A stretch of DNA of 64,000 nt from NCBI GenBank assembly GCA_050290065.1, contig JBNKGY010000001.1, forward strand, positions 16,103 to 80,102, in the 5' to 3' direction. How positions within the stretch are numbered: position 1 is the first letter of the stretch; each line of letters begins with the position of its first letter. The notes under the pieces are model-generated. The model searched no databases and was not told the origin of the DNA. It worked only from the letters and a program-made list of their open reading frames with translations. Below, piece after piece: positions 1-64,000 of this stretch. The DNA comes from Marinilabiliaceae bacterium (GTDB lineage: Bacteria; Bacteroidota; Bacteroidia; Bacteroidales; Marinilabiliaceae). Both the position numbers and the translations under genes were made by a program.

Positions 1-108
1 TATGATGAATTATTCTCTTGTTCTTTATATTATATAGATGTTATTTGCCATGTAAAGATATAAATGCTTGAAGGTTCATTATTTTTCTTTCTATCTTTGA
101 AAAAAAAA

Positions 109-546
109 ATGAATAAAAGAATTGTAGGTTTAGCTGCTGATCATGCAGGGTTTACTCTTAAAGAATTATTAAAGACATATCTTGAAAAGCAAGGGTTAAG
201 CGTTCAGGATTTTGGAACAAACTCAGAAGAAAGTACTGATTATGCAGATTATGCACATCCGTTAGCAACAGCTGTAGAAGAAGGAAAAGTTGATTTTGGA
301 ATTTCAGTGTGTGGTAGTGGAAATGGGATTAATATGACTGCTAATAAACATCAAGGAATTAGAGCTGCTTTATGTTGGACAAAAGAAATTTCAGAATTAG
401 CAAGATCACATAATAATGCAAATATATGTTCGTTACCTGCCAGGTTCATTACTGCTGAAGTGGCATATGATATAGTATCTGCTTTTATGAATACAACTTT
501 TGAGGGTGGTAGACATCAAAATCGAATTGATAAAATTCCTTGTTAA
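109..546 (+). CDS. rpiB: Ribose-5-phosphate isomerase B
   Basis: Motifs ADHAGF, DYADYA, SVCGSGNGINMTANK, ARSHNNANI and FEGGRH are typical of RpiB/LacAB. ATG at 109 preferred over the ORF-track start at 64. Confidence 0.93.
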   Translation: MNKRIVGLAADHAGFTLKELLKTYLEKQGLSVQDFGTNSEESTDYADYAHPLATAVEEGKVDFGISVCGSGNGINMTANKHQGIRAALCWTKEISELARSHNNANICSLPARFITAEVAYDIVSAFMNTTFEGGRHQNRIDKIPC

Positions 547-549
547 TAT

Positions 550-1938
550 TTGAATATTGTGAGTCAAGCTTCTAAAAAATTTTTACATAAATCTGAAGAT
601 ATTGCGTTTGATTTAGATCATCGTAATAAAATTAAATTTAATATATCAAGATATGATTCAGCTGTTCAAAAGGGTGAAAAAAGATATCAGGATATTGAAT
701 TAGCCAGATTACGTGCTGCTAAAAAGAAACGTAATATTATTGCCAATCTATATGATTATGCTATAGAATTTGAAAATAATGCTAAGGCAAATGGTATTGA
801 GGTTTTATGGGCACAAAACGACAAAGAAGCCATAGACTATATTATTAATATACTGCAGGAGAATAATACAAAAATGGTTGTTAAAAGTAAATCAATGACA
901 ACCGAAGAAATAGAATTTAACCATGCAGTAGAAACTGTTGGGATAAAATCTGTTGAAACTGATTTAGGTGAATATATTGTTCAGGTTGCAGGAGAAAAGC
1001 CATATCATATTGTTACTCCTGCTATGCATAAATCAAAGGAAGATATTGCTAAATTATTTCATGAAAAATTTAACACTCCGGAAAATAGTTCACCTGAGTT
1101 TTTGACAAATTTTGTTCGCGAAAATCTACGTGAAAATTTTCAGGATGCTGAAGTTGGTGTTACAGGAGCTAATTTTTTAATTGCAGACAAAGGTGCCATT
1201 GCTGTTACAGAAAATGAAGGTAATGCCATTATGTCTGCTTCTTTTCCTAGAGTTCATATTGCTATAGCCGGTATTGAAAAATTAATTCCATCTTTTAAAG
1301 ATCTTGGATTATTTTGGCCTTTACTGTCAGCTCATGGTACAGGTCAGCAAATGACAGTTTATAATTCAGTTTATTTAGGACCCAAAAAGAATAACGAAGT
1401 TGACGGACCTGAAAAAATGTTTATTATCCTACTTGATAATGGTAGAACGAATTTATTAGCTCAACCTATTCAATCAGAGTCATTAACATGTATTCGTTGT
1501 GGAGCTTGTTTAAATGCTTGTCCCATATATAAAAATGTAGGAGGATATACCTACGATTCTACTTATAGCGGTCCAATTGGTAGTGTTATTACACCCCATT
1601 TTAAAAAGTTCGGAGAATACAAACATTTAAGTTTTGCATGTTCCTTATGTGGAAGATGTGAAGAGGTGTGTCCTGTAAAAATTCCACTACCTAAATTACT
1701 TTTATACAATCGGCGTGATTCCGTGGATCTAGGTTTCCCAGGGAAAATTGAAAAATTTTCTACTGAAATTTCATCATTTGTATTGTCCTCAAGATATAAT
1801 TTAGATTTTATTCCAGGTGCAGTTAAAAATTTTGGAAAAGGGATCACTGAGCATTTTATTGTAGGTAGTAAGCGAAAATTATCCGATATTCCGAATAATT
1901 CATTTAGTAAACAGTGGAAAAAGAAAAGAAAAATGTAA
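550..1938 (+). CDS. lutB: LutB/LldF-family lactate utilization Fe-S protein (LUD domain plus 2x[4Fe-4S])
   Basis: KSKSMTTEEI, ETDLGEYIVQ, PYHIVTPAMH; ferredoxin motifs CIRCGACLNACP and CSLCGRCEEVCP. Non-ATG start. Confidence 0.88.
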   Translation: MNIVSQASKKFLHKSEDIAFDLDHRNKIKFNISRYDSAVQKGEKRYQDIELARLRAAKKKRNIIANLYDYAIEFENNAKANGIEVLWAQNDKEAIDYIINILQENNTKMVVKSKSMTTEEIEFNHAVETVGIKSVETDLGEYIVQVAGEKPYHIVTPAMHKSKEDIAKLFHEKFNTPENSSPEFLTNFVRENLRENFQDAEVGVTGANFLIADKGAIAVTENEGNAIMSASFPRVHIAIAGIEKLIPSFKDLGLFWPLLSAHGTGQQMTVYNSVYLGPKKNNEVDGPEKMFIILLDNGRTNLLAQPIQSESLTCIRCGACLNACPIYKNVGGYTYDSTYSGPIGSVITPHFKKFGEYKHLSFACSLCGRCEEVCPVKIPLPKLLLYNRRDSVDLGFPGKIEKFSTEISSFVLSSRYNLDFIPGAVKNFGKGITEHFIVGSKRKLSDIPNNSFSKQWKKKRKM

Positions 1939-2024
1939 TCATGTTAGGTATTAATTATTATATTAATGTCTGATTTTTAACTTTATACATTATTGTGTAT
2001 TTTAGCATCCATAAATCTTAAATT

Positions 2025-2468
2025 ATGCTATCTAATACTTGTAAGTACGCTGTAAGGTCAGTTATTTATCTGGCTTTAAATGAAGAAGAAGGAAAAAAAA
2101 TTGGAATAAAAAAGATTTCTGAGAACCTAAATATTCCTACTCCTTTTTTGGGGAAAATTCTTCAAACTTTAGCTAAACAAAAGCTATTATTGTCTACAAA
2201 AGGACCTCATGGTGGTTTTTCTTTAGCCGTTGAACCAAGTAAAATCAATTTGATAGATATTGTCAAAATTATAGATGGAATGGATGCTTTTGAAATGTGC
2301 TTAATAGGTATGAATACCTGTAAATCAGCACATGAAAACGAAAGGCCATGTCCGGTTCATGAAAAATTTTGTGATTTAAGAAAAGAGATGCTCAATATGT
2401 ATCAAACTGAGACTATTGGTGATATCATTGAAAGAATTGAGAAAAAAGAGGATTATTATCTTTTATAG
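2025..2468 (+). CDS. Rrf2-family transcriptional regulator
   Basis: wHTH with IPTPFLGKILQTL and STKGPHGGFSLA; C-terminal C-x5-C-x9-CPVH is a possible Fe-S ligand set. Confidence 0.9.
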   Translation: MLSNTCKYAVRSVIYLALNEEEGKKIGIKKISENLNIPTPFLGKILQTLAKQKLLLSTKGPHGGFSLAVEPSKINLIDIVKIIDGMDAFEMCLIGMNTCKSAHENERPCPVHEKFCDLRKEMLNMYQTETIGDIIERIEKKEDYYLL

Positions 2469-2863
2469 TTATTTTTAAATAACATGATTTTATAAATGAT
2501 AGGATAATCTTTTACAAAAGCAAATAATATACTTCCACTAATTACACCTAGTGTGTTAAATATAGCATCATATACATTTCCGGTTCTGTAATTGGTAATT
2601 AAATACTGTAAATACTCTATAAATATGCCAAAGGTAATGGTATTTGTTATTATCCAAATTTTTCTAATGAAGTTCTTATAGATGTAGTTTTCAATAAAAA
2701 AGACGAAGCTTAATGAAAAATACATGATAAAATGTACAAACTTATCAAAATGACGATATAAATGAATTTCATTGGGTAGCATTTTATTTACATTCATCAA
2801 ACTTAAAAAAAGTATGATAAAAATTAATAAAATGGTTCGCCAGTATGATTTTAAAATATTCAT
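2456..2863 (-). CDS. VanZ-family membrane protein
   Basis: DKFVHFIMYFSL, IEYLQYLI..RTGNVYDAIFNTLG. Confidence 0.8.
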   Translation of the reverse strand: MNILKSYWRTILLIFIILFLSLMNVNKMLPNEIHLYRHFDKFVHFIMYFSLSFVFFIENYIYKNFIRKIWIITNTITFGIFIEYLQYLITNYRTGNVYDAIFNTLGVISGSILFAFVKDYPIIYKIMLFKNNYKR

Positions 2864-2957
2864 ATTAAATTAGTTATAACTTGTATTATTTGTTTGTATG
2901 ATAATTAAATGCGATAAATAACCTTAGCAAAAATACCATTTTTTATTTCAAAACAAA

Positions 2958-2973
2958 TGTTTCACGTGAAACG
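2958..2973. other. parS centromere-like site (ParB binding)
   Basis: TGTTTCACGTGAAACG matches the parS consensus TGTTTCACGTGAAACA at 15/16 positions, has a perfect 14-bp palindromic core, and is intergenic. Confidence 0.8.
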
Positions 2974-3006
2974 TTCAAGTTAAATAATAATTAACAATTA
3001 TAATTG

Positions 3007-4134
3007 ATGGCAGGGATTTATATACATATACCATTTTGTTCACAAAAATGCGGATATTGCGATTTTTATAGTATCACCAGATTATCGAATAAGGATGAAT
3101 TTATTAATGCTTTAATTAGTGAAATTAGTATTAGATCTGGTGAATTGAATAATACGGAAATAAAAACGTTGTATTTTGGCGGAGGTACACCTAGTTTATT
3201 AAGCATTTCAGATTTTAGTAAGATTTTTGAAAAATTACATGAAATAATTGATTTTGAAAAGCTAAAGGAGATTACGGTAGAAGCAAATCCTGATGATATG
3301 AATTTCGAATATTTATCAGGGTTGAAGAAATTAGGCGTTAATAGATTAAGCGTAGGTATACAAAGTTTTGAGAATAGAATTTTGGCCTTTATGAATAGAC
3401 GTCATGATGCAAAACAAGCTCAAAATGCTATTCAAATTGCCCAAAATGTAGGATTTGGTAATATAAGTGTTGATTTAATTTATGGCATTCCTAAAATGGA
3501 TTTAGATACCTGGAGTAAATCAGTACAAACAGCACTTCAAATGAATGTTCAACATATTTCAGCATATCATTTAACTTTTGAGCCTGACACTCCATTTTAC
3601 AAAAGATTAAAAAGAGGTGAAATAGTTGAAATTGATGACAAAGATAGTCTGGATCAATATTTTGTCTTAGTAAATCAATTAACAGCAAACGGATACATTG
3701 ATTATGAGATTTCTAATTTTTGTCTCAGAGGTTATGAATCTATGCATAATTCAAATTATTGGAATGGTAAAAGTTATTTTGGCCTTGGTCCTTCTGCACA
3801 TTCATTTCATAACTCAATCAGAAAATGGAATGTATCAAATTTGAATGATTATTTGAGTAAGATTAGTACTCACGATATTTATTACGAATCTGAAACTTTG
3901 AGTGAAAAAGATAGGTATAATGAATCAATTATGCTAGGATTGAGAACAAAAAAAGGTGTTAGTGTCAATAATCTGATATCAAATTTTACATCGGAATTGA
4001 GTAATTATTTTACACAGGTAATGGAAAAAAATATAAGTATTGGTAATTTGACCTTAAGTAATAATTATCTACAAGTTACTAATAATAAGAAGTTTTTAAC
4101 CGATAAAATAATATCCGATTTTTTTGTTGTATAG
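3007..4134 (+). CDS. hemW: Radical SAM heme chaperone HemW (HemN-like)
   Basis: YIHIPFCSQKCGYCDF (CxxxCxxC), YFGGGTPS, HNSNYW, GLGPSAHS. Confidence 0.9.
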   Translation: MAGIYIHIPFCSQKCGYCDFYSITRLSNKDEFINALISEISIRSGELNNTEIKTLYFGGGTPSLLSISDFSKIFEKLHEIIDFEKLKEITVEANPDDMNFEYLSGLKKLGVNRLSVGIQSFENRILAFMNRRHDAKQAQNAIQIAQNVGFGNISVDLIYGIPKMDLDTWSKSVQTALQMNVQHISAYHLTFEPDTPFYKRLKRGEIVEIDDKDSLDQYFVLVNQLTANGYIDYEISNFCLRGYESMHNSNYWNGKSYFGLGPSAHSFHNSIRKWNVSNLNDYLSKISTHDIYYESETLSEKDRYNESIMLGLRTKKGVSVNNLISNFTSELSNYFTQVMEKNISIGNLTLSNNYLQVTNNKKFLTDKIISDFFVV

Positions 4135-4192
4135 TTATATCTTCATGCTTAAAGCATCATTATTCAAAACAGCACCAATAAATAATTAATAA

Positions 4193-4615
4193 ATGTTTAT
4201 ATATTTTTCAATGCATGTAAGATTATTTTTATTTGTGAGTTTATTATTTCTCCCATGTTTTAAATGTTATTCTCAAAGTAAGAGTCAGTATATTATTGAA
4301 CCAAGTGAATTTAATTCAAAATTAAATAGTGTTGAATTAGCCCACTTATTTGATATTAGAGTTGAAAAACAATTTAAACAAAAGAGAATTAAAAGTTCTG
4401 TTTTAGCCGATACTAAAGAAAAATTTCAAATCTATTTGCAAGGGTTAGATAAAAATGATACGATATTTGTTTATTGCGAAATTGGAAAACGAACTATCCA
4501 ATGTGCTAAATGGTTAAATTCAATTGGATATACGAATGTATATTTATTAAAAGGAGGAATAACTAATTGGGAAAAGCAAGGTTTCCCTATTGATAAGTCT
4601 AAAATTGACAAGTAA
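4193..4615 (+). CDS. Rhodanese-like domain protein with N-terminal signal/TM segment
   Basis: DIR..F...I, VYCEIGKRT active-site loop, NVYLLKGGITNW. Confidence 0.8.
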   Translation: MFIYFSMHVRLFLFVSLLFLPCFKCYSQSKSQYIIEPSEFNSKLNSVELAHLFDIRVEKQFKQKRIKSSVLADTKEKFQIYLQGLDKNDTIFVYCEIGKRTIQCAKWLNSIGYTNVYLLKGGITNWEKQGFPIDKSKIDK

Positions 4616-4628
4616 AATTGATTATAGC

Positions 4629-5489
4629 ATGCAAAATAAATTTAAGATTGGCTTAATTGTATCCTGGATTTCTATTATTTTAAATATTGCTCTGTTTATA
4701 ATTAAGTTTTGGGTAGGAGTTTTATTTCATTCTGTTGCTTTAATCGCTGATGCCTGGCATACCTTAACTGACTCAATCTCTTCATTAGCTGTTTTAATTG
4801 GACTTAAGGTTTCATCAAAACCAGCTGATGAAGAACATCCTTTTGGTCATGGTCGTGCCGAATTAATAGCTACTATTTTTGTTGGCATTTTACTGGCATT
4901 AGTGGGAGCTAATTTTACTTACGAGTCTATATTAAAATTAAAATTACATGAATCAGTTCAATATGGATCTTCAGCCATTGTAGTAACTGTTATTTCTATT
5001 ATTGTTAAGGAAATTATGGCCAGGTATTCTATTTATTATGGCAAAATAACTAAATCAAAATCTTTAGACGCTGATGGTTGGCATCATAGAAGTGATGCCT
5101 TTTCTAGTGTTATAATCCTAATAGGTATTTTTGTTGGAGAATATTTTTGGTGGGTTGATGGGGTTCTTGGTTTAATTGTTTCATTATTAATATTTTATAC
5201 TACATATTCTATTTTAAAAGAATCACTTTCTATCTTTTTAGGTGAAAAAATTAATGATGAATTAAGACAAAGTATTCATGATATTAGCTATGACATATTT
5301 AATAAGGATCTGGATCCACATCATTTCTTGATTCATCACTATGGCCATCATTCTGAATTGACTTTTCATATTACCTTACCAGGGATGATGAGTTTGACTG
5401 AAGCTCATAGTATGGCCACAAAATATGAACGGGCTGTAAGAGACATTCATAATATTAATGTGACAATTCATATAGATTCAAATGATTAA
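4629..5489 (+). CDS. Cation diffusion facilitator (FieF-like) metal transporter
   Basis: ALIADAWHTLTD, PADEEHPFGHGRAE, ADGWHHRSD, C-terminal dimerisation domain. Confidence 0.9.
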   Translation: MQNKFKIGLIVSWISIILNIALFIIKFWVGVLFHSVALIADAWHTLTDSISSLAVLIGLKVSSKPADEEHPFGHGRAELIATIFVGILLALVGANFTYESILKLKLHESVQYGSSAIVVTVISIIVKEIMARYSIYYGKITKSKSLDADGWHHRSDAFSSVIILIGIFVGEYFWWVDGVLGLIVSLLIFYTTYSILKESLSIFLGEKINDELRQSIHDISYDIFNKDLDPHHFLIHHYGHHSELTFHITLPGMMSLTEAHSMATKYERAVRDIHNINVTIHIDSND

Positions 5490-5686
5490 ATATGTATCCT
5501 TAAACTTAAATTTGAATAATTTATCTTTATATTAAATAGATTATTAACATTATTTTAAGCTATAATTGTCAATTAAAATAGTTATCACGTGTAAAATAAA
5601 TGATGTTTATTGCTTTTAGGTCATATATTATACTTAAAAATCTGAATTCTATAATTTATAGAACTTAGGTAAAAATATATATTTTG

Positions 5687-6487
5687 ATGAAGCGTATAAT
5701 AATTTATTTGGTATTATTTATTTTTTTAATGGCTTGTAATAATAACAGTAATAAATTATCTATCGCTGTTTTAGGAGGAATAAGTAATAATAGTAATGAA
5801 ATACTCTCTTCCAACATAGATTCATTTGAATCTGTAATTGAGATTTTTAGTCCACATGTTATAAGTTTTCAATCTACTCAATTATCAAATAATAGCAAAA
5901 ACTATTTTATAAAAAATGGATATAATGTTAGAGAATTAGCGGATAGTATAAATGAATTATCTATAATCACTTTCTCCTCCCTAATATATAAATCAAATTC
6001 GTTTAGTTTATTAACATCTTCTGTATATACTCTTCAAAATGATTCTTTAGAAATTGGAAAAAATTTTATTGATTGGGTCAAATTTAAGGATCTTAATTCT
6101 GGATATATTTTTTATATCTTTAAATTAAAGGTACAATCAGAATTAGATAGTTATCGAGCTCACTTAATTAGCATTGAAACGTTAAATCACATAAATAAGC
6201 TTACAGGAGGTTCCCCGGTTATATTAATTGGTGATTTAAATAATAATTCTGAAGTGAAAGATTATCTTACCAGGGAATGGAAAGGGGTTTATACGCTCAA
6301 TAATGTATGTAATTCAAAGCACTCAAAAATTAATTTTTTCTTGAATGAATATTTTAAGTTAGAACAATATAATATCAGGGAAATATATACCTACGAAGTA
6401 AGTAATATTAGTATTAGTTTTACAAAAAATGCTGGGAAGGTTTCACGCAATAAAATTGGAGATACTTTACCTGATTTTAATAATTAA
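5687..6487 (+). CDS. Putative lipoprotein with a degenerate endonuclease/exonuclease/phosphatase (EEP)-like fold
   Basis: Lipobox-like FLMAC; PVILIGDLN resembles the EEP GDxN motif; other EEP motifs not seen. Confidence 0.5.
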   Translation: MKRIIIYLVLFIFLMACNNNSNKLSIAVLGGISNNSNEILSSNIDSFESVIEIFSPHVISFQSTQLSNNSKNYFIKNGYNVRELADSINELSIITFSSLIYKSNSFSLLTSSVYTLQNDSLEIGKNFIDWVKFKDLNSGYIFYIFKLKVQSELDSYRAHLISIETLNHINKLTGGSPVILIGDLNNNSEVKDYLTREWKGVYTLNNVCNSKHSKINFFLNEYFKLEQYNIREIYTYEVSNISISFTKNAGKVSRNKIGDTLPDFNN

Positions 6488-6501
6488 GTTGTTTCATTAG
6501 T

Positions 6502-7296
6502 CTATATATTCATTTTTATAAGGTATCCGCGATGTTTTCTGATGTTTAATACCTCATTGGAATCAAATATTAAATACTGGCCTTTTATGCCTTTTAAAGT
6601 ACCTTTAATTTCATTTATTTTTTCAAAGGTTAAACTTTTAACTTTTTCAGGATACTGAAGAACCGGAAAATTAATATTTGTGATTTCACTATCAGAGATA
6701 AAGTACTGTTTAAGTTCAGTAGGAATGAGATGTATTATTTTATTTTTTTCTTCTGCTAAATCAGATTTTTGAGTTATTCCTTTTAGCATTGATTGCCAAC
6801 TAGTTTTATCACTATAATATTGCATTAAATATTTTTCAATAATTCCAGCAATATGTCTGTTTGGTGCTTGTGCAATAATAATAGCACTAGAGGCGCCTTG
6901 ATCAATCCATCTGGTAGGAATTTGTGTTTTTCTGGTTATACCAACTTTTATTTTTGATGAATTTGCTAAATATACCACATGAGGTGTCAAGCAATGATTT
7001 TTAGACCATTCCATGTCTCTTGAAATACCCAAATGAGCCTGGCATTTATCGGGTTGCAGGATGCATTCACTGGATTCTGGAGCATTTAAGAAGCATTGGT
7101 AGCAAAAACCCTGATTAAAAGATTTATTTGTTTTTTTTCCACAGCAAACACAATTTATTTGATTCAGGAATTCTAGTTCTATTGTTTTACCAATTAAATC
7201 ATTTAGCATGATTAAATCATCGCCAATTGGTAAATGATAAATAACTTCCTTGTCTAAAGAAGTCTTCATTTTTTCTATATTTCCTGAAATTGTCAT
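6502..7296 (-). CDS. DUF2797-family protein (Zn-finger containing)
   Basis: CVCCG..T.KSFNQGFCYQC, C.L.PDKC.AHLG.SRD.EW, HVVYLANSS..KVGITR..Q.PTRWIDQGA. Confidence 0.8.
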   Translation of the reverse strand: MTISGNIEKMKTSLDKEVIYHLPIGDDLIMLNDLIGKTIELEFLNQINCVCCGKKTNKSFNQGFCYQCFLNAPESSECILQPDKCQAHLGISRDMEWSKNHCLTPHVVYLANSSKIKVGITRKTQIPTRWIDQGASSAIIIAQAPNRHIAGIIEKYLMQYYSDKTSWQSMLKGITQKSDLAEEKNKIIHLIPTELKQYFISDSEITNINFPVLQYPEKVKSLTFEKINEIKGTLKGIKGQYLIFDSNEVLNIRKHRGYLIKMNI

Positions 7297-7317
7297 ATTA
7301 CTGCTCTGTTTGTTCTT

Positions 7318-8574
7318 TTATTGATCCAATGAAGGATGTGAATTCACTAATTTGTATAACTTATCAGATCGTCTGATTTTATCTGATACGGGCATTGAAA
7401 ACCTCTCTCCTTTTACTGTTTCTTCAACAGGTTTTAAATCTACCCGTAATTCTGGAACTGTTAGTTTTATGACCCCGGTTGTTGGACCTGTAATTAATAT
7501 TTCATCGCCAACTTTCAGACTTTTGGTTTCCATGAGAAATTCAGCTACACCTATTTTCGGAAAATAATTGGTTCCTTTTCCAATATATATTTTGCGTTTT
7601 GTAGCTCTATTTCCATAGTTATTACTCCATTCTCCTAATTTCTGTCCCAAATAATATCCATCCCAGAATCCTCTATTAAAAACTGTACTTAATTCCTGAT
7701 CCCATTCTGCAATTTTTTCTTCGTTATAAGTGCTTGTTATAATTGAATCCAAGGCTTCATTATAAGCTTTAACAACTGTATTTACATATTCAGGTCCCCT
7801 TGCTCTACCCTCGATTTTAAATACACGTACACCTGCATCAACCATTTTATTTAAGAAATGAATAGTTTTCAAATCTTTTGGAGACATAATGTATTCGTTG
7901 TCGATTTCTAATTCTTGTCCGGTTTCTTTATCTGTAACAATATAGCTTCTTCTGCAGGCTTGCAGGCAGGCTCCCCTATTTGCGGATGAATGCGTGTTAT
8001 GCAAACTTAAATAACACTTACCGGAAACCGCCATACATAATGCTCCATGACTGAACATTTCAATTTGTATAAGTTTGCCACCTGGTCCTTTTATTTGCTC
8101 AACTTCTATTTGCCTGTATATTTGGGCAACCTGATCTAAATCCAATTCACGTGCTAATACAACTACATCTGCAAATTTGGAGTAAAATTTTAAAGCCTCA
8201 ATATTTGATATGTTTAGTTGTGTACTTAAATGTACTTCAACATCTATTTCGCGTGCAAAAGAAATAGCAGCAACATCAGAAGCAATAATTGCAGAAATAT
8301 TAGCCTCTTTGGCTGATAAAATAATCTTCTTCATCAGGTTTAAATCCTGATTATATAAGACAGTATTAACCGTTAAATAGGTTTTAACGTTATTTTTATT
8401 GGCAATTTTTACAATTTCATGAAGATCATCTGTAGTAAAATTATTAGATGATCTGGAACGCATATTCAAACCTTCAATTCCAAAATATACTGAATTTGCT
8501 CCCCCCTGTATGGCTGCACTTAATGATTCGTATGAACCTACCGGTGCCATTATTTCAAAGTCTTCTCTTTTCAT
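7318..8574 (-). CDS. U32-family Fe-S protein, likely TrhP-like tRNA hydroxylase
   Basis: HLSTQ.N, HGALCMAVSGKCYLS, ANRGACLQACRR, SPKDL, FKIEGRAR and a C-terminal beta domain. Confidence 0.85.
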   Translation of the reverse strand: MKREDFEIMAPVGSYESLSAAIQGGANSVYFGIEGLNMRSRSSNNFTTDDLHEIVKIANKNNVKTYLTVNTVLYNQDLNLMKKIILSAKEANISAIIASDVAAISFAREIDVEVHLSTQLNISNIEALKFYSKFADVVVLARELDLDQVAQIYRQIEVEQIKGPGGKLIQIEMFSHGALCMAVSGKCYLSLHNTHSSANRGACLQACRRSYIVTDKETGQELEIDNEYIMSPKDLKTIHFLNKMVDAGVRVFKIEGRARGPEYVNTVVKAYNEALDSIITSTYNEEKIAEWDQELSTVFNRGFWDGYYLGQKLGEWSNNYGNRATKRKIYIGKGTNYFPKIGVAEFLMETKSLKVGDEILITGPTTGVIKLTVPELRVDLKPVEETVKGERFSMPVSDKIRRSDKLYKLVNSHPSLDQ

Positions 8575-8600
8575 TTTATTTTAAATATACTTTTGGCCTG

Positions 8601-8608
8601 CAAAACTA
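8601..8608 (-). promoter_or_regulatory. Bacteroidota sigma-70 -7 element for the U32 gene
   Basis: Minus strand reads TAGTTTTG, matching TAnnTTTG, about 27 nt upstream of the ATG. Confidence 0.6.
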
Positions 8609-8775
8609 CATATTTTTAGTTTAACAAATTTGTAATAACTGTGTTTGAGTTAATAATTTTAACTTACCTGAAATGTAGGATTTTAAAGAATTAAAATCGT
8701 TTATGATAATGGAATTAACAATTTGTCATTTATTGATTAAGGTGAGAAATGCCTATAATCCAGGAAATGTTTTTA

Positions 8776-9807
8776 TTAAATTTTAGGTTTTTTACCAAAG
8801 GTTTTGATCATTTTTCTTCTACGTAAAAATGGTAATTTTCTTTCTTGTGGTACACCAAAATCATTAATGTATTTTTCTGCTGCTTCAAGCATTCGGGCTG
8901 AAGATTTTCCGTCGATATAAGGATGATAGTTTTGAATAAACCAACTTCTTTCCATTTTATGAGGATCTTCATTCATATTTTTTTGAACACAGGCTTCCAG
9001 ATTATTGGCTGTATTTAAATCATCCCATTTTATGTGTGCTGATGTGGAGTTTAGAGTAATAACAGGTTTATCTAATAATAAAAATTCATATACTACTGAT
9101 GATGTATCACTTATCATTATATCACATTGTTGTAAGAGTGGAATAATATCTGCTTTGTCAGAAACTTCTATATTTTTAAAAGTGTCAGCAACTTGCTTAT
9201 ATTCATCAACAACAGATTGTTCCATCTTATCATGAAATTTAATAATAACATGGTTGTTTTTATTATTTGATAATTTGATTATATCATCTTTATATTTTAT
9301 AGCAGAGGTTAAACTTGGTGAGAATGTTGGAGCATATAGAATTAAATTTTTATCCTTTAATTCTTTCGGTTTTGCATATTCATTAGTAAATAAAGTATCT
9401 AATTTACACCACCCTGTTTCTATGACAGTAAAATTTTTATACTTTTTTGAAAGATCTTTAAAACGTTGGGTAAAGTATGGCCCTTGAGTTAAGTACAAAT
9501 CAAAATAATGACGTATATAAAAATGTCCTGATTTTTCTCCCGCAAGGCCATGGAAAATTTGAATTTTTACTCCAGGTAGGTAGTGAGGAAAATCGTTTCC
9601 CGGCGCAAAATTAACGTCTGCATTAAACTCATAAACTTCTGGTATAGAACAACAATAATTACATTCCGAATTTGATATAGGAAACTTGTTTTTTAAATTT
9701 TCCGGAAAATACCATAATACATTGTGTCCTTGATTGATAGCTTCATTATATAAGGGAAGCATTATTCCAAATGAATAAGGTTTTTTGCAGAATAGAACTA
9801 TTTTCAT
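8776..9807 (-). CDS. CDP-glycerol/ribitol glycerophosphotransferase family (TagF/TagB-like)
   Basis: QIFHG, GWCKLD, LILYAPTF, IKFH, DIMISDTSSVVYEFLLLDKPVI. Confidence 0.85.
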   Translation of the reverse strand: MKIVLFCKKPYSFGIMLPLYNEAINQGHNVLWYFPENLKNKFPISNSECNYCCSIPEVYEFNADVNFAPGNDFPHYLPGVKIQIFHGLAGEKSGHFYIRHYFDLYLTQGPYFTQRFKDLSKKYKNFTVIETGWCKLDTLFTNEYAKPKELKDKNLILYAPTFSPSLTSAIKYKDDIIKLSNNKNNHVIIKFHDKMEQSVVDEYKQVADTFKNIEVSDKADIIPLLQQCDIMISDTSSVVYEFLLLDKPVITLNSTSAHIKWDDLNTANNLEACVQKNMNEDPHKMERSWFIQNYHPYIDGKSSARMLEAAEKYINDFGVPQERKLPFLRRRKMIKTFGKKPKI

Positions 9808-9859
9808 TTAAGTTGACTGTATTTATTAGCTGGCTAAAGTATAAAAAATATTTTTTGGA

Positions 9860-9867
9860 CAAAGGTA
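9860..9867 (-). promoter_or_regulatory. Bacteroidota -7 promoter element
   Basis: Minus strand TACCTTTG, upstream of the 8776-9807 gene. Confidence 0.55.
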
Positions 9868-10051
9868 TATTTAGGCTACCTTATTTTTAGATAATTAATT
9901 GGATAAAACTATGGATTGTATACTTAAAGTATACATTTTTAATATTACGTAGTGAAAAAAAATAATCGGTTACTAGTGATTTATTAATATAAATCTGTTG
10001 TTCTTTAAAAATACGATTTTAAATCGCATGTCTGATTCATATAAAATAATG

Positions 10052-10059
10052 TACCTTTG
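10052..10059 (+). promoter_or_regulatory. Bacteroidota -7 promoter element
   Basis: TACCTTTG about 28 nt upstream of the cytidylyltransferase ATG. Confidence 0.6.
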
Positions 10060-10087
10060 TTGATTATTTATAAAAAGATATCAAAAA

Positions 10088-10582
10088 ATGGGGAAAGGTA
10101 AAAAGCAAATTATTGTTTATACATCAGGAACGTTTGACATGTTTCATAGTAATCACTTAAAAATGATTAATTATGCCAAAGGTTTAGGAAATGTTTTAAT
10201 AGTTGGCGTGAGTACCGATGAATTGGTTAGCTCCTATAAAGCTCCCCCTATTGTTCCTTTTGAGGAAAGATTGGCCATTGTTGAAGGATTAAAAGCGCCG
10301 GATATTGTTATTCCACAAAGGTCTTTAGACCATAAAGAAATTGTAAAAAAACTGCATATAGATATTTTTGTAGTTGGTGATGATTGGACTGGAAAATATG
10401 ATTATCTGGAAGAATTTGGAGTAAAAGTATTTTATTTTCCATACGGTGCAGGAACCAGTTCCACCATTCTAAAAAAGAAAATTTATGAAAGTTATTCCAA
10501 AATTAAAAAGAGAATAGATAACCATGATAATCCTGATATAGTTGCAAAAAATGTTGAAGAAGAAAGTTCTGATAACAATTAA
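10088..10582 (+). CDS. Glycerol-3-phosphate (alditol-phosphate) cytidylyltransferase, TagD-like
   Basis: YTSGTFDMFHSNH (HxGH variant), VGVSTDE, FEER, VVGDDW.GK.D.L, SST. Confidence 0.85.
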   Translation: MGKGKKQIIVYTSGTFDMFHSNHLKMINYAKGLGNVLIVGVSTDELVSSYKAPPIVPFEERLAIVEGLKAPDIVIPQRSLDHKEIVKKLHIDIFVVGDDWTGKYDYLEEFGVKVFYFPYGAGTSSTILKKKIYESYSKIKKRIDNHDNPDIVAKNVEEESSDNN

Positions 10583-10684
10583 TATTATTCAGGATTTTTC
10601 ATCTTACAGTAAAACCGTAAATAAGTCAACTACCATTTTCTGTTTTTATTGCAATCAGAAATCAATTTAAAATATTTTATAAGC

Positions 10685-11410
10685 ATGAAATACGCTTTCG
10701 TTACCGGATCTACAAAAGGAATTGGTAAAGCTATAGGTAAAAAACTACTTCGTGAAGGGTACCATGTGGTATTCAATTATAATAGTTCAGTTAAAGATGC
10801 ACAGTCATTAGAATCTGATTTAAATCAAAATTATTATGGAAAATTTGACATTTTACAGGCTGATATGTCAGATATCAGTAATGTAGACAGCATTTCAAAT
10901 GACATTAAGAATTTAGTTTCACATCTTGACTTAGTTGTATTTAATGCAGGATTAACTGACAGGTCGGCATTTGGAGAAATAAAGCCAGATGATTGGCTGA
11001 AAGTTTTTAATGCGAACCTTAACGTTCCATTCTTTTTAATGCAATCATTAATTTCATGTATTAAGCCAAAAGGTAATATTGTATTTATTGGTTCAATGCT
11101 TGGTAATTTACCACATTCCGTATCTATTTCATATGGAGTTAGTAAAAGTGCCATTCATTCTTTAGTTCAAAATATGGTTAAGTTTTTATCTAAGGATGAG
11201 ATTAGAATAAATGGTATTGCTCCTGGTTTTGTGGATACAGATTGGCAAAAAGAAAAGCCTGAATGGTTACGTGAAAAAATAAAGGGTAAAGTAGCGTTAA
11301 AGCGTTTTGCTCATGAAGATGAAGTAGCTGATTTGTGTTATCAAATAACTCAAAATGAATATTTAACAGGTCAGATTATTCAATTGGATGGTGGCTATAA
11401 CTGCGAATAG
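10685..11410 (+). CDS. Short-chain dehydrogenase/reductase (FabG-like)
   Basis: TGSTKGIG, NAG, YGVSK (YxxxK), PGFVDT. Confidence 0.88.
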   Translation: MKYAFVTGSTKGIGKAIGKKLLREGYHVVFNYNSSVKDAQSLESDLNQNYYGKFDILQADMSDISNVDSISNDIKNLVSHLDLVVFNAGLTDRSAFGEIKPDDWLKVFNANLNVPFFLMQSLISCIKPKGNIVFIGSMLGNLPHSVSISYGVSKSAIHSLVQNMVKFLSKDEIRINGIAPGFVDTDWQKEKPEWLREKIKGKVALKRFAHEDEVADLCYQITQNEYLTGQIIQLDGGYNCE

Positions 11411-11417
11411 AATTTGA

Positions 11418-11433
11418 AGGAGAAATATCTCCT
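11418..11433. terminator. Weak hairpin between convergent genes
   Basis: AGGAGA-AATA-TCTCCT stem-loop followed by T-rich sequence. Confidence 0.3.
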
Positions 11434-11441
11434 CCATTTTA

Positions 11442-12539
11442 TTATTTTTTACCATAATATTTTTGCATAACATCTACCATTCTTACAGAAACCTTTCCGT
11501 CAACAGGTCCTATTATTTCTTTGGTATATTCCATCCGTTTCTGATGGTTTTTTTCAGGATTATTTAATTCTGAAATGACTGTTTTTTTCAGATTTTTGTA
11601 TTTCCAAACGTTTTCTCCAATATCCCTAAATTGATTCATGGCACCTTCCATGCGTTTATTGAATTTGTAGCGACCAAATAAACGATAGGATAAACGTAAG
11701 TGGATAAATCGATTGCAAATAACAGGTTTATCTAAAGCAGCAAATTCAAATACAACTGACGATTCATCCGATATTAGTAAGTCTGAAATGGCATAAAATG
11801 GGGCAATATTATAATCCTCAAAACCTGCAAAATACACATTAGTATACTGTTGCCACTTTTTAAATTTTTTTCGTTGTGTCTTATATTTTTTTCGCAAATA
11901 GCTGTAATAGTGTGGCTTAATAACGAGATTGAAGTCCTTAAATTCATCAGGAAATTTAACAGACATATTTTCAATTGAGCTTGGGTAAAATGTGGGCGCA
12001 TACAGTAATGTGGGCTTATTAATGTCAAGCCCCATTTTTTTAAGGAGTTGTTTTTTCATGTCAGATGTATACCTAAATACATCATCTAGTTTTGAAAAGC
12101 CAACATTTTCCCAAATTGTTTTCGCCTCAGGATATAGTTCTTTTAATCTACGAAGTCTGAATTCACCTTCGATAAACCGGATATCAAAGCGGTTTTTTTC
12201 TTCGGTAAAGGCACTAACTTTGGTACCAATACCATGTACAATGAGTACTTTTTGTTGATGTGGTAAATTTGTTTCCGGGTAGTTATCACCTCCACAAATA
12301 AGGTATTCAGATGTGCTATGCTGCAGTCCCTTCTCTCCTACTTGATACGGAATCTCTTCCCTTTCGCAAACATTGATTATTGATTCGTTTTGATTAAATA
12401 TGTCTCTTTTACTACTTTCAAGAATTACGAATAAATAAGGTAGTTTTCTTTTTTCTAATTCTCTGGCAACAGGTAAAAACTGTGGAATATAGTATAGATG
12501 TTCGGTATAGAAAATTGCAAAATAATGAGTTGAATGCAT
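11442..12539 (-). CDS. Second CDP-glycerol glycerophosphotransferase-family protein
   Basis: LIVHGIG, VGFSKLD, TLLYAPTF, VIKPH, LLISDESSVVFEFAALDKPVI. Confidence 0.85.
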   Translation of the reverse strand: MHSTHYFAIFYTEHLYYIPQFLPVARELEKRKLPYLFVILESSKRDIFNQNESIINVCEREEIPYQVGEKGLQHSTSEYLICGGDNYPETNLPHQQKVLIVHGIGTKVSAFTEEKNRFDIRFIEGEFRLRRLKELYPEAKTIWENVGFSKLDDVFRYTSDMKKQLLKKMGLDINKPTLLYAPTFYPSSIENMSVKFPDEFKDFNLVIKPHYYSYLRKKYKTQRKKFKKWQQYTNVYFAGFEDYNIAPFYAISDLLISDESSVVFEFAALDKPVICNRFIHLRLSYRLFGRYKFNKRMEGAMNQFRDIGENVWKYKNLKKTVISELNNPEKNHQKRMEYTKEIIGPVDGKVSVRMVDVMQKYYGKK

Positions 12540-12590
12540 AGGTATTTGTTTAATTCAGATAAAAAATATTGAATTCAATTCAATTTTGAG

Positions 12591-12598
12591 CAAATATA
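12591..12598 (-). promoter_or_regulatory. Bacteroidota -7 promoter element
   Basis: Minus strand TATATTTG, upstream of the 11442-12539 gene. Confidence 0.5.
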
Positions 12599-12736
12599 AG
12601 TATAGCTCACCATAAAATTTAATGAATTAAAATAAAGCTTACTTGAGGTGTCTAACCAGAAACAAGATTATGCTAGGAATTTGTGAAAATATTGCTTCAG
12701 GGTACTATCTTAATAAAGCCATTGCACAATGTTCAT

Positions 12737-13507
12737 TTAATCTTCTTTCTCGCCTCTTATTTTTCTTTTTAATTCAGCTTTGCGATTTATTTTTGCTTTG
12801 TGTTCTTTATCAAATTGAATGAGCATTTTTACGGCCTCCTCTTCATCTCTATTATTAATATTAGCATATTCACGAGCTACCACTTCAAGTTCTTCTTCAT
12901 TGGCCCACATTTGTGCAAAATTCTTTAATCCTTTTAAATAAGGCATTTTTTCGAATCTCATTCTGTTAATATCTACAACGCTAAAATTGTATTTAGCGTG
13001 ATTAGTTTTAGAAATTAAGATATTTCCTCTGGAGTAGTCTAAATGGTGAATTCCGTTTTTATGAAGTTTCTCAAATGTAAAATCTGTAAATTGTTTTAAG
13101 ATATTTTCCTTGTTATCGAATTCGAAGCCTATTAAATCACGAATCGTAAAATCGTATGGATGATGAATACTAACATAATAACTTCGATTAAAAAGACCAT
13201 TTTTTAAAATTTCAACATAGGCAACCGGATCAGGTGTTTCAGCTCCCATACTTCTCATTTTTATCGCGTATTCAAAAGAATGGCGGGCTTTTGAGCCACG
13301 AAGCCATGCATAGGCTACTTTATTAATTAAATGTGGTATTTTAAAGGCTTTTACATTAAGTTTGATGTCATCGACGTCAATAACCTTTATTTCATTTCTC
13401 CCTTTATATATTGAATCTCCAATATTTTCAAAGTCTTCATGTAGATGATTAATAAAGTTATTTAGATTTTTATATTTTGGATTAATATGTATTCTCATTT
13501 GTTGCAT
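12737..13507 (-). CDS. LPS/Kdo kinase-like protein (InaA/WaaP/KdkA family)
   Basis: SKARHSFEYA, P.PVAY.E, catalytic HLDYSRGNILI and VDINRM. Confidence 0.75.
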   Translation of the reverse strand: MQQMRIHINPKYKNLNNFINHLHEDFENIGDSIYKGRNEIKVIDVDDIKLNVKAFKIPHLINKVAYAWLRGSKARHSFEYAIKMRSMGAETPDPVAYVEILKNGLFNRSYYVSIHHPYDFTIRDLIGFEFDNKENILKQFTDFTFEKLHKNGIHHLDYSRGNILISKTNHAKYNFSVVDINRMRFEKMPYLKGLKNFAQMWANEEELEVVAREYANINNRDEEEAVKMLIQFDKEHKAKINRKAELKRKIRGEKED

Positions 13508-13519
13508 TTTTTAACGGGA

Positions 13520-13527
13520 CAAATATA
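13520..13527 (-). promoter_or_regulatory. Bacteroidota -7 promoter element
   Basis: Minus strand TATATTTG, just upstream of the kinase gene. Confidence 0.55.
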
Positions 13528-13575
13528 AAGTAAAAACCAAACTGAATATAATCCATTCATTCGATTATTTAATGA

Positions 13576-14595
13576 CTATTTTATTGAGAATACGCTTTCA
13601 TTTTTTTTAATTTCCTTAACAATACTTTCCGGAGTTATATCGACCAAACATTTTTTTATTTCTTTCAATTTACATTTGGTATCTCCATGTTTACTGCATG
13701 GTTGACAAGGTAAACCCATTTCAAAAATTTTCATATTTTCTCCCGTAGGATAACCAAAAGCAGTAGGACCTATAATTGCACAACCCGGTATATTAAACAG
13801 ATCAGCTGCATGTAAAAAGCCGGTATCACCACTTACTACATATTTAGATTGAGCAGTCACACAAAAACTTTCGAGTAATGAAGTTTTGCCTGCAAGATTA
13901 ACTACACGTGACGGATCTGCTTTTACAATATCTTCACAGAAATGGTCTGTTGGACCAGCCAATATGGTAAAGTGATAACCTGGTAAAAGTGTCACTAACT
14001 TTTTCCAATAATCTATCGGCCATCTTTTTAATTCCCAAGCAGCTGAAGGAACCAATGTTATTGTTTTCTCAGGTTGACCTTTAAGTAATTTTAAACACTT
14101 ATTTTCTGTTTCGGTTGGAAATTTCCAGTTATCATGAGGCGTGAAGAAATTACTAATATTCCATTTTCGCAGTGGTTTTCTGAATGATTCAAAAGCTCTG
14201 AATGGCTTTGGTAATAGGTTAATTCTGAATTTAAATAATAAAAACCTTTTAAATCTGTCTTTTCTTCGAATAATTAATTGTTTTCCAATACCAAAGGGAC
14301 AAAGTATAATTTTAAGGATATTAGAACGAATATTGCTATGCGCATCATAAATATGTGTATATCCTTCCTTTCTTAATTTAAATGCTAATTTAATAAGGCC
14401 TAACATGCCTTGCTTTCGATCAAATTCAATTAACTGATCTATTCTGGGATCAATCTTTAGTAATGAAGCTAAATCCGAACGAACAATCCAATGTATTTCA
14501 CTTTTGGGATGATGATTTTTAAATCCACCTGTGACAGACATGCATTGGATTATATCCCCAATAGAGCTTAATCGAATAATTAGTATTTTTTTCAA
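13576..14595 (-). CDS. Glycosyltransferase family 9 (heptosyltransferase-like)
   Basis: ILIIRLSSIGD, PSAAWELKRWP, LAGKTSL, VSGDTGFLHAA, CQPCSKHG...C. Confidence 0.88.
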   Translation of the reverse strand: MKKILIIRLSSIGDIIQCMSVTGGFKNHHPKSEIHWIVRSDLASLLKIDPRIDQLIEFDRKQGMLGLIKLAFKLRKEGYTHIYDAHSNIRSNILKIILCPFGIGKQLIIRRKDRFKRFLLFKFRINLLPKPFRAFESFRKPLRKWNISNFFTPHDNWKFPTETENKCLKLLKGQPEKTITLVPSAAWELKRWPIDYWKKLVTLLPGYHFTILAGPTDHFCEDIVKADPSRVVNLAGKTSLLESFCVTAQSKYVVSGDTGFLHAADLFNIPGCAIIGPTAFGYPTGENMKIFEMGLPCQPCSKHGDTKCKLKEIKKCLVDITPESIVKEIKKNESVFSIK

Positions 14596-14667
14596 ATTGA
14601 TGGGTATTAAAACAAAAAACCATTATCAAACAGATAACGGTTTTTCATTTGATTTTATAATTTTAAA

Positions 14668-14922
14668 CTATTTAGATATCGATCCTAAAAGTACAGTTGC
14701 TTTGTTGTTAATGCATTCAAAAGTTCCATTCTCGCATTCAAAAAAGCTTTCCTTACCATTTTTACCGATAACTCGTATTTTTCCTTTAACAAGCTTTGAA
14801 ACTATTGCAGCATGATTTTTCAACACGGTAAAACTTCCATTAATACCTGGTAATTGAATCAAGCCCACATCACCAGAGTACAATATATTTTCAGGTGTAA
14901 TTATTTCTAAATTTAAATCCAT
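14668..14922 (-). CDS. atpC: ATP synthase epsilon subunit (short, N-terminal domain only)
   Basis: LEIITPE..LYSG.V..IQLPG..GSF.VL.NHA.IVS.L..G; immediately after atpD. Confidence 0.9.
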   Translation of the reverse strand: MDLNLEIITPENILYSGDVGLIQLPGINGSFTVLKNHAAIVSKLVKGKIRVIGKNGKESFFECENGTFECINNKATVLLGSISK

Positions 14923-14924
14923 GG

Positions 14925-16451
<1,527 letters not shown>

Positions 16452-16490
16452 TTATGAATTGGGCAAAAGTTACAAATAATTTTAAAAGTA

Positions 16491-17465
16491 CTAATTGTTT
16501 CGTTGCATAAGTTTTGTTGCAAAATTCATTAGTTCTTTTTTAGTTTCCTCATTTCCATTGATTTGGATTAGGTGTTCCATGGCTAAATTAAAATACTCGT
16601 CCATAAGGTTATGTGATTTTTTATCGACAGCATTATTAATATATATGGATTTTACGTTTGCTATTTTTTCCTGATCATTAAAGTTTTCGGCGTTTATCCA
16701 ATATTTTAGTTCATCCGTGTCTTCTTTTGAGGAATTATTTAAAGCAGTAATAAGTAAGTATGTTTTTTTATTACATAAAATATCTCCGCCAATTTTTTTT
16801 CCAAATGTATCCTGTTGTCCAAATGTATCCAGGTAATCATCTTGTAATTGAAATGCTAAACCAATGTTAATTCCGAATTGATAGATTAGCTCTGCTTCCT
16901 CACTTGATGCATTTGCTAATATAGCTCCAAGCTTCAGACTTCCAGCCAGTAATATTGCTGTTTTAAGTCGTATCATTTCCAGATATTCCTCTATTGTTAC
17001 GTCTAATCTGTTCTCAAAATCCATATCATATTGTTGTCCTTCGCAAACACCAATAGCTACATCGTTAAATAACTGTAATACTTCTTTTAAATTTGAGGTG
17101 TTACATTGTGAAATGTATTGATAGGCATTAATTAACATAGCATCTCCAGACAGAATGCCAACATTATTATTCCATTTTTTATGGACAGTTGGTTTATTTC
17201 TTCTTACTTCAGCATTGTCCATAATATCATCATGTAACAAAGTGAAATTATGAAATATCTCGAGTCCGATAGCTGGTTTTACAGCTTCCTGTGTATCTCC
17301 ATTAAATAGTTGAACAGCTAATAAACATAGTAGAGGTCTTATTCTTTTACCCCCCATTGACATAGTATACTCAATGGGTTCGTATAAATTAATAGGATTC
17401 TTTATAAATACCGATTGTTCAATTTCTGTGTTAATTAAACTTTGGAGATTCTGAATATCTGACAT
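16491..17465 (-). CDS. Polyprenyl diphosphate synthase (IspA/GGPPS-like)
   Basis: GGKRIRP, LHDDIMD..R, GQQYD, KTA, FQLQDDYLD. Confidence 0.92.
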   Translation of the reverse strand: MSDIQNLQSLINTEIEQSVFIKNPINLYEPIEYTMSMGGKRIRPLLCLLAVQLFNGDTQEAVKPAIGLEIFHNFTLLHDDIMDNAEVRRNKPTVHKKWNNNVGILSGDAMLINAYQYISQCNTSNLKEVLQLFNDVAIGVCEGQQYDMDFENRLDVTIEEYLEMIRLKTAILLAGSLKLGAILANASSEEAELIYQFGINIGLAFQLQDDYLDTFGQQDTFGKKIGGDILCNKKTYLLITALNNSSKEDTDELKYWINAENFNDQEKIANVKSIYINNAVDKKSHNLMDEYFNLAMEHLIQINGNEETKKELMNFATKLMQRNN

Positions 17466-17469
17466 TTAT

Positions 17470-19863
17470 TTAATCTTTTGCTTTTGTTTCAATTTTTAAA
17501 TCGTCAATCTCAATATCTTCATCTTCATTATAAATGTGTAATAAAGGTTCTTTAAACGATTTATTTGTGATTTGCTTTTCAAGCGTAAGTAAAAGCGAAG
17601 GTAACAAAATTAAATTTGAGAACAGGGCAATCAATAATGTTACTGCTACTAACGTGCCCAAGGCCACTGTTCCTCCGAAATCAGAAAATCCAAAAATACC
17701 AAAACCAAAAAATAAAATAATGGAAGTATAGATCATACTTGTACCCGTTTCCTTTAGAGCTAATACAACAGCAGCTTTAATACTCCAGTTAGTTTCATCT
17801 AGTTCTTGTCTGTATTTTGCCAGATAATGGATAGTATCATCAACAGAAATTCCAAAGGCAATACTAAATACTAAAATAGTGGATGCTTTTATGGGTATTT
17901 CAAAATATCCCATTAATGCAGCAGTCATTATTAATGGTATTAAATTCGGTATCAGGGATACAATTACCATTCGTTTAGATGAAAACATCCAGGCCATGAA
18001 GGAGGCTATAAGTATGATGGCCAAAAATAAACTTACAAATAAGTTTTTTATCAGGTATTTTGTTCCTTTAAAAAATAATATGCTGGCTCCGGTTACTGAG
18101 GTATTATACCTTTCTGTTGGAAAGATTTCATTTAGTTCATTAATTACCATTTTATTAATATCAGACATCTTTGTTGTACCAACGTCTTTAATCCGAAAAC
18201 TCAATCTTGTTTTTTGACGCAGAGAATCAATGAATGTATTGATAATGTTCTTTTGATCACCCTCTTCATTAGATACATAGGATAATAAAAAATTACGTTC
18301 TTGATTACTCGGAATTCCGTAATATTTCTTATTCCCGTTATAAAATCCCTGTCGAGCAAATTTGACTACTTCTGATAATGATAACGCTTTGGAAATATCA
18401 GGATGCGATGAAATCTTTTCATGAAACCTGTCCATCCTTTTTAAATTACTTGATTTTAAAACACCATTAGGTTTTTGAGTATCAACCATAATTTCTAAAG
18501 GCATCAACCCATTAAAATTCTGTTCAAAGTATTTTAAATCAAGATATAAGGGGTTTTCATGTGGAATATCATCCAACATATATCCAGTTGTTTTAATATT
18601 TGAGATGCCGATTATTCCAAGTATAATAAGGATTCCTGTTGAAATGTAAACCGCACTTCTGTGATTCAAAGAGATATGAACAAGCTTGTCTACTATATGA
18701 TTTACAGATTTATTATTCAAGTGATTTAAGTGGCGTTCTTTAGGTACGGATAAAAAACTGAATATTATTGGAATAAGCAATATCGAAAGTATAAAAATAC
18801 CTATAATATTTATGGCGGCTATTATTCCAAATTCAACTAATATTTTACTACTGGTAAAGATAAAAGTTGCAAAACCTGAAGCAGTGGTAAGATTTGTTAA
18901 AAATGTAGCGTTACCAATTTTACAAATAACTCTTTGTAGTGCTTTAATTTTATTACCATGTTTTTTATATTCCTGATGGTATTTGTTGAGCAGAAATACT
19001 GAGTTAGGAATACCGATTACAATAATTAGCGGAGGTATCATGCCTGTTAAAATCGTAATTTTAAATCCAAACAATGCCTGTGTTCCAAGTGCCCAAATAA
19101 CAGCAATACCAACCACCAGCATTGAAAATATGACTACTTTAAAGGATCTGAAAAACAGGAAGATAATTATTGCTGTGATGCCAAGAGCCATGAGTATAAA
19201 CATATTCAATTCCTTCTTTATCATCTCTGCAGTGGTAACCCTTATATAGGGTAATCCTGAATAGTGCAAATTGTTTCCTGAAACAGTAGTATAATTATTA
19301 CCCACATTGATTATTTCCTTCATCAACTGAATCCTTTCCGGACTTTGCAATATATCTGGTTCCAGGGTGATTGCCATTAAGTACGTATGTGATTTTTTAT
19401 TATATAAATTATCTTCATAAAATGGAAGATCATAAAAAATTTGCTTGATTGAGTCAAGTTCAAATTGTGATGATATTTTATGACTAAACAGAGGTTCTAC
19501 TTCAAATCTCTTTTCTTCTTTATTTTTGTACAAATTATAGGATTCTGTAGCTGAAAGAACAGAACTTACACCCTTAATATTGGATAACTCTTTAGAAAAT
19601 TCAGTCCATATATTATAATGATCAAGTTTAAAAAAGTCTTTATCAGTTACTCCAATTACCATTAAATTTCCTTCATTTCCGAAGATTTTTTCAAAGTCAG
19701 TATATTCTATATATGCAGGATCATCCTCAGGTAATAAAGGAGCATATTGATATGACATTTGTACTTCTCGCGCTTTATAAGCCATAAATGACGTAATAAT
19801 TAATAAAAGCAAGAGAAATAAAATTCGGTTCCGCAGTATTGTTCTAGCAATGAAAATCCACAT
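17470..19863 (-). CDS. MMPL/RND-family transporter
   Basis: Two repeats of TM, periplasmic domain and 5 TM; GISVDDTIH and TNLTTASGF motifs. Confidence 0.85.
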   Translation of the reverse strand: MWIFIARTILRNRILFLLLLLIITSFMAYKAREVQMSYQYAPLLPEDDPAYIEYTDFEKIFGNEGNLMVIGVTDKDFFKLDHYNIWTEFSKELSNIKGVSSVLSATESYNLYKNKEEKRFEVEPLFSHKISSQFELDSIKQIFYDLPFYEDNLYNKKSHTYLMAITLEPDILQSPERIQLMKEIINVGNNYTTVSGNNLHYSGLPYIRVTTAEMIKKELNMFILMALGITAIIIFLFFRSFKVVIFSMLVVGIAVIWALGTQALFGFKITILTGMIPPLIIVIGIPNSVFLLNKYHQEYKKHGNKIKALQRVICKIGNATFLTNLTTASGFATFIFTSSKILVEFGIIAAINIIGIFILSILLIPIIFSFLSVPKERHLNHLNNKSVNHIVDKLVHISLNHRSAVYISTGILIILGIIGISNIKTTGYMLDDIPHENPLYLDLKYFEQNFNGLMPLEIMVDTQKPNGVLKSSNLKRMDRFHEKISSHPDISKALSLSEVVKFARQGFYNGNKKYYGIPSNQERNFLLSYVSNEEGDQKNIINTFIDSLRQKTRLSFRIKDVGTTKMSDINKMVINELNEIFPTERYNTSVTGASILFFKGTKYLIKNLFVSLFLAIILIASFMAWMFSSKRMVIVSLIPNLIPLIMTAALMGYFEIPIKASTILVFSIAFGISVDDTIHYLAKYRQELDETNWSIKAAVVLALKETGTSMIYTSIILFFGFGIFGFSDFGGTVALGTLVAVTLLIALFSNLILLPSLLLTLEKQITNKSFKEPLLHIYNEDEDIEIDDLKIETKAKD

Positions 19864-19925
19864 TTGATATTCAGTTATTTTTTGTGAAATCTATAAGTAA
19901 AAATTATTATAGGAAAAAGTTTGAG

Positions 19926-21023
19926 TTATATATCTGAAATAATGGTTGATGTTCCTTCTATTTCAATAAGACTTTCCTTATAAATATTTTCTGCCTTAAT
20001 AAAAATACAAGGTATATTAGGTAAAACGTCATTAATAATGTTTGAAGCTTTGATAAAATCCTTTTCTTTTTTAATGTATACTCTTAGGGTATTAAAATTA
20101 TCTTTAAAATTCTGATTCAATAGATTATCAACTCCATTTTCCTTTAAATTCTTATTGTCAATTATATTGAATAGATTATGAAAACATTTCATGGTTTGTT
20201 TTTCAATATCATTATGTTTTGAATCATCCTTTATGCCTGAAAACCAAATTGTTTTGTCATTATGTGATTCAATTAAAGTAGCATTTGATTCAGATTCCAG
20301 GGGACTCATATTTTGGTGGATTGCATCATCAATTGGATATGTATGTTTATTAGAACTATTAACTGCTATAAAATCTATTGTTGTTCCTCCAAAATTGCAA
20401 CTGATATTACTTGTTGTTGGAAATCCATTTTTAAATAGTGGTTTTTCGTAAAATAGCTCTTTAATCTGGTTAAATATCATAAAGTTCTGAACGGAGTCTC
20501 CATCAAATTTCGATGATGCTAAAATATTTGGTATATAATTCCATTGACGATAAATATGACCAAAATTCATATCCTCTGCCATTAATATTTGTTCAGCAAA
20601 GTCAAAAGCTCGTTGTGAGGCCATTAGTAAGGAGTTTTCATTAAACTGGATACCACCTGAAATAATTTCAGTACTTTCTTCGTCAGTTATAGTAACGTAA
20701 TGATGATTAAGTAGTGTTTTGTAGTTTATTTTTTTATCTGATTTGTTAATAGATTGGCATTCAATAATGATGTCGTCATTACTAAAGTTATCTTGAGAAA
20801 TAAAAGTTAATGCAGGAATTTCTTTATTGAAAATCATTTTTACAATATTTCTTATCTCATCAGAAATATTTGAAAATTCGTCTTGTTTATCAAAACCAAT
20901 AAAAAAATTAAGTTTTACTATTTTCTCCGTTTTACTATTCTTAATAATATTTTGTAAGGTATTCTGTATTCTATCTTCAATCAGATTCCCCTCCAACAAT
21001 TGAAATATCCTTGTGATTTTCAT
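19926..21023 (-). CDS. FkbO/Hyg5 chorismatase-like / RidA-fold repeat protein, apparently degenerate
   Basis: IYRQWNYIPNI, QNF..FN..K.LFY, final L.EIEG. ATG at 21023 chosen because the upstream GTG overlaps a -7 element. Confidence 0.55.
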   Translation of the reverse strand: MKITRIFQLLEGNLIEDRIQNTLQNIIKNSKTEKIVKLNFFIGFDKQDEFSNISDEIRNIVKMIFNKEIPALTFISQDNFSNDDIIIECQSINKSDKKINYKTLLNHHYVTITDEESTEIISGGIQFNENSLLMASQRAFDFAEQILMAEDMNFGHIYRQWNYIPNILASSKFDGDSVQNFMIFNQIKELFYEKPLFKNGFPTTSNISCNFGGTTIDFIAVNSSNKHTYPIDDAIHQNMSPLESESNATLIESHNDKTIWFSGIKDDSKHNDIEKQTMKCFHNLFNIIDNKNLKENGVDNLLNQNFKDNFNTLRVYIKKEKDFIKASNIINDVLPNIPCIFIKAENIYKESLIEIEGTSTIISDI

Positions 21024-21049
21024 GCCATTTTCATTAAATAAATTGGGCA

Positions 21050-21057
21050 CAAATTTA
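21050..21057 (-). promoter_or_regulatory. Bacteroidota -7 promoter element
   Basis: Minus strand TAAATTTG, 27 nt upstream of the ATG at 21023. Confidence 0.55.
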
Positions 21058-21206
21058 TGTCTTTTATCTTTTCCGTTCTACCAATCGTTAAGTTATTTTT
21101 TTTTGAGAATTGATTTTTCAACAATTTATAAACAAAAAAAGAAACCTATTATTAATAAACCCGTAACAAGTGGGAAGGAGAACAATTAATTTTATTGGAT
21201 AGTCTT

Positions 21207-21719
21207 ATGAAGAAAATATTAATATTTTTGTTTTTTTTGCTGGTTGTACCCAAAATTGGTTTTGGACAGGTTGAAAAGTATAAATCAGTGTTTACTTTAA
21301 ACTTTATTCGTTATATTGGCTGGCCGGAAGAGGCAAAACAAGGTGATTTTGTTATTGGAGTACTTAAAGAACCAGCCATTGCAGATTGGTTAGTTAAGCA
21401 ATCTGGAGGAAAAAAATTCGGGTATCAGAATGTTGTGATCAAAGAATTTAAGTCGGTAGAAGATGTTACAGATTGTCAGGTTTTATATATTTCATCGTAT
21501 ATTAACTTTTCCAGACATTCAGAAACAATATTAAGTAAATTGGGGAAAAGCTCATTAGTAATTACAGAAACAGAGGGTGCAACTAAACGTGGTGCTGTAA
21601 TTAATTTTGTAGTCAGAGAAAATAACCTGATGTTTGAAGTCCATGAAGCAAATGCTCAAAAACTTGGTTTAAGCATTAGTTCAAAATTATCAAATATGGC
21701 TGCGGCTATTAAGAAATAA
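21207..21719 (+). CDS. YfiR/HmsC-family (DUF4154-like) periplasmic protein
   Basis: Signal peptide; K..F.LNF.RYI.WP, F.IGV, CQVLYI, INFV......FEV....A...GLSISSKL. Confidence 0.8.
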   Translation: MKKILIFLFFLLVVPKIGFGQVEKYKSVFTLNFIRYIGWPEEAKQGDFVIGVLKEPAIADWLVKQSGGKKFGYQNVVIKEFKSVEDVTDCQVLYISSYINFSRHSETILSKLGKSSLVITETEGATKRGAVINFVVRENNLMFEVHEANAQKLGLSISSKLSNMAAAIKK

Positions 21720-21735
21720 TACTAAGTAAAGATCT

Positions 21736-23430
21736 ATGAAAATTAAATTAAACATTGCACAAAAGTTATTAGCTGGATTTGGATTAATATTATTTACAAT
21801 ACTAGTAAATGGAATTTCGACCTATTTTACTTTACATAACAGTAGATCACTAAGTAATAAGATTACTGGTGTTTATAGCCCTTCAGAGCAAAATATTACA
21901 CATTATAAGGATCTGATTAATAGTTCAAAAACACTGATGAAAAGTTGGGTTTTTGTTGATCGTCAACCAGGTACTGCTGATAAGGTTAGATTAGAAAATT
22001 TAATTTCAGAGGAATATCCTAAATTAGTTGAAGGATTAAATAAAATAAAAGTGAATTGGTCACAGAAAGATCAGGATACTTTTGATTTGGTAGTGCATAA
22101 AACAGATTCTCTTTTTGTTAAAGAACGATATGTAATGTCAAGTCTTAATTCCTTCGAGGCATATGATGATGTGATGGTAATTTTTGAGGTTGAGCCGATG
22201 GTTCAGGAAGATGGAGAAATCATAAACCTCGGTAATGAAATTATTAATGATTTAACCGTTCTTGGTGATAAATTTAATAAGCAAAATTCAGATTCACTTC
22301 AAGAAATGGATGATTCCTTTGGTTGGTTCAACGGATTTGTAGTTATCATGGTTATTGTTCTGGTTTGTATTTCAGTGTTAATAGCATATGTATTATATAA
22401 TAGTATTGTAAAGCCTTTAAATAAGGGTGTTACATTTGCACAAACCATTGGTAATGGTGATTTAACGGTAGAATTGGATATCAATCAGGAAGATGAGATT
22501 GGGTTGTTGGCTAAGGCATTAAATACAATGGCATCTAATTTAAAGGGAATTGTAATTTCTATTAAAGAAAATGCAAACGACTTAGTTAGCAGTGGACAAA
22601 ATGTTAAAAGTAGCTCATTGCAACTATCAAAAGGTTCAGCAGACCAGGCAGCATCAGCCGAAGAAGTTTCAACATCAATTGAAGAAATGGTTGCTAATAT
22701 TGATCAGAATACTGATAATGCTGTCCAAACAGAAACCATTACTGTGGAAACCGCAAAAGATGTGAATGTGGCTGATAAATTATCTTCAGAGGCTGCCTCT
22801 TCAATGAAGAGTGTGGCTGAAAAAATCACTATTATCGGAGATATTGCTTTTCAAACTAATATTCTAGCTTTAAATGCTGCTGTTGAGGCAGCTAGAGCAG
22901 GAGAACATGGTAGAGGTTTTTCTGTAGTTGCAGCTGAAGTGCGTAAATTGGCAGAAAGAAGTAAAGTAGCTGCAGATGAAATACATAGCTTAGTAAATGG
23001 TGGTTTAAAAGTTTCTCAAGAGGCAGGAGAGAAATCAAGGTTATTAGTACCTGATATAGAAAAAACAACCCAATTAATAAAAGAAATATCAGCAGCAAGT
23101 CTTGAACAAAAGACTGGAGCAGAGCAAATTAATATGGCAATGCAGCAGTTAAATTTAATTACTCAAGAAAATGCCTCTTCTTCTGATGAACTTACACAAA
23201 GTGCAGAACAATTATCTGAATTAGCAGATCGATTAAAAGAAGCAGTAAGCTTCTTTAATATTGGAGCTGAAGAAGAATTTATTAGTACAAAAGAAAGCGA
23301 AGAAGAAGATAAGGTAATCGATAAAAAAAACGAAGAGAAATCAAAAGAATCCAAAAAGGCTAGTTTTTCTTCAAAACGAAGTGATATTATAAATCTTGAT
23401 AAGGATTTTGATAACTATGAAAAATTTTAA
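21736..23430 (+). CDS. mcp: Methyl-accepting chemotaxis protein (2 TM, periplasmic helical sensor, HAMP, 34H-like signalling domain, C-terminal pentapeptide)
   Basis: [40 protein letters not shown]; HAMP GDLT..DEIG.L..A.N.M; ends NYEKF. Confidence 0.96.
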
Positions 23431-23448
23431 TCAAAGTAATTTAAAGTT

Positions 23449-23760
23449 ATGGATGTACCATTTTCGGTTGATATAAAAAATAATAAAGACCTGATTACAA
23501 TTCTTGTATCTGGTGAGTTAATTATCAATCATATTCAAAAAATCAAATCTGTATTTTTAGAATCTTTGGACTTTTCCAAAAACCTGAGTATAAAAGTTAC
23601 AAACCCTACATCTATTGATATTACCTTTATTCAATTGTTATGCTCCATTAAAAAGGCATTTACAGATAAGGGGTTTGAATTTAATTTAGAAGGTACCTTT
23701 AGTGAAGATGTGTACAGTTTAGTATCAAATGCAGGATTTAACGATCTATTTAAACTATAG
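23449..23760 (+). CDS. STAS (anti-sigma-antagonist-like) protein
   Basis: VSGELII, SIDITFIQLL; sits at the STAS position typical of F8-like che operons. Confidence 0.75.
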   Translation: MDVPFSVDIKNNKDLITILVSGELIINHIQKIKSVFLESLDFSKNLSIKVTNPTSIDITFIQLLCSIKKAFTDKGFEFNLEGTFSEDVYSLVSNAGFNDLFKL

Positions 23761-23779
23761 AAATTAATTTTAACAAATT

Positions 23780-24145
23780 ATGGCTAAAACAGTTCTTATT
23801 GTTGACGATTCAGAAAGCATCAGGGAAGTAGTAAACTTTACCCTACAAAACGAAGGATATAACGTTTTGGTTGGCGTTGATGGTGAAGACGCTTTACAAT
23901 TCCTTGATGGTAGAAGTATCGATATTATTATTACTGACCTTCATATGCCGAACTTAGACGGATTAGGACTAATTCGTAAAGTTAGAGAAATTGAGGAGTA
24001 TAAGCATATCCCAATATTGTTTTTAACAACTGAATCTCAGGCAGGAAAAAAAATGGAGGCTAAACAAGCAGGGGCAACAGGTTGGATTATTAAACCTTTT
24101 GTTCCGGCAAAATTGCTTAGTGCTATTTCAAGAGTATTGAGATGA
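23780..24145 (+). CDS. cheY: CheY response regulator
   Basis: LIVDDSESIR, IITDLHMPNLDG, FLTTES, WIIKPF. Confidence 0.92.
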   Translation: MAKTVLIVDDSESIREVVNFTLQNEGYNVLVGVDGEDALQFLDGRSIDIIITDLHMPNLDGLGLIRKVREIEEYKHIPILFLTTESQAGKKMEAKQAGATGWIIKPFVPAKLLSAISRVLR

Positions 24146-24537
24146 TGGAGGAAATAAAGAAGTCTTTTATTAAAGAATCAATAAAAGATTTGGAACAAAT
24201 AGAATGCTCTCTGGACTTTAGTGAAGGAGTAAATGTTGATCAAAGTCTTATTGAGAAGGTTTTCACAACTACACATAACATTAAAGGAACAGCTCCAATG
24301 TTGGGTATTGATAATTTAGATCATATTGTCAAACCTATGGAATTGGTTTATGGAGAACTTCGTAATGGAAAACTTCTTTATTCCGAGGATATTGTTATAA
24401 ATACAAAAACACTAATTCCCGTTATAAAGTCGGAATTATGTACTAATCAACAACATACAATTGACTCAAAAGACGTTAACCAATCGTTACGTTTTTTTGA
24501 TTCTCTAATAGCAAAAAAAATGCATAAGCATGATTGA
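24142..24537 (+). CDS. Stand-alone Hpt protein resembling the CheA P1 domain
   Basis: F..ES..DL..IE, VF...HNIKGTAPMLG aligns with IFRAMHSLKGGGAMFG of the adjacent CheA. Confidence 0.75.
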   Translation: MMEEIKKSFIKESIKDLEQIECSLDFSEGVNVDQSLIEKVFTTTHNIKGTAPMLGIDNLDHIVKPMELVYGELRNGKLLYSEDIVINTKTLIPVIKSELCTNQQHTIDSKDVNQSLRFFDSLIAKKMHKHD

Positions 24538-26560
24538 TAAATTTCGAGCAAAATTTGTTGAAGAATCATTAGATAATATCCATGACTTAGAAGAAGCACT
24601 ACTTCTCTTGGAGAAGGATAAATCTGACAAAGAAATAATTGAACGAATATTTAGGGCTATGCACTCTTTAAAGGGTGGAGGTGCGATGTTCGGATTTAAT
24701 GATTTAAGTGAGTTTACGCATCATTTAGAAACTGTATTTGATTGGGTAAGAAATGATAAACTTTCAGTTACAGATGATCTAATATCATTAACCTTTAATG
24801 CAATAGATCAAATTAAAAAATTTTTGGAGGTAGGTGATATTACTGATGAAAGTGAAAAAAGAGAGCTTGAAAAATTTACACAACAAATTCAACAATTTGT
24901 TACTAAACCTTCAGGTCAGGTTACACAAACCGAAGATTCTACTAAAGATGAGTTAAGTTTAGATGATGAAACAAAAACTTATTTCATTCGGATTATGCCA
25001 TTTAATAATATCTTATTAAACGGTACTAATCCATTATTTTTATTAGATGACCTTCATGCGCTTGGTCAGGCATGTGTTATGCCGTGTACAGATAAGGTTC
25101 CATCTCTGGATACGCTTAATCCTGAGGATTGTTATGTTGCATGGGATGTTTTATTAAATACATCTGAACCAATTAACGAAATTCAGGATGTATTTATTTT
25201 TGTTGAAGACGAATGTGAACTTCAGGTTGTGGAAGTATCACCTGGTAATATATTGGAACATCCATTAATGGTTGAGTTAATCAATAAAGCAAAGAGTGGA
25301 GAACAAAGATTAACAGCCGATATTTTAAAAGGAATATCTTGGACAGGAGAAAAAAAGAAAGAAGAATCAGCTGATAAGAAAAAAATTCAACTTAAAGAAC
25401 ATAAAATATCTAGTATTCGTGTTTCATCAACAAAGATAGATGAGTTGGTAAATCTTGTTAGTGAACTTGTAACCATTCAAGCTCAGCTAAACCTATATGC
25501 AGAAAACAGTGGTGATGCTCAGTTGATTGGTCTTTCTGAAAATATTCAAAAACTTACTCGTCAGTTACGGGATAATGCCTTTGAAATAAGCTTAATTCCA
25601 ATACAAAACGACTTGATGAGATTTCAACGTCTTGTAAGAGATCTATCAAAGGAATTGTCAAAGGAAATAGACTTCATTATTGAGGGTGGTGATATCGAAT
25701 TAGATAAAAATATTATTGAACACCTTACTGATCCATTGTTACATATGATCCGAAATTGTGTAGATCATGGTATCGAACTTCCGGAAGAAAGGATTAAAAA
25801 GGGAAAATCACCGAAAGGGACTATCATTTTTAAAGCATATTACGAAGGAGCAAGTGTCATTATTAAGGTGATAGATGATGGAAAAGGAATTGATTCAAAC
25901 GTTATCCTAAAAAAAGCTATTTCAAAAGGATTGGTTGATGATGGAATTGAATTGAATAAGAAGGAAATATTCGATCTTGTTTTTATGAGTGGCTTTTCCA
26001 CAAAAGAAAATGTGTCTGATATTTCAGGGCGTGGTGTTGGAATGGATGTGGTTAAAAGAAAGATTGGTGAAATTCGAGGTGAAGTATCAATTGATTCTGA
26101 ACCTGATAAGGGAACAACAGTTACTCTTGAATTGCCATTAACACTTTCTATAATTGATGGATTGTTGGTAACAATTGCTGACATCCAGTATGTAATTCCA
26201 ATTTCCGCTATTGAAAAGATTTTTCCACTGGAAGTTGAAGATAAGACAAAGATATTTAATAATATAATTACAATAAATAACGAACAATTTCCTGTAATTA
26301 GTCTTAGAGAAATATTTAAAGAAGATAGGAAGGAAGATAAAGAACATGTAATCCAGGTTAAATTTGAGGATAAAAAAGTGGGATTAATTGTTGATGAAGT
26401 AATTGGTGAATTTCAAACCGTTGTAAAACCCCTTGGAAGATTACTAAATGATCAGGAAGTGATTTCAGGGGCATCAATTATGGGTGATGGAACGATATCT
26501 ATGGTTATTGATTCCAATCGATTAATTCATCATCACTGGGTACAAAAATTACATAAATAG
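24530..26560 (+). CDS. cheA: Chemotaxis histidine kinase CheA
   Basis: P1 MHSLKG, P3 SIRV...KIDELVNLVSELV, P4 HMIRNCVDHGIE/DDGKG/GFST/SGRGVGMDVVK, P5 CheW-like domain. Confidence 0.96.
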   Translation: MIDKFRAKFVEESLDNIHDLEEALLLLEKDKSDKEIIERIFRAMHSLKGGGAMFGFNDLSEFTHHLETVFDWVRNDKLSVTDDLISLTFNAIDQIKKFLEVGDITDESEKRELEKFTQQIQQFVTKPSGQVTQTEDSTKDELSLDDETKTYFIRIMPFNNILLNGTNPLFLLDDLHALGQACVMPCTDKVPSLDTLNPEDCYVAWDVLLNTSEPINEIQDVFIFVEDECELQVVEVSPGNILEHPLMVELINKAKSGEQRLTADILKGISWTGEKKKEESADKKKIQLKEHKISSIRVSSTKIDELVNLVSELVTIQAQLNLYAENSGDAQLIGLSENIQKLTRQLRDNAFEISLIPIQNDLMRFQRLVRDLSKELSKEIDFIIEGGDIELDKNIIEHLTDPLLHMIRNCVDHGIELPEERIKKGKSPKGTIIFKAYYEGASVIIKVIDDGKGIDSNVILKKAISKGLVDDGIELNKKEIFDLVFMSGFSTKENVSDISGRGVGMDVVKRKIGEIRGEVSIDSEPDKGTTVTLELPLTLSIIDGLLVTIADIQYVIPISAIEKIFPLEVEDKTKIFNNIITINNEQFPVISLREIFKEDRKEDKEHVIQVKFEDKKVGLIVDEVIGEFQTVVKPLGRLLNDQEVISGASIMGDGTISMVIDSNRLIHHHWVQKLHK

Positions 26561-26569
26561 GTGTAAATT

Positions 26570-27028
26570 ATGGAAGGCGATTTTAAAACATTAATATCCT
26601 TTAGCTTGGGTGATCAAACATTTGCGTTTGATAGTCTTAAAGTGCGAAATATATTACCATATGAAGGGACGGCTACAAAAGTTCCAAATTCAAAGGATTT
26701 TATTTTGGGTGTATTCAATTTACACGGTAATATTGTTCCTATTACTGATTTGCGAGCAATAATGAAGTTAGAGCAAGTTGATTACACAAAAGATACCTCA
26801 ATTATTGTTGTATCTCCGGAAGATAAATTAGAATCACAATTTGGAATTGTTGTTGATCTGGTAAAAGAAGTTTTTGAAGTTCAGTTAGATAAAATTGAGT
26901 CATCATCATTTCAGAAAGGAATGGGGCTTATTGAAACATTTGAGGGAACAATAAGGGAAAAAGATGAATTTATACATCTCATTGATTTAATGCACGTTAT
27001 TTCGCAAATTGAAAGTAAAAAAATTTAG
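26570..27028 (+). CDS. cheW: CheW coupling protein
   Basis: F.LG...FA, T.VPN...FILGVFNLHGNIVPITDLR, GIVVD.V.EV. Confidence 0.9.
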   Translation: MEGDFKTLISFSLGDQTFAFDSLKVRNILPYEGTATKVPNSKDFILGVFNLHGNIVPITDLRAIMKLEQVDYTKDTSIIVVSPEDKLESQFGIVVDLVKEVFEVQLDKIESSSFQKGMGLIETFEGTIREKDEFIHLIDLMHVISQIESKKI

Positions 27029-27030
27029 TA

Positions 27031-27510
27031 ATGGAAGAAGCAAACAATTCATATCTTTCTTTTAAAGTTGGAACTGAAACATTTGCTGTGCATGTAAGCA
27101 AAGTAAATGAGATACGTGAATATGAAAAACCACGTAAGGTGCCTGAGGCGATGTCGTTCATGAAAGGTGTTATTGATCATCGAGAGGAAGTCGTACCAGT
27201 TATAGATACAGGAATTAAGTTTGGACTAAATCCGGTAGAAATAACTCCACAAACCTGCATTATCGTTATAGATGTATTAAAAAAAGATACAAATTCTGTA
27301 TTTAAAGTAGGCATATTGACTGATGCCGTAACGGATGTATTTGAATCAGAGGATAGCAATTTTAAAAAAATTGAACGTGATTATACACCAAATTACATTC
27401 AAGCTACCTATAAATTGAATGATAATTTCTATTTGATACTAAATTCTGATGAAGTATTTAGTTTAAATGAAATTGTTGGAATGAGTGAAGCAATACAAGA
27501 AATAAAGTAA
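27031..27510 (+). CDS. cheW: Second CheW coupling protein
   Basis: YLSFKVG.E.FAV.V.KV.EI, VP....FMKGVI..R.EVVPVID, VGILTDAV.DV. Confidence 0.9.
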   Translation: MEEANNSYLSFKVGTETFAVHVSKVNEIREYEKPRKVPEAMSFMKGVIDHREEVVPVIDTGIKFGLNPVEITPQTCIIVIDVLKKDTNSVFKVGILTDAVTDVFESEDSNFKKIERDYTPNYIQATYKLNDNFYLILNSDEVFSLNEIVGMSEAIQEIK

Positions 27511-27513
27511 CGA

Positions 27514-28383
27514 GTGGAAAAGGCCAACACATACTCAAAGGATTTAGATTGCTTTAAGGCTGAATTATCTACCAAAGATTTTGAAGCTTTTAGTCAATTT
27601 ATTTATTCTGAGTTTGGTATTAAAATGCCACCTGTAAAAAGAATAATGTTGCAAGGGCGTTTACTGAAAAGGATAAGAAATTTAAATATGAATTCCTATT
27701 CAGAGTATAAAGACTATTTGTTCAGTAAAGAGGGACAGAAGGAAGAGATATTTAATTTTTTGAATGTTGTAACCACTAATAAAACTGATTTTTTTAGAGA
27801 ACCAATACATTTTGACTATTTAAAGAGCTCTGTTTTGCCGGAATTTCTTTCAAAAGATAATAGAGAACCTTTTAAAATTTGGAGTGCAGGTTGTTCAAGT
27901 GGTGAAGAACTGTATACCCTAGCTATTACTCTGAATGAATTTAAAAGTATAAATGTAGGCTTTAATTATTCCATGTTAGGGACTGATATTTCTCAAAATG
28001 TATTATCAAAAGCAGCAAAAGGTATCTATCCACTAAATAAGGTGGATATTATTCCAATAGATTTAAAAAAGAAGTATTTATTGAAAAGCAAGGATGCCAA
28101 CAACCAAACTGTAAAGGTACGGCCAGAGCTTCAGCGAAATTTGAATTTAAAATATCTGAATCTTATGGATTCCAGTTATTCAGCTATAAATGAAAAATTT
28201 GACGCAATTTTTTGTAGAAATGTATTAATATATTTCGACCGGGCGACACAGGAAAGTGTGATTAATAAATTAAGTTCTTATTTAAAGCCAGGAGGATATT
28301 TTTTTATAGGACATTCTGAATCGTTAACAGGAATGAATGTTCCACTAGAACACATTAAACCAACTATTTTCAGAAAAAAATAA
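27514..28383 (+). CDS. cheR: CheR methyltransferase (chemotaxis type)
   Basis: TTNKTDFFRE..HF, IWSAGCSSGEE.Y, GTDIS, CRNVLIYFD, GHSESL. GTG start. Confidence 0.95.
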   Translation: MEKANTYSKDLDCFKAELSTKDFEAFSQFIYSEFGIKMPPVKRIMLQGRLLKRIRNLNMNSYSEYKDYLFSKEGQKEEIFNFLNVVTTNKTDFFREPIHFDYLKSSVLPEFLSKDNREPFKIWSAGCSSGEELYTLAITLNEFKSINVGFNYSMLGTDISQNVLSKAAKGIYPLNKVDIIPIDLKKKYLLKSKDANNQTVKVRPELQRNLNLKYLNLMDSSYSAINEKFDAIFCRNVLIYFDRATQESVINKLSSYLKPGGYFFIGHSESLTGMNVPLEHIKPTIFRKK

Positions 28384-28400
28384 AGCACAAAAAGAGAACC

Positions 28401-29303
28401 ATGAATAATTTATCAGACAGACAATTACTTAAGGAGCTTAGACAAAGGCTTGAACATGGTAAGAATAGTGAGAAGGAAATTAAGGAATTGACTCACGAAT
28501 TACAAAGTGTGTCAAAAAAGCTTAAGGATTCAGAAGCACTTAAGAGTCATTTTATATCAAATATCTCAAATGAAATAGTAAATCCGTTTACTTCGATATT
28601 AGGACTGTCAAAGGCAATTCTATCTGTTGAAAAGCATGATTGGAAAAAGGTTGTGTCAATGGTAGCATTGATTCATTCAGAAGCATTCAACCTTGATTTT
28701 CAATTGAAGAATATTTTTGTGGCCGCTAAAATTGAAGCAGGTGAAATAGCCCCTAATATTGCTAAGGTTAATATTAGAAGCTTATTACAAACGGTTGTTG
28801 ACTCTTTTAATATAATTTCCCGTAAAATGGGAATTTCAATTGATATTCAATTTAATATTGAACATGGTTTTGGAAAGAATTTTTACTTTAAAACTGATTC
28901 AGAAAAACTTAAGCTTATCCTTAGTAACCTTATTAATAATGCATTAAAATATAGTTATAAAGATAGTAAGGTAATTATTTCAATATGGCTGGATGATGAA
29001 GATGTTTTGAAAATCTCTGTTCAAGATTATGGAACCGGAATTTCTGAAAAAAATCAGAAAACAATATTTGAACGATTTAAAAGATTAGATACCGGTATCA
29101 ATTCAATAAATCGTGGTCATGGTCTTGGTCTTTCAATTACAAAAGCATTATTGGATACATTGAGTGGAGATATTGAAATAGCGAGTCAAAAAGGTGAAGG
29201 ATCAACCTTTACTATAAGTGTGCCGGAGGCCAAAAATATTGTGGACGGATTTAGTGGAGAAGGAAATGATATATTCTTTGATGAAGAGGACGAGATTTTT
29301 TAA
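28401..29303 (+). CDS. Sensorless HisKA-HATPase kinase-like protein lacking the phospho-acceptor His
   Basis: H-box reads FISNISNEIVNP (N57 in place of H); N box NLINNALKYS, G1 DYGTGI, F box IFERF and G2 GHGLGL are intact. Confidence 0.8.
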   Translation: MNNLSDRQLLKELRQRLEHGKNSEKEIKELTHELQSVSKKLKDSEALKSHFISNISNEIVNPFTSILGLSKAILSVEKHDWKKVVSMVALIHSEAFNLDFQLKNIFVAAKIEAGEIAPNIAKVNIRSLLQTVVDSFNIISRKMGISIDIQFNIEHGFGKNFYFKTDSEKLKLILSNLINNALKYSYKDSKVIISIWLDDEDVLKISVQDYGTGISEKNQKTIFERFKRLDTGINSINRGHGLGLSITKALLDTLSGDIEIASQKGEGSTFTISVPEAKNIVDGFSGEGNDIFFDEEDEIF

Positions 29304-29313
29304 TGGTGAATAG

Positions 29314-29784
29314 ATGAATCAATATTTACAACATTTTTTATATCCATCCTCTCTTTTCGTCAGCAAAGAACCTTTTTTGGTTAAAACCATATTAGGCTCG
29401 TGTGTTGCAATATGTTTATGGGATTCACGATTGAAAATAGGAGGTATTAATCATTACATGCTACCACATTGGAATGGTAATGATTTAGCTTCGCCAAAAT
29501 ATGGAAATATTGCAATAGACAAGCTAATTGATAAATTGCTTTTTCATGGATCAAGAACCGAAGATTTGCAAGCGAAAATATTTGGAGGTGGAGAATTAAT
29601 GCAAACAGGAAATTCAAGAACATTAATTGGAGAACGAAATATTCGTGTGGCCAGAATAATGCTTGAAGAAAAAAATATTCCAATTGTTGCTTCCAGTACA
29701 GGTGGAAAAAGAGGTCGAAAAATCATATTTTTTACCGATACTGGAGAAGTGAGACATAAATTATTGGATAAAAAGAACCCATAA
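29314..29784 (+). CDS. cheD: CheD chemoreceptor glutamine deamidase
   Basis: TILGSCVA, GGINHYMLP, KIFGGG, IGERN, GG..GRKI.F. Confidence 0.93.
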   Translation: MNQYLQHFLYPSSLFVSKEPFLVKTILGSCVAICLWDSRLKIGGINHYMLPHWNGNDLASPKYGNIAIDKLIDKLLFHGSRTEDLQAKIFGGGELMQTGNSRTLIGERNIRVARIMLEEKNIPIVASSTGGKRGRKIIFFTDTGEVRHKLLDKKNP

Positions 29785-29875
29785 ATGATAATTTGATTCT
29801 TAAATAAACTAAGCATCATTTTTTTTTATATATTTCTTATTAATAACATTCATTTTAATAAGATAACCTTGTACT

Positions 29876-30955
29876 ATGCGGATGAAAAAAATTCGGGTAT
29901 TAGTAGTTGATGATTCAGCTGTAGTTAGACAAAGCCTTTCAAGTATTTTAGGTTCGGACCCAGAAATAGAAGTGATGGGTACAGCGGCTGACCCTATTAT
30001 TGCTGTAAAAAAGATTATGAAGGAGATACCTGACGTTATTACGTTAGATATCGAAATGCCAAGAATGGATGGGTTAACATTCTTGCGTAAAATTATGTCA
30101 CAACACCCAATTCCTGTTGTGATTATCTCATCACTTACAAGCGAAGGTACAGAGGTAGCGATGAAAGCACTTGAGTATGGTGCTGCCGAAATTATTGGTA
30201 AACCGGCGATGAATGCCGCTAAATTTATTAATGAATCAAAGATTGTGATCTGCGATGCTGTTAAAGCAGCAGCGCATGTGAAATTATCGAGAAAGAAAAT
30301 TAAAGTACCGCCTACCAATATAGAAGTAAAACCTAAATATAGTGCTGACGTTATTCTTGAAAAAGCTTCCGTGTCAAATAGAATATCGGTAACAGATAAA
30401 GTTATTGTATTAGGAGCTTCAACAGGAGGAACTGAAGCCATCAGATCCTTTCTTAAAAATCTACCCGCAAAAATGCCTGGAATTGCAATTGTTCAGCATA
30501 TGCCTGAAGGATTCACAAGATCATTTGCTAACAGTTTAAATAACATCTGTAATTTAGAAGTTAAGGAGGCAGAAAATGGCGATAAACTTTATCAAGGTAG
30601 AGTTCTTATTGCGCCGGGAAATTACCATATGCTGTTAAAAAGAGTAGGTAAAGAGTATTTTGTGGAGGTAAAAGAAGGACCTTTGGTAAACAGGCATCGT
30701 CCGTCTGTGGATGTGCTATTTAGAAGTGCTTCAAGATATGCAGGTAATAATGCAATGGGTATTTTGTTGACCGGAATGGGAAATGATGGTGCAAAGGGGT
30801 TGTTGGAACTTAAGGAATCAGGTGCAGAAACAATAGCCCAGGATGAACAAAGTTCTGTTGTTTATGGTATGCCAAAGGAAGCAGCAAAACTTGGAGCTGC
30901 CAATCATATTTTAGGATTAGAGCAGATTGCTCCTTTCCTAATAAAGTCTCTTTAA
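29876..30955 (+). CDS. cheB: CheB methylesterase (REC plus esterase)
   Basis: [18 protein letters not shown]; triad motifs [19 protein letters not shown]. Confidence 0.96.
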
Positions 30956-31061
30956 ACATATAGATATAAAATAAGTTCGTTAAATATTTATTTTATAAAA
31001 AGTTTTTAATTTCGTCTGGCTGTTATCAACTACCAATTATTAAATTACAAAACTCATTATT

Positions 31062-32939
31062 GTGAAAAAGCTTGATTTAAATAACATATTAAGAAAATAT
31101 ACTTTTAGAGGAATTCTTCTTGGATTTTTTATTGTTCTAATTGTGTTTCTGTTGAATTTAAGTTCAACTGTTTTTATGCAAACAAACAGGACGTTTGCTG
31201 ATATGTTATATCTGTTCCCAGGAATGTGGATTTTATTGGTCTTACCTTTTATTACCGGACTTTTTGGATATCTGTTTGCATTAAATTTTGTAAAAATAAT
31301 TAGGAAGCAACGAAAATACATTAAAAGTGAAACCAAAAGAGCAGATAAGGTTCTAAAATTTATTAATAATTTACGTCAGGGTAATTTTAGCAGTACAGAG
31401 TTAGTTACGGATAAAAAAGATCAATTAAGCAGATCACTACTAAAATTAAGAGATTATCTTGTTAAAAGTAAAAACGAACAAGAACAAAGAAGAATAGAGG
31501 AAGAACAACGAAATTGGGTAACTCATGGGGTAGCTCAATTTGCTGAAATACTGCGTAAGAATAATGATAATCTGGAAGAACTTTCATTTAATATTATTAG
31601 TTACCTGGTTAATTACTTAAATATTAATCAGGGTGGTTTTTATTTGTTAAATGAGAATGCAAAAGGAGACAGGTTCTTTGAATTATCAGCATGTTTGGCT
31701 TTTGATAGAAAAAAATATGCAGATAAAATAATTCAATGGGAAGAAGGTTTAATAGGAAGATGTGGGATTGAAAAAGGTACTATTTATATGACTGATGTAC
31801 CCAATGATTATATTACAATAACATCTGGTTTAGGTCAAACCAATCCGTCTGCCATTCTATTAGTTCCTTTAAAGGTGAATGATGAAATTTATGGAGTTAT
31901 CGAGTTGGCTTCATTTTCTGAGTTTCAACCTTTTGAAATAGAATTTGTTGAGCGTACGGCAGAAAGTATTGCATCTACCATATCTACGGTTCAAATCAAT
32001 ATTCAGACAACAAAATTACTTCGTGAAACTCAAATTCAAGCTGAAAGAATGGCTCAGCAGGAAGAAGAGTTACGTCAAAACCTTGAAGAAATGCAGGCTA
32101 CTCAAGAAGAGTCTGATCGTAGAGAAGTTGAAATGAAAGGTATTCTTGAAGCTATTGATAACTCAGCTATTAGTTGTGAGTTTGCTGTGGATGGATCATT
32201 GATTTCGGTTAATCAACTATTTTTACAAACATTCAAATATCTTCCTGAAGAAATAGAAGGTCAGAATTTAAAAATATTGATTTTTCAGGATGATGTAGAA
32301 GACCTGAGTAAAACGCTTTCTGAACTTAAAGGAGGGCATAATTTTAAGGGAAGAGTAAGAAGAAGAACAAAACTTGGAGAAGAAATATTTCTGCTTACAA
32401 CATATACACCTGTAATAGATAATCAAGGAGACATTATCAAGATTTTGAGTCTCGAAAATGATGTTACAGATCAAGTTTACATGGAAGAGCAAATGAAAAG
32501 CTCCAAAGAGGAGCTTGGAAAAATGCTGGAACAAGCCAGAGACGAGATGAAAGAGCAGTTTAAAGAAATTGAAGATGTTAAAATTCGAAACGAAAAAACT
32601 CTTGAAGGTGCTCTTGATGCAATCATCACAACAAATGAAGAGGGGATCCTTGAATTTTTTAATGCAGCGGCAGAAAAACTCTGGGGATATGAAAGAAATG
32701 AAGTGTTGGGAGAACATATCTCCCTGTTATTTTCTGATGATACCGCTAAGAATGATCAATTTGTGAAGGCCTATGTTACAACTGAAGAATCTAAAATTAT
32801 AGGGGAAAGAAAAGAAGTACCAATAAAGAATAAATTTGGAGATGAAATACCTGTTTTATTTCTTCTTTCTGAGGCTCAGGTTGGAGGGAATAAGTCTTTT
32901 ACAGCGTTTATTCAAAATGTAGAAGTAGAGTTATTTTAA
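31062..32939 (+). CDS. Membrane GAF-coiled coil-PAS-PAS protein with no enzymatic output domain
   Basis: Two TM segments; GAF (EGLIGRC..EK, TSGLG..P, LLVPL, GVIELAS); QQEEELRQNLEEMQATQEE helix; two PAS-like repeats (N.AAEKLWGY); ends VEVELF. Confidence 0.8.
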   Translation: MKKLDLNNILRKYTFRGILLGFFIVLIVFLLNLSSTVFMQTNRTFADMLYLFPGMWILLVLPFITGLFGYLFALNFVKIIRKQRKYIKSETKRADKVLKFINNLRQGNFSSTELVTDKKDQLSRSLLKLRDYLVKSKNEQEQRRIEEEQRNWVTHGVAQFAEILRKNNDNLEELSFNIISYLVNYLNINQGGFYLLNENAKGDRFFELSACLAFDRKKYADKIIQWEEGLIGRCGIEKGTIYMTDVPNDYITITSGLGQTNPSAILLVPLKVNDEIYGVIELASFSEFQPFEIEFVERTAESIASTISTVQINIQTTKLLRETQIQAERMAQQEEELRQNLEEMQATQEESDRREVEMKGILEAIDNSAISCEFAVDGSLISVNQLFLQTFKYLPEEIEGQNLKILIFQDDVEDLSKTLSELKGGHNFKGRVRRRTKLGEEIFLLTTYTPVIDNQGDIIKILSLENDVTDQVYMEEQMKSSKEELGKMLEQARDEMKEQFKEIEDVKIRNEKTLEGALDAIITTNEEGILEFFNAAAEKLWGYERNEVLGEHISLLFSDDTAKNDQFVKAYVTTEESKIIGERKEVPIKNKFGDEIPVLFLLSEAQVGGNKSFTAFIQNVEVELF

Positions 32940-32954
32940 ATTAAAAAATAATAA

Positions 32955-33797
32955 GTGGGGGACATAACATTTAAAACGTATTTAGAAGAGCTAAAGAAGC
33001 ATACACCATATAATTTTTGTGATTACTCAGACAATTCAATTCAAAGAAGAATAGATAAAGTATTGAAGGATCACAATATGGATATGGATCAGCTTTTGTA
33101 TAAAACAAAAACTGATGCGTATTTTGTTGAAAGCCTGGTTGATGAAATTACGGTAAACACAACTGAGCTTTTTAGGAATCCTGAAACTTGGGAATATTTA
33201 TATAAGAACGTATTACCACTTCTTAACAAAAAGAAAACTATTAATATTTGGCATGCTGGATGTTCAACAGGTCAGGAAGTTTATTCTAATTTGATATTGT
33301 TGAATGAATTAGGATTAATGGACAGGGTAAAAGTGGTTGCAACTGACATTAATCAAAAGGTGATAAGAGTTGCGAAAAATGCAGAATATAATTATAGTTA
33401 CAATAGTAGTTATATTGAAGCTTATAAAACTTTGATGGATAAAGTTAATCCAAAGGCTAATAAATTTGAATATTATTGTGATATAGATGAGCATTCAGAT
33501 GTTTTTAAATTCAAAAAATTTATTGCTGAGAAGCCTATTTTTAAAAGACATGATTTGGTAGCAGAACCAATTCCCTTTTATCAGAAATTTGATATCATAT
33601 ATTGTCGTAACGTATTAATATATTTTAATCCAGAGTTACAAATGAATATTGTCCGCAAATTCTTTGATAAGTTGTATGATGGAGGAGTATTAGTTTTAGG
33701 TTCGCATGAGGCATTACATGGTTTTTTTAAAACCAGATTTATTAAGCACGGAATGGTCTATACAAAAAGTAATACATTTCATTTTAAATATAAATAG
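32955..33797 (+). CDS. cheR: CheR-family methyltransferase (intact motifs)
   Basis: ITVNTTELFRNP, IWHAGCSTGQEVYS, ATDIN, FDIIYCRNVLIYF, GSHE. Confidence 0.9.
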   Translation: MGDITFKTYLEELKKHTPYNFCDYSDNSIQRRIDKVLKDHNMDMDQLLYKTKTDAYFVESLVDEITVNTTELFRNPETWEYLYKNVLPLLNKKKTINIWHAGCSTGQEVYSNLILLNELGLMDRVKVVATDINQKVIRVAKNAEYNYSYNSSYIEAYKTLMDKVNPKANKFEYYCDIDEHSDVFKFKKFIAEKPIFKRHDLVAEPIPFYQKFDIIYCRNVLIYFNPELQMNIVRKFFDKLYDGGVLVLGSHEALHGFFKTRFIKHGMVYTKSNTFHFKYK

Positions 33798-33800
33798 AAA

Positions 33801-34607
33801 ATGGCAGTTGTTCCTACTATTTACGATATCAGGGAAATAACACCTTTGTTAAAGGAGGTACTAAATATTGATTTGTATAATTTTACGTTGTCTTTTTTGC
33901 GTAGGAGATTTGCGTTTGTTTTTAGTCAGTTAAATATTAAAAGTGTAGAAGGATTTAAAGAAGATATTAAGAAAGGTAAATTAATTGATGAATTTAGCTA
34001 TGCTTTTTCTGTTCCTGATACTGAAATGTTTAGGGATCCATCATTCTGGAGAACCCTTAAGAATAAAATTTTACCTCAATTTGGAGAAAAGCCATTTAAT
34101 ATTTGGATGCCTGATTTGGTTTCAAATGAAGAACTTTTTTCATTATTAGTTATATTGGAGCAGGATAGGCTAATCGATCAAGTAAAGATTTATTGCAACG
34201 TGGATTGTTCATTAAGGTCATTAGAACTGAAGAAAGGTTCTATTAATGGCAAAAGTATAGAAATTTCCATGCAGAATTTTAAAAGATTAGAACTAGATAG
34301 TCAATTTGAAGATTACTTTACATATGATAATAAATTTATTTATATAAAAGAAGAATTACTTAAGAATATTGAATACATAAATGGTAATTTCTTTGTAAAC
34401 GGTCCGACAGAAAATATATCTTTTTGTTTATATCGAAATAGAATGATTTACTTTAATTTAAAATTACAACAATCAGCTGAAGAGGAACTAGTGAAATATA
34501 TAGAAAAAGGCGGGTTTTTAGCTTTGGGGATTAAAGAGAAAATCAGCCAATCTAATAGAGATTTATTTGATGAAGTTGACTCTAATGAACAAATCTATAA
34601 AGCTTGA
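33801..34607 (+). CDS. Degenerate CheR-like protein (probable pseudo-methyltransferase)
   Basis: Keeps TEMFRDPSFW and RN.MIYF...LQ, but the SAM loop reads IWMPDLVSNEE instead of IWxAGCSTGEE. Confidence 0.75.
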   Translation: MAVVPTIYDIREITPLLKEVLNIDLYNFTLSFLRRRFAFVFSQLNIKSVEGFKEDIKKGKLIDEFSYAFSVPDTEMFRDPSFWRTLKNKILPQFGEKPFNIWMPDLVSNEELFSLLVILEQDRLIDQVKIYCNVDCSLRSLELKKGSINGKSIEISMQNFKRLELDSQFEDYFTYDNKFIYIKEELLKNIEYINGNFFVNGPTENISFCLYRNRMIYFNLKLQQSAEEELVKYIEKGGFLALGIKEKISQSNRDLFDEVDSNEQIYKA

Positions 34608-34618
34608 TTAAACAATAA

Positions 34619-35194
34619 ATGAATAATAAAAGAGCGTCATATTATAAAGCAGTAGTAATTGGTGGTTCTGCAGGTAGTTTTTCAGTTGTATCAAAAATTT
34701 TGGCCAATATAAAACCTGATTTTGAATATCCAATTGTGGTATGTTTACATCGTTTAAAGCATATCCGTACAGGATTATTAGAAGGGCTTAAAATTAAATC
34801 AAAACTTCCGGTAATAGAGCCTTACGATAAAGATAGTCTCAAAGGTGGAAATGTTTATTTGGCACCTTCAAATTATCATATGTTTGTTGAGTTTGATTCA
34901 ACCATTTCATTGACGGGTGAGGATGTGTTAAATCATAGCAGACCATCGATTGATTATACTTTTATATCATCGGCAACTTCATTTCGTGAGAAAATGATAG
35001 GAATTTTATTAACAGGAGCTAATAAAGATGGTGCTTTGGGAATGAAGGAAGTATTTCATAAAAGAGGATATACAATAGTGCAGGATCCGAATACTTGTGA
35101 TGTAGATACAATGCCAAAATCAGCTCTTCAATTATTTAATCCAGATGAAGTATTATCGCCAGATGCAATTATTGATTTTTTGAATAATCTTTAA
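34619..35194 (+). CDS. cheB: Stand-alone CheB methylesterase (no REC domain)
   Basis: IGGSAGS (Ser), CLHR (His), TGANKDGA (Asp), SRPSID, QDP. Confidence 0.88.
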   Translation: MNNKRASYYKAVVIGGSAGSFSVVSKILANIKPDFEYPIVVCLHRLKHIRTGLLEGLKIKSKLPVIEPYDKDSLKGGNVYLAPSNYHMFVEFDSTISLTGEDVLNHSRPSIDYTFISSATSFREKMIGILLTGANKDGALGMKEVFHKRGYTIVQDPNTCDVDTMPKSALQLFNPDEVLSPDAIIDFLNNL

Positions 35195-35198
35195 AGAG

Positions 35199-35957
35199 AT
35201 GTTAATGAATAAAAAAGAATTATTTCGATTATATATATTAGCAAGTCTTACGTTTACGATGGCCTTGATTAAGTATTTATTTGAGGATAAATATTTTATT
35301 TTTGAAATTTTGTCGTTCATACTTTTCTTAGGTATTATATATTTTGGAGATAAACTTATTAGGGTCAGAACAATTGAGAAAATTCAATTTAATAGAGAAA
35401 AAGAGAAGATAAATAGTAGTTATGAAGAAAAGATAAATCAATTAAATAATACGATTGAGCAATTAACAAAGGAGCAATCAGAACGACTTATCTTAGCTAA
35501 TGAAGTTGAATTAATTGGAGATAAAATCAATGATAGTATTAATAATATACAGCATAAGGATGAGTTGGCAAATCAGTTGTTAATTCAATTTTCTAAATAT
35601 TATGAAATTGGAATAGGAATATGTTATTTATTGTCAGAACATTCTGGAAAATTGAGCGTAAAAGGTGTCTATGGAATTCTGGATGAAGAAAAACCGACAG
35701 ATGTTGAAGTAACTGATGGATTACATGGACAATCAATTTCTGATAGAAAACCAATCATAATCCAGGATATTGATGAGAACTATTTTAATATTGAGTCTTG
35801 TTTGGGTTCTTCAAAGCCTAAGCATTTGTATTTATTACCAATTACAAAAAATGAAACCGTTATTGGTTTAATTGAATTAGCTACATTTAAAATCATTAAT
35901 ATTGAAAAGCATTGGCAAATAATCAATGATAAAATTGCAAATGTACTTATCTCATAA
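35199..35957 (+). CDS. Membrane coiled-coil-GAF protein
   Basis: Two TM segments, then a coiled coil and a GAF (DGLHGQ..., ESCLG..KP, LYLLPI, GLIELAT). Confidence 0.75.
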   Translation: MLMNKKELFRLYILASLTFTMALIKYLFEDKYFIFEILSFILFLGIIYFGDKLIRVRTIEKIQFNREKEKINSSYEEKINQLNNTIEQLTKEQSERLILANEVELIGDKINDSINNIQHKDELANQLLIQFSKYYEIGIGICYLLSEHSGKLSVKGVYGILDEEKPTDVEVTDGLHGQSISDRKPIIIQDIDENYFNIESCLGSSKPKHLYLLPITKNETVIGLIELATFKIINIEKHWQIINDKIANVLIS

Positions 35958-35966
35958 TGTGTTAAC

Positions 35967-38576
35967 ATGTTGATGAAAAGAATGATTAAGAACATTAAAA
36001 AATATATGGATTTCTCTATCCTTCAGGAACGAGATCGCTTTTTTATTATTATTAGTGTTATACTAGTTTTGTTATTGGTATGGGCAGGATTTATAAATTT
36101 TACTGGTTATCTGTTTACAATAGATTCAATTCTTAGTATTCATACTTCATGGTTAACTTGGTTTATTGATGCAATCATAGCTTTAATTCCTGTTACTTTT
36201 GTTGTTTTAATTAATTATGATCGTGAGACAAAGAAAAAATATAAAAAGGAAATAACTCGTTTAAAAGAAGGATTAAATTCTAACATTCAAATTGCGAACT
36301 TAATACGTAAAGGTGACTTCAATTCCATTTTAAATTATAAAAGTGATAATTCTGAAACTCTAGTTAGTCTTGCTAAAGATCTGCTTGAAACCAATCAGAA
36401 AGAGGAAGAGTTAAGATGGATTACAAAAGGAAAAGAACTCATCAATGATATTTTGCGAACATACAGATCTATTGATGAACTATCCATTGAACTTCTTAAA
36501 GGTATCATTACCTATAGCGGCGGTGCGCAGGGGGCATTTTATATATTAGAGGGAGATAAATTAGTTAGTCGGGCAACCTATGCTTTTAATAAACAAAGGT
36601 TTGTAAAACAAGAATATCATATTGGGAAAGGATTAGTCGGTCAGGTTGCATTCGAAAAGCAAATGATATACAGAACTGAAATTCCTGACGATTATTTTAC
36701 AATTACCTCTGGAATATTAGGCGATCAAAAACCAAGAAGTCTTGTCATATTGCCTTTATTGCAAGAGGAGGAATTGCAAGGAATAATAGAACTTGGATTT
36801 TTAAATGATCATTTTCCAACTTATAAATTAAATTTTGCAGAGGAATTGAGTAGTATGATTGGGCGAACCATTTATGCTCAAAAAATAAATGCTAAAACGG
36901 AGTATCTATTAAAAGAGTCTCAGGAAATGACTGTTACTCTTAGGCATAATGAAGAAAAATTAAAGGAAAGTGCCCAGGAAATGATGATTGCCCAGGAGGA
37001 TTTGGAAAAATCAAATGAACTACTGGAAACGAAAATTCAAGAGGTTGAAAATGGAAGAAAGAGGTTAGTGGCCTTACTAACAAATGCCTCTGAATTTATT
37101 TCAATTTATGATGAAAACCAAAGATTATTATTCGAAAGTCCTTCAGTGAAAAGAATATTAGGGTATAATGATTCTGATAAAGTTTCCGGAATGGACCCCG
37201 ATATGTTAACACCTAGAGGCTATAGAACCATTAATAATTTATTTACATATTTAAAACAAACGCCTGGAGGAGAGAGTGTTGCACAATATTCATACTTAAA
37301 AAAGAGTGGGGAAAAATTGTTTCTTGAAACTAAAGGAAAAAATTTACTTCATGATCAAGCTATTAAAGGAATAATCTTTAATACTCAGGATATTACCGAA
37401 AGAATTAGAGCAGAGAAAGAAGAACGGATGAAAAGTCGGATGCAATCACTTTCCGAAAATTCTCCGGATATGATTATGCGTATCAACACTTCTGGTAAGT
37501 TAGTATATGCAAATCCTGCAGTTAGTAATTTTACAGGTATTCCTATAGGAGAAATAACAAAGAAAAGAGTTAATGAACTTCAGATTGATGAAAGATTTAT
37601 TGATTTTGTTAATCATGTTCTGGTAAAAGTTAAAAAGGTACATGAACAAATAAATGAAGAAATAGAAGTTATTTCTCAGTATGGTAACCAGATAATGGAA
37701 ATAAAAGCTATTCCTGAATTGAATTCTGATAAAATATTGGAGTCAGTTCTTTTTGTGGCTCATAATATTACAGAGGTTAAAAAGATTGAACAAGAGATCA
37801 AAGAAAAAAATAAAAAAATATCTGATAGTATCAATTATGCACAAAGAATTCAAACTTCGATATTGCCAGATACCAATTTTATACAACGGCATTTTCCAAG
37901 ATCTTTTATCTTTTATCGTCCCAAAGATGTTGTTAGTGGTGATTTTCCATGGTTCGTCAAAAAAGATGAAACTTTTTATGTTGCAGCCGTAGACTGTACT
38001 GGTCATGGTGTACCTGGTGCATTATTATCTTTTATAGGGTATTTCTTACTCAATAATATAGTTAATATTGATGATGGATTTAATGCTGCCCATATATTAG
38101 AACATTTACATCAAGGTGTTCGAACTACATTAAAGCAAAATGAAGAAGGTAATAATGGTCGCGACGGGATGGATTTGGCTTTATGTAAAATAGACAAAAA
38201 AAATAAAGTTATTCAATTTGCCGGGGCTCATAATCCATTATATTTGCTGAGAAAAGGAGAATTGATAGAATATAAAGGAACACGTAAGGGGATTGGAGGA
38301 AAACCTTTATTAAAAAAACGTGAAAAGGATTTTGAAAATCATGAAATCCAATATCAGGATGGGGATAAGATTTTTATTTTTTCTGATGGTTTACCTGATC
38401 AGTTAGGTGGAGAAAAAAGAAAAAAGTATCAATCTAAACGAATTAGGGAAGCGCTAACTGAAAAAGAAGATCTGACAATGGCTCATTTTTCTCGACATTT
38501 TTCATCTGATTTTTATGAATGGATGGGTGATGAGAAACAAGTTGATGATGTTTTACTTATTGGAATTGAATTGTAA
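35967..38576 (+). CDS. SiaA-like PP2C/SpoIIE Ser/Thr phosphatase with TM-GAF-coil-PAS-PAS input
   Basis: SINYAQRIQ.SILP, PKDVVSGDFPW, AVDCTGHGVPGA, DGMD, FSDG..DQ.GG, DDVLLIG. Confidence 0.9.
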   Translation: MLMKRMIKNIKKYMDFSILQERDRFFIIISVILVLLLVWAGFINFTGYLFTIDSILSIHTSWLTWFIDAIIALIPVTFVVLINYDRETKKKYKKEITRLKEGLNSNIQIANLIRKGDFNSILNYKSDNSETLVSLAKDLLETNQKEEELRWITKGKELINDILRTYRSIDELSIELLKGIITYSGGAQGAFYILEGDKLVSRATYAFNKQRFVKQEYHIGKGLVGQVAFEKQMIYRTEIPDDYFTITSGILGDQKPRSLVILPLLQEEELQGIIELGFLNDHFPTYKLNFAEELSSMIGRTIYAQKINAKTEYLLKESQEMTVTLRHNEEKLKESAQEMMIAQEDLEKSNELLETKIQEVENGRKRLVALLTNASEFISIYDENQRLLFESPSVKRILGYNDSDKVSGMDPDMLTPRGYRTINNLFTYLKQTPGGESVAQYSYLKKSGEKLFLETKGKNLLHDQAIKGIIFNTQDITERIRAEKEERMKSRMQSLSENSPDMIMRINTSGKLVYANPAVSNFTGIPIGEITKKRVNELQIDERFIDFVNHVLVKVKKVHEQINEEIEVISQYGNQIMEIKAIPELNSDKILESVLFVAHNITEVKKIEQEIKEKNKKISDSINYAQRIQTSILPDTNFIQRHFPRSFIFYRPKDVVSGDFPWFVKKDETFYVAAVDCTGHGVPGALLSFIGYFLLNNIVNIDDGFNAAHILEHLHQGVRTTLKQNEEGNNGRDGMDLALCKIDKKNKVIQFAGAHNPLYLLRKGELIEYKGTRKGIGGKPLLKKREKDFENHEIQYQDGDKIFIFSDGLPDQLGGEKRKKYQSKRIREALTEKEDLTMAHFSRHFSSDFYEWMGDEKQVDDVLLIGIEL

Positions 38577-38602
38577 CGTATACGAACTAAATATTATTAG
38601 TA

Positions 38603-39178
38603 ATGGGAAATGCTCAAGATAATCATAGTTTTCTGGATTTTGCTTACCAGCTGTACCGGACTATGAAAACGAATGAAATCAGTCTTGTTTATGAAGGAGA
38701 AGTAACTCAGGAGATTACAAAAACTTTTACTTCATTAACAGAAAAAAGTCTGGCAAAAAGTGAAGAGTCAAATGCTGTTCAGCGAAAAGTATTTAACGTA
38801 ATGGTTGAATGTTTACAAAATATTAGTAAACATGCCGATTCATTATCTGAAGATGATGAAAATGAACGCAGGGGAATTGTAATGGTTAGTAAAGGTGAAG
38901 ATAGCTATAAAATTATTACAGGTAATGTAATTAGAAATGAAAAAGTACCTGGTTTAAGAGAAAACCTGGAGCAGGTCAATTCTCTTGATAAGGAGGGGCT
39001 TTCAAAGTTATTTAAAACCCAAATGCGTGAAGGTAAAATTTCCGATAAAGGAGGTGCAGGTCTTGGTTTAATTGACATTGCAAAGAAAACAGGAAGTGTA
39101 CTAACATACCAGTTTAAAGAATTAAATGAGGAAGTATCATTTTTTATTCTTACATCTACAATTAAACGAAATAATTAA
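38603..39178 (+). CDS. SiaB-family (DUF6272-like) GHKL Ser/Thr kinase
   Basis: YEGE..Q, RKVFNVMVECLQNISKH, IITGN.I, GGAGLGLIDIAKK. Confidence 0.85.
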   Translation: MGNAQDNHSFLDFAYQLYRTMKTNEISLVYEGEVTQEITKTFTSLTEKSLAKSEESNAVQRKVFNVMVECLQNISKHADSLSEDDENERRGIVMVSKGEDSYKIITGNVIRNEKVPGLRENLEQVNSLDKEGLSKLFKTQMREGKISDKGGAGLGLIDIAKKTGSVLTYQFKELNEEVSFFILTSTIKRNN

Positions 39179-39203
39179 AAAACTAATATAAAATATCAAA
39201 ACC

Positions 39204-39584
39204 ATGGAAGTTATCAATATTCAAGGAACAGATGATACTCCTAATGTAATTTTAGATAAGGACAGCGGGAAATTTGAAATTTCTGGACGTTCATTACCAG
39301 AGGACGTAAATATGTTTTATGAGCCTATTATGAAATGGATAGATGGATACTCCGAAAGTCCTAATGAGAATACTGAATTTAATTTTAAGCTAGAGTACTT
39401 TAATACTGCATCTTCAAAAATAATACTGGATATTTTACTAAAGTTCGAAGAAATAGTTGAAAATGGTAATGATGTTAAAATCAGATGGCATTATCACGAA
39501 GAAGAGGAAGATATGCTTGAAGCTGGTGAAGAGTATGCAGATATAGTTGAAATACCATTTGAATACGAAGCTTACACTGATTAA
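39204..39584 (+). CDS. SiaC-family (DUF1987) phospho-switch protein
   Basis: T..TP.V, ISGRSLPED...FY.P, LEYFNTASSK (Thr68), W.Y...EEDM.E.GEEY. Confidence 0.88.
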   Translation: MEVINIQGTDDTPNVILDKDSGKFEISGRSLPEDVNMFYEPIMKWIDGYSESPNENTEFNFKLEYFNTASSKIILDILLKFEEIVENGNDVKIRWHYHEEEEDMLEAGEEYADIVEIPFEYEAYTD

Positions 39585-39614
39585 TACAAGATTACTTGTT
39601 GCAAACTTTAATTT

Positions 39615-42600
39615 ATGAGTGAAGAAATACTAAAAGCCCTTATGCAACTGTTTGGATTAATAGCCAAACAGGATGATGGAGTACAGGAAAGTGAAATAGA
39701 ATTTGTTAAAAACTTTTTGAAGCAGCAACTCACAGCAGAAGCTGTAGATGAATATTTCACGCTATTTCAGAAACACTCAAAAAATAAAAAAAGCAGTAAT
39801 TCAAATAACGATGGTAAGGTTCAACTTACCTCAATGAAAGATTCTGTTCGGATAATTGGAATCTGCAAAAAAATAAACAAGCAGCTTAATAAAGAGCAAA
39901 AGGTTGTTGTATTAGTGCGTATGTACGAATTAGTAAATGCTGATCGTAAATTTACTGATCAACGTATGGCTATTATCAATACTGCTGCCGATGTTTTCAG
40001 ATTCTCTGAGATTGAAAAGAAAAATATAGAGGCGTTTGTTATTAATGAAGATCTCAAAAATCTCGACTTCGAGAATTTATTAGCCATTACTGCAAATGAC
40101 AAACAAGGAGAATATAGAGAGCACATTCAGGCTAAAAAATTAGATGGAAGCATTCTAATATTAAGGGTGAAAAGTGCAGATTTATATTTTCTAAGATATA
40201 CCGGTACTCAGGAAATATTTTTAAATGGTTTATTATTAAGCCAAAGACGTATTTATCTCTTCCCCAAAGGAAGTTTTTTAAAGTTACCTGCAAGAGCACC
40301 TATTTATTATACTGATGTAGTTGGGCATTTTATGACTGACGCATCAACACCTAAAATCTCTTATATAGTTGAAAATTTGGGTTTTCAATTTAAAAATGGA
40401 GGAATTGGTTTAAGAGATGTTAATCTGGCAGAAGAACATGGTAGATTAATTGGTATAATGGGTGCGAGTGGTGCTGGAAAAACAACTCTGCTAAATGTTT
40501 TATCAGGAATTGAAAGCCCTAGTTCTGGTGAGGTTAGAATAAATGGTATAAACCTGCACAAAGAAAGGGAAAAAATTGAAGGCGTTATTGGACTGATTCC
40601 TCAAGATGATCTTTTAATCGAAGAACTTACTGTTTTTGAGAACTTATATTATAATGCAAAGTTATGTTTTAAGGATAAAGCTGAAGAAGAGCTTATTCAA
40701 ATGGTTAATGATACTTTGCAACATCTAGGTTTATATGCGCGTAAAGATTTAAAGGTTGGATCACCATTGAATAAAATGATTAGTGGAGGCCAACGTAAAA
40801 GGTTAAATATTGCGTTGGAATTAATACGAGAACCCTCCATTTTATTTGTTGATGAACCTACATCAGGATTATCCTCCAGGGATTCAGAAAATGTAATGAA
40901 CCTTTTAAGGGAATTAACTCTAAAAGGGAAATTGATTTTCGTTGTTATTCATCAACCCTCTTCAGACATTTATAAAATGTTTGATAAGATGTTTATCCTT
41001 GATACTGGAGGATACCCAGTATATTATGGTAATCCTAGTGAATCTCTAATCTATTTTAAAAGATTAGATGCTCAGATCAATAGTGAACAAGGTGAATGTC
41101 CCCAATGTGGTAATTTAAATCCTGAAATGGTATTTAATATCATTGATGCTAATGTAATAGATGAATACGGAAACTACACAAATAAAAGAAAAACCAGTCC
41201 TCCTGAATGGAATGAACATTATCTGAAAAATATTAAAATTCCAAAGGTAAAAGATGTGGAATCTTCGCCTCCTCGTTCTTTAAATATACCTTCGTGGTTA
41301 AAACAATTTAATATATATACGCTTAGGGATTTCTTTTCAAAGATATCGAATAAGCAATATATACTTCTTAATATTCTAGAAGCACCCATATTAGGGTTTA
41401 TATTGGCCTTTTTAATCAGATATATAGTAGACCCGGATTCAAATATTTACATTTTTCGCGATAACGAAAATATCCCGCCATATATTTTTATGGGTATTGT
41501 TGTTGCTTTGTTTTTTGGATTAATTGTAAGTGCAGAAGAAATATTTAAAGATGCTAAAATACTTAAAAGGGAAGCATTTTTGAATCTTTCCAGATCTAGT
41601 TATTTAGTTTCAAAGGTGTTGATTCTTTTTACTATTTCTGCAATTCAAATGGGTTTGTTTGTGGGAGTCGCAAATACTGTTCTGGGTATAAAGGAAATGT
41701 ATTTTGAGTTTTGGTTGGCTTTGTTTTCTGTTTCTGCTTTTGCCAATATTCTTGGATTAATATTATCAGCTTCCTTTAATTCTATTGTTACCATTTATAT
41801 TTTAATTCCTCTGGTAATGATTCCTCAGATGGTTTTGGGAGGTGCAATGTTTACTTTCGATAAATTAAATAGAGACATCTCAAGTGCCGATAAAGTACCT
41901 TTAATAGCAGAGTTTATGCCCTCAAGATGGATTTATGAAGGATTAATGGTAGATCAGTACAAAAATAATAAGTTTCAACAATTATTTTTTGATGTAGAAC
42001 AAGAAGAAAGTACTACCGATTTTAAGGTGGTGTATTATATACAAGAGCTTGAAGATATTTTAGATGAATGTGAGAATTACCTAACCAATGGCAAACCAGA
42101 AGAAGAGAGAGAAGATTTTATCTCAAATCTAAAATTGTTGAAAAATGAAATTGAAAATGAAAACCGCAGAATTAATGATATTCAATTTGTAAAGGTTGAT
42201 CAACTTTCAGAAGATCATTTTAATAATGATATAAAATCAGCTTTAGCTATTCATTTAGAAGCATTAAAAAATTATTATTCAGATCGTTTTTTTGCGGCTA
42301 GTACAAAAAAGGAGAAAATGATTAATCTGGCCATGAGAAAATATGGTAAAGAGAAATATAATGCCATAAAAGACATATACTTAAATGAAAGCATTGCAGA
42401 TATTGTAAGAAAAGTTTTTGAAAAAAATAAAATCCTTCGAGATGGAGATAGACTGATCCAAAATGTTGATCCAATATATCAGTTACCAGAATCAGAAGGT
42501 GTTTTTTCTTTTAGAACTCATTTTTTTGCGCCTAAAAAGTATTTCATGGGTCATTACTACGAAACGATATGGTTTAATATTGCAATGGTATGGTTATTTA

Positions 42601-42686
42601 CTATAGTTCTTTATATCATTTTGTATTTTGATTTATTACGCAAATCCTTTATTTTCATTGGAGAATTAAAATATCTTAAAAAGTAA
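39615..42686 (+). CDS. ABCG/White-like fused ABC transporter with TerB-like and FHA-like N-terminal region
   Basis: GASGAGKT, PQDD, ISGGQRKR, FVDEPTSGL, IHQP; ABC-2-type TM block (PLVMIPQMVLGG, PSRW.YEGL); N-terminal LF.LIAK.DD helical domain. Confidence 0.85.
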   Translation: MSEEILKALMQLFGLIAKQDDGVQESEIEFVKNFLKQQLTAEAVDEYFTLFQKHSKNKKSSNSNNDGKVQLTSMKDSVRIIGICKKINKQLNKEQKVVVLVRMYELVNADRKFTDQRMAIINTAADVFRFSEIEKKNIEAFVINEDLKNLDFENLLAITANDKQGEYREHIQAKKLDGSILILRVKSADLYFLRYTGTQEIFLNGLLLSQRRIYLFPKGSFLKLPARAPIYYTDVVGHFMTDASTPKISYIVENLGFQFKNGGIGLRDVNLAEEHGRLIGIMGASGAGKTTLLNVLSGIESPSSGEVRINGINLHKEREKIEGVIGLIPQDDLLIEELTVFENLYYNAKLCFKDKAEEELIQMVNDTLQHLGLYARKDLKVGSPLNKMISGGQRKRLNIALELIREPSILFVDEPTSGLSSRDSENVMNLLRELTLKGKLIFVVIHQPSSDIYKMFDKMFILDTGGYPVYYGNPSESLIYFKRLDAQINSEQGECPQCGNLNPEMVFNIIDANVIDEYGNYTNKRKTSPPEWNEHYLKNIKIPKVKDVESSPPRSLNIPSWLKQFNIYTLRDFFSKISNKQYILLNILEAPILGFILAFLIRYIVDPDSNIYIFRDNENIPPYIFMGIVVALFFGLIVSAEEIFKDAKILKREAFLNLSRSSYLVSKVLILFTISAIQMGLFVGVANTVLGIKEMYFEFWLALFSVSAFANILGLILSASFNSIVTIYILIPLVMIPQMVLGGAMFTFDKLNRDISSADKVPLIAEFMPSRWIYEGLMVDQYKNNKFQQLFFDVEQEESTTDFKVVYYIQELEDILDECENYLTNGKPEEEREDFISNLKLLKNEIENENRRINDIQFVKVDQLSEDHFNNDIKSALAIHLEALKNYYSDRFFAASTKKEKMINLAMRKYGKEKYNAIKDIYLNESIADIVRKVFEKNKILRDGDRLIQNVDPIYQLPESEGVFSFRTHFFAPKKYFMGHYYETIWFNIAMVWLFTIVLYIILYFDLLRKSFIFIGELKYLKK

Positions 42687-42742
42687 CCTTTTTAGAGGTT
42701 TGGAGTATAACTTAATTGTTTTGAATATTAAAAAGACCTATC

Positions 42743-43666
42743 ATGTTAAAGAAATTATTGTACACAACGGCTATATTATGTGAGATTTTACTTTTCTCTG
42801 CATGTACTGGAAATTCCGGAAAGGGAAGCAGTGCAGGTGCAGATGATTTCTCTATTTCAGATTCTGCATTAAATCAGGATGCTCCATTACAACTTTCAGA
42901 AGAAATTATTGGTGATGTAATTCAAAATATATCCTCACCGGTTGAAATGGCTGCATTAATTAAAAAGTCTGGAGTAGATTTTTCTCAGAAAATCCTGAAT
43001 AAGCCTGAACGTATTCAAGATTATAATACAAGCTTTAAAAGAGCTTTAAATTTAGGTGTGTTTAGTGCCGATTTAGGATACATAAATACCTTTGATAAAA
43101 ATACTATTGTTATTTCTTATTTATTATCTATTAAGGAACTCTCCGAAGGTATTAAAGTAGGGCAGTTTTTTGATTTCAATTCCCTTAAGCAATTAGCCAC
43201 CAATAGTAATAATTTGGACTCGTTAATGGAGATTTCTGTTAACAGTTTTAATAAAATGGATTCATACTTAAGAGAACAAAATAGAAGCAACGTTAGTACT
43301 TTAATTGTTACAGGAGCATGGATTGAAGGATTATATATTGCAGGAAATGTGATTAAAGAAACAAAAAATCAGGAGTTGATTAATCGTATTGGTGAGCAAA
43401 AAGATATCATTGATATTTTACTTATTGTTTTGAATAACTTTAGTAGCGATCCTAACTTTGCTGAAATGGTTACCAGAATGGAACAAATTAAGCAAGCTTA
43501 TTCAGGAGTAAAAATTACAACAGAAGTCGGTGAACCAAAGAGTATTGAAAGAAATGGTACTTTAATAATTGTTCAGGATGAAATTAGTCATGTTGAAATT
43601 ACTCAGGAACAAATTGATTTAATTATAAAGGAAATTTCCAATTTAAGAGATTATATTGTGTTGTAG
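42743..43666 (+). CDS. Uncharacterised helical lipoprotein
   Basis: Lipobox FSAC followed by a Ser/Gly linker; repeated helical motifs (ALNLGVFSADLGY, GAWIEGLYI). Confidence 0.7.
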   Translation: MLKKLLYTTAILCEILLFSACTGNSGKGSSAGADDFSISDSALNQDAPLQLSEEIIGDVIQNISSPVEMAALIKKSGVDFSQKILNKPERIQDYNTSFKRALNLGVFSADLGYINTFDKNTIVISYLLSIKELSEGIKVGQFFDFNSLKQLATNSNNLDSLMEISVNSFNKMDSYLREQNRSNVSTLIVTGAWIEGLYIAGNVIKETKNQELINRIGEQKDIIDILLIVLNNFSSDPNFAEMVTRMEQIKQAYSGVKITTEVGEPKSIERNGTLIIVQDEISHVEITQEQIDLIIKEISNLRDYIVL

Positions 43667-43685
43667 GCAATTTAAATTTATAAAT

Positions 43686-43693
43686 TATCTTTG
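43686..43693 (+). promoter_or_regulatory. Bacteroidota -7 promoter element
   Basis: TATCTTTG, about 165 nt upstream of the 43857 ATG. Confidence 0.45.
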
Positions 43694-43856
43694 CTGGCAA
43701 ATAATATCATTATTAACAGGAGTTTGGTTAAGGTGGATGAACTGAGAGTAAACTTCCTGTAATTATCAAATTTTAAATAATGGAGTTGTACCAATTCAAT
43801 AATGGTATTATTATTGAGATAAGTCCATTTGAATTTAAGCATTAAAATTTAAACAA

Positions 43857-44312
43857 ATGAAAAAGGTATTTATTTTATCCATATTACTTATTTCTATATT
43901 TTCCATTTCAGGTTCTGCACAATGTGGAGAAGATTTACTGAAAACAGCACTCAAAGAAATGGGTGATACGCAGTATATCAAGGATTTTACCATTAACTTA
44001 ATGCAGGACAAAAAAGATGTTAAAACTGGTTATGTGAAGTTTAGCGTTATATTGAATAGTAGGAGCCATTATAAATTTAATACCGTAAATGGGGTAGGTA
44101 ATCCTGAAAAGGTTATTATGCAATTATATGATGGAGATAAGCTTCTTCATTCAAATTTTGCAAATGGGAAAATGTATGATGCTATTGAATATGTTTGTAG
44201 AAAAACAAAAGTCTATAGTTTAGTTTTTTCATTTAAAGGAGGTGCAGAAGGTTGTGCTAAATCAGTAATGTCTTTAGTTAAACAATATTCTGCCGGAGAA
44301 ATGAATTTTTAA
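43857..44312 (+). CDS. Small exported hypothetical protein with three Cys in the mature part
   Basis: Sec signal ending near SAQ; Cys in AQCG, YVCR and EGCA. Confidence 0.65.
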   Translation: MKKVFILSILLISIFSISGSAQCGEDLLKTALKEMGDTQYIKDFTINLMQDKKDVKTGYVKFSVILNSRSHYKFNTVNGVGNPEKVIMQLYDGDKLLHSNFANGKMYDAIEYVCRKTKVYSLVFSFKGGAEGCAKSVMSLVKQYSAGEMNF

Positions 44313-44335
44313 TCTGTAATCAGATATAAAACAAG

Positions 44336-44364
44336 AGCGTTGCCCGAAAAAGCAACGCTTTTTT
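44336..44364 (+). terminator. Intrinsic terminator closing the signalling block (probably bidirectional)
   Basis: AGCGTTGC-8 nt loop-GCAACGCT followed by a T run, between convergent genes. Confidence 0.8.
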
Positions 44365-44367
44365 GTT

Positions 44368-45354
44368 TTAAACGATCTCCCATTGTTTTGATTTAGCAGA
44401 TTTAAATATGGCATCAATAGCTCTCATATTACCAATGGATTGATCTTCAGAAATAGGAGATTTTCTTTTATGAATTATCGCCTCAGAAAAGAAATCAAAC
44501 ATCAAACCGTATTGATCACAAACATCAAACACAATATCTCTGGTTCCTTGAGGTGTTGAAATGGTAATTTTTGATTTTGTATCTACATATGTATTAAATG
44601 GTATTTGCACTTTAATGACGCCTGCTGTTCCATGAATTTCTACGCATTGATTAGCCTCACTCAAAGTAGAAACAGTAAAATTTACTATTGCATCTTCAAA
44701 ATCTAAAATGGCAGATGTTAATACATCAGTTTTAAATGTTTTATGCTGTCTGAATAATGAAACCACTTTTACTGGTTCTTTTTCCAACAAGAATCTAGGT
44801 ACGGAAATCGCATAACAACCAATATCCATTAAAGCACCACCTCCAAATTCTTTTATATTTCTAATGTTATCCGGATCTGGATTATTATAAGAAAAGGAGG
44901 TATTAATATGTTGTATTTTACCAATCTGATTTGTTTTTATAATGTTTTTAACATGCAACCATTGAGGGTGAAATTGATACATGAATGCCTCCATTAGTAA
45001 TACATTCTTCTCATTTGCTTGTTTAAAGCACATTTGAGCTTCTGAAGCTGTTAAAGCAATAGGTTTTTCGCACAAAATATTTTTGCCTGAATTTGCCGCT
45101 TTTACAATCCATTGGGAATGTAAATGATTTGGAAGGGGAATGTAAACTGCATCAATGTCAGGATCATTAATAAGATCCTCATAGCATTTATAATATTTTT
45201 CTATGCCAAAATCTTTGGCAAATTTTTCTCCTTTCTCAGAATCTCTTGATGCAATACCATGAATAGTACAATTTTTTGTACTCTTTAAGGGGATAATAAT
45301 TCGTTTTAACAGATGATTTGAAACACCTAATACTCCAAATTTAATAATGCTCAT
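44368..45354 (-). CDS. Gfo/Idh/MocA oxidoreductase
   Basis: IASR, DAVYIPLPNHLH, LCEKP, EAFMY.FHPQW, GGALMDIGCY. Confidence 0.9.
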   Translation of the reverse strand: MSIIKFGVLGVSNHLLKRIIIPLKSTKNCTIHGIASRDSEKGEKFAKDFGIEKYYKCYEDLINDPDIDAVYIPLPNHLHSQWIVKAANSGKNILCEKPIALTASEAQMCFKQANEKNVLLMEAFMYQFHPQWLHVKNIIKTNQIGKIQHINTSFSYNNPDPDNIRNIKEFGGGALMDIGCYAISVPRFLLEKEPVKVVSLFRQHKTFKTDVLTSAILDFEDAIVNFTVSTLSEANQCVEIHGTAGVIKVQIPFNTYVDTKSKITISTPQGTRDIVFDVCDQYGLMFDFFSEAIIHKRKSPISEDQSIGNMRAIDAIFKSAKSKQWEIV

Positions 45355-45420
45355 AATCGTTTTATTTCAATTTATATAGTACATCCTTTTTTGAATAATA
45401 AAATTACTTCATCTATGAAT

Positions 45421-48165
45421 TTACTCAATACTATAATTGTATAAGTAATTATTATCACCACCAACAATTAAATTGAAATGATTACTAGTTGAACTTAAAA
45501 ATCCTATGCTAAATCGTGATTTACCTTTTAGCGGGAAGTTTTTATAAAGGCTACCATCATTATTTATAAGATAAATCTTGTTGTTCAAAGAATCAAAAAT
45601 ACCAATTTTTTTGTTGCTACTTGTAAATTGATATAGATCTGCCGCAGGAACAATTTCTCCTGAAAAACCGGTTTTAAAAATCTTTTTGCCGCTATTACTG
45701 TATAAGGTCAAATTATCCTTTGTAAGGATGATATATTCGTCGTTTTTATTCTGAGTTATATTACTGACTGTAAAATAATGGTCCCCTATATCATTTTTAA
45801 GTAATTTGGTTGTCTTACCATTATTCAGGTTAATTTCAATTATATTTCCCTTCAAATCAGTATTTACTATGAAAGGATGGTCAGTTACTTGAGAATAAAA
45901 TATACTATTTGGATTACTTATAAAATCACCTTTAATGTTGATGCGATTTTTACCCTTGCGATTTAAAATATAGTTACGCTTGTTATCCGATAAAACAATG
46001 TAGTCTTTATTTGCAATCCTGAAATGTTGGATAGGTTTTGAAACTGTTCCTTCTGTTTTATTAAATTTCCAACCAGTTATTATTTTCCCGGATTTATCAA
46101 ATGCGTAAGTCTGTTGATTATTGCAAGCAACAAATATTCGATAGTTCCGGTTGTTATCATAATCAAATAGAGCAATGCCGTTAGTAGCTTCGTTGGCTAG
46201 GTTAATTGGATAATTATCTACAGTGTTTCCGTTTCTATCTATTAAAAATATCTTATTCTTAGTATTAAAAAGGTATTGTAGTTTGTTATTTCGATAATAG
46301 TCTATTTGGAAAATTTCACTTAAAATAGGAGAGTCAAGTTTTTTTTCCCATAAAACCTTTCCATTATTGGCAATTAAATATATAATATTTGATTTATCCT
46401 GAACTATTATTTCCTTTTCTTTTGTGTAGTGATTTTCAACCAATGAAGGTTTAGATATAATAGTACTATCTAATCTGCTTTGCCAAACTGTTTGAGGTTC
46501 TTTTTCCCTGACAGGTAAATATTGGATACTAGTGTTGATATACATTAGATCGTTTGCTTTTGAACATTGAAAGCCAACACCATAAAACTTTGAAAGGTTT
46601 TGTTTTTGTTCTTTGCTTGGATTAAACAGATTGAAATTACTTACTCCAGGTAAAATATTCTGGAATTTGGAGAAATCACAAAAAACAAACACGTTTTCTT
46701 TATAAGAAAAATTTTCTGAGAATCGCTGATAGTATTTATTGTTGTAAATAGTCTTCTTTAAAACATTTGCATAAATAAATGATTTCAAAGAACTAACAGA
46801 ATTTGAGAATATTAAATAGTTATCGTAAAATGTAAAGTATTTTGTTGGTGATATTGAAAAAAAGTTATAAAATACATATTCAAACATTTTTAATGAATGT
46901 CCATTATAAATGGGAAAATTAGTCTTATTATCAAGCTTATAGTTGTAAATGGGTTCAAATTCAACATTGTTATTAAATCTTGCTAATGATTTTAGTGTTT
47001 TGGATTTACTGTTTGTTTTTAGGATTAAATATTTGCCATCTTTAATGTCATTGGGATTTGATGGATTAAATACAAGCGCAAATTCATCATCTAACAAATC
47101 AAATATAATATTTTCACTTTCGTTTAAGGGTATGTTATGATATGTCTTTGAGTATTGAGACAAATACTTATCGTATGTATTTGTTTTATTTAGGAACTTG
47201 GTGAAATTTTGTTTTAAATCCTCTTCATCTTCAAAATTATAGGAGATAAACAAGTTAGAATTATCTGGAATAACCTTAGCAATTTTTGTTGATGTGGCAT
47301 CTAAACCATCAAATAATAGATTATAATCATTATTTTCTTTAGAGGGATGAATAAAGCCGTTAATATTAATAACATTACTATTCAAGTTTATATCAAACTC
47401 TCCCCACTCGCCAAATTTACTTAATACAGATAATTTTTCTTTGAAATTATTGATGAACAAAGGCTTAATTACTTCCGGAAGGTTTTTAAAATTTACAAAT
47501 ACGTTAATGTCACTATTATTCCCTGCTGTTTTATATAGTTTATTAAAGGTTGTATTCTTTAAAATAGAATATTCTGTTTCTAATTGGCGAAGTGAATTTT
47601 CAACAAGAATTGATGATTTACTAATTATTATAATTCCATTATAGATGGCCAGATAGTATTCATTTTTATTAGTGTTATCAATTAGGGTATATATGGTATT
47701 AGAATTGTACTTTCTTTTAGATATTTTTCCAATTGGATTTGAATCTTGAGTCAAAAAGTTTTCAATACTATTTTGTTCAGCTTTATTTTTAAGTTTTAAT
47801 AAAAAAAGCGACACTACATTCTCTTTACCTTCTTTATGAAGTGAAATTGTTAATTGTCTATATTTAAATTTTGAAATTTCATTTAAAGAAAATGTTTTAC
47901 TACTATCAATTTCACAAATGGAATGATAGAACCGGGAATACCAGTTAAATTCTTTTAAATCCTCACTGTAGTTTATTTTATTTATTATTGTCTTTGATAA
48001 TTCAGCTGGATTATCTATTTGAAGTATTATTGACGCATCCGTGGGAATTGCCTTGATTGTATAATTATCTTTATAATCTTTGAAGTTGTATAAATAAAAA
48101 TAGGAAAATATTGATAATGCAACTAAAACACCGCATATTGATATTGTTAATATATTTTTTCGCAT
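45421..48165 (-). CDS. Large membrane-anchored hypothetical protein (DUF3352-like N-terminus, beta-propeller-like C-terminus)
   Basis: N-terminal TM segment; C-terminal repeats such as QIDYYRNNKLQYLF, LFDYDNNRNYRIF and FPLKG. Confidence 0.55.
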   Translation of the reverse strand: MRKNILTISICGVLVALSIFSYFYLYNFKDYKDNYTIKAIPTDASIILQIDNPAELSKTIINKINYSEDLKEFNWYSRFYHSICEIDSSKTFSLNEISKFKYRQLTISLHKEGKENVVSLFLLKLKNKAEQNSIENFLTQDSNPIGKISKRKYNSNTIYTLIDNTNKNEYYLAIYNGIIIISKSSILVENSLRQLETEYSILKNTTFNKLYKTAGNNSDINVFVNFKNLPEVIKPLFINNFKEKLSVLSKFGEWGEFDINLNSNVININGFIHPSKENNDYNLLFDGLDATSTKIAKVIPDNSNLFISYNFEDEEDLKQNFTKFLNKTNTYDKYLSQYSKTYHNIPLNESENIIFDLLDDEFALVFNPSNPNDIKDGKYLILKTNSKSKTLKSLARFNNNVEFEPIYNYKLDNKTNFPIYNGHSLKMFEYVFYNFFSISPTKYFTFYDNYLIFSNSVSSLKSFIYANVLKKTIYNNKYYQRFSENFSYKENVFVFCDFSKFQNILPGVSNFNLFNPSKEQKQNLSKFYGVGFQCSKANDLMYINTSIQYLPVREKEPQTVWQSRLDSTIISKPSLVENHYTKEKEIIVQDKSNIIYLIANNGKVLWEKKLDSPILSEIFQIDYYRNNKLQYLFNTKNKIFLIDRNGNTVDNYPINLANEATNGIALFDYDNNRNYRIFVACNNQQTYAFDKSGKIITGWKFNKTEGTVSKPIQHFRIANKDYIVLSDNKRNYILNRKGKNRINIKGDFISNPNSIFYSQVTDHPFIVNTDLKGNIIEINLNNGKTTKLLKNDIGDHYFTVSNITQNKNDEYIILTKDNLTLYSNSGKKIFKTGFSGEIVPAADLYQFTSSNKKIGIFDSLNNKIYLINNDGSLYKNFPLKGKSRFSIGFLSSTSNHFNLIVGGDNNYLYNYSIE

Positions 48166-48341
48166 AGTAATAATGAAGCTTTGATAGAATAACTCTTAGG
48201 TACGTTACATCTTTAAAGCCTGATTGCTAAAATTTTAATATCAATAAAGTTTGATTTATTAAAGCTTTAACTACCAAGTTTAATTTGTTGCAAAAATAAT
48301 TGCATATTATTAATGTAAAAATGAATAATTTAATCCTAAAT

Positions 48342-50702
48342 TCATCGAACAATCATGATTTTTGTGACCATTGATTGTGATCCATCTTCATTTGTTGCAA
48401 ATACTAAGTAAATTCCACTGCTAACTTTCTCGTTAAATACGTTCTTACTATTCCAAACTATTTGTCCGCCTGTAGAAACTGCTTCATATACGATCTTTCC
48501 ACTTATATCGGTAATCTTCACGGCAGAATTTTCAATTAGTCCTCTAATCGTTATTACGCCCTCATAATTTGGAGGAACAGGGTTAGGAAATGCAAATACA
48601 CTTGAATAGTTAGTTTTACCTTCAATGGCTGTGCCTTGATAGGATACAATTCCTAAATCAGTTCCAAAATATACTTCACCGGATTCTGGATTAATTGTAA
48701 TGGTATTAATTTTGTTTGATATGAGTGGACTATTAGAAGTATTAAAGCTATGAAGAGTATTTGATCCATCTTCGGATACCAAATAAACTCCACTTAATTC
48801 CGTCCCTATCCATTTTCTATTTGCTCCATCTACTGCGATACAAGTAATTGATTCGTTTTCAAGCAAGTAGTCTGCTAATCCGCTTCCATCATTTCGAGAT
48901 ACCAATACTCTGGTTGCAACAGGTTTACTTTCATTAAATACATTTTGTGGACGATAATATACAACAAGCCCCTTATTGGTACCAATCCAAATATATCGAT
49001 TTGAATCCTCAACAATACATTGAGGATTCAAATTTATTTCAACCCCTTTTTCATCCCATAATTTAATTTGCGAATGCCTGGAATCACTAATATCTGATTT
49101 AGGCGACCTATATTCATCATCTTCATCAGTATCAATCGTACCATTGGGATTAAATATAAATATGCCTTGAGGGTCAAAATATGAGATCGCCCAAATATGT
49201 CCCCATGAAGTATATATCATTTGTCTTAACCAGGCTTGATTATCCGGGTTTTCGTAAGGCATATAATCGTATTGAACCCATCCTTTTATGGAGTCAGTTA
49301 TTAAATCTGGTTTTACAACTATTGGGAAAGGAACTTCTTGATTATTTACAAAAAGGTTGCCGTTTTTATCAATTGTTATTCCACCTATTAATTCAATCCA
49401 TCCTGCCACCTTTTGTAATCCACTATTAGAATTGTCATAGTGATATGTAATTTCTCCATCATTTAATTCTAATACACCGTTCCTGATACTTGCTAAATAT
49501 CCATGCTCATTGTTACGAGGATCAATAGCAATGTCATGGATATTGTATATTTTATCAAACTTGGGTTCGTTTTCTTTAGTGTAGTGTCTCCAACTGTTAT
49601 TTTTTAATATAGATAATTCAGCAGGAATCGTTTTTAAATGGTTATTATCACCAGCTGCGGACCATAAACTATTGGATGTCGACACTAATTTAAAACATTT
49701 GTTTGAATAGGGGCCATCCGGAATAATTTGAGAATCTTCATCATTGACTTTGTTTATTAATCCATATTTCTGATCTCCAAAGTACTTAATATCATCATTT
49801 TCAATGATCAGTGAAGAGAATGAGGGAGTTTTAATATTTTCGTTGATTAAATAATTTTTGAATTGTTCAATATTCAGATGCTCATCATTGTAAATATTAA
49901 TAGCATTTGATGTAATTATTGCATACTTATTACTGAAGGCTTGTAATTTTCTTATTTTGTTTGAAGTTCGAATTTTAGTCCACTTTCCACTTTTGTATTC
50001 ATATAATTCACTTGAATTATTAACAATTTTGGCCGATATGATTTGATTTTCGATTGCAATTACTCCTGTGTATGCGTCCTGATCTGGAGAAATATACTTC
50101 CAGGTTTCAAAAAATGGTAGTTGGTTACTGCTGATAGGAGCTCCTCTTAGTCCACTTTCGGTTGCAACAAATATTGAATCTCCAGTATGAGAAATCTGGT
50201 AAGAAATAACATTACTGGCATCTTCCCCTATGTAAAAGAAATCAGAAATTTCTAATTTATTGTAATCTACTACTAATACACCAAAATCTGTGGAACAGTA
50301 TGCTTTGTTATTAATAAAATCTATATGATTTATCTTTTTAGAATTATTGATTTGTTTTATTTTTAAATCGGGAATATTTTCTATATTTCTTCCTTGCAGT
50401 ATATCAATGTTACCATCTGAGTATCCGATAAAAAGTTTATTTGTATTAGGTATAGCAGCAATGGCTGAAATATGTATATCAGATAGTTTATTTAATTTTG
50501 TTAACTTTTGAATGATATGCTCTTCAGTATCATATGTGAATATACCAACATCAGAAGCGGCATATATTATATTATTAACTTTTTCAATACTGTGAACATT
50601 GGAAAAACAGAGATAATCTTGCCATTGTCCAATTGGCATATTTTGTGCAATAATCTGAATTCCAATTGTATATATTATTGATAAGGCAAAAAGTTTTTTC
50701 AT
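48342..50702 (-). CDS. porZ: T9SS PorZ-like beta-propeller protein with CTD
   Basis: W.DYL.F start, two-component-regulator propeller repeats (DGANRKWIGT, NSPL.SN.I), CTD FPNPV..Y.G.ITI.GL..N..VKITD.SG..V, SGIYLV. Confidence 0.8.
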   Translation of the reverse strand: MKKLFALSIIYTIGIQIIAQNMPIGQWQDYLCFSNVHSIEKVNNIIYAASDVGIFTYDTEEHIIQKLTKLNKLSDIHISAIAAIPNTNKLFIGYSDGNIDILQGRNIENIPDLKIKQINNSKKINHIDFINNKAYCSTDFGVLVVDYNKLEISDFFYIGEDASNVISYQISHTGDSIFVATESGLRGAPISSNQLPFFETWKYISPDQDAYTGVIAIENQIISAKIVNNSSELYEYKSGKWTKIRTSNKIRKLQAFSNKYAIITSNAINIYNDEHLNIEQFKNYLINENIKTPSFSSLIIENDDIKYFGDQKYGLINKVNDEDSQIIPDGPYSNKCFKLVSTSNSLWSAAGDNNHLKTIPAELSILKNNSWRHYTKENEPKFDKIYNIHDIAIDPRNNEHGYLASIRNGVLELNDGEITYHYDNSNSGLQKVAGWIELIGGITIDKNGNLFVNNQEVPFPIVVKPDLITDSIKGWVQYDYMPYENPDNQAWLRQMIYTSWGHIWAISYFDPQGIFIFNPNGTIDTDEDDEYRSPKSDISDSRHSQIKLWDEKGVEINLNPQCIVEDSNRYIWIGTNKGLVVYYRPQNVFNESKPVATRVLVSRNDGSGLADYLLENESITCIAVDGANRKWIGTELSGVYLVSEDGSNTLHSFNTSNSPLISNKINTITINPESGEVYFGTDLGIVSYQGTAIEGKTNYSSVFAFPNPVPPNYEGVITIRGLIENSAVKITDISGKIVYEAVSTGGQIVWNSKNVFNEKVSSGIYLVFATNEDGSQSMVTKIMIVR

Positions 50703-50735
50703 TATAGTAAATTTAAATTCCTTTTGTAGTTCTTT

Positions 50736-50743
50736 CAAAGTTA
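50736..50743 (-). promoter_or_regulatory. Bacteroidota -7 promoter element
   Basis: Minus strand TAACTTTG. It overlaps the ORF-track TTG, which supports the true start at 50702. Confidence 0.55.
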
Positions 50744-50787
50744 TCTGTACAAAATTGTTGGTAAAGATATTTAAAAAATGAAGTGTA

Positions 50788-51369
50788 TTAATAATCTCCT
50801 TTATTTAAAAATTCTATCAATTTGGATACTGCTAACGCTCTATGACTGATTTTATTTTTTAATGAAATGTCCATTTCAGCAAATGTTTGCTTATAACCAT
50901 CTGGTGTAAATATCGGATCGTAACCAAATCCCTCTTTACCTCTGGCTCTATTTTCAATTTTGCCTTTAACTATACCCTCAAATTGATATTCCTTATTTGA
51001 AATCACTAAGGATATCACCGTTCTGAATTGAGCATTTCTGTTTGTGTTTCCTTCCATTTCTGTTAACACCTTCCGCATGTTTTGCACTGCATCTTTTGCC
51101 TCACCCGCATATCTTGCGCTATATACACCAGGTTCTCCATCTAAGCAATCAATTTCTAATCCAGTATCATCTGAAAAACAATCTATGCCAAATTTATCAA
51201 AGATATACATTGACTTTTGTCTGGCATTTTCTTCTATAGTTAACCCTGTTTCAGGTATCTCTTCGGAACAATTAATGTCTGATAAGCTTTTCAGACTTAT
51301 AGATTTGTTTAATAATTTTTGTATTTCAGTTAATTTGTTAGGATTGTTTGTAGCAAAAACTAATTCCAT
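50788..51369 (-). CDS. rdgB: dITP/XTP pyrophosphatase
   Basis: [47 protein letters not shown]. Confidence 0.95.
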
Positions 51370-51424
51370 ATTTTAATTTAGTATAACGTAAGTATAATTG
51401 AGAAAAGTATTTTTTGTTAAAAAA

Positions 51425-51449
51425 AAACAACGACTATTTGTCGTTGTTT
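51425..51449 (-). terminator. Intrinsic terminator after the USP gene
   Basis: AAACAACGAC-TATTT-GTCGTTGTTT perfect 10-bp stem, preceded by an A run (U tract on the minus strand). Confidence 0.7.
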
Positions 51450-51472
51450 ATATCATTTAAAATAAGATTTAA

Positions 51473-52306
51473 TCAGCCAAATCCACCATAACCATATTTC
51501 ATTAAATCGGTACGTGGATTAATAACCATTACCGGAACTTTTGAACTATTGGCTATTATCTGTTGTTCATTGGCACCAAGAACATAATCATGAAAAGCAA
51601 TGTCTCTTGTTGTCATTATTATTATCGCATCTGCATCTATATTGTTGGCAAAGTTCAATGTTTCCTGTGAAAATGATCCACCACCATCAGATAATGATAA
51701 TTCATAATCAATTCCCTTCTCTGTTAAAAAGTTTTTACAGAAAACAAGATTTGCTTTGGTTCGAGGTTCAACAACTCCATCTTTTGACGAAGTACTAAAA
51801 AGATAAATTTTAATTTTCAGGAATTTCGAAATAAAATCAGCCCATATTAGTTTCTCTTTGTTTTCAGTTTTAAAATCAACAGGGAATACAATCTTTTTTT
51901 CATCTGTATCACTAGGTGGTTGTTGTACAACAAAGTAAGGTATTTTTGATCCAACGATAACCTTTAAAGCCCAGCTACCAGTTAGTTTCTGCAAACCTTT
52001 TATCCCATGGGTTCCCATAACAACCATTGTTGCGTTTAATTCTTCAGCAACCTGATTAATTGTTTTAAAAATATTGCCTTCTCTAACATAAGTTAATGGC
52101 TTTACTCCTAATTTTTCACTTATTATCTCAGCTTCCCTTGAAAGTCTTAAGGTAATACTTTCTATCTCAGCTTCTTTTTTAACGATATTTAAAAGTGAGA
52201 TGCTTAGGCTATTATTTTTACTTAACGACAAAGCATGTTCAACTGCATGCATTGCAATATCAGTGAAGTCGTATGGTACCAGGATTGTACTTTCTGTTTT
52301 CTCCAT
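51473..52306 (-). CDS. Tandem universal stress protein
   Basis: ILVPYDFT, VVMGTHGIKG...TGS.A.KV, second domain IVFPVDF ... IIIMT, VPVMVINP. Confidence 0.88.
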   Translation of the reverse strand: MEKTESTILVPYDFTDIAMHAVEHALSLSKNNSLSISLLNIVKKEAEIESITLRLSREAEIISEKLGVKPLTYVREGNIFKTINQVAEELNATMVVMGTHGIKGLQKLTGSWALKVIVGSKIPYFVVQQPPSDTDEKKIVFPVDFKTENKEKLIWADFISKFLKIKIYLFSTSSKDGVVEPRTKANLVFCKNFLTEKGIDYELSLSDGGGSFSQETLNFANNIDADAIIIMTTRDIAFHDYVLGANEQQIIANSSKVPVMVINPRTDLMKYGYGGFG

Positions 52307-52352
52307 AAAATTTAATTAAAAGACATGGGTTCATTTTACGAAATAAATATAC

Positions 52353-52360
52353 TACTTTTG
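52353..52360 (+). promoter_or_regulatory. Bacteroidota -7 promoter element
   Basis: TACTTTTG upstream of the cyclase gene. Confidence 0.5.
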
Positions 52361-52397
52361 AAATTAAATCAATAATGAAAGCTTAAAAACAAAACAA

Positions 52398-54221
52398 GTG
52401 AATGTGACTCATTTCGTATTTAAGGCTAGAAAAGGACTGCTTGTGTTGTTGTATGTTGTTGTAATACAGGCTGCTGTAGCTATGCCAGAGGCTGAGAATG
52501 CAATGGGTGTAAATAGTAGTGGAATTATTAAACAAGTTATTGTTTCTGGTGACACAATTGTAAATCTTAATCCTTTGACTGATACACTTTTTATTTCAAT
52601 CGGGACTAATGATATTATTGAGATTGATTTTTCATCAGAAGATTTATCTATTGAGGATAGAAAGTACAGGTATTTTTTAAAAGGAGAAAAAGATAAATAT
52701 TATAATTGGTCAACAAGGAATAGTGCTTATTTTCATGATTTGACGCCTGGTGAATATACCTTTGTTGTACAGTCTACACATCAAGAACAGTCGGTTTATT
52801 TTGTGGTTAAGTCAATTTACGGTAGATATTTGTTATCTAGTCTTATTTTAATAATTGTAATTGTTACTGGAATATTTACGCTTAAATTTAACCTGCTGAA
52901 AAGAGCAAAAAATCATAAAGAAGAGACTCCTCAGGATACAATTACTCCTCTGCTAAAAAAATATTTAAAAACTTACGATAAGGAAAGTACTGAAAGTTTA
53001 AAGTTGGCACATAAAGCAACTGTTAAATATGATAAGGCTACAGTTCTTTTTGCAGATATTCAGGGTTTTACAAAGATTGTAGAACATATGAATCCAGAAA
53101 CTCTAATTGATGAGTTGGATAAGTTTTTCATTCATTTTGATGAAGTTGCAGAAAAATATAAAATTGAGAAAATAAAAACTATTGGAGATGCCTATATGTG
53201 TGCAGGTGGATTGCCTGAAAAGAATGCAACAAATCCTATTGAAGTTGTATTGGCTGCAATAGAAATGCAACGATTTATGAAAACCTCAAATGAAACGGAT
53301 CAGAAAAGGGGAGATGATTTCTGGGAATTGCGGATTGGAATACATACTGGACCTGTTATATCAGGGGTCATCGGGCGTAAAAAATTATCTTTTGATATAT
53401 GGGGTGATACTGTCAATATTGCAAGTAGAATGGAATCATCAGGTGTGGCAGGGAAAATAAATGTTTCAGGAATCACTTTTCAATTAATCAATGATTTTTT
53501 CGAATGTGAATACAGAGGCAAAATGCCTATCAAATATAAAGGAGAAACTGATATGTACTTCGTAAAGGGTATAATGCCAGGATTATCGGTTAATAATGAA
53601 GGAGAAATTCCTAATGAGCATTTTTTCACTAAACTACAATGGATCAGGTACAATGATTTGGAAGAACTAGTTTTGAGTCAATTAAAAAATGAGTTGCCAA
53701 CAAGCTTTAAATACCATAATATAAAACATACAATTGATGTTTGTACGCAAGTTGAAGTTCTAGGAAGAGCAGAGGGTTTAAATAGTAAAGAATTACTGTT
53801 AGTAAAAACTGCTGCTTTATTACATGATACCGGCTATATGATCAGCTCTGTTAAACATGAAATTCAAAGTGTAAGAATTGCTAAAGAAATATTACCAAAA
53901 TATGGCTATACTAAAAGTGAAATTGAAGCCATTAATCAATTGATTATGGTAACAGAGAAGAATTCCCAGCCAAAATTATTAATGGAGAAAATTATTAAAG
54001 ATGCTGATCTGGATTATTTGGGGAGAGCTGATTTTATTCCCCTTTCTGAAAAACTGTGGGAAGAAGTTTGTGCTTTTAATGGTAAGCTATCACAAAAAGA
54101 TTGGAACAGGAAACAGTATGAATTTATTTCAAAACATGTTTATTATACCACTACAGCTAAAAATCTTCGACAGGTAAATAAAGAAATTCAGTTGAAAAAA
54201 ATTAAGGACTTTTTGACTTGA
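52398..54221 (+). CDS. Membrane class III adenylate cyclase with Y_Y_Y extracytoplasmic domain and C-terminal HD domain
   Basis: Y_Y_Y (YRYFLKG..W..Y..L.PGEY.F.V); cyclase VLFADIQGFT, KIKTIGDAYM, RIGIHTG, FDIWGDTVN.ASRMES; HD domain YHN..HT, LLHDTG, DADL. Confidence 0.88.
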   Translation: MNVTHFVFKARKGLLVLLYVVVIQAAVAMPEAENAMGVNSSGIIKQVIVSGDTIVNLNPLTDTLFISIGTNDIIEIDFSSEDLSIEDRKYRYFLKGEKDKYYNWSTRNSAYFHDLTPGEYTFVVQSTHQEQSVYFVVKSIYGRYLLSSLILIIVIVTGIFTLKFNLLKRAKNHKEETPQDTITPLLKKYLKTYDKESTESLKLAHKATVKYDKATVLFADIQGFTKIVEHMNPETLIDELDKFFIHFDEVAEKYKIEKIKTIGDAYMCAGGLPEKNATNPIEVVLAAIEMQRFMKTSNETDQKRGDDFWELRIGIHTGPVISGVIGRKKLSFDIWGDTVNIASRMESSGVAGKINVSGITFQLINDFFECEYRGKMPIKYKGETDMYFVKGIMPGLSVNNEGEIPNEHFFTKLQWIRYNDLEELVLSQLKNELPTSFKYHNIKHTIDVCTQVEVLGRAEGLNSKELLLVKTAALLHDTGYMISSVKHEIQSVRIAKEILPKYGYTKSEIEAINQLIMVTEKNSQPKLLMEKIIKDADLDYLGRADFIPLSEKLWEEVCAFNGKLSQKDWNRKQYEFISKHVYYTTTAKNLRQVNKEIQLKKIKDFLT

Positions 54222-54422
54222 GTACAGCATTATTTTATTAACTTTTGAATCTTAATCTAAATTTTATTTATCAGTTCCTAAAAAAATTAAACCTATTGTA
54301 AATAAATAAATTAGAAGCGTTTTAGGTTTCCTTCTGAAAAAGTATGTGATCGTAAACTGGGTTTGATTAATTTATTTTTATTTTCTTTGAAAAATTAAAC
54401 ACTTCATAAAATATTTAAGAAA

Positions 54423-54803
54423 ATGGCTAAAGCATACGAACAAGAAAGTAAGTTACCCAATATGATTGGATCTGGAACAAAGATTTCTGGTAACATTGAA
54501 ACTAACGGTGATTTTAGGATCGATGGAGAAATTGAAGGGAATATTCTTTCGAAGGGTAAGGTTGTTGTTGGCCCAAACGGGAAGGTTAAAGGAGAAGTGA
54601 TTTGTGTTAATTCAGAAGTATCCGGAGGAATTGAAGGGAAGATAAAGGTTAGTGAATTACTATCTTTAAAATCTTCTTCAAAACTTATTGGAGATATTCA
54701 TACTGCAAAACTGACTATTGAACCAGGAGCAATTTTTACCGGTAAATGCGAGATGGGAGGAGAAGCCAAAACTAAAAGTGTTCCCGGTAATATAAAGCAA
54801 TAG
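54423..54803 (+). CDS. Bactofilin (polymer-forming cytoskeletal protein)
   Basis: IG.GT.I.G.I...GD.RIDG...G.I, repeating beta-helix, IE.GA.F.G.C.M. Confidence 0.9.
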   Translation: MAKAYEQESKLPNMIGSGTKISGNIETNGDFRIDGEIEGNILSKGKVVVGPNGKVKGEVICVNSEVSGGIEGKIKVSELLSLKSSSKLIGDIHTAKLTIEPGAIFTGKCEMGGEAKTKSVPGNIKQ

Positions 54804-54806
54804 AGA

Positions 54807-55178
54807 ATGTTAAGAAGTACTTTTTCAAAGGAAGTATTTGTATTTACTATTTTTACCCTTATTGTCTCAATACTAAACGTCTCAATATGCAAAATATTAC
54901 AGAATCATTTGATGTTTAATGTATTTGAATTATTGGTATTTATTATAGTTTTATATGCAACTTTATTGTCAGTTTCATGTTTTTTAAATCGATTGTTCTC
55001 AAAATATAGAGTTTTAGTTATATTTGGTGCCTTTGTAATTAAATTAGTGTCTGTAATACTTTTTATTTTCCTTGTGGTAATGAAAGGAAATAATCGGGAG
55101 CAAGTTGCACTTTTTTTTATGGGAAACTATTTATTATATCTTTGCTATTCGGTGATAAGGATTATTAAATTTTTATGA
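54807..55178 (+). CDS. AtpI-like four-TM protein
   Basis: Four hydrophobic segments; directly upstream of atpB. Confidence 0.55.
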   Translation: MLRSTFSKEVFVFTIFTLIVSILNVSICKILQNHLMFNVFELLVFIIVLYATLLSVSCFLNRLFSKYRVLVIFGAFVIKLVSVILFIFLVVMKGNNREQVALFFMGNYLLYLCYSVIRIIKFL

Positions 55179-55217
55179 TTTCATAAGGTATACCTTATAT
55201 CCGTTTTATTACTTTTT

Positions 55218-56291
55218 ATGAAAAAATTATTTGGATATCTTTTATTGTGTTTTGTGATTACTTCTCAATTATTTGCTTCTGAGAGTAGACAGGAAGGTAA
55301 TGAAGAGGAAGAGTTTGATCCCACAGAACTAATTATGCATCATATTGCTGATTCTTATGTTTGGCATGTGATTTCATGGGGAGAGGCTGAACATCATTTT
55401 GAGTTAGAAATACCTCTTCCAATTATTCTTATCAACAACGGCAAGTTTCATTTTTTCCTGTATTCCAGATTTGATCATGAATCTCATATTGCGGAAAGTG
55501 ATGGTGAATATTTTATTCTTAGTCATGGGAAAATCTACAATACAGATTCAAGTGGTACAATAAAATATGATGATGAAGGTCATATATTAAACTCACGCCC
55601 CCTGGACTTTTCTTTAACAAAAAATGTATGGTCCATGTGGCTTTCAGTAGCTTTATTGGTCTGGATATTTTTATCAGTTGCAAATAAATATAAAGGTAAT
55701 CCTTCTAGTCCTAAGGGAATTCAGTCCTTATTGGAACCAATTATTCTCTTTGTAAAAAATGATATTGTTTTAGAACAAATAGGGGTATCAAAAGGAGGAA
55801 AATATGTACCTTATCTTTTAACATTATTTTTCTTTATATGGATCAATAATATCATTGGGTTAGTTCCATTTTTTCCAGGAGGCAGCAATTTTACCGGTAA
55901 TATTTCAGTGACCCTCGTTTTGGCAATTATTACTTTTATAATTACAAATATAAATGGATCCAAGAGTTATTGGAAACATACATTAACAGCTCCCGGAGTT
56001 CCAGTTTTAGTTAAATTTATACTAATTCCTGTTGAATTTTTTGGTCTATTTACAAAACCATTTGCATTAATGATCCGTTTGTTAGCAAACATAACTGCAG
56101 GTCATATTGTAATGTTAAGCCTTGTTTCGCTTATTTTTATATTAAAAACAGTTTATATATCGCCTGTTCCAATTATATTAGGATTTGTTATGACATTACT
56201 GGAGCTATTTGTTGGAGCATTACAGGCGTATATTTTTACTTTATTATCTGCCTTATTTATAGGTATGGCAGTTGTTGACGACGAACATTAA
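55218..56291 (+). CDS. atpB: ATP synthase a subunit
   Basis: HHIADS, T.NISVT, KPFALMIRLLANITAGH, LQAYIFTLL. Confidence 0.95.
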   Translation: MKKLFGYLLLCFVITSQLFASESRQEGNEEEEFDPTELIMHHIADSYVWHVISWGEAEHHFELEIPLPIILINNGKFHFFLYSRFDHESHIAESDGEYFILSHGKIYNTDSSGTIKYDDEGHILNSRPLDFSLTKNVWSMWLSVALLVWIFLSVANKYKGNPSSPKGIQSLLEPIILFVKNDIVLEQIGVSKGGKYVPYLLTLFFFIWINNIIGLVPFFPGGSNFTGNISVTLVLAIITFIITNINGSKSYWKHTLTAPGVPVLVKFILIPVEFFGLFTKPFALMIRLLANITAGHIVMLSLVSLIFILKTVYISPVPIILGFVMTLLELFVGALQAYIFTLLSALFIGMAVVDDEH

Positions 56292-56325
56292 ATTAATTTA
56301 TAACATTCATTAAAAATATTTAATT

Positions 56326-56535
56326 ATGGAACCAATTTCTCTTACTGCAGTAGGTTTAGGAATAATTGTTACAGGAGCCGGTTTAGGAATCGGGATTTTG
56401 GCTAAAGGTGCTATGGATGCCATGGCCCGCCAACCTGAAATTCTCTCGAAAATACAAACTGCTATGTTAATTGCAGCCGCTCTTATTGAGGGACTAGCTT
56501 TATTTGCAATTGTAATTGCTATGTTAAAAGGATAA
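56326..56535 (+). CDS. atpE: ATP synthase c subunit
   Basis: GxGxG repeat, ARQPE loop, ALIEGLALF. Confidence 0.95.
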   Translation: MEPISLTAVGLGIIVTGAGLGIGILAKGAMDAMARQPEILSKIQTAMLIAAALIEGLALFAIVIAMLKG

Positions 56536-56574
56536 TCTTTTAACTATTATTTCATTGAAATAAAATAATTTAAG

Positions 56575-57072
56575 ATGGATTTTTTATTGACACCAGAACT
56601 GGGATTAGTTTTTTGGACAACTTTAACATTCACATTTGTAGTTTTTTTCCTCAAAAAATTTGCTTGGAAACCGATACTAAATGCTTTAAAAGTTAGAGAA
56701 GAAACTATTGAACGTTCTTTACAAGCAGCTGAATTAGCAAAAGCAGAAGTTGAATCAATGTCCAAGATGCGTGATGAAATGATGGATCAAGCCAGAAATG
56801 AGCGGGATGAAATCATGAAGGACGCACGGGATTTAAAGAATAAAATTATTGGTGAAGCTAAGGATGCGGCTCAGGATGAAGCCAATAAAATTATCGTTTC
56901 AGCACGCGAGCAAATTAGTGCAGAAAAGAAAGCTGCAATTAAAGAATTAAAGGTTCAGGTTGCGGAAATCTCAATTGAAATAGCTGGTCTTATTCTTGAA
57001 TCTGAATTAAAATCAGATAAAAAACAAAAAGAGATCATTGAAAGATATCTTGATAAAGTAAATTTTAATTAA
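56575..57072 (+). CDS. atpF: ATP synthase b subunit
   Basis: PELGLVFW, KKFAWKPIL..L..RE..I, long coiled coil. Confidence 0.93.
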   Translation: MDFLLTPELGLVFWTTLTFTFVVFFLKKFAWKPILNALKVREETIERSLQAAELAKAEVESMSKMRDEMMDQARNERDEIMKDARDLKNKIIGEAKDAAQDEANKIIVSAREQISAEKKAAIKELKVQVAEISIEIAGLILESELKSDKKQKEIIERYLDKVNFN

Positions 57073-57084
57073 TTACTATAAAAG

Positions 57085-57621
57085 ATGGATGAAAGTTTAA
57101 TATCCGTAAGATATGCTAAGGCCTTGTTTATATTGAGCAAAGAGAAAAACATTATGGACATATTGTACAACGATATGTTTATTCTCCAGGAACAGTGTGT
57201 GAAAGATTCTGAATTCATGAAGCTTCTTGAGAGTCCTGTTCTCACCGCTGGTCAAAAGAAGAAAACGTTCAAATCCATCTTTGATAAATATGTTAACGAA
57301 GTTACACTGAATTTTTTTGGAATTTTAGTGGATAATAGACGAGAAGGAATGCTATCAAGTGTTTCAAGGAATTTTATTGATTTTTATAAAGAGGAAAGAG
57401 GAATAAAATCAGTAACTCTTTATACTGCCTACAAACTGCCAGAAGATTATGTATTAGAAATTCGAGATGTATTACATAAGGAATTAAATGCTGAAATAGA
57501 ATTATCGGTTCGCGTTAGAGACAACCTAATTGGTGGATTTGTTTTGATGGTTGATGGTAAAATGATGGATGCAAGCATATTGAATAGGCTTAAAAAATTA
57601 AAAAATAAACTATTAAGTTAG
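57085..57621 (+). CDS. atpH: ATP synthase delta subunit
   Basis: RYAKAL, L.SP, L..N.R, LIGGF.L..DG...DAS. Confidence 0.92.
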
Positions 57622-57644
57622 TTACACTGGTTAAAATTGTACTA

Positions 57645-59237
57645 ATGGAAAATATAAGACCTGCCGAGGTTTCGGAATTAATAAAAAAGCAAATTGAAGG
57701 ATTTATATCTAATACCGATCTTGAGGAAGTAGGGATTGTTCTTCAGGTTGGTGATGGAATTGCCCGTGTTCACGGTCTAAATAGTGTTAGGGCAAATGAA
57801 TTAGTTGAATTTGAATCTTGTAAAGGTGTTGTATTAAACCTTGAGCAGGATAATGTTGGAGTTGTTTTAATGGGTGCTTCACATAATATAAAAGAGGGGG
57901 ATATTGTTAAAAGAACCGGACGTATTGCTTCTGTCAAGGTAGGTGAAGGTATGTTAGGAAGAGTTATCGATACAAATGGGAATCCAATTGATGGTAAAGG
58001 TAGCATTGAGGGTGAATTATATGAATTTCCACTTGAAAGAAAAGCTCCTGGAGTAATTTTTCGCCAACCTGTACAAGAACCTCTTCAAACTGGTTTAAAA
58101 TCCATTGATTCGATGATTCCTATTGGTCGGGGACAGCGGGAATTAATTATTGGTGACAGACAAACCGGTAAAACTGCAATTGCCATTGATACCATTCTTA
58201 ATCAAAAGGATAACTTTGAAAATGGAAATCCTGTATATTGTATTTATGTAGCAATTGGTCAGAAAGGTTCTACAGTTGCTCAAATTGTTAATACCTTGGA
58301 GAAACATGGAGCTATGAAGTATACAACTGTAGTAGCTTCAAGTGCCTCTGATCCTGCAGCCATGCAGTTTTATGCTCCATTTACAGGTACAGCTATTGGC
58401 GAGTTTTTCAGAGATACAGGAAGATCTGCATTAATAATATATGATGATTTGTCAAAGCAAGCAGTTTCTTACCGAGAGGTTTCTTTATTGTTAAGAAGAC
58501 CACCAGGTAGAGAAGCTTATCCTGGTGATGTTTTTTATCTTCATTCCAGATTACTAGAACGAGCGGCAAAGATTATTGATTCTGATGAAATAGCATCTAA
58601 AATGAATGATTTGCCAGATTCAATCATAGGAAAAGTTAAAGGTGGTGGTTCATTGACTGCATTACCTATTATTGAAACACAGGCAGGTGATGTTTCAGCA
58701 TATATACCAACTAATGTAATTTCAATTACAGATGGTCAGATTTTTCTTGAAAGTAATTTATTTAATGCAGGTGTTCGTCCTGCCATTAATGTTGGTATTT
58801 CTGTTTCTAGAGTTGGAGGTAATGCACAAATTAAATCGATGAAGAAAGTTTCTGGTACATTGAAACTTGATCAGGCTCAATATCGTGAATTAGAAGCATT
58901 TTCTAAATTTGGTTCAGACCTTGATCCGGCAACAAAATCGGTTTTGGATAAGGGACGAAAAAATGTTGAATTACTAAAACAGCCTCAATACGCCCCTGTT
59001 AATGTTGCCCATCAGGTGGCATTAATATATTGTGGAACGCAAGGTTTACTTGCTAATGTACCCGTAGATAAGGTTCGAGAATTTGAACAAAGTTTTATTA
59101 ATGACTTAGATCTTAAACATAAAGATGTCATTATTGAACTTGGGAAAGGTAAAATCTCAGATACGGAAACAAAAGTACTTAAAGAAGTTGCATCTGATGT
59201 AGCTCGCAGATATAGTATTGATGATGATAATAATTAG
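57645..59237 (+). CDS. atpA: ATP synthase alpha subunit
   Basis: [39 protein letters not shown]. Confidence 0.98.
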
Positions 59238-59245
59238 CTAAATTA

Positions 59246-60121
59246 ATGCCAAGTTTAAAAGATATAAAAACCCGTATTGATTCGGTTAAAACAACCCGAC
59301 AGGTTACAAGTGCCATGAAAATGGTATCTGCTGCTAAACTGAAAAAGGCTCAGGATGATATTGTGCAGTTAAGACCGTATGCTGATAAGCTGAATGATAT
59401 TATTATTGATCTTGTTGGTGCTATTGATTCTGAGATAGAGCTTAAGCTTGCAGAGAATCGTGCACCTGATCAAGTTTTGGTTGTAATGATCACATCCAAT
59501 AGAGGTTTATGTGGTGCATTCAATTCAAGTATAGTAAAAGCGGTTAATAATTTAATTCGTAATGAGTATTCTTCTCATCTAAAAAATGGCTTTATTGATG
59601 TAATGGCAATTGGTAAACAAGGCGAAAAGTTATTAAAATCATCCGGTATTGATTGTATTTCTGAGCATAACAATATCTATAGCAATATAAGTTTTAATAC
59701 TATAGATTCTATTTCTACTGCCATTATAAATGATTTTCTTAAAAATAAGTATGATAAGGTAATTTTGGTATACAATGAATTTGTGAATGCTGCGGTTCAA
59801 AATGTAAGCGTAAATCAATTTTTACCATTAGAGTTACCAGAATTAGATAATAGTTATTCATCTCCATATTTATATGAACCAAATGAACAGGAGATACTTA
59901 ACGATTTAATTCCGCAGAGTTTAAAAACATTGTTTTTCAAGGCTATTCTTGAGTCTATTGCTTCGGAACATGGGGCAAGAATGACTTCTATGCATAAGGC
60001 GACTGATAATGCTACTGATTTGATAAAAGAATTAGAATTAAGCTATAATAAAGCAAGGCAAGCTGCAATTACTAACGAAATTCTTGAAATTGTTGGAGGA
60101 GCTGAAGCATTAGCTAAATAG
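59246..60121 (+). CDS. atpG: ATP synthase gamma subunit
   Basis: T.QVTSAMKMVSAAKL, SNRGLCGAFN, EHGARM..M..ATDNA, YNKARQAAIT.EI.EI. Confidence 0.97.
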   Translation: MPSLKDIKTRIDSVKTTRQVTSAMKMVSAAKLKKAQDDIVQLRPYADKLNDIIIDLVGAIDSEIELKLAENRAPDQVLVVMITSNRGLCGAFNSSIVKAVNNLIRNEYSSHLKNGFIDVMAIGKQGEKLLKSSGIDCISEHNNIYSNISFNTIDSISTAIINDFLKNKYDKVILVYNEFVNAAVQNVSVNQFLPLELPELDNSYSSPYLYEPNEQEILNDLIPQSLKTLFFKAILESIASEHGARMTSMHKATDNATDLIKELELSYNKARQAAITNEILEIVGGAEALAK

Positions 60122-60145
60122 ATTTTTATAAAATCATATAATAAC

Positions 60146-60185
60146 AAAGGTTGGATACAAAATTGTTACCAACCTTTTTTGTTTT
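60146..60185 (+). terminator. Intrinsic terminator after atpG (probably bidirectional)
   Basis: AAAGGTTGG...CCAACCTTT stem followed by T runs. Confidence 0.7.
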
Positions 60186-60214
60186 TATGATTATGTCGGT
60201 TTGATGCAATTATT

Positions 60215-61621
60215 CTACCTCCGATGTTTTCGTTGAACTGCATTGTATGGATCACCAACACAAGGCATGGCTTTATTCCGATTCTTTTCTTTACAGCCTG
60301 TTAATATGCTTATGCCAAATCTGAGATTTATATTTCTTGTACCTGTTAAATTGAAAAATGCAGGTATATTATCGCTAATGGCATGAAGGTGAATAATACC
60401 TAATTTTGCACCGATTCCCGCTCCAATATTATTGAATGCCCTGTTTGCTATAGTATAAGATATACTTGTTGATAATATCTTTCCAAAATCAGTATTTCCA
60501 GAAAAAGTTAATGATGGATGCATTCTGTTTTTATAGAATTCTGCATGAAATACCGCACCAATATATGCATTGTCGGTTACATCTCTACTTATCCCTAGAT
60601 ATAATGCAGGTGAAAGTGGAGCGGAATATATTGATTGATCTATAGATGGATTAAAAACTGCAGATAGTGTATCTGCAAATTCGCTTGATGAATTGAGGCC
60701 ATTAGCATAGGTCGATCCAGATACATTCAAAACGCCAGAACTATGAAGGTGATAAGGATTTGTTTTCCAATTTATATATCCAATATCCAGTAGGCTTCCG
60801 GAAATTGTGGTTCTGTAATTCATATTATACGTAAAGCCAATATCAAATCCTAGTCCTTTATTCTCGTTGTTCAGTGCATATTCTTTCCAATCAATATTAT
60901 CTTGCAGGTCAATGTTTGTAATTTCTCCATTATTATTGGTTTCTATATCAATAGGCAAAGAAGAATACATATCGCCTGATCCATTAAGTAATAAATCGAA
61001 GGTGCTTGCATGCGTAAATAGTCTAAGATCTGTTGGTTTGGTGAATATATTTCCTTTTCCAAATAGTAATTTTACTCTAAAACCGATATTTAAATCTGAA
61101 TTTACTTCACGAGCCCAACCAAAGGCATACTCTCGATAATGGGTAGCGTTAATTCTTAGGCCATCTAATTTGCTATACTTACCTTCGAATTGTTGATTAC
61201 CTTTATATGCTAATAATAAGGCATTTTTTGAATATACATGATGTGAATTAAGTTTTTCATTAATGGTAAAGGTGAAGTAGTTATTTTTGTATTTGTATCC
61301 AACAGATAGTAAAGAAAAGTGTAGTTCTGTAGCTATAATTTCCAGCTTCTTCATTTTATTGATCGATCTGGAGGGATCAAACCTTAAAGAATCCCCGGAA
61401 TGAGATTCAAATACTTCATTAACTGCAAATCCAGTTGAAAAAGCATTAATATGTGTTGATCCAATAACAGGTAAACCTACGTATAGCTTGCAATTAATTG
61501 GGATTGATGGATTAACAATATTAGACTGGGGAAGGTCATGCATTAAAAATAGGGTATTATTTTGTTGAGCCTGTGCCATATACGCAATGCCAAGTAATAT
61601 CAACAGAATTAATACGCGCAT
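60215..61621 (-). CDS. DUF5723-like outer-membrane beta-barrel protein
   Basis: Signal peptide, PQSN.VNPS, alternating beta strands, GFDIG..Y, S.LDIG.I.W. Confidence 0.65.
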   Translation of the reverse strand: MRVLILLILLGIAYMAQAQQNNTLFLMHDLPQSNIVNPSIPINCKLYVGLPVIGSTHINAFSTGFAVNEVFESHSGDSLRFDPSRSINKMKKLEIIATELHFSLLSVGYKYKNNYFTFTINEKLNSHHVYSKNALLLAYKGNQQFEGKYSKLDGLRINATHYREYAFGWAREVNSDLNIGFRVKLLFGKGNIFTKPTDLRLFTHASTFDLLLNGSGDMYSSLPIDIETNNNGEITNIDLQDNIDWKEYALNNENKGLGFDIGFTYNMNYRTTISGSLLDIGYINWKTNPYHLHSSGVLNVSGSTYANGLNSSSEFADTLSAVFNPSIDQSIYSAPLSPALYLGISRDVTDNAYIGAVFHAEFYKNRMHPSLTFSGNTDFGKILSTSISYTIANRAFNNIGAGIGAKLGIIHLHAISDNIPAFFNLTGTRNINLRFGISILTGCKEKNRNKAMPCVGDPYNAVQRKHRR

Positions 61622-61631
61622 GAATATTATC

Positions 61632-62255
61632 TTATTGGATTAATGGAACTTCAAGAGCGGCTCGTACACCTACTGAAACATCAACGTTGTAATTATCAAT
61701 TTGTTGAATTACATTTGGGCTTTCGTCCAATTCTTTAAAATATATAATTAAAAGAATCTGTCTTACAGAATTTATTAGTTCATCATCTTCTGCATGAAGT
61801 GATATATCGTGAATAATAGAGTTGCTTTTAATGACATTCCCGTCGTCGTTTGTTTCCGCAGCATTAATATCCAAAGGAGGGTCTTGTAAAATGGATTTTA
61901 TAATATTGCCAAATTGATCAATGTAATATCCATAAACCTCCAAATTTGCGGGAAAATTATTTTCAATATTAAACCTGAACATTAATTCCTTTACTTCTTC
62001 AGCGTTATTTGTTATATCGTTGAAGCTAAATTTCGTGTATTCAGAAATTAATACTTCTTGATTGGTGTTATAATAGCCTAAAAAACCCTGACTTCCATTG
62101 TAGTCATCTGTACCAAGATCTAGTTCAGAAATGGGAAATGAAAATGTCGGTTCCCAAATGAAATCATCAGAAATCTTGCTTAAATCCTCTTTTACACATC
62201 CCCAAATTAAGATTGTAATGAAGTACGAGATAAAATATTTTTTAATAATTGGCAT
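61632..62255 (-). CDS. Hypothetical lipoprotein
   Basis: Lipobox-like IWGC followed by acidic residues; co-oriented with the barrel gene. Confidence 0.6.
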   Translation of the reverse strand: MPIIKKYFISYFITILIWGCVKEDLSKISDDFIWEPTFSFPISELDLGTDDYNGSQGFLGYYNTNQEVLISEYTKFSFNDITNNAEEVKELMFRFNIENNFPANLEVYGYYIDQFGNIIKSILQDPPLDINAAETNDDGNVIKSNSIIHDISLHAEDDELINSVRQILLIIYFKELDESPNVIQQIDNYNVDVSVGVRAALEVPLIQ

Positions 62256-62379
62256 TAGAACATTTGTTGTTATTACTAATAACTAACAAAACATTAATCT
62301 ATTGTGTTTATCGTTTATAGCGTTTTCATCAAAGACTAATTATAATATACCACTAAATATTGAAATTATTCAATAGTTT

Positions 62380-62958
62380 TTATTTAAAATATTCGAGTTC
62401 GATATAATGTATAAGTGAATGAATGATTTTAATATGTAATTCTTGAATCCTATCTGAATATCCAGTGTGCGGGATTCGTAATTCAACATCACATAGGTCT
62501 TTTAAAATACCTCCATTTTTGCCGGTGAGTGCAATAATTGGCATTCCTTTTTGTTGAGCGATCTTTGCTGCTTCAACTACATTAGCTGAATTTCCACTGG
62601 TACTTATTGCAAGTAAAACATCGTTTTCTTGACCCACAGAGTCTACGAACCTTGAAAATATATGATCAAAACCATAATCGTTACCTACACACGAAATATG
62701 AGTTGGATCTGAAATAGATATTGCAGCTAAACCACTTCTGTTGTCTCTAAATCTCCCTGTAAGTTCTTCTGCAAAATGCATTGCATCACTCATGGAACCT
62801 CCATTGCCGCACGAAATGATTTTAGCTCCTTTTTTTAGACTGGTTACCATTAAATTACCAGCTTTTTGTATGTTCTTCCAATTGTTCTCATCTTTAATGA
62901 ATTGGTTTAATAGATGAGAAGCTTCTATGAAATTATCTTTTATATTATTTATACTCAT
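62380..62958 (-). CDS. gmhA: Sedoheptulose-7-phosphate isomerase
   Basis: [41 protein letters not shown]...H. Confidence 0.93.
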
Positions 62959-63030
62959 ATTTGTTTATAATTTTGAGTAAAGATACAATGGGTTTTATTA
63001 AACTGAAATTTTATTTTTTAGTAATTATCT

Positions 63031-63840
63031 ATGAAAAAATTATTATATGAAATAATATTTGAGGCCGATACCAAATCAGGGAAAGCTTTTGATATAGGAT
63101 TAATTGTGTTGATTTTATTTAGTATATGCATTGTCATGCTTGAGAGTTTACCCAATAGAACGGATAACTTTTACCATATACTAGGTATAATGGAATGGGG
63201 TGTAACAATTGCTTTTTCTTTAGAATACTTAATTAGATTGTGGGTAGTTCGTAATTCCTTTCGATATGCATTAAGTTTTTTCGGAATAATTGATCTATTA
63301 GCAATAATCCCTACATTTTTAGGATTGATGTTTTCAGGTACGCATATGTTGGTTGTACTTCGTTCATTAAGGTTATTAAGAGTTTTTAGAGTATTAAAGC
63401 TTACTCGTTATATCAATGAAGCTTCACATTTGTGGAAAGCCTTAACTGCAAGTAGAAACAAAATTGGAGTTTTTTTATTCACGGTTGTTATCATGGTTGT
63501 TATTTTAGGAACCATGATGTACATTATTGAATCGGGTGAAAAGAGCGGTTTTACTAGTATTCCCATAAGTATTTACTGGGCCGTAGTTACATTAACTACC
63601 GTTGGATATGGAGATATTGCTCCAGTTACAGCTTTGGGACAGTTTTTGGCAGGAATCGTAATGATTTTAGGATATGCAATTATTGCAGTTCCTACGGGAA
63701 TCGTAACAGCTGAATTAACTCGTAAAAATCAAGAGAATACGACCACTCAGGTATGTCCTTCTTGCTTACAGGAAGGACATGATACTGATGCCGAATTTTG
63801 TAAATTCTGTGGAACAGAGCTCAATGTTGCTCAAAAATAA
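63031..63840 (+). CDS. Voltage-gated-type K+ channel (ion transporter) with C-terminal Zn ribbon
   Basis: S4 LRSLRLLRVFRVLKL, selectivity filter TLTTVGYGD, CPSC...FCKFCG. Confidence 0.9.
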   Translation: MKKLLYEIIFEADTKSGKAFDIGLIVLILFSICIVMLESLPNRTDNFYHILGIMEWGVTIAFSLEYLIRLWVVRNSFRYALSFFGIIDLLAIIPTFLGLMFSGTHMLVVLRSLRLLRVFRVLKLTRYINEASHLWKALTASRNKIGVFLFTVVIMVVILGTMMYIIESGEKSGFTSIPISIYWAVVTLTTVGYGDIAPVTALGQFLAGIVMILGYAIIAVPTGIVTAELTRKNQENTTTQVCPSCLQEGHDTDAEFCKFCGTELNVAQK

Positions 63841-63910
63841 TGTTGATGGGTAATGGCTATAATTATTAAGGTTGCTATAGAAAGATAACAAAAGTACTAA
63901 TAAATTAATA

Positions 63911-64000
63911 TCAATATTTTATGATTCTCTCTAAGTTTACAAAAGCATAGTTAAAGTCATTCTGGTCATCATCAGTAATTTCATTTCTAAATGTTTCTTT
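63911..64000 (-). CDS. 3' fragment of a gene entering from outside the window, probably dihydrofolate reductase
   Basis: My translation KETFRNEITDDDQNDFNYAFVNLERIIKY* resembles the DHFR C-terminus (D..N...Y.FV..ER). Only 29 aa visible. Confidence 0.5.
   Translation of the reverse strand, partial: KETFRNEITDDDQNDFNYAFVNLERIIKY

Follow-up and report, generated by a model that had tools for sequence, protein, structure and literature searches.

A free-standing CheA P1-type Hpt protein encoded beside a complete CheA in a conserved chemosensory operon of the Marinilabiliaceae

In a chemosensory operon of a Marinilabiliaceae bacterium, a short gene between cheY and cheA encodes a protein that resembles the phospho-accepting P1 (Hpt) domain of CheA, and further along the same operon lies a kinase-like protein, here called HKx, that lacks the usual acceptor histidine. 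This arrangement raises the question of what a separate P1 does beside a CheA, and from where it would receive its phosphate. The sequence-only reading of this DNA offered two answers, namely that Hpt and HKx might be the halves of a split histidine kinase, or that Hpt might serve as a phosphate sink. By comparing orthologous loci, predicted structures and evolutionary rates, we find the gene product to be a diverged paralogue of the CheA P1 domain that stands free of CheA, and the evidence favours neither answer.

The operon (Table 1) is conserved in full across about 80 Marinilabiliaceae species genomes, with a conserved CheR/CheB-GAF-PP2C-SiaB/SiaC-ABC cassette downstream of it. Within the window (the whole 64-kb stretch of DNA that was analysed), a phmmer search of REC domains against all open reading frames found receiver domains in CheY and CheB only, and the only Hpt domains are the free Hpt and the P1 of CheA. 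A scan of promoters and terminators gave sites no more common than in shuffled sequence. The methyl-accepting chemotaxis protein (MCP) ends in NYEKF (last five codons, 23413-23427; DNYEKF in 57 of 62 loci), resembling the NWETF-type C-terminal pentapeptide that tethers CheR and CheB in other bacteria. The fast-evolving STAS protein (23449-23760) retains the motif D-x-T-F-I-Q-L, its Thr standing two residues past the Asp, unlike the position of the phosphorylated Ser in SpoIIAA-type proteins.

Table 1. Features of the chemosensory operon, and loci that lack hpt (window positions unless a locus is named)
Feature	Position	Strand	Basis or remark
Conserved operon: yfiR-like, mcp, STAS, cheY, hpt, cheA, cheW, cheW, cheR, HKx, cheD, cheB	21195..30955	+	Pfam
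cheY, single-domain response regulator	23780..24145	+	Pfam Response_reg, 95.3 bits
hpt, free-standing P1-type Hpt gene, 131 aa	24142..24537	+	Pfam, CheA P1 alignment, AF2 fold, orthologues, dN/dS
A8 homopolymer run inside hpt	24513..24520	+	DNA alignment with L005, L001 and L004
cheA, complete	24530..26560	+	Pfam Hpt, H-kinase_dim, HATPase_c, CheW
CheA P1	24530-24919	+	Within cheA
CheA conserved alpha/beta mid-domain, P3-P4-P5 after it	24920-25399	+	AF2 pLDDT 81.8
HKx, His-less HisKA-type kinase-like protein	28401..29303	+	Pfam HATPase_c, 91.5 bits; weak HisKA match
cheB, REC and methylesterase	29876..30955	+	Pfam
hpt-less: Saccharicrinis aurantiacus			cheY-cheA gap of 68 nt
hpt-less: two Thermophagus species			cheY-cheA gaps of 76 and 81 nt
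hpt-less: L059			Gap of 137 nt
hpt-less: L070			Gap of 129 nt
hpt-less: L077	L077:5962-6093		Gap of 130 nt; N-terminal remnant, first ~16 codons (MIEEIRNSFNEEALNN)
hpt-less: L058	L058:5759-6136		Gap of 376 nt; full-length, recognisable, stop-ridden Hpt pseudogene

That the short gene encodes a free-standing Hpt of the CheA P1 type with its histidine in place, and overlaps both neighbours by a few bases, had been read from the sequence and was borne out. The protein matches the Pfam Hpt family PF01627 at 32.1 bits (gathering score 24.6), aligns gap-free with the neighbouring CheA over its residues 1-96 (29% identity, E-value 3e-11) and also aligns with the solved CheA P1 domains 2ld6 and 1tqg. 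Its His45, in THNIKG (codon CAT, 24274-24276), belongs to an H-x-x-K-G motif on helix B and is in register with the phospho-histidine of CheA P1, as are the retained Lys48, Gly49 and Glu67 with their P1 equivalents. The AF2 model, built with a 69-sequence alignment (pLDDT 87.7), contains five predicted helices (residues 2-26, 34-53, 60-74, 82-100 and 110-129) that form a P1-type bundle of four helices and a fifth. CheA P1 domains are its best PDB matches, led by Salmonella CheA P1 (1i5n) at TM 0.78-0.80, and the P1-CheY complex 2lp4 and Rhodobacter sphaeroides CheA3 P1 (3kyi, TM 0.75) are also among the top matches. Hpt thus shares the five-helix fold of the E. coli/Salmonella (1i5n) and Thermotoga maritima (1tqg/2ld6) P1 domains and differs from them in being a separate protein of 131 residues instead of the N-terminal domain of CheA. 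We also considered the class of stand-alone phosphorelay Hpt proteins (HptB, Ypd1, AHP) and rejected it, given TM-scores of 0.36 for HptB (7c1i) and 0.38 for rice AHP (1yvi) and a 64-kb window that encodes neither a hybrid kinase nor a further receiver.

The hpt start codon (ATG, 24142-24144) and the cheY stop codon (TGA, 24143-24145) form an ATGA overlap of 4 nt, and the 3' end of hpt overlaps the start of cheA by 8 nt. Many species show the ATGA and have hpt abutting cheA; the 8-nt overlap is peculiar to the window genome, in which a run of A has eight bases against six in the three relatives aligned. The longer run turns the usual Hpt C-terminus ...KNA into ...KKMHKHD and thereby creates the overlap. 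Contigs from three metagenome data sets (runs X1-X3) reproduced the eight-base run and showed no indel. A metatranscriptome contig with 95-99% identity that crosses the cheY/hpt junction gives weak evidence that hpt is expressed in a close relative.

To trace the gene through the family, we assembled 80 loci from GTDB species genomes, anchored on HKx, and added eight long metagenome contigs anchored on hpt. Nearly all of the 80 loci are labelled Marinilabiliaceae (among them Saccharicrinis, Labilibacter, Plebeiibacterium, Carboxylicivirga, Breznakibacter, Marinilabilia, Anaerophaga, Thermophagus, Geofilum, Alkaliflexus, Alkalitalea and Natronoflexus), and gene order is identical across loci L001-L084 and the metagenome loci. 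When each locus was searched with an Hpt profile, a free Hpt lay between cheY and cheA in 66-67 of the 74 loci covering that junction and was missing from seven (Table 1). Public records name members of this family only as ‘Hpt domain-containing protein’, ‘hypothetical protein’ or fragments of CheA.

In a tree that included the resident P1 domains and outgroup P1 domains, free Hpts and resident P1s each group in a clade of their own (100/99 support each), with the resident P1s placed alongside the outgroups. This separation rules out a recent duplication of the neighbouring P1 within the family and points to a single origin of the free Hpt before the family radiated. Word-indexed protein searches recovered 11 and 35 family members, which is a sample and not a census. 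An exhaustive search with the Hpt profile returned, for the most part, P1 domains that belong to long CheA or ChpA proteins; 17 of its best 150 matches were short, 15 of which carry the Pro52 signature of the free Hpts and two resemble fragments of canonical P1. The second-best match to the profile, P0132 in the representatives library, is a protein of 4858 residues with 16 Hpt-like stretches, an extreme multi-Hpt architecture.

Sequence conservation within Hpt is concentrated at a small set of positions. His45 and Gly49 are invariant in all 69 sequences; across 62 loci, F9, H45, G49 and P52 do not vary at all, L17, M53, G55, E67 and T88 reach at least 96% conservation, and the remainder of the protein drifts. 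The 98% conserved Glu67 is the counterpart of a glutamate of CheA P1 (Glu67 in T. maritima, Glu70 in E. coli) which, according to Quezada et al. in 2005, reportedly hydrogen-bonds the phospho-histidine and is needed for phosphorylation from ATP. In the complex of R. sphaeroides CheA3P1 with CheY6, the receiver is bound by a pocket of I11, L14, Y15, N56, V59 and L60 together with His51 (PMC2817712). These six pocket residues correspond to Hpt positions 5, 8, 9, 50, 53 and 54, three of which are conserved (9 and 53, and less strictly 50), so that selection appears to have retained the histidine and part of a receiver-docking pocket. The near-His signature is GT[AG]PM[LVF]G in the free Hpts versus GGGAMFGF in the resident CheA P1, and position 64 is variable in Hpt versus an invariant His (in HHLE) in the resident P1. 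These consistent differences could mean that Hpt has another kinase or partner than P1 does. The catalytic setting of Hpt is not uniform within the family either, since one of its two major clades has Ser, Cys or Thr in place of Lys48 and a shorter fifth helix.

Where present, hpt is under purifying selection. Over 35 close pairs, dN/dS was 0.085-0.10 for Hpt, compared with 0.07 for CheA and 0.085 for CheW2, and only 0.010 for CheY and 0.011 for HKx, which are therefore far more strongly constrained. Taken with the invariant histidine in the orthologues, a dN/dS of about 0.09 places hpt far beyond a chance open reading frame. On a 62-taxon tree of fixed topology, Hpt nonetheless has the greatest tree length, at 33.5 changes per site versus 16.8 for CheA P1, 4.1 for HKx and 1.85 for CheY, making hpt the fastest-evolving gene of the operon at about twice the rate of the resident P1. 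The partner whose rate covaries best with that of Hpt is CheA P1 (rho 0.21, p 0.04 uncorrected, 62 taxa), a weak signal that does not separate the candidate roles of Hpt from one another. As for CheY, its sequence is 89-99% identical across the family with an invariant helix alpha1; for a protein this nearly invariant, in a family without known flagella, the output partner must be very conserved.

The loci without hpt have lost it more than once. Well-supported branches of the CheA tree force at least six independent losses, and hpt occurs on both sides of the root of that tree, which indicates that it has been retained since the common ancestor of the family. An apparent further loss at L061 proved to be an assembly gap (a run of N) and was discarded. 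The pseudogene in L058 and the remnant in L077 are snapshots of the gene in the course of being lost. In all seven hpt-less loci the CheA P1, HKx and the other operon genes are intact, and the P1 is unchanged. Rapid evolution, repeated loss and a pseudogene would also be expected if Hpt were a binding-only regulator (a competitor of P1 at the P4 domain, or a sequesterer of CheY) or a functionless duplicate on its way out. We regard this as quite improbable, given a His45 that is invariant in 69 sequences, the purifying selection on the gene and its retention on both sides of the CheA root.

The second protein in question, HKx, does lack the acceptor histidine, as the sequence-only reading had claimed. 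Alignment to canonical kinases places Asn57 (codon 28569-28571) at the H-box position, and all 85 HKx sequences share this Asn. HKx belongs to the HisKA plus HATPase_c class, closest to PhoR/WalK-type kinases, and not to the P3-P4-P5 class of CheA. Its DHp domain is its most conserved part (56 of 70 positions invariant), and the 85 sequences agree to 100% at H50, N57, E58 and N61 as well as in the N, G1, F and G2 boxes. The residue H50 (in KSHF, codon 28548-28550) lies seven residues, or two helical turns, before Asn57, at a place where canonical HisKA domains have Glu or Asp. The C-terminal tail (29244-29300) is acidic and aromatic (...GFSG.GNDIFFD..DEIF), with DEIF in 100% of the 85 sequences, and looks like a docking peptide. 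Judged from these sequence features, HKx may be a phosphatase-only enzyme, or its acceptor histidine may have moved to H50.

If Hpt and HKx were a split kinase, the ATP-binding domain of HKx would phosphorylate the free Hpt and so provide an input to CheY or CheB that is independent of the receptor array. This idea has several attractions: the ATP-binding boxes of HKx are fully kept while its own acceptor is gone, Hpt retains His45 and Glu67, Hpt is never found without HKx (66-67 genome loci and eight of eight metagenome contigs), and split CheA proteins have a precedent in CheA3/CheA4 of R. sphaeroides (PMC3591291, PMC2817712). The co-occurrence test that the sequence-only reading proposed fails in one direction, however. 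HKx is present in all 80 loci, which were anchored on it, and hpt is missing from seven of the 74 that could be scored; since HKx is universal in the operon, its constant presence beside Hpt says little, and the informative direction is the persistence of an unchanged HKx through at least six independent losses of hpt. The two genes also lie four genes apart, with hpt coupled instead to cheY and cheA, and they evolve at very different rates (HKx about eightfold slower by tree length), with a slightly negative rate covariation (rho -0.18, 62 taxa). Nor does the locus have the features that mark a split CheA, in which the kinase partner lacks a P1 of its own, the partner is a P3-P4-P5 core, and the two halves co-occur: here the P1 of the adjacent CheA is complete and nearly invariant, HKx is HisKA plus HATPase_c, and HKx is kept where hpt is lost. 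We know of no case in which a HisKA-class domain charges a P1-type Hpt. The split-kinase reading is thus unsupported and very unlikely. Equally slight, in our judgement, is the chance of its broader form, in which the HKx domain, with Asn in place of His, would use the free Hpt, or the CheA P1 where hpt has been lost, as an acceptor in trans.

The retained motif of HKx bears on the second proposal. The stretch E58-x-x-N61 corresponds to the E/D-x-x-T/N phosphatase motif of HisKA kinases. In the kinase CrdS, replacing the phospho-accepting histidine (H371A) abolishes kinase activity and hardly affects phosphatase activity, CrdA~P having a half-life of 2.6 min with the H371A protein, 0.7 min with the wild type and 53.5 min without enzyme, whereas N375A abolishes phosphatase activity, showing that the Asn is essential (PMC3510030). 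By analogy with CrdS, in which the His is nearly dispensable for this activity, and with its own E-x-x-N retained, HKx is plausibly a phosphatase dedicated to CheY~P or CheB~P. The premise on which the sink proposal was built, that the operon has no signal terminator, is weakened accordingly. As a pure sink, Hpt would not be charged by any kinase and would only take phosphate back from CheY~P, speeding termination in the absence of CheZ, CheC or CheX. Transfer from P1 to CheY can indeed run backwards, and R. sphaeroides makes use of such reversed phosphotransfer (PMC2924250); within Hpt, conservation is highest at receiver-pocket residues, and the dispensability of the gene would suit a tuning role. 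We nevertheless consider this reading unlikely: a stable His~P would need an outlet, and none is evident; a glutamate that P1 needs for phosphorylation from ATP is all but fixed in Hpt; and HKx, with its invariant E58-x-x-N61, is, on the analogy with CrdS, the better phosphatase candidate.

A further possibility is that Hpt relays phosphate received from CheA to a response regulator whose gene lies elsewhere in the genome, and so ties the chemosensory array to another output. The invariant differences from CheA P1 close to the histidine (Thr50 and Pro52) would suit a distinct docking partner, and ChpA of Pseudomonas aeruginosa, a multi-Hpt CheA homologue, assigns its Hpt domains to different receivers. 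As in the present operon, the kinase domain of ChpA is paired with more than a single P1-like acceptor; its extra Hpts are fused in one chain, unlike the separate gene found here. We rate such a shuttle as distinctly unlikely, because neither the 64-kb window nor the conserved downstream cassette encodes a further receiver, and the repeated loss of hpt with all else intact argues against an essential branch.

The donor that remains closest at hand is the neighbouring CheA, which is complete. Helices A and B of its P1 are nearly invariant (motif HSLKGGGAMFGF...HHLE). Residues 131-290, which occupy the place of P2, contain the invariant elements NGTN, DVFIFVE and C99, with pLDDT above 90; the best 50 Foldseek matches of this region are, at the nearest, weak ferredoxin-like or PII-like folds, and a solved P2 is not among them. 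With moderate confidence, and on grounds of sequence, predicted structure and analogy, we propose that Hpt is an accessory, diffusible P1 that is charged in trans by CheA and exchanges phosphate with CheY, CheB or both; donor and recipient are here what we infer. The gene would be co-translated with cheY and cheA, and the P4 domain of CheA would phosphorylate His45 of Hpt in competition with its own tethered P1. Phosphorylated Hpt would then exchange its phosphoryl group reversibly with the receivers of the operon, CheY and/or CheB, so that Hpt could serve as a diffusible shuttle or buffer of phosphate and adjust the pathway's gain or timing. Its status as an accessory and not a core component is suggested by the six or more losses, one caught as a pseudogene and one as a remnant, in which CheA P1 stayed unchanged. 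If the essential job can be done by CheA's own P1, this would explain both the fast evolution and the repeated loss of hpt.

Several known systems resemble parts of this arrangement. Garzon and Parkinson reportedly found in 1996 that P1, once set free from E. coli CheA, is phosphorylated in trans, supports signalling and can pass phosphate to CheY; that was a laboratory construct, whereas hpt occurs naturally and is conserved across a family of bacteria. Synechocystis PilL-N/PilL-C likewise has an Hpt-only open reading frame that adjoins a CheA-like kinase gene; that kinase lacks its own Hpt and the system is truly split, unlike the Marinilabiliaceae CheA, which keeps its own. The R. sphaeroides pair CheA3/CheA4 shares with our proposal a P1 located on another polypeptide than the kinase domain that charges it, and a P1 that matches the Hpt model in fold; there, P1 alone binds and phosphorylates receivers without a P2 (PMC3591291, PMC2817712). 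It differs in that the Marinilabiliaceae CheA is complete with its own P1 and nothing is split, the free Hpt has neither a P5 nor a phosphatase domain, the kinase partner once proposed (HKx) is of the HisKA class and not P3-P4-P5, and strict co-occurrence is absent. Split CheA proteins are known to be rare, numbering 11 of 481 in one survey as cited in PMC3591291.

Our literature searches found no described free-standing P1 beside a complete CheA, and no work on chemotaxis in the Marinilabiliaceae. To our knowledge, hardly any study has addressed the chemosensory pathways of Bacteroidota that lack flagella. The present result redirects attention to HKx, whose His-to-Asn replacement is the more constrained oddity of the operon. 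Were HKx after all to charge Hpt or P1, it would give CheY or CheB a second input of phosphate, independent of the receptor array, and would be the first cross-class split histidine kinase. With regard to Hpt itself, the operon is a natural version of the E. coli experiment in which P1 was liberated from CheA: in this family of gliding marine bacteria, a free P1 coexists with a complete CheA and is under selection family-wide, yet has been dropped at least six times. Natural controls exist in Anaerophaga, which has hpt, and its sister genus Thermophagus, which does not, and together they make a tractable system for the effect of a second, diffusible phospho-acceptor on the gain, timing and buffering of a CheA pathway.

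Follow-up and report, generated by a model that had tools for sequence, protein, structure and literature searches.

The che operon of this Marinilabiliaceae bacterium encodes a genuine His-less kinase-like protein, which we will call HKL: Asn stands in the place of the phospho-acceptor His, and this is confirmed in a family which spans several phyla. The invariant genomic partner of HKL is cheD, and not the che operon as such, a point missed by the initial annotation. HKL is strictly gene-paired with one clade of CheD proteins and co-evolves with it. We give an even chance to the proposal that HKL is a phosphatase devoid of kinase activity, which would bind nucleotide, dephosphorylate CheY~P or CheB~P and act with CheD as an analogue of the CheC–CheD pair. 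The relevant features of the window (the whole stretch of 64,000 nt which was analysed, from contig JBNKGY010000001.1) are the following:

23780–24145, + strand: cheY (Pfam), a candidate substrate of HKL.
24142–24537, + strand: stand-alone Hpt (Pfam), no general partner of HKL.
27514–28383, + strand: cheR (Pfam), the usual 5′ neighbour of HKL in Bacteroidota.
28401–29303, + strand: HKL, a His-less HisKA/HATPase_c protein of 300 aa in a stop-free open reading frame (Pfam, PDB alignments and AlphaFold model).
28401–28535, + strand: N-terminal coiled-coil extension of HKL, aa 1–45, which runs into DHp alpha1 (heptad-like conserved Leu and AlphaFold model).
28533–28625, + strand: DHp alpha1 with the H-box (column counts in 145 representatives, alignment A1).
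28569–28571, + strand: codon AAT of Asn57, in the place where HisKA kinases have their phospho-acceptor His.
28572–28583, + strand: E58-I-V-N61, the HisKA phosphatase motif E/DxxT/N, with the acid at H+1 and Asn at H+4.
28641–28742, + strand: DHp alpha2, with Q101 and N104, which are family-specific, polar and invariant; also E94, L98, A108, A109, E112 and G114.
28761–29231, + strand: CA (GHKL) ATP-binding domain with the N, G1, F and G2 boxes (Pfam HATPase_c, 91.5 bits).
29244–29300, + strand: C-terminal tail, acidic and aromatic, conserved though disordered (pLDDT <50 at aa 282–300; column counts).
29314–29784, + strand: cheD (Pfam CheD), after a spacer of 10 nt; its Thr25/Cys30/His47 triad is intact.
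29876–30955, + strand: cheB, with a REC and a methylesterase domain (Pfam and synteny), a candidate receiver-domain substrate.

The initial annotation had read Asn instead of His from the AAT codon, and both the translation and the alignment to solved kinases confirm it. The HKL segment fisNiSNEivnP matches flaNmSHEirtP of these kinases residue for residue (phmmer; GacS 7z8n, WalK 4u7n/5c93), therefore Asn57 lies at the position of the phospho-His. The comparison of homologues which had been suggested gives a clear answer: Asn57 is kept in 120/120 close homologues and in 30/30 orthologues across the order. Among the 145 cluster representatives of the family, which have 36–55% identity, the position is Asn in 144 and Ser in one; His is never present. 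Both codons are used throughout the loci, AAT in 80 and AAC in 73. The values of dN/dS with respect to close relatives are 0.014–0.026 (about 0.02): HKL is under strong purifying selection. There is no alternative conserved His in any column of the 145 representatives. His50 was considered as a shifted acceptor and rejected: the position is His in 68 of the 145 representatives, Asn in 34 and Gln in 17. His50 precedes Asn57 by seven residues, shares its face of the helix and does not vary among close relatives. A lone H-box variant with D turned out to be a spurious match in a non-coding frame.

HKL is predicted to be soluble, and the Pfam scan finds in it no sensor, transmembrane or further domain. 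HATPase_c covers aa 166–277; HisKA is matched at aa 48–114 with 19.1 bits, under the Pfam cut-off of 26.9, and a Geobacter member of the family scores 26.4. A weak match is also found to the SpoIIAB-like HATPase_c_2 (28.6 bits). The AlphaFold model (pLDDT 77.7) has a long single helix, aa 6–75, in which the coiled coil continues into DHp alpha1; alpha2 (aa 81–112) and an alpha/beta ATPase domain follow. The scan and the model agree with the initial annotation, which had described a kinase with no sensor domain and an N-terminal coiled coil. Its location of the gene between cheR and cheD also holds, since both flanks are identified by Pfam. Full-length HKL aligns to HK853, WalK and GacS and has the HisKA-family fold, a DHp hairpin plus a GHKL domain. 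The top Foldseek matches of the model are DivL (4q20; E = 2e-18, TM 0.82) and HK853–RR468 (TM 0.82), while GacS and RetS are found among its PDB sequence and fold matches. The model is closer to DivL and to the HK853–RR468 complexes than to ATP-bound autokinase states (TM 0.61–0.66), which we take as weak evidence.

The best-conserved stretch of HKL is alpha1 with the H-box, with residues E45, K48, F51, S53, N54, N57, E58, N61 and P62. The C-terminal tail has the family consensus G-N-E-F-F-F-D-D-D-E-x-I-F-COOH and is possibly a docking peptide. Fusions to CheD or REC are absent from the 150 best representatives, which have about 270–316 aa; the exceptions in length are some shorter fragments and two long, unrelated kinases. 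The longer "open frames" among the HKL matches are due to non-coding read-through upstream.

We have collected 108 HKL loci by the H-box motif alone, and cheD is directly 3′ of the HKL gene in all of them (108/108). These loci are found in Bacteroidota, Thermodesulfobacteriota, Nitrospirota, Magnetococcales and Myxococcota. The HKL-linked CheDs form a single clade (support 94/90.9) and keep their catalytic triad in 105/105 cases. Within the order, CheA is present in 64/64 genomes which carry HKL (Fisher p = 2e-38) and CheD in 62/64; the other two cases are contig ends or fragmented assemblies. The gene for cheR is immediately upstream of HKL in 84/107 evaluable loci. In some clusters a second, ordinary cheD is found beside the pair, in the order cheR-cheD1-cheB-HKL-cheD2, which suggests that the paired CheD has a task of its own. 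Some Geobacter and Nitrospirota have the HKL–cheD pair outside che clusters, so that the substrate of HKL need not be CheY.

The residues which follow Asn57 (NEIVNP) had been considered non-canonical. However they are not degenerate: the E/DxxT/N motif has two canonical forms, and Asn at H+4 gives the second of them, which CrdS of Myxococcus xanthus also has. E58 is present in 138/145 and N61 in 143/145 representatives. Both the definition of the motif and the role of Asn at H+4 have been described (PMC3510030, PMC7005713). The H-box of CrdS is H371-E372-I373-x-N375-P376, and an alanine scan has shown that mutations of I373, P376 and I380 lower its phosphatase activity (PMC3510030). Their equivalents in HKL are I59, P62 and I66, found in 122/145, 145/145 and 125/145 representatives. 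[quoted passage not shown] The engineered H139N mutant of NRII likewise has only phosphatase function (10.1101/122606). In HisKA kinases it is Thr or Asn which activates, while His merely enhances dephosphorylation (PMC7005713). The loss of His is not tolerated in every case, because the phosphatase activity of PleC requires it, according to work cited in PMC3510030. The Glu at H+1 of CrdS is needed for kinase activity, but it is dispensable for the phosphatase (PMC3510030). A phosphatase of the CrdS type alone thus leaves the 95% conservation of Glu58 unexplained. Glu58 together with Asn61 would suit a CheX-like ExxN dyad. The initial annotation had left a choice between a pseudokinase, a phosphatase and a trans-acting kinase; with E58-x-x-N61, I59, P62 and I66 all kept, the phosphatase fits best.

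The ATP-binding boxes, reported as intact in the initial annotation, are all there. HKL has N176, N180 and K183 in the N box, D209-x-G211-x-G213 in G1, F223, R225 and F226 in the F box and G239-x-G241-x-G243 in G2. Conservation in the family is 99% for N176 and N180, 88% for D209 and at least 93% for the other residues of G1, F and G2. Position 183 is variable (K 59, E 57) and R228 is replaced by Q in 90 cases; the HKL of the window has both K183 and R228. The equivalents of these two residues touch the nucleotide phosphates in canonical kinases. In the Bacteroidales clade the ATP site is complete, K183 and R228 included, and is compatible also with a genuine ATP-using activity. It has been reported that ADP stimulates the phosphatase activity of HK853 and EnvZ through the CA domain (PMC7005713); a similar stimulation would explain why HKL has retained its nucleotide pocket.

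In the mechanism that we infer, HKL would be a dimeric, soluble transmitter module of the HisKA type, which would have lost autophosphorylation permanently because Asn stands for the acceptor His. It would function as a chemosensory accessory protein together with the CheD of the next gene. A phosphorylated receiver would dock on the DHp helices, just as receivers do with ordinary kinases; we put CheY~P first among the candidates, followed by the REC domain of CheB~P. Asn61, at H+4, would activate and position the hydrolytic water, with the probable assistance of Glu58 and of the amide of Asn57, which takes the place of the imidazole; HKL would therefore be only a phosphatase. ADP or ATP would be a cofactor in the conserved pocket and hold the CA domain and the ATP lid in a receiver-binding, phosphatase-competent state. 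CheD would bind HKL and either stimulate it or be sequestered by it, as in the CheC–CheD pair. Such binding would couple the level of CheY~P to receptor deamidation and adaptation.

HKL shares its DHp and CA fold with HK853–RR468 of Thermotoga maritima, EnvZ of Escherichia coli and CrdS. With CrdS it also has in common the Asn form of the E/D-x-x-T/N motif (HEIxNP in CrdS, NEIVNP in HKL), and with HK853 and EnvZ the retention of a nucleotide-binding domain. It differs from these bifunctional HisKA kinases by the absence of a sensor or membrane part and of a dedicated response-regulator gene; it is paired with cheD instead. NtrB/NRII H139N has the same change of His to Asn, but there it was engineered, whereas in HKL it is natural and invariant.

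The CheC–CheD pair of Bacillus subtilis and T. maritima offers a different comparison. CheC, like HKL, is an accessory protein encoded beside cheD. Glu-x-x-Asn, the catalytic signature of the CheC/CheX/FliY phosphatases, is also found in HKL, and the logic which we propose to be shared is that of a CheY~P phosphatase coupled to a receptor deamidase. However HKL has a GHKL/DHp fold with no Pfam match to CheC (PF04509) or CheX (PF13690), it is predicted to bind nucleotide, and its partner CheDs form a separate clade. CheZ, CheX/CheC/FliY and the CheA3 phosphatase of Rhodobacter sphaeroides have the role proposed for HKL, a faster dephosphorylation of CheY~P, without any relationship to it in sequence or fold. 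In these enzymes the water is placed by a residue with an amide, either Asn or Gln. The same holds for the phosphatase reaction of kinases (PMC7005713).

The operon around HKL has the gene order and content of the F7/F8-type clusters (cheY-cheA-cheW-mcp-cheR-cheD-cheB). Examples are Che2 of Pseudomonas aeruginosa, cluster III of Vibrio cholerae and F8 of Vibrionales. We know of no kinase-like gene before cheD in the clusters of this type which have been described. They have cheD between cheR and cheB, and some of them a STAS gene (10.64898/2026.05.11.724241).

Other CheY~P phosphatases are scarce in the genus. Our search covered 13 genomes of the genus, that of the window among them, and 8 from elsewhere in the order; it found neither CheX nor CheZ and only one match to CheC, within the genus. 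We also compared the neighbours of CheD in 12 genomes which have more than one che system: CheC adjoins 3/11 unlinked CheDs and 0/14 HKL-linked CheDs, and at the level of the locus CheC and HKL are mutually exclusive partners of CheD. Outside Bacteroidota 9/12 genomes which carry the pair also encode CheC, so HKL is not a simple substitute for a missing phosphatase at the genome level.

Several other explanations of HKL have been considered. The protein might be a pseudokinase without catalysis, like DivL: its DHp would sense CheY~P, leave the phosphate unhydrolysed and send an allosteric signal to the receptor array, to CheA or to CheD. DivL of Caulobacter crescentus also has a kinase fold with a replaced acceptor His, in this case by Tyr, and acts by binding a phosphorylated receiver. 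It is the top structural match of HKL, in which both the surface of the H-box and the pocket for nucleotide are conserved, and the strict pairing with CheD also suits this explanation. However a mere binding surface needs no dyad, whereas the Asn at H+4, which is specific to dephosphorylation catalysis, is 98% kept together with Glu58. DivL is a large, membrane-anchored protein with several PAS domains, devoted to cell-cycle control and with no known link to CheD or che clusters, while HKL has neither PAS nor membrane modules. We consider this explanation possible but rather unlikely.

A second alternative starts from CheD. The DHp four-helix bundle would mimic the methylation helices of receptors and have no phosphatase role: an amide-rich belt, formed by N54, N57-E58 and N61 of alpha1 with Q101 and N104 of alpha2, would block or titrate CheD, or itself serve as its deamidation substrate. 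All five Asn/Gln residues of this belt are invariant, cheD is adjacent in 108/108 loci, and the dedicated CheD clade has an intact triad, with a second ordinary cheD in some clusters. CheD is known to act on Gln and not on Asn, which counts against this explanation. The H-box is also unlike the receptor consensus [AS]-x-x-[EQ]-[EQ]-x-x-[AS], as position 56 is mostly Arg and 61–62 are Asn-Pro, and the conserved nucleotide pocket is left unexplained. CheC is known to bind CheD through receptor mimicry (Chao et al. 2006, as cited in PMC2577667), a precedent in its favour. On the whole we find it improbable. We are just as doubtful about a combination in which the Asn H-box would be the meeting point of two signals: the DHp would dock CheY~P and also present its amide belt to the dedicated CheD. 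The belt may be a receptor-like pseudo-substrate or a true substrate of CheD, for example with a change of Asn57 to Asp, and deamidation or competition for CheD may couple the phosphorylation of the pathway to receptor modification. This combination owes its place to the dedicated, catalytically intact CheD clade and the second ordinary cheD of some clusters.

It is quite improbable that HKL is an active ATP-dependent kinase with another target, either a Ser, Thr or Tyr of CheD, of the STAS protein or of HKL itself, or a His in trans. In favour of it we have the intact N, G1, F and G2 boxes, the weak HATPase_c_2 match and a STAS gene identified by Pfam within the che cluster of the window. Against it, there is no conserved acceptor (only 68/145 for His50, with no further His column), K183 and R228 vary across the family, and weak HATPase_c_2 matches are common in ordinary kinases. 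Of the 20-kb loci, about one half gave no STAS, and neither did the loci of most other phyla, although the sensitivity of tblastn is limited for such a small protein. This patchy detection weakens the candidate role of HKL as a Ser kinase for the STAS protein.

We give very little credit to an inhibitor which would form DHp heterodimers with a canonical kinase, in the way RetS acts on GacS. These two proteins are among the PDB matches, and a His-carrying hybrid REC-HK-REC kinase, perhaps the target, adjoins the cluster in several loci (L005, L050, L097, L110 and L164). However this hybrid kinase is absent from most loci, the window included, and the steady partner is CheD. Still less credible is one half of a split kinase, a form of the trans-acting kinase considered in the initial annotation: the CA domain would phosphorylate the free Hpt in trans, in the same way that CheA4 of R. 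sphaeroides phosphorylates CheA3. A stand-alone Hpt and an intact ATP-binding domain do coexist in the operon, but Hpt is detected only in the loci of Marinilabiliaceae, the window's own family, which makes this explanation unlikely; HKL persists across the order and in other phyla. In other families of the order cheY abuts cheA, and the HKL loci of other families and phyla have no Hpt between these two genes. The cheY gene itself encodes the most conserved protein of the cluster, with 59–92% identity between families of the order. Finally, a sequencing error or a recent mutation of CAT to AAT in an ordinary kinase, which differ by one base, is refuted by the use of both AAT and AAC, by Asn in every orthologue examined across phyla and by the low dN/dS.

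The HKL family amounts to over 150 clusters of sequences at 50% identity, and about one in three of the sampled genomes of the order carries a member. A full-text search of the literature found no published description of it. Genome pipelines annotate its genes as "sensor histidine kinase", "HAMP domain-containing histidine kinase" or "PhoR", labels which mislead the censuses of two-component systems. Chemosensory pathways must dephosphorylate CheY, and the known means are CheZ, CheC/CheX/FliY and phosphatases of the CheA3 type. The known CheY~P phosphatases are missing from many systems, including the gliding Bacteroidota studied here. If HKL is the phosphatase which we propose, it would add a rather common solution to those known for CheY~P, one bound to cheD in at least five phyla, and it would explain many cheD genes without cheC. 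It would also be a natural counterpart of the "phosphatase-only" His-to-Asn kinase mutants made in the laboratory. Should HKL instead receive two signals, from CheY~P and from CheD, it would represent a new adaptation circuit made from a kinase fold.

The His-less protein is encoded in a chemotaxis cluster of the window with the order mcp-STAS-cheY-Hpt-cheA-cheW-cheW-cheR-X-cheD-cheB, where X stands for its gene. Four features will concern us:

28401–29303, + strand: His-less protein, 300 aa (ORF and translation)
28569–28571, + strand: codon AAT of Asn57, at the phospho-acceptor His position in the alignment
29244–29300, + strand: C-terminal tail of this protein (aa 282–300), predicted to be disordered
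24142–24537: stand-alone Hpt gene, overlapping both cheY (at its end) and cheA (at its start)

The Pfam scan found HATPase_c (aa 166–277, 91.5 bits), HisKA below its cut-off (aa 48–114, 19.1 bits vs 26.9) and no other domain. The set of N, G1, F and G2 boxes is complete. In the AlphaFold model (mean pLDDT 77.7) aa 6–75 form a single long helix, an N-terminal coiled coil which continues as DHp alpha1; alpha2 covers aa 81–112 and there is an alpha/beta ATPase domain. The ATP lid (aa 224–240) and the tail are disordered. By structure the model matches DivL and the HK853-RR468 complexes best. When solved kinases were compared by phmmer, every residue of KSHFISNISNEIVNP in our protein had its counterpart in KSEFLANMSHEIRTP of GacS (7z8n) and likewise in FVSNVSHELRTP of WalK: therefore Asn57 occupies exactly the position of the phospho-acceptor His. 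The initial annotation had described a His-less kinase with intact boxes between cheR and cheD; ORF, Pfam, phmmer, AlphaFold and neighbours agree that it was correct.

A recent mutation or a sequencing error at 28569 had also been considered, and the conservation of Asn in homologues had been set as a test. Asn57 is found in all 120 best database homologues (75–95% identity, many Marinilabiliaceae genera). Among 201 genomes of the order Bacteroidales, 64 have one orthologue each of about 300 aa (36–82% identity); in 30 loci retrieved from this order the H-box KSHFISNI[ST]NEI[IV]NPF is nearly unchanged. When 1.84 billion cluster representatives were scanned in full with HMMER, over 140 distinct clusters of the same protein size emerged, with 36–55% identity: position 57 is Asn in 144/145, Ser in one and His in none. 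Its codon is AAT in 80 and AAC in 73 of 153 distinct loci, and the use of both indicates selection on the amino acid. With respect to the closest relatives dN/dS is 0.014–0.026, with synonymous sites saturated. Error and recent change are thus discarded; we consider that the comparative data alone settle that Asn57 is genuine.

The H-box helix is the best conserved region of the protein, with E45, K48, F51, S53, N54, N57, E58, N61 and P62 at 91–100%. On alpha2 the polar residues Q101 and N104 are invariant and specific to the His-less family; judging from helix geometry they should sit level with N54/N57/N61. The nucleotide pocket is also conserved (N176/N180 99%, D209 88%, Gly of G1/G2 93–99%). 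Two positions which touch the nucleotide phosphates in canonical kinases vary in the family, K183 (K in 59, E in 57) and R228 (Q in 90); both residues are kept in the Bacteroidales clade, which includes the window protein. The tail has an acidic and aromatic motif, G-N-E-F-F-F-D-D-D-E-x-I-F-COOH, conserved across phyla. The motif resembles a short linear docking peptide, whose partner could be CheY, CheD, CheR or CheB.

The most constant feature of these loci is the neighbouring cheD gene. The H-box K-S-x-F-x-S-N-[IV]-x-N-E-I-x-N-P was back-translated to a degenerate DNA pattern and run on GTDB with one genome per species, so that at least 120 loci were picked by motif alone. By NCBI phylum, at least 89 are in Bacteroidota (Bacteroidales/Marinilabiliales, Cytophagales, Flavobacteriales, Chitinophagales, Sphingobacteriales), at least nine in Thermodesulfobacteriota (Geobacter, Desulfuromonas, Trichlorobacter), at least nine in Nitrospirota, at least two in Pseudomonadota, including Magnetococcales, and at least one each in Myxococcota and Spirochaetota; at least nine have no NCBI phylum. 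Among the matches listed, cheD lies directly 3' on the same strand in all 108 loci with downstream DNA, with a median gap of 38 nt (10 nt in the window); on the 5' side 84 loci have cheR and six have cheB. The latter have the arrangement cheR-cheB-X-cheD, typical outside Bacteroidota. In the 64 Bacteroidales genomes with the His-less protein, CheA is always present (Fisher p = 2e-38) and CheD in 62; of the other two, one is cut by a contig end and one has a fragmented assembly. Genomes of the order with CheA or CheD and without this protein mostly have incomplete assemblies or weaker matches, which are probably other subfamilies.

In 12 genomes outside Bacteroidota, each with several che systems, the 14 CheDs linked to the His-less protein have 47–61% identity with the window CheD, the 11 unlinked ones 30–41%. 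CheC adjoins three of the unlinked and none of the linked CheDs. In a maximum-likelihood tree 105 linked CheDs form one clade (support 94/90.9) with one state change, and the catalytic Thr/Cys/His residues are intact in all of them. The adjacency and the single clade indicate that the two proteins have been inherited and retained as a pair across phyla. Some non-Bacteroidota clusters contain both types: in cheR-cheD1-cheB-X-cheD2 (loci L076, L148, L059, L184/L194 and L192+L185) an ordinary cheD is found between cheR and cheB, and the partner-clade cheD follows the His-less gene. The presence of both suggests a distinct task for the paired CheD.

What might this pair do? HisKA proteins share the motif H-E/D-x-x-T/N; NEIVNP, the H-box of our protein, represents its Asn form and resembles HEIxNP of CrdS. 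In CrdS and HK853 the Asn/Thr at H+4 is needed only for phosphatase activity and the acid at H+1 only for kinase activity; CrdS H371A retains most phosphatase activity, to which I373, P376 and I380 contribute (PMC3510030). I59, P62 and I66 are their conserved equivalents here. NRII H139N, a laboratory-made counterpart of the natural substitution, is a phosphatase only (10.1101/122606). In HK853 and EnvZ, ADP stimulates the phosphatase by bringing lid and CA domain into position on the receiver (PMC7005713); this gives a reason for a nucleotide pocket in a protein unable to autophosphorylate. The conserved residues and these data lead us to propose that the His-less protein may be a CheY~P/CheB~P phosphatase partnered with CheD. 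It would be a nucleotide-bound, kinase-dead transmitter, working like the phosphatase state of HK853, EnvZ or CrdS; it would take the phosphate off CheY~P (or CheB~P) and cooperate with CheD in the manner of CheC.

Several points weigh against a phosphatase. The CrdS data give no explanation for the strict conservation of Glu58, and some kinases (PleC, as cited in PMC3510030) need their His for phosphatase activity. Several X-cheD pairs of Geobacter and Nitrospirota sit away from any che cluster; two Geobacter genomes (MAGs; L118/L179 and L085/L183) have X-cheD-HDOD-REC/GGDEF, a module which may be tied to c-di-GMP signalling. The ATP site is also complete in the clade of the window protein.

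The rivals can be ordered as follows. A DivL-like sensor of CheY~P comes first. Second, the protein could be a pseudo-substrate or regulator of the CheD with which it is paired. Next comes a kinase with another acceptor. His50, one heptad before Asn57, might have been a shifted acceptor, but it is His in only 68/145 (Asn in 34, Gln in 17); none of the remaining His columns is conserved, and we reject a shifted acceptor. A RetS-like inhibitor is a further rival. A split kinase, completed by Hpt, is rejected as the family function: among the loci examined the Hpt gene is confined to Marinilabiliaceae, and in other families cheY abuts cheA directly.

Among the other genes of the cluster, CheY is the best conserved at protein level (59–92% identity), and an additional REC gene directly 5' of the His-less gene in a few lineages (L028, L048, L110, L148) is compatible with a receiver-domain partner. 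STAS was not detected in many loci of the His-less protein. In several Bacteroidota families (L005, L050, L097, L110, L164) the che cluster directly adjoins a hybrid REC-HisKA-HATPase-REC kinase of about 470–530 aa which has its His (FLANMSHEIRTP) and is flanked by single REC genes; it is absent from the window. The cluster MCP (21736–23430) has a long charged linker before a C-terminus which resembles the NWETF-type pentapeptide x-[FWY]-x-x-[FWY], the tether of CheR/CheB in other systems. After the cluster, 31062–42686 contains another CheR/CheR-like/CheB set, accompanied by GAF proteins, as well as a PP2C phosphatase and SiaB-like and SiaC-like genes. The che2 cluster of Pseudomonas aeruginosa (cheY2...cheD-cheB2) likewise adjoins siaABCD, so that the che-Sia adjacency may be ancient. 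The same genome has a second, distant CheA outside the window (contig C42, 14140–16110, 34% identity); with only one His-less protein and one cheD, this second system lacks the module.

The protein has the fold of HisKA kinases, but it lacks the acceptor His which defines them and scores below the Pfam cut-off; judged by its sequence, the current label of sensor histidine kinase should not be applied. It does not belong to the CheC/CheX or CheZ families either. No CheX or CheZ was found in the genome of the window, in 12 others of its genus or in eight further ones of the order; these gave a single match to CheC, whose relation to CheD is the parallel we propose. Full-text literature searches found no description of a His-less family paired with CheD. 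We see in it a widespread, undescribed transmitter, naturally His-less and paired with CheD.

Follow-up and report, generated by a model that had tools for sequence, protein, structure and literature searches.

A conserved gene cassette: probable tuning of a phosphatase/kinase switch for a neighbouring transporter by chemotaxis-type methylation enzymes

Methylation enzymes of the chemotaxis type, encoded in an eleven-gene cassette (g1–g11, positions 31062–44312), probably adjust a phosphatase/kinase switch by which the neighbouring transporter is controlled. The cassette lies in the window analyzed here, a 64,000-nucleotide stretch of DNA from a Marinilabiliaceae bacterium. We assign a probability of about 0.5 to the full reading, that is, an autonomous signalling-and-export cassette in which CheR/CheB methylation of an S-helix tunes a PP2C/SiaB/SiaC switch acting on the g9 transporter. 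The methylation and the link to the transporter are inferred. The conservation of the cassette is far beyond chance. When gene order was checked in relatives, as proposed in the preliminary description of this DNA, the order g2–g11 was identical in 85 of 85 related loci examined, and the marker pseudo-CheR (g3 family) was encoded by at least 587 species genomes.

All eleven co-oriented open reading frames reported in that description were found on the forward strand, and domain searches of g1–g11 matched the domains it had listed for each gene. The first product, g1 (31062–32939), has two transmembrane (TM) segments separated by a loop of ~20 aa, followed by HAMP-like, GAF, S-helix, PAS and PAS regions (Pfam, TM prediction); it lacks an output domain and belongs to a family of "output-less receptors". 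The next three genes encode a CheR with intact catalytic motifs (g2, 32955–33797; Pfam, 138 bits), a conserved pseudo-CheR (g3, 33801–34607; weak CheR match, 56 bits), and a CheB methylesterase/deamidase consisting of the catalytic domain alone, without a receiver domain (g4, 34619–35194; Pfam). They are followed by g5 (35199–35957), a small TM-coiled-coil-GAF protein without an S-helix (weak GAF_2 match, 29 bits against a cutoff of 28.6), and by g6 (35967–38576), a SiaA-type phosphatase with the arrangement 2TM-HAMP-like-GAF-S-helix-PAS-PAS-SpoIIE/PP2C (Pfam; 6K4E match). The remaining genes encode a DUF6272 (SiaB family) predicted protein kinase (g7, 38603–39178; 6KKO_A, NF038262), a SiaC-family phosphoprotein (g8, 39204–39584; Pfam, structure match and motif alignment), an ABCG-like half-transporter with TerB, FHA-like, ABC_tran and ABC2_membrane parts (g9, 39615–42686), a helical lipoprotein of high conservation (g10, 42743–43666), and a small exported protein with a signal-like N-terminal helix (g11, 43857–44312). 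As described earlier, spacing was mostly tight, with gaps of 3–56 bp in this window except for 190 bp ahead of g11 (median intergenic gaps across module loci, 3–59 bp), and the module is closed 3′ of g11 by a strong terminator, a bidirectional intrinsic structure with an 11-bp stem at 44333–44362.

SiaC (g8), SiaB (g7), g9 and g10 were the most conserved members, and g5 was the least conserved (22–38% identity). The exported protein g11 was kept in every complete locus, and g9–g11 were never split from the Sia switch in the loci surveyed. The receptor g1 was missing from nine loci (type C) and is an accessory co-receptor. In 35 loci (24 type B, 9 type C and 2 with A-order) there was no Che gene within ~6–10 kb upstream of the cassette, and the module is thus an autonomous unit.

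The methylation enzymes differ in the state of their catalytic residues. The SAM motifs of g2 are intact (IWHAGCSTGQE, ATDI and CRNVLIYF), as is the Ser/His/Asp triad of g4 when aligned with solved CheB. In g3, W-x-P-xxx-S-xx-E-L-F-S stands in place of the SAM loop, a loss found throughout its family. The SAM-ribose Asp shows no conservation either; an RN-x-x-Y motif and the basic helix at the N-terminus are retained. Judged by these residues, g3 is a conserved CheR predicted to be catalytically dead. Against CheRs linked to GAF kinases, g2 scored 117–142 bits and g3 83–108 bits, compared with 83 and 54 bits, respectively, against CheR1 of the same genome, which places both proteins in the RsbM clade on sequence grounds. 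For all five RsbM-clade CheRs sampled outside the module, the gene immediately before is that of a GAF hybrid kinase; these contexts share no other module gene, and two of them show the gene order RsbK-RsbM-RsbY. Pfam searches detected no receiver domain in the module, and its CheB would therefore lack phosphorylation-dependent feedback.

The candidate substrate of these enzymes is the helix that follows the GAF domain, the most conserved non-catalytic segment, located at 31995–32147 in g1 (candidate methyl-accepting site) and at 36900–37034 in g6 (residues 312–356), both on the forward strand. In g1 it reads Q333-E-E-E-[LM]-R-Q-N-[LM]-E-E-[ML]-x-A-T-Q-E-E350, and across 68 orthologues the 17 specified positions were invariant with the exception of A346 (67/68). 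The Glu pairs are heptad-spaced, and the E-E-x-x-A-T within them matches the MCP methylation consensus. The g6 helix follows LLKESQ...N-E-E-x-L-[RK]-x-N-A-x-E-M-x-x-[TA]-Q-E-[ED]-L-x-x-S-N, and its full form, NEE[EQ]LRQNAEEMRATQEEL, was found in stand-alone modules. Where the module is of type A, as in this window, the g6 consensus is partly lost (R/Q-E-M-M-I-A), and every module type carries at least one full-consensus helix, in g6 for types B and C and in g1 for type A. The strict motif occurred in 70 of 75 g1 and 30 of 86 g6 reading frames, and in 0 of 840 others. A heptad helix of the form LL-x-E-[ST]-Q...EE[LM] immediately after the GAF domain is common to g1, g6 and all five CheR-linked kinases, and the S-helix of RsbK-type proteins is a homologue of the g1/g6 helix. 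For Bacillus cereus, a 14C-SAM assay has shown methylation of RsbK by RsbM on the S-helix that follows the GAF domain (PMC4574943). The proposal that the GAF receptors are methylation substrates has strong circumstantial support from the RsbM-clade membership of g2 and g3, the RsbK-like helix and the position of CheR beside a GAF sensor in 5/5 contexts.

The Sia-like Thr phospho-switch of the preliminary description was recovered in g6, g7 and g8, which match solved SiaA, SiaB and SiaC. Among PDB entries the g6 PP2C domain matched SiaA alone (6K4E, E=6e-36), and of the SiaA model g6 matches just the PP2C region. The kinase g7 matched the SiaB structure 6KKO_A (E=5e-15) and passed the NCBIfam SiaB-family model NF038262 (176 bits; cutoff 85), and g8 matched the SiaC structure (E=1e-17); the scores of g6 and g8 did not reach the equivalog cutoffs that NCBIfam sets for SiaA and SiaC. 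Residues N67/T68 of g8 align with the published SiaC phospho-site and partner-binding residues, and the surrounding motif, Y-F-N-T68-A-S-S-K, was invariant in 75/75 orthologues. As claimed before, there is no diguanylate cyclase, with no GGDEF domain found in the module or among the window reading frames surveyed.

The presumed output of the module is g9. It comprises TerB (residues 3–143), a divergent beta domain with an FHA-like fold (155–230), an ABC ATPase, an ABC-2 membrane domain, and a C-terminal extension of ~240 aa with a terminal TM segment. The TerB/FHA-like N-terminus was always present in g9 orthologues and is confined to their family of transporters. The canonical Arg and His are absent from the FHA-like domain, with an invariant Leu in place of the His, and pThr binding is therefore not supported. 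In all 79 loci having both genes, g8 and g9 were adjacent (median gap 34 bp), and Chen et al. have proposed that DUF1987/SiaC proteins regulate the product of the adjacent gene (PMC8457831). In g10 the lipoprotein Cys21 is invariant; a fold search returned no match for this protein.

In the proposed mechanism, g2 would methylate and g4 demethylate heptad-spaced Glu residues on the helix of g6 and g1 that connects the GAF domain, which is cytoplasmic, with the PAS domains; the reaction would equal that of RsbM in B. cereus, whose target is the S-helix behind the GAF domain of RsbK. The degree of methylation would set how strongly intracellular cues, sensed by GAF and PAS domains, switch the fused PP2C on or off, and the balance between g6 and the SiaB kinase would set the phosphorylation state of SiaC. 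SiaC may then bind or release the TerB/FHA-like N-terminal region of g9, which together with the exported g10 and g11 would provide gated export of an envelope or small-molecule substrate. The pseudo-CheR g3 most probably attaches to the S-helix as well, serving without catalysis as an adaptor, a competitor or a reader.

Could the methylation enzymes act elsewhere? The reported absence of MCP, CheA, CheW and response regulators held inside 31062–44312 and failed 106 bp upstream, where a complete, co-oriented chemosensory cluster (21195–30955, forward strand; YfiR-like, MCP, CheY, Hpt, CheA, two CheWs, CheR1, a sensor-less HK, CheD and REC-CheB1) ends, physically joined to the module. No terminator was called in the 106-bp gap, so this cluster could supply or share substrates, and 40 loci, all of Marinilabiliaceae type, show this linkage, which is confined to that type. 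Judged by eye, EE-x-x-[ST][ST] sites are present in the MCP of the cluster, and its C-terminus, NYEKF, looks like a CheR/CheB tether. On this basis g2–g4 could be extra adaptation enzymes for this or other MCPs, with the Sia and ABC genes forming the tail of a long Che operon whose output runs via CheY or the embedded kinase. We consider this improbable: the cluster has its own CheR1, CheD and REC-CheB1, 35 loci keep the cassette without a Che gene in the ~6–10 kb upstream of it, g2 and g3 are nearer to the RsbM-type enzymes than to CheR1, and the module has no receiver domain to accept a CheA signal. In Marinilabiliaceae, the joined pathway may still pass signals to the output of the module or share its regulation.

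Somewhat less unlikely, though still doubtful, is that the CheR/CheB trio targets g5, SiaC, SiaB, the TerB or C-terminal helical regions of g9, or an unlinked protein. The EE-heptad helix is a general trait of GAF proteins that make up a large family of 810 representative clusters, with no fused CheB or CheR domain among the best 150 of these clusters, and could therefore be purely structural; since SiaC binds parallel helical stalks (PMC8457831), it could also be a SiaC docking site. The type A divergence of the g6 helix agrees with a target elsewhere. However, RsbM, the closest characterized CheR relative, methylates exactly the post-GAF helix (PMC4574943), CheR adjoins a GAF/S-helix protein in every outside context sampled, and g5 is poorly conserved. 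We regard it as about equally doubtful that the Sia switch regulates a cyclase or some other enzyme encoded at an unlinked site, or feeds back on g1/g6, with g9–g11 as co-transcribed cargo. The missing pThr-binding residues of g9 would agree with this, as would locus L004, which carries two additional SiaC paralogues away from any transporter; the unbroken g8–g9 adjacency, the constant association of g9–g11 with the switch, the family-specific N-terminus of g9 and the lack of a cyclase in the module and among the window reading frames surveyed argue for the transporter as the target.

The preferred reading, methylation of the S-helix acting through the Sia switch on g9, has a published precedent in part, because in B. 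cereus RsbM methylates RsbK, a GAF sensor that is not an MCP and that acts ahead of a PP2C partner switch (RsbK/RsbM/RsbY; PMC4574943). Chemotaxis-style adaptation on a partner switch is hence not the wholly new principle it was first taken to be. Undescribed in such a system are a dedicated CheB, a pseudo-CheR, a helix forming part of the phosphatase itself, a Sia switch and a TerB/FHA-like ABC output. With the B. cereus RsbK-RsbM-RsbY/RsbV-RsbW sigma-B pathway the module shares the CheR clade and the EE-heptad post-GAF helix, the RsbK substrate helix being homologous to the g1/g6 helix, and in that pathway, too, signalling proceeds to a PP2C phosphatase that drives a kinase/antagonist partner switch (PMC4574943, and Chen et al. 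2012 as cited there). RsbM, however, is an orphan without a methylesterase, and RsbK is a hybrid histidine kinase with a phosphorelay to REC-PP2C, whereas the module joins helix and PP2C in one polypeptide without HisKA or REC; RsbW/RsbV (STAS) are replaced by SiaB/SiaC, and the sigma factor output by what is apparently a transporter. Pseudomonas aeruginosa SiaABCD (PMC8457831; 6K4E, 6KKO) has the homologous PP2C, kinase and phosphoprotein, including the SiaC N67/T68 motif. In contrast to it, the module lacks the SiaD cyclase, bears on its phosphatase a GAF domain, an S-helix and two PAS domains in place of the N-terminal region of SiaA, adds CheR, pseudo-CheR and CheB, and places a TerB/FHA-like ABC transporter next to SiaC. 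The CHASE3/GAF hybrid kinase-CheR-CheB-kinase clusters (Pseudomonas BmsA, cited in PMC8175716; loci L006 and L088) likewise set CheR and a stand-alone CheB beside a GAF sensor whose GAF domain is followed by an EE-heptad helix, with no MCP, CheA or CheW in the context; they have a two-component phosphorelay output and no pseudo-CheR, Sia switch or transporter. For these clusters, the literature searched gives genetic phenotypes alone (biofilm, motility). Canonical MCP/CheR/CheB adaptation and alternative-function Che pathways use the same enzyme families, and the candidate sites of the module resemble MCP methylation helices in that Glu/Gln pairs recur at heptad spacing and small residues occupy +4/+5. 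Unlike these chemosensory systems, the module is devoid of CheA, CheW and any MCP signalling domain, and its putative substrate helix is a GAF-PAS linker rather than a portion of a four-helix MCP bundle.

Eleven plus-strand ORFs were found at 31062-44312, as claimed in the preliminary description, and their domain content agreed with the list given there. They encode a 2TM-GAF-PAS-PAS protein (g1, 31062-32939), a CheR (g2, 32955-33797; 138 bits), a weak CheR match (g3, 33801-34607; 56 bits), a CheB catalytic domain (g4, 34619-35194), a transmembrane protein with a weak GAF domain (g5, 35199-35957), a 2TM-GAF-PAS-PAS-PP2C protein (g6, 35967-38576), a DUF6272 protein (g7, 38603-39178), SiaC (g8, 39204-39584), a TerB-ABC_tran-ABC-2 protein (g9, 39615-42686), a lipoprotein with an invariant Cys21 (g10, 42743-43666) and a small protein with a signal-like helix at its N-terminus (g11, 43857-44312). 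The gaps between the genes were 3–56 bp, except for 190 bp ahead of g11, and the expected terminator at the end of the module was located as an 11-bp stem at 44333-44362. A scan for sigma-70-type promoters gave fewer matches than shuffled sequences, with a scan model that does not cover Bacteroidota promoters. As to co-transcription, the sequencing runs found to contain the window were all of DNA type, with no usable RNA run among them.

The module had also been described as free of MCP, CheA and CheW. This is correct inside 31062-44312, where Pfam detected no MCP signaling domain, CheA or CheW, but not for the immediate surroundings. A complete chemosensory (Che) cluster (21195-30955) adjoins directly upstream on the same strand, and the absence is therefore limited to the coordinates of the module. 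The gap between the cluster and g1 measures 106 bp, and no terminator was called in it. It encodes a YfiR-like protein, an MCP (HAMP and MCPsignal domains), CheY, Hpt, CheA, two CheW, CheR1 (with CheR_N), a sensor-less HisKA-HATPase kinase, CheD and a receiver-bearing CheB (REC-CheB1). Its layout is unusual in that a YfiR/HmsC-like periplasmic protein comes first and Hpt is a separate protein ahead of CheA. The sensor-less kinase (300 aa), positioned between CheR1 and CheD, is kept in 40 of 40 linked loci, and the C-terminus of the MCP, NYEKF, resembles a CheR/CheB tether of the NWETF type.

Homologues of g3 comprised a tight Marinilabiliales group and a second, more distant tier. When the g3-family alignment was scanned over ~185,000 species genomes, at least 587 genomes encoded a relative; the best 80 loci were retrieved and, together with 6 further loci, annotated by ORF calling and phmmer with 22 window proteins. 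The conservation of gene order that the preliminary description had named as a check was borne out, g2–g11 following the same order in every locus with a long enough contig, with median intergenic gaps of 3–59 bp across the module loci. In 40 loci, from Saccharicrinis, Plebeiibacterium, Labilibacter, Marinilabilia, Anaerophaga, Thermophagus and Breznakibacter, the Che cluster was followed by g1 g2 g3 (type A). Another 24 loci had the order g2 g1 g3 with no Che gene within the retrieved flank (type B), 9 had g2 g3 with g1 missing altogether, an absence that was checked (type C), and 2 had g1 g2 g3 with no upstream Che genes; the remaining loci were broken off at contig ends. Based on this tally, the invariant core comprises g2–g11, with an accessory g1 and with the Che cluster as a lineage-specific neighbor. 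The module is a conserved autonomous cassette, and the system is real and widespread, being carried by hundreds of Bacteroidota species from marine, sediment and gut-associated settings, with Saccharicrinis, Labilibacter, Plebeiibacterium and Anaerophaga among the cultured hosts. The full Marinilabiliaceae-typical arrangement of Che cluster and module was also present in a metagenome-assembled genome labeled Chlorobiota (locus L025, JAADEM010000066.1; g10 66% identical), which may stem from horizontal transfer or from an error in binning or labeling.

The SiaA/SiaB/SiaC-type switch proposed for g6, g7 and g8 was confirmed by their matches in the PDB. The C-terminal 258 aa of g6 had P. aeruginosa SiaA as their sole PDB match (6K4E, E=6e-36), and SiaA was also the best NCBIfam model (175 bits, over the PP2C part only and far below the equivalog cutoff of 700). 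g7 matched SiaB (6KKO_A, E=5e-15) and passed the SiaB_fam_kinase model NF038262 (176 bits, cutoff 85), while failing the SiaB equivalog (88 vs 225 bits). g8 scored 142 bits against PF09345 (SiaC, DUF1987; cutoff 24.5), matched SiaC (6KKO_C, E=1e-17) with the NT[AS]S motif aligned, and failed the NCBIfam SiaC equivalog (88 vs 150 bits). Since these scores lie under the equivalog cutoffs, g6 and g8 are members of the SiaA and SiaC families, not orthologues. The SiaC residues N67 and T68 are the phospho-acceptor and partner-binding residues (PMC8457831); g8 aligns at both, and all 75 of its orthologues examined share an unchanged Y-F-N-T-A-S-S-K. The reported lack of a diguanylate cyclase likewise held, GGDEF domains being absent from the module proteins, from the surveyed window ORFs and from the modules of all 85 loci. 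Hence, g6, g7 and g8 constitute a genuine switch of the SiaA/B/C type that lacks a cyclase. Elsewhere in the window (52398-54221), a 607-aa protein joins a class III adenylate/guanylate cyclase domain with a Y_Y_Y region and an HD domain; its gene adjoins that of a universal stress protein. One stand-alone locus (L004, 2357-3228) carries two extra tandem SiaC paralogues ~4 kb upstream of the module, beside a beta-propeller protein gene.

Among the enzymes of methylation, the SAM motifs of CheR are intact in g2. In g4, where Pfam found no receiver domain, the Ser-His-Asp triad is preserved, GGSAGS, LHR and KDGA lining up with its motifs in 3SFT. Where CheR has the glycine-rich SAM loop AACSTGEE, g3 has P-x-x-x-S-x-x-E, in which the Pro is invariant (in fuller form W-x-P-xxx-S-xx-E-L-F-S). 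This replacement recurs in 25 family members with identities as low as 27%, among which the column of the SAM-ribose Asp is variable; an N-terminal basic helix (F-L-R-R-R) and an RN-x-x-Y motif are retained. Because the loop replacement is conserved and the ribose Asp is lost, g3 is an old, selected pseudo-enzyme. By BLAST, g2 scored 117–142 bits against five CheRs linked to GAF kinases, compared with 83 bits against CheR1 of its own genome, and the corresponding scores for g3 were 83–108 and 54 bits. The 142-bit match was a Peribacillus CheR from a locus of RsbK-RsbM-RsbY order, which has the signature IWHAGCSTG in common with g2; this signature is found in g2 and the GAF-kinase-linked CheRs, and the loop is replaced in g3. 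Judged by sequence, the module combines an intact CheR, an intact CheB and a pseudo-CheR, with both CheRs falling into the RsbM clade, to which g2 was assigned by way of the Peribacillus CheR.

The most conserved non-catalytic stretch of both g1 and g6 is the linker between GAF and PAS, a signaling helix (S-helix) that is homologous in the two proteins. In g1 it reads Q-E-E-E-[LM]-R-Q-N-[LM]-E-E-[ML]-x-A-T-Q-E-E, with the specified positions invariant in 68 orthologues apart from A346 (67/68), despite overall identities down to ~30%. The g6 helix reads N-E-E-x-L-[RK]-x-N-A-x-E-M-x-x-[TA]-Q-E-[ED]-L, and the Glu pairs of the helix are spaced 7 residues apart. The stretch E-E-M-x-A-T fits the classical consensus for methylation of MCPs. 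Within the module loci, the strict motif was present in 70 of 75 g1, 30 of 86 g6 and 0 of 840 unassigned ORFs. The g6 helix has the full consensus NEE[EQ]LRQNAEEMRATQEEL (EEMRAT) in the stand-alone types B and C, and has drifted to NA-[RQ]-E-M-M-I-A-Q-E in Che-linked type A, including the window (36900-37034), where g1 has the full motif. As either g6 (B, C) or g1 (A) has the full motif, at least one consensus helix is kept in every module type, and the drift of g6 in type A may represent a division of labor between g1 and g6. We also considered g5 as a methyl acceptor and rejected it, its coiled coil being poorly conserved and lacking the motif.

Aligned with the helices of five CheR-linked GAF kinases, those of g1 and g6 show the same LL-x-E-[ST]-Q start followed by EE[LM] every 7 residues; the Peribacillus kinase helix begins LLKESQ, as in g6. 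In the non-module tail of the g3 match list, 5 of 5 CheRs examined sit directly after a GAF hybrid kinase, in the orders CHASE3-GAF-HK-REC, CheR, CheB, REC-HK (L006 and L088), 4HB_MCP-HAMP-GAF-HK-REC, CheR, REC-PP2C (L087 and L090, Peribacillus) and GAF-HK-REC, CheR (L089, Rhodoferax). All five kinases carry the EE[LM] heptad helix right behind the GAF domain. This association of GAF-kinase-linked CheRs with EE[LM]-helix kinases provides independent support for the g1/g6 helix as the probable substrate. In the two Peribacillus loci (L087, 5190-9989; L090, 5171-10257), a 4HB_MCP sensor takes the place of the CHASE3 domain of B. cereus RsbK within the RsbK-RsbM-RsbY order, and the REC-PP2C gene of L087 lies on the opposite strand.

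Searched alone, the g1 helix (51 aa; 31995-32147) retrieved 810 representative proteins among 1.84 billion representatives. A g6-type GAF domain was present in 142 of the top 150 matches, and none of the 150 contained a fused CheB or CheR domain, although many CheB-CheR fusions were expected; CheB-CheR fusion kinases may carry similar EELQST repeats, a point that forms no part of the evidence. In 49 of these proteins, Pfam identified sensors of the Cache, PilJ or PDC type, HAMP, GAF and helix-PAS units in repeats, and none of the families common to them is a recognized transmitter domain. Members outside the window (proteins P0316-P0465) contain up to nine near-invariant QEEE[LM]RQN[LM]EEL-x-ATQEE repeats, each usually placed ahead of a PAS domain. 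The helix is a hallmark of a large output-less receptor family that includes g1, and its presence by itself is no proof of methylation. The motif string was absent from the searched literature. A general methyl-accepting role of the invariant QEEE[LM]RQN[LM]EE[LM]xATQEE helix is doubtful. If it had that role, more than 800 clusters of Cache/PilJ/HAMP-GAF-(helix-PAS)n proteins, g1 among them, would form a second, MCP-independent class of methyl-accepting receptors. RsbM-clade CheR and stand-alone CheB would service these receptors, a pseudo-CheR would read the methylation state and couple it to effectors such as a SiaA-type phosphatase, and non-flagellated Bacteroidota would have reversible adaptation for partner-switch and transporter outputs.

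On the output side, g9 lies directly after SiaC in 79 of 79 loci having both, with a median gap of 34 bp, and conservation within the module is highest for SiaC, SiaB, g9 and g10. g9 has an ABC_tran domain (110 bits) followed by ABC2_membrane (70 bits), scores 245 bits against TIGR00955, below the cutoff of that model, and has six TM helices plus one terminal TM. Its N-terminal 262 residues were confined in searches to this kind of ABC protein, and were confidently modeled (pLDDT 84) as a TerB helical bundle and a small beta domain (155-230). The top Foldseek PDB matches of the beta domain were all FHA domains, at weak scores (E ~1e-2, TM ~0.45–0.5 over ~80 residues); of the canonical pThr-binding residues, S187 and N204-G205 are kept, but Leu190 invariably takes the place of the His and a Gly-Arg pair in register is missing. 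The beta domain is predicted to be an FHA-like fold without sign of pThr binding, and a canonical pThr-binding FHA domain acting as phospho-SiaC reader was discarded on the grounds of the His replacement and the missing Gly-Arg pair. The g10 family comprises ~4,500 clusters at 90% and is 62–98% conserved across genera. g10 had no Pfam or NCBIfam match, and its AlphaFold model (pLDDT 66) had no PDB fold match (best E 0.58); g11 had no family match in Pfam or NCBIfam. DUF1987 proteins have been proposed to modulate the product of the neighboring gene in general, and SiaC was shown to dock onto parallel helices (Chen et al., PMC8457831). From the adjacency of g8 and g9, the g9-specific N-terminus, the conservation and this proposal, we infer that SiaC gates g9. 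Downstream of the module, the minus strand (45421-50738) encodes a beta-propeller protein of 914 aa together with a component of type IX secretion that resembles PorZ, which fits a Bacteroidota host. Genes for the F-type ATP synthase subunits a, b, delta, alpha and gamma (55218-60121, plus strand) are preceded by a bactofilin gene (54423-54803), and a lone alpha/beta-family subunit gene (14925-16436, minus strand) lies ~40 kb from them.

In the mechanism that we propose, g2 would methylate and g4 would demethylate the S-helix, so tuning the fused PP2C of g6, and the phospho-state of SiaC would in turn control export by g9–g11. We assign a probability of about 0.5 to this mechanism as a whole, comprising helix methylation, PP2C tuning and SiaC-gated export. 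Taken separately, reversible methylation with tuning of the PP2C is somewhat favored, and the odds on control of g9–g11 by SiaC are even. More speculatively, g3 could be a non-catalytic adaptor or reader of the helix. The module enzymes might instead serve the MCP of the neighboring Che cluster, which is encoded close by on the same strand; MCP signaling domain, CheA and CheW were absent from 35 stand-alone loci with their retrieved flanks, g2 and g3 score lower against CheR1 than against the kinase-linked CheRs, and we consider this very improbable. Modification of some other substrate would be compatible with the occurrence of the helix in output-less receptors, and is unlikely beside the recurrent pairing of related CheRs with helix-bearing kinases. 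We give similarly little weight to SiaC acting on a target other than the transporter, SiaC and g9 being invariably adjacent. If confirmed, regulated export by an ABCG-type pump would be the first SiaC-family output other than a cyclase.

CheR and CheB are the textbook MCP-specific adaptation enzymes, and to our knowledge the orphan methyltransferase RsbM is the only biochemically shown exception. In the B. cereus sigma-B module, the CheR-like RsbM methylates RsbK (CHASE3-HAMP-GAF-S-helix-HK-REC) on its S-helix, as determined with 14C-SAM (PMC4574943), and this methylation represses the signal passed to RsbY, a REC-PP2C protein, and to the partner switch RsbV/RsbW (PMC4574943; PMC12848376). 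RsbM has no cognate esterase, deletion of the chemotaxis CheB was without effect, and 127 RsbK-like kinases in 10 phyla are cited (PMC4574943). The BmsA cluster of Pseudomonas (CHASE3/GAF kinase-CheR-CheB-kinase) is known genetically (PMC8175716). That a GAF sensor other than an MCP is methylated ahead of a PP2C partner switch, which the preliminary description had put forward as new, is thus a published principle (RsbK/RsbM/RsbY; PMC4574943), but no published system with the architecture of the module itself was found. Literature searches aimed at SiaC with CheR, non-MCP CheR substrates or 'CheBR' turned up nothing relevant. The candidate methyl-accepting helix sits inside the phosphatase that drives the SiaB/SiaC switch and, if confirmed, reversible glutamate methylation would be a portable gain-control layer for Ser/Thr phospho-switches beyond CheA-based pathways.

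The gene arrangement of L087 and L090 matches the B. cereus sigma-B module, and our module is similar to RsbK/RsbM/RsbY in its RsbM-clade CheR and in a GAF domain followed by an EE-heptad S-helix. It differs in lacking a hybrid kinase and a REC-PP2C (Pfam found no HisKA, HATPase_c or Response_reg domain in g1–g11) and in having the PP2C fused straight to the sensor. With SiaABCD it has in common the PP2C, the SiaB-family kinase and a SiaC with Thr68, but not the SiaD cyclase. The module combines a putatively methylatable sensor of the RsbKM type with a switch of the Sia type, and its previously undescribed features are the dedicated esterase, the conserved dead methyltransferase, the sensor-phosphatase fusion and the proposed transporter output.

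What the first reader, a model, noticed from the sequence alone, without database searches (positions are those of the whole stretch)
32020..32125. MCP-like methylation motif in a non-MCP GAF receptor
Seen: the helix after the GAF domain reads AQQEEELRQNLEEMQATQEE. EEMQAT (32085-32102) fits the downstream half of the MCP methylation consensus [EQ][EQ]xxA[ST] and resembles IEEMVAN in this window's own MCP. The gene lies immediately upstream of two cheR genes and a cheB. The phosphatase has the paralogous but diverged QEMMIAQED. Inference: this is the CheR substrate. Caution: E/Q-rich coiled coils can match such a short motif by chance.
Basis: partly seen in the sequence, partly recalled or inferred. 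Interest (0 to 1): 0.72.

Follow-up and report, generated by a model that had tools for sequence, protein, structure and literature searches.

The report
Methylatable signalling helix after GAF domain
A membrane sensor that is not a chemotaxis receptor carries an invariant glutamate-rich helix right after its GAF domain. It sits beside its own CheR/CheB pair, so it is very probably switched by reversible glutamate methylation, as the Bacillus cereus stress kinase RsbK is.

Summary
EEMQAT (aa 342-347, nt 32085-32102) lies in one long helix (aa 290-357) that leaves the GAF domain of a 625-aa TM-GAF-helix-PAS-PAS protein with no output domain. The stretch QQEEELRQNLEEMxATQEES is invariant in 120 orthologues.

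It is not an MCP helix by descent. It is the Bacteroidota version of the "methylatable S-helix" of RsbK-type sensors. Anchored on LLxE[ST]Q, it aligns in heptad phase with the helix of GAF hybrid kinases that sit next to CheR/CheB, and with a Bacillus RsbK orthologue.

The adjacent CheR (32955) groups with RsbM-type CheRs, not with CheRs from MCP/CheA clusters. The same operon occurs in Cytophagales without any CheA, CheW or MCP: GAF-helix sensor, CheR, REC-less CheB, small GAF, GAF-helix-PP2C, SiaB, SiaC.

The reasoning from the MCP consensus is not: the A[ST] half is absent from CheR-linked kinases, and the conserved feature is heptad-spaced Glu pairs. Window E336 and E343 are the best candidate sites.

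The principle is known. The output-less receptor family, the paired esterase and the SiaB/SiaC output are a new variant. Methylation itself is untested.

The parts
31062..32939 (+). Target gene: TM - linker helices - GAF - S-helix - PAS - linker helix - PAS. 625 aa, no output domain.
   Evidence: ORF and translation. Pfam GAF 170-307, PAS 376-470 and 512-586. AF2 secondary structure. 120 orthologues of about 625 aa in Marinilabiliaceae.
31569..31982 (+). GAF domain (aa 170-307).
   Evidence: Pfam GAF_2 1.9e-10.
31929..32132 (+). Single continuous helix aa 290-357, running from the last GAF helix through the motif. This is the S-helix.
   Evidence: AF2 model: H290-357, pLDDT about 60-80 up to aa 349 and below 50 from 350 in the monomer.
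32016..32120 (+). Conserved core LLRETQIQAERMAQQEEELRQNLEEMQATQEESDR (aa 319-353). It contains three heptad-spaced EE[LMS] units, preceded by a degenerate ERM unit in the same phase.
   Evidence: Invariant in orthologues. Family consensus from 372 copies. In-phase alignment with CheR-linked kinases and RsbK.
32064..32069 (+). E335-E336. E336 is the positional equivalent of residue 439 of the colinear Bacillus RsbK orthologue (alignment position 17).
   Evidence: Glu at position 17 in 27/27 CheR-linked kinases.
32085..32102 (+). E343 is alignment position 24, equivalent to RsbK residue 446, and is the best candidate methyl acceptor.
   Evidence: Glu at position 24 in 63/63 family copies and 21/27 kinases, and retained in the PP2C paralogues.
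32106..32111 (+). E349-E350, the next heptad-spaced Glu pair.
32481..32516 (+). Degenerate second copy of the motif, MEEQMKSSKEEL (aa 474-485), in the PAS1-PAS2 linker helix.
32955..33797 (+). CheR_B1, an RsbM-type protein-glutamate methyltransferase. The equivalents of E. coli CheR R98, the STG loop, D154 and Y235 are present.
   Evidence: Pfam CheR 3.6e-40. Alignment. Tree and BLAST.
33801..34607 (+). CheR_B2, a diverged CheR paralogue and probable pseudo-enzyme. Found only in the Marinilabiliaceae version of the operon.
   Evidence: Pfam CheR 4.6e-15. SAM loop WMPDLVSNEE.
34619..35194 (+). CheB_B, a methylesterase catalytic domain without a receiver domain. The Ser/His/Asp triad is present.
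   Evidence: Pfam CheB_methylest 1.4e-46. Alignment to E. coli CheB S164/H190/D286.
35199..35957 (+). Small TM-coiled coil-GAF protein, a conserved member of the operon.
   Evidence: Pfam GAF_2. Present in all Cytophagales operons.
35967..38576 (+). TM-GAF-S-helix-PAS-PAS-PP2C (SpoIIE) phosphatase, a paralogue of the target and SiaA-like.
   Evidence: Pfam. Synteny.
36906..37019 (+). S-helix of the phosphatase, LLKESQEMTVTLRHNEEKLKESAQEMMIAQEDLEKSNE. It is diverged and only the position-24 Glu (QEM) is kept. Cytophagales orthologues keep LRQNAEEMQATQEEL.
38603..39178 (+). SiaB-like kinase (DUF6272).
   Evidence: Pfam DUF6272 5e-43. PDB 6kko_A 4.8e-15.
39204..39584 (+). SiaC-family phosphoprotein (DUF1987).
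   Evidence: Pfam SiaC 8e-42. PDB 6kko_C 1.2e-17.

Best explanation
The helix after the GAF domain (aa about 319-353) is an RsbK-type methylatable signalling helix.

Proposed working. The membrane sensor dimerises through this coiled coil. CheR_B1 (32955) transfers methyl groups from SAM to the second Glu of the heptad-spaced EE pairs. E343 in EEMQAT and E336 are the most likely sites, and E350 is possible. The REC-less CheB_B (34619) removes the methyl groups. Neutralising these charges changes helix packing and so changes the signal passed to the PAS domains.

The sensor has no output domain. It most likely acts together with its paralogue, the GAF-S-helix-PAS-PP2C phosphatase (35967), and the small GAF protein. 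That would set the phosphorylation state of SiaC against the SiaB-like kinase, a partner switch.

Status of each step. Shown: the anatomy, the conservation, the synteny, the clade of the CheR, and the in-phase homology with RsbK-type helices. Established elsewhere: RsbM methylates the RsbK S-helix, and SiaA/B/C is a PP2C-kinase-phosphoprotein switch. Inferred: that methylation happens here, which residues accept it, and how the sensor couples to the phosphatase.
For: (1) The motif is invariant in 120 orthologues and is the longest invariant run in the protein.

(2) Gaps of 3-26 bp separate the genes from 31062 to 39584. The same order is found in Thermophagus. It is also found, with a single CheR and without CheA, CheW or MCP within 10 kb, in 7 Cytophagales loci.

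(3) CheR_B1 scores 135 bits against the Bacillus RsbM orthologue, 83 bits against the window's own MCP-cluster CheR and 75 bits against E. coli CheR. An NJ tree separates the sensor-linked CheRs from the MCP-cluster CheRs in 100/100 replicates.

(4) Of 40 metagenome loci of at least 8 kb centred on CheRs of this clade, 35 have a GAF protein, 38 an HK, 30 a CheB and 0 a CheA, CheW or MCP.

(5) Anchored on LLxE[ST]Q, the helices share heptad phase: EE[LM] at alignment positions 9-11, 16-18 and 23-25 in the CheR-linked kinases, in the RsbK orthologue and in the window protein (ERM at 9-11 in the window).

(6) The Bacillus sp. N5-665 rsbK-rsbM-rsbY-sigB locus has the same numbering as published RsbK residues H505, D782/783, D827 and M829 (PMC4574943).

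(7) RsbM methylates the RsbK S-helix in vitro and this represses sigma-B (PMC4574943, PMC12848376).

(8) CheR_B1 and CheB_B keep their catalytic residues.

(9) In Cytophagales the PP2C paralogue carries the same motif.
Against: There are no biochemical data for this protein or for any member of its family.

The motif is equally invariant in about 70 of 80 loci that have no CheR within 10 kb. That fits scattered receptors serving one core, but it equally fits a docking or structural role.

The window operon abuts a complete MCP-CheA cluster, so cross-action on the MCP cannot be excluded.

CheB_B has no receiver domain, so no feedback route is evident.

The specific RsbK sites (E439, E446) are recalled from Chen et al. 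2012, a paper not held in the library. Only "methylation on the S-helix" is verified.

The CheR tree has only four MCP-type references, and the metagenome set was picked by similarity to a Cytophagales CheR.
Confidence: 0.62

Rival explanations
1. The helix is only a structural signalling or docking helix. Its invariance would reflect coiled-coil transmission between GAF and PAS, or binding of a common partner such as the phosphatase's homologous helix. CheR_B1 and CheB_B would act on MCPs such as 21736 or MCPs elsewhere in the genome.
For: Many family members end 20-40 aa after the motif, as expected if the helix is the output or docking surface. The motif is invariant in loci without a nearby CheR. 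In Marinilabiliaceae the operon is always adjacent to an MCP-CheA cluster. No similarity to MCP methylation helices was found by profile search.
Against: The MCP cluster has its own CheR, CheB-REC and CheD. CheR_B1 is of RsbM type and not of MCP-cluster type. The operon exists in Cytophagales with no MCP, CheA or CheW nearby. 0 of 40 loci of this CheR clade contain an MCP. Docking and methylation are not mutually exclusive.
Confidence: 0.17
2. Methylation occurs in this system, but the relevant acceptor is the PP2C phosphatase's own S-helix (36906-37019). The target gene would then be an accessory sensor that is not itself modified.
For: In Cytophagales the PP2C protein carries the canonical LRQNAEEMQATQEEL. 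As in RsbK, the modified helix would then sit in the protein that bears the catalytic output.
Against: In the window the PP2C helix has diverged (KESAQEMMIAQEDL, with Lys at position 17), while the target's helix is invariant. The sensor gene directly precedes cheR in every operon seen.
Confidence: 0.15
3. The match is a chance hit of a short pattern in an E/Q-rich coiled coil, with no functional link to the neighbouring cheR and cheB.
For: The pattern is short. 1.5-4% of shuffles of the helix match it, and a second loose match occurs at aa 476.
Against: The motif is invariant across orthologues and across 372 copies in a large family. Synteny with CheR/CheB is conserved in two orders. The helix is homologous in phase to RsbK-type helices.
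Confidence: 0.02

Closest known systems
RsbK-RsbM-RsbY module of Bacillus cereus. A CheR-type methyltransferase, RsbM, methylates the S-helix of the CHASE3-HAMP-GAF-S-helix-HK-REC kinase RsbK upstream of a PP2C partner switch (PMC4574943; PMC12848376; Chen et al. 2012, Environ Microbiol 14:2788, not held).
   Same: GAF domain followed directly by a heptad EE[LM] helix in the same phase. An adjacent CheR of the same clade (34% identity and 135 bits to a Bacillus RsbM orthologue). A PP2C phosphatase and a kinase/phosphoprotein partner switch downstream.
   Different: Here there is no histidine kinase or receiver domain, and the helix leads into PAS domains. The PP2C is fused to a paralogous sensor instead of a receiver domain. 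A dedicated REC-less CheB is present, whereas B. cereus has none for RsbK (PMC4574943). There is an extra degenerate CheR. The switch is SiaB/SiaC-type rather than RsbW/RsbV/sigma-B. The family motif LRQN[ML]EE[LM]xATQEE differs from RsbK's EELQxQxEEL.
GAF hybrid kinase - CheR - REC-less CheB - REC-HK operons. Examples are Agrobacterium tumefaciens pAtCFBP6626a and many metagenome loci. P. putida CfcA/CheR3 may belong here, but that link is from memory and unverified.
   Same: Same CheR clade, same REC-less CheB, and the same post-GAF helix LLEETQxQSEELQxQQEELxxxNEELEEQ in phase with the window helix.
   Different: Their output is phosphorelay (HK-REC-REC plus REC-HK), not PP2C/SiaB/SiaC. They lack the A[ST] half of the MCP consensus. 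Apart from RsbK, their methylation is to my knowledge untested.
Methylation helices of methyl-accepting chemotaxis proteins (E. coli Tsr/Tar MH1: [24 protein letters not shown]).
   Same: Heptad-spaced [EQ][EQ] pairs on a dimeric coiled coil, modified by CheR and CheB. EEMQAT and NMEELSAT resemble Tsr MEQLTAT.
   Different: No MCPsignal domain, no hairpin tip and no CheW or CheA partner are required. The upstream [ASTG][ASTG] half of the consensus is missing (RQNL). A profile search finds no MCP. The CheR is not of the MCP-cluster clade.
SiaA/SiaB/SiaC/SiaD network of Pseudomonas aeruginosa (PDB 6kko).
   Same: A PP2C phosphatase with an N-terminal membrane sensor, a SiaB homologue (E 5e-15) and a SiaC homologue (E 1e-17) in the same order.
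   Different: No SiaD diguanylate cyclase in the operon; the next gene is a TerB-ABC fusion. GAF/S-helix/PAS input and the CheR/CheB module are, to my knowledge, not part of the Pseudomonas system.
Signalling helix (S-helix) of Anantharaman, Balaji and Aravind 2006 (from established knowledge).
   Same: A roughly 40-70 residue coiled-coil connector between sensory and downstream signalling domains.
   Different: Generic S-helices conserve mainly the heptad core. Here nearly every position is conserved across paralogues, including predicted surface positions.

Membership tests
Methyl-accepting chemotaxis protein (MCP) | MCPsignal (PF00015) cytoplasmic hairpin domain | tested here: not met
   Pfam scan finds only GAF and PAS. 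The window's real MCP (21736-23430) scores 1e-32.
Methyl-accepting chemotaxis protein (MCP) | Full methylation consensus [ASTG][ASTG]xx[EQ][EQ]xx[ASTG][ASTG] | tested here: not met
   Only the downstream half (EEMQAT) fits; the upstream residues are R-Q-N-L. A profile of the motif finds no MCP in the PDB.
Methyl-accepting chemotaxis protein (MCP) | Genomic and functional coupling to CheA/CheW | tested here: inconclusive
   A CheA cluster is adjacent in Marinilabiliaceae, but the operon occurs without CheA or CheW in 7 Cytophagales loci.
RsbK-type methylatable S-helix sensor | GAF domain followed directly by a coiled coil with heptad-spaced Glu pairs (EE[LM]) | tested here: met
   In-phase alignment with 27 CheR-linked kinases and the Bacillus RsbK orthologue. 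Continuous helix aa 290-357.
RsbK-type methylatable S-helix sensor | Adjacent RsbM-type CheR methyltransferase | tested here: met
   CheR_B1 lies 15 bp downstream. It is in the sensor-linked clade in 100/100 NJ replicates. 135 bits to the RsbM orthologue against 83 bits to the MCP-cluster CheR.
RsbK-type methylatable S-helix sensor | Histidine kinase core and C-terminal receiver domain | tested here: not met
   No HisKA, HATPase or REC in the target. 53 of 55 representative family members are GAF+PAS only.
RsbK-type methylatable S-helix sensor | Experimentally shown Glu methylation of the helix | not testable with these tools
   Needs a biochemical assay or mass spectrometry. Shown only for B. 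cereus RsbK (PMC4574943).
SiaABC-type PP2C partner switch | PP2C phosphatase, SiaB kinase and SiaC phosphoprotein encoded together | tested here: met
   SpoIIE 2e-18, DUF6272 5e-43 and SiaC 8e-42. PDB 6kko chains A and C.
SiaABC-type PP2C partner switch | SiaD-like diguanylate cyclase target | tested here: not met
   None in the operon. The next gene is a TerB-ABC transporter fusion, also in Thermophagus. The rest of the genome was not searched.
CheR (active methyltransferase), for 32955 | Equivalents of E. coli CheR R98, the glycine-rich SAM loop, D154 and Y235 | tested here: met
   Alignment. The second copy, 33801, fails at the SAM loop.
CheB methylesterase, for 34619 | Ser164-His190-Asp286 triad; N-terminal receiver domain | tested here: inconclusive
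   The triad is met. The receiver domain is absent (191 aa), as in all sensor-linked operons.

The most novel reading that the evidence does not exclude
The invariant helix would define a large Bacteroidota family of output-less, MCP-like receptors: Cache, 4HB or HAMP sensor, then GAF, then one to nine [S-helix-PAS] units. These would form the methyl-accepting input layer of a CheA-independent, chemosensory-like pathway. Its core would be CheR, CheB, a PP2C phosphatase, SiaB and SiaC. Many scattered receptors would feed one core operon, with methylation giving adaptation or memory to a partner switch, possibly in gliding bacteria that lack flagellar chemotaxis.
Probability: 0.3. Interest if true: 0.85.

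Novelty: new variant of a known kind. Interest (0 to 1): 0.62.

Why it matters
Reversible glutamate methylation is usually treated as a hallmark of MCP/CheA chemosensory arrays. The one characterised exception, RsbK/RsbM, has a methyltransferase but no esterase.

This locus pairs both enzymes with sensors that lack both an MCP domain and a kinase, and it couples them to a PP2C/SiaB/SiaC partner switch. The same helix marks hundreds of output-less receptors in Bacteroidota. If it is methylated, three things follow:

- The orphan cheR/cheB genes of Cytophagales and Marinilabiliales get a concrete substrate.
- A precise pair of residues can be mutated.
- Adaptation by methylation would be shown to have been recruited to serine-phosphorylation signalling.

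The work also gives a simple sequence rule for recognising candidate non-MCP CheR substrates: LLxE[ST]Q followed by heptad-spaced EE[LM] after a GAF domain.

Tried and rejected
- **Direct homology to MCP methylation helices.** A profile of the motif against all PDB sequences gave only designed coiled coils and no significant MCP hit. Rejected.
- **Fusion of the motif to CheR, CheB or MCP domains.** None among 150 representatives or 55 Pfam-scanned members.
- **My initial recollection that CheB-CheR-PAS-HK fusion proteins carry a similar NEELQST repeat.** This was not tested, because no such protein surfaced in any search. It is left out of the argument.
It could not be done fairly, because both samples of homologues were selected through the motif itself. 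In the one sample that was unbiased with respect to the motif, the CheR-centred loci, the A[ST] half is absent.
- **Literature searches.** Searches for the motif string, for CheR with SiaC or DUF6272, and for CheR/CheB in Bacteroidetes found nothing on this family. The RsbK papers were found. Chen et al. 2012 and de Been et al. 2011 are not held, so the RsbK sites E439/E446 remain a recollection.
- **First bootstrap runs.** The first timed out and the second had invalid distances. They were replaced.
- **AF2 monomer.** It is only moderately confident (pLDDT 70.7, pTM 0.37) and says nothing about the dimer interface.
Full report
**What is there.** The finding lies in gene 31062-32939 (+), which encodes a 625-aa protein. 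Pfam finds a GAF domain (aa 170-307) and two PAS domains (376-470 and 512-586), with no MCPsignal, kinase, cyclase or other output domain. An AlphaFold2 monomer model built on 32 orthologues (mean pLDDT 70.7) shows N-terminal membrane and linker helices, the GAF fold, and then one uninterrupted helix from aa 290 to 357. A second long helix (469-514) joins PAS1 to PAS2. The quoted string AQQEEELRQNLEEMQATQEE is aa 331-350, and EEMQAT is nt 32085-32102, as stated. The comparison strings are also present: IEEMVAN in the window's MCP and QEMMIAQED in the phosphatase.

**Is it more than chance?** The short pattern alone is weak. 1.5% of shuffles of the 45-residue helix contain EExxA[ST], and 4% contain [EQ][EQ]xxA[ST]. 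Conservation is the real signal. In the 120 best database hits (64-100% identity, Marinilabiliaceae such as Plebeiibacterium, Labilibacter, Saccharicrinis, Carboxylicivirga and Thermophagus), QQEEELRQ-N-[LI]-EEM-x-ATQE[ED] is essentially invariant. It is the longest invariant run in the alignment.

A phmmer search with the 58-aa helix against 1.84 billion representatives gave 1212 hits at E<1e-3. The best 150 are almost all sensor-GAF-(motif-PAS)n proteins, with up to nine matching stretches per protein. From 372 copies the consensus is EE[LM]x[AS]QEEE[LM]RQN[ML]EE[LM]xATQEE[ML]xR. That is four heptad-spaced EE[LM] units, with R, Q, N, E, E, A, T and Q conserved in roughly 80-99% of copies. 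Pfam on 55 representatives shows GAF plus PAS in 53. Cache, HAMP or 4HB_MCP sensors occur in many of them. Only one has a SpoIIE domain, and no kinase, GGDEF, MCPsignal, CheR or CheB appears among the 25 families listed.

A scan of one genome per species found at least 447 confirmed motif stretches, and the 80 loci kept are virtually all Bacteroidota. In all 93 motif-bearing ORFs of those loci the motif directly follows a GAF domain, and many proteins end 20-40 residues after it. This is therefore a large family of output-less receptors whose most conserved element is this helix.

**Context.** Downstream, with gaps of only 3-26 bp, lie seven genes:

- CheR_B1 (32955)
- a diverged CheR_B2 (33801)
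- a CheB catalytic domain without a receiver (34619)
- a small TM-GAF protein (35199)
- a paralogous TM-GAF-helix-PAS-PAS-PP2C phosphatase (35967)
- a DUF6272 protein (38603)
- a SiaC-family protein (39204)

The last two match chains A and C of PDB entry 6kko, at E 5e-15 and 1e-17. From my knowledge of that entry these are P. aeruginosa SiaB and SiaC. The library labels chain A "putative serine phosphatase" and chain C a DUF1987 protein. CheR_B1 keeps the equivalents of E. coli CheR R98, the STG loop, D154 and Y235. CheB_B keeps Ser164/His190/Asp286. CheR_B2 has lost the SAM loop.

Upstream (21195-30955) is a complete chemosensory cluster with its own components: MCP, CheY, Hpt protein, CheA, two CheW, CheR, HK, CheD and CheB-REC. 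Thermophagus xiamenensis has the identical 20-kb arrangement.

**Independent lineages.** Seven of the 80 motif loci come from Cyclobacteriaceae, Chryseolinea, Pseudochryseolinea flava and Roseivirgaceae. They carry the same operon: motif sensor, CheR, REC-less CheB, small GAF, GAF-motif-PP2C, DUF6272, SiaC. None has CheA, CheW or MCP within 10 kb. There the phosphatase also carries the canonical LRQNAEEMQATQEEL, whereas the window's phosphatase helix has diverged. The CheR/CheB pair therefore travels with these sensors, not with MCPs. The remaining roughly 70 loci are "orphan" receptors, distributed like MCP genes relative to a che operon. At least two genomes show both a core operon and an orphan (L065/L073 and L022/L028).

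**What kind of CheR is this?** A metagenome scan seeded with the operon CheRs returned 80 loci. Of the 40 that are at least 8 kb long, 35 contain a GAF protein, 38 a histidine kinase, 30 a CheB and none a CheA, CheW or MCP. The typical order is [GAF-HK-REC-REC(-REC), about 1200 aa], CheR, REC-less CheB, [REC-HK]. An annotated example is on A. tumefaciens plasmid pAtCFBP6626a.

An NJ tree of 55 CheRs puts the following in one clade:

- the window's B1 and B2
- the Thermophagus copies
- the seven Cytophagales operon CheRs
- 40 kinase-linked CheRs

That clade is separate from the CheRs of MCP/CheA clusters (E. coli, window CheR_A, Thermophagus CheR_A and Dawidia) in 100 of 100 replicates. Only four MCP-type references were available, so this is indicative rather than definitive.

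**Link to a characterised system.** The literature search found that B. cereus RsbM, a CheR-type methyltransferase, methylates the hybrid kinase RsbK (CHASE3-HAMP-GAF-S-helix-HK-REC) on its signalling helix. This holds the sigma-B partner switch (PP2C RsbY, RsbV, RsbW) off. No esterase is involved there, and the authors report 127 RsbK-like kinases in 10 phyla (PMC4574943; also PMC12848376, which cites a genomic RsbK-CheR association noted by de Been et al.).

A tblastn hit in a 5.5-Mb Bacillus sp. N5-665 record gave a complete rsbK-rsbM-rsbY-sigB-rsbW-rsbV locus. Its 896-aa kinase has H505, D782/D783, D827 and M829 at exactly the positions published for RsbK. The helix after its GAF domain reads LLHESQAMTEELQVQSEELQTQAEELQMQAEELRTTNEQLE, with Glu pairs at 431/2, 438/9, 445/6 and 452/3. 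The adjacent RsbM orthologue compares as follows:

- 50-54% identical to the kinase-linked CheRs
- 42% to the Cytophagales operon CheR
- 34% (135 bits) to window CheR_B1
- 25-28% (80-92 bits) to MCP-cluster CheRs

**Homology of the helices.** When the sequences are anchored on the shared LLxE[ST]Q at the end of the GAF domain, three groups place EE[LM] at positions 9-11, 16-18 and 23-25. These are the kinase consensus (LLxETQxQAEELQxQQEELxxxNEELExQ), RsbK, and the window protein (LLRETQIQAERMAQQEEELRQNLEEMQATQEE, with ERM at 9-11). Position 17 is Glu in 27/27 kinases and position 24 in 21/27. In the Bacteroidota family the counts are 56/63 and 63/63. These positions are RsbK 439 and 446, and window E336 and E343. 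My recollection is that Chen et al. 2012 mapped RsbK methylation to E439 and E446. That paper is not in the library, so this point is unverified, although the numbers fall on the second Glu of two consecutive heptads. The PP2C paralogues keep only the position-24 Glu, which makes E343 the single best candidate.

**MCP-likeness.** E. coli Tsr reads [24 protein letters not shown], and EEMQAT or MEELSAT does resemble MEQLTAT. But three things count against descent from MCPs. The upstream half of the consensus is missing. A motif profile finds no MCP among solved structures. Only 1 of 27 CheR-linked kinases has [EQ][EQ]xxA[ST]. The resemblance is therefore best read as analogy, or a lineage-specific refinement. 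Membership in the MCP family fails on its defining domain.

**Mechanism proposed.** The sensor dimerises along the S-helix. CheR_B1 methylates, and CheB_B demethylates, the exposed Glu pairs (E343, E336 and perhaps E350). Charge neutralisation alters helix packing and hence the state passed to the PAS domains. Together with the paralogous phosphatase and the small GAF protein, the sensor then tunes dephosphorylation of SiaC against the SiaB-like kinase. The anatomy, conservation, synteny and clade assignment are shown. Methylation, the sites and the coupling are inferred by homology with RsbK/RsbM and SiaABC. I put this at about 0.6.

The main rival (about 0.17) is that the helix is purely a structural or docking element and that CheR/CheB serve MCPs. 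A second rival (about 0.15) is that the phosphatase helix is the true acceptor. Chance is effectively excluded.

**Novelty.** The principle, a CheR homologue methylating the post-GAF S-helix of a non-MCP sensor upstream of a PP2C partner switch, has been known since 2012. The following appear undescribed in the searchable literature:

- the acceptor being an output-less GAF-PAS receptor and a PP2C-fused paralogue
- a dedicated esterase, and hence reversibility
- a pseudo-CheR
- a SiaB/SiaC output
- the large Bacteroidota receptor family with an invariant helix, repeated up to nine times in a protein

Verdict: a real feature, a new variant of a known kind, of moderate to high interest.

Noticed in passing
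window 33801-34607: The second CheR has a diverged SAM-binding loop: WMPDLVSNEE against WSAAASTGEE in E. coli. The Thermophagus copy also lacks the D154 and Y235 equivalents. It looks like a conserved pseudo-enzyme, is present only in the Marinilabiliaceae form of the operon, and may be a substrate-binding adaptor.
   Followed up: partly
window 32481-32516 (aa 474-485): The PAS1-PAS2 linker helix holds a degenerate second copy of the motif, MEEQMKSSKEEL. It is partly conserved in orthologues (E475, K482, E484, L485 and G486 are invariant). It echoes the [motif-PAS] repeats of larger family members.
   Followed up: partly
P0122, P0127, P0149, P0150 (representatives): These are giant proteins of about 2000-2400 aa with one GAF domain and 6-9 matching stretches, each stretch being the near-identical helix that precedes a PAS domain, and with no detectable output domain. 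What such an array does is unexplained.
   Followed up: partly
L003 8738-19818 (Dawidia cretensis): A motif receptor with two motif copies sits directly upstream of CheY-CheA-CheW-MCP...CheR-CheD. Taken with the window's adjacency to a CheA cluster, this hints at cross-talk between S-helix receptors and CheA-type systems.
   Followed up: no
window 39615-42686: A 1023-aa TerB-domain/ABC ATPase/ABC-2 permease fusion follows SiaC after a 30-bp gap and is conserved at the same place in Thermophagus (L001). It could be the target of the SiaC switch, since no diguanylate cyclase is present.
   Followed up: no
window 21195-21719 and 28401-29303: The upstream che cluster begins with a DUF4154 (YfiR-like) protein before the MCP, by synteny with the Thermophagus locus L001. 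It also contains a small soluble histidine kinase between CheR and CheD. Both are conserved in Thermophagus.
   Followed up: no
L165 (NZ_CP093325.1, Bacillus sp. N5-665 'plasmid p1'): The record is 5.5 Mb and carries the chromosomal sigB/rsbK cluster, so it is a chromosome filed as a plasmid. It has almost no annotation in PLSDB.
   Followed up: partly
window 32268-32717 (-) and 29809-30441 (-): Antisense ORFs of 149 and 210 aa overlap the sensor and cheB genes. Their low-complexity translations suggest they are artefacts of the AT-rich opposite strand rather than genes.
   Followed up: no
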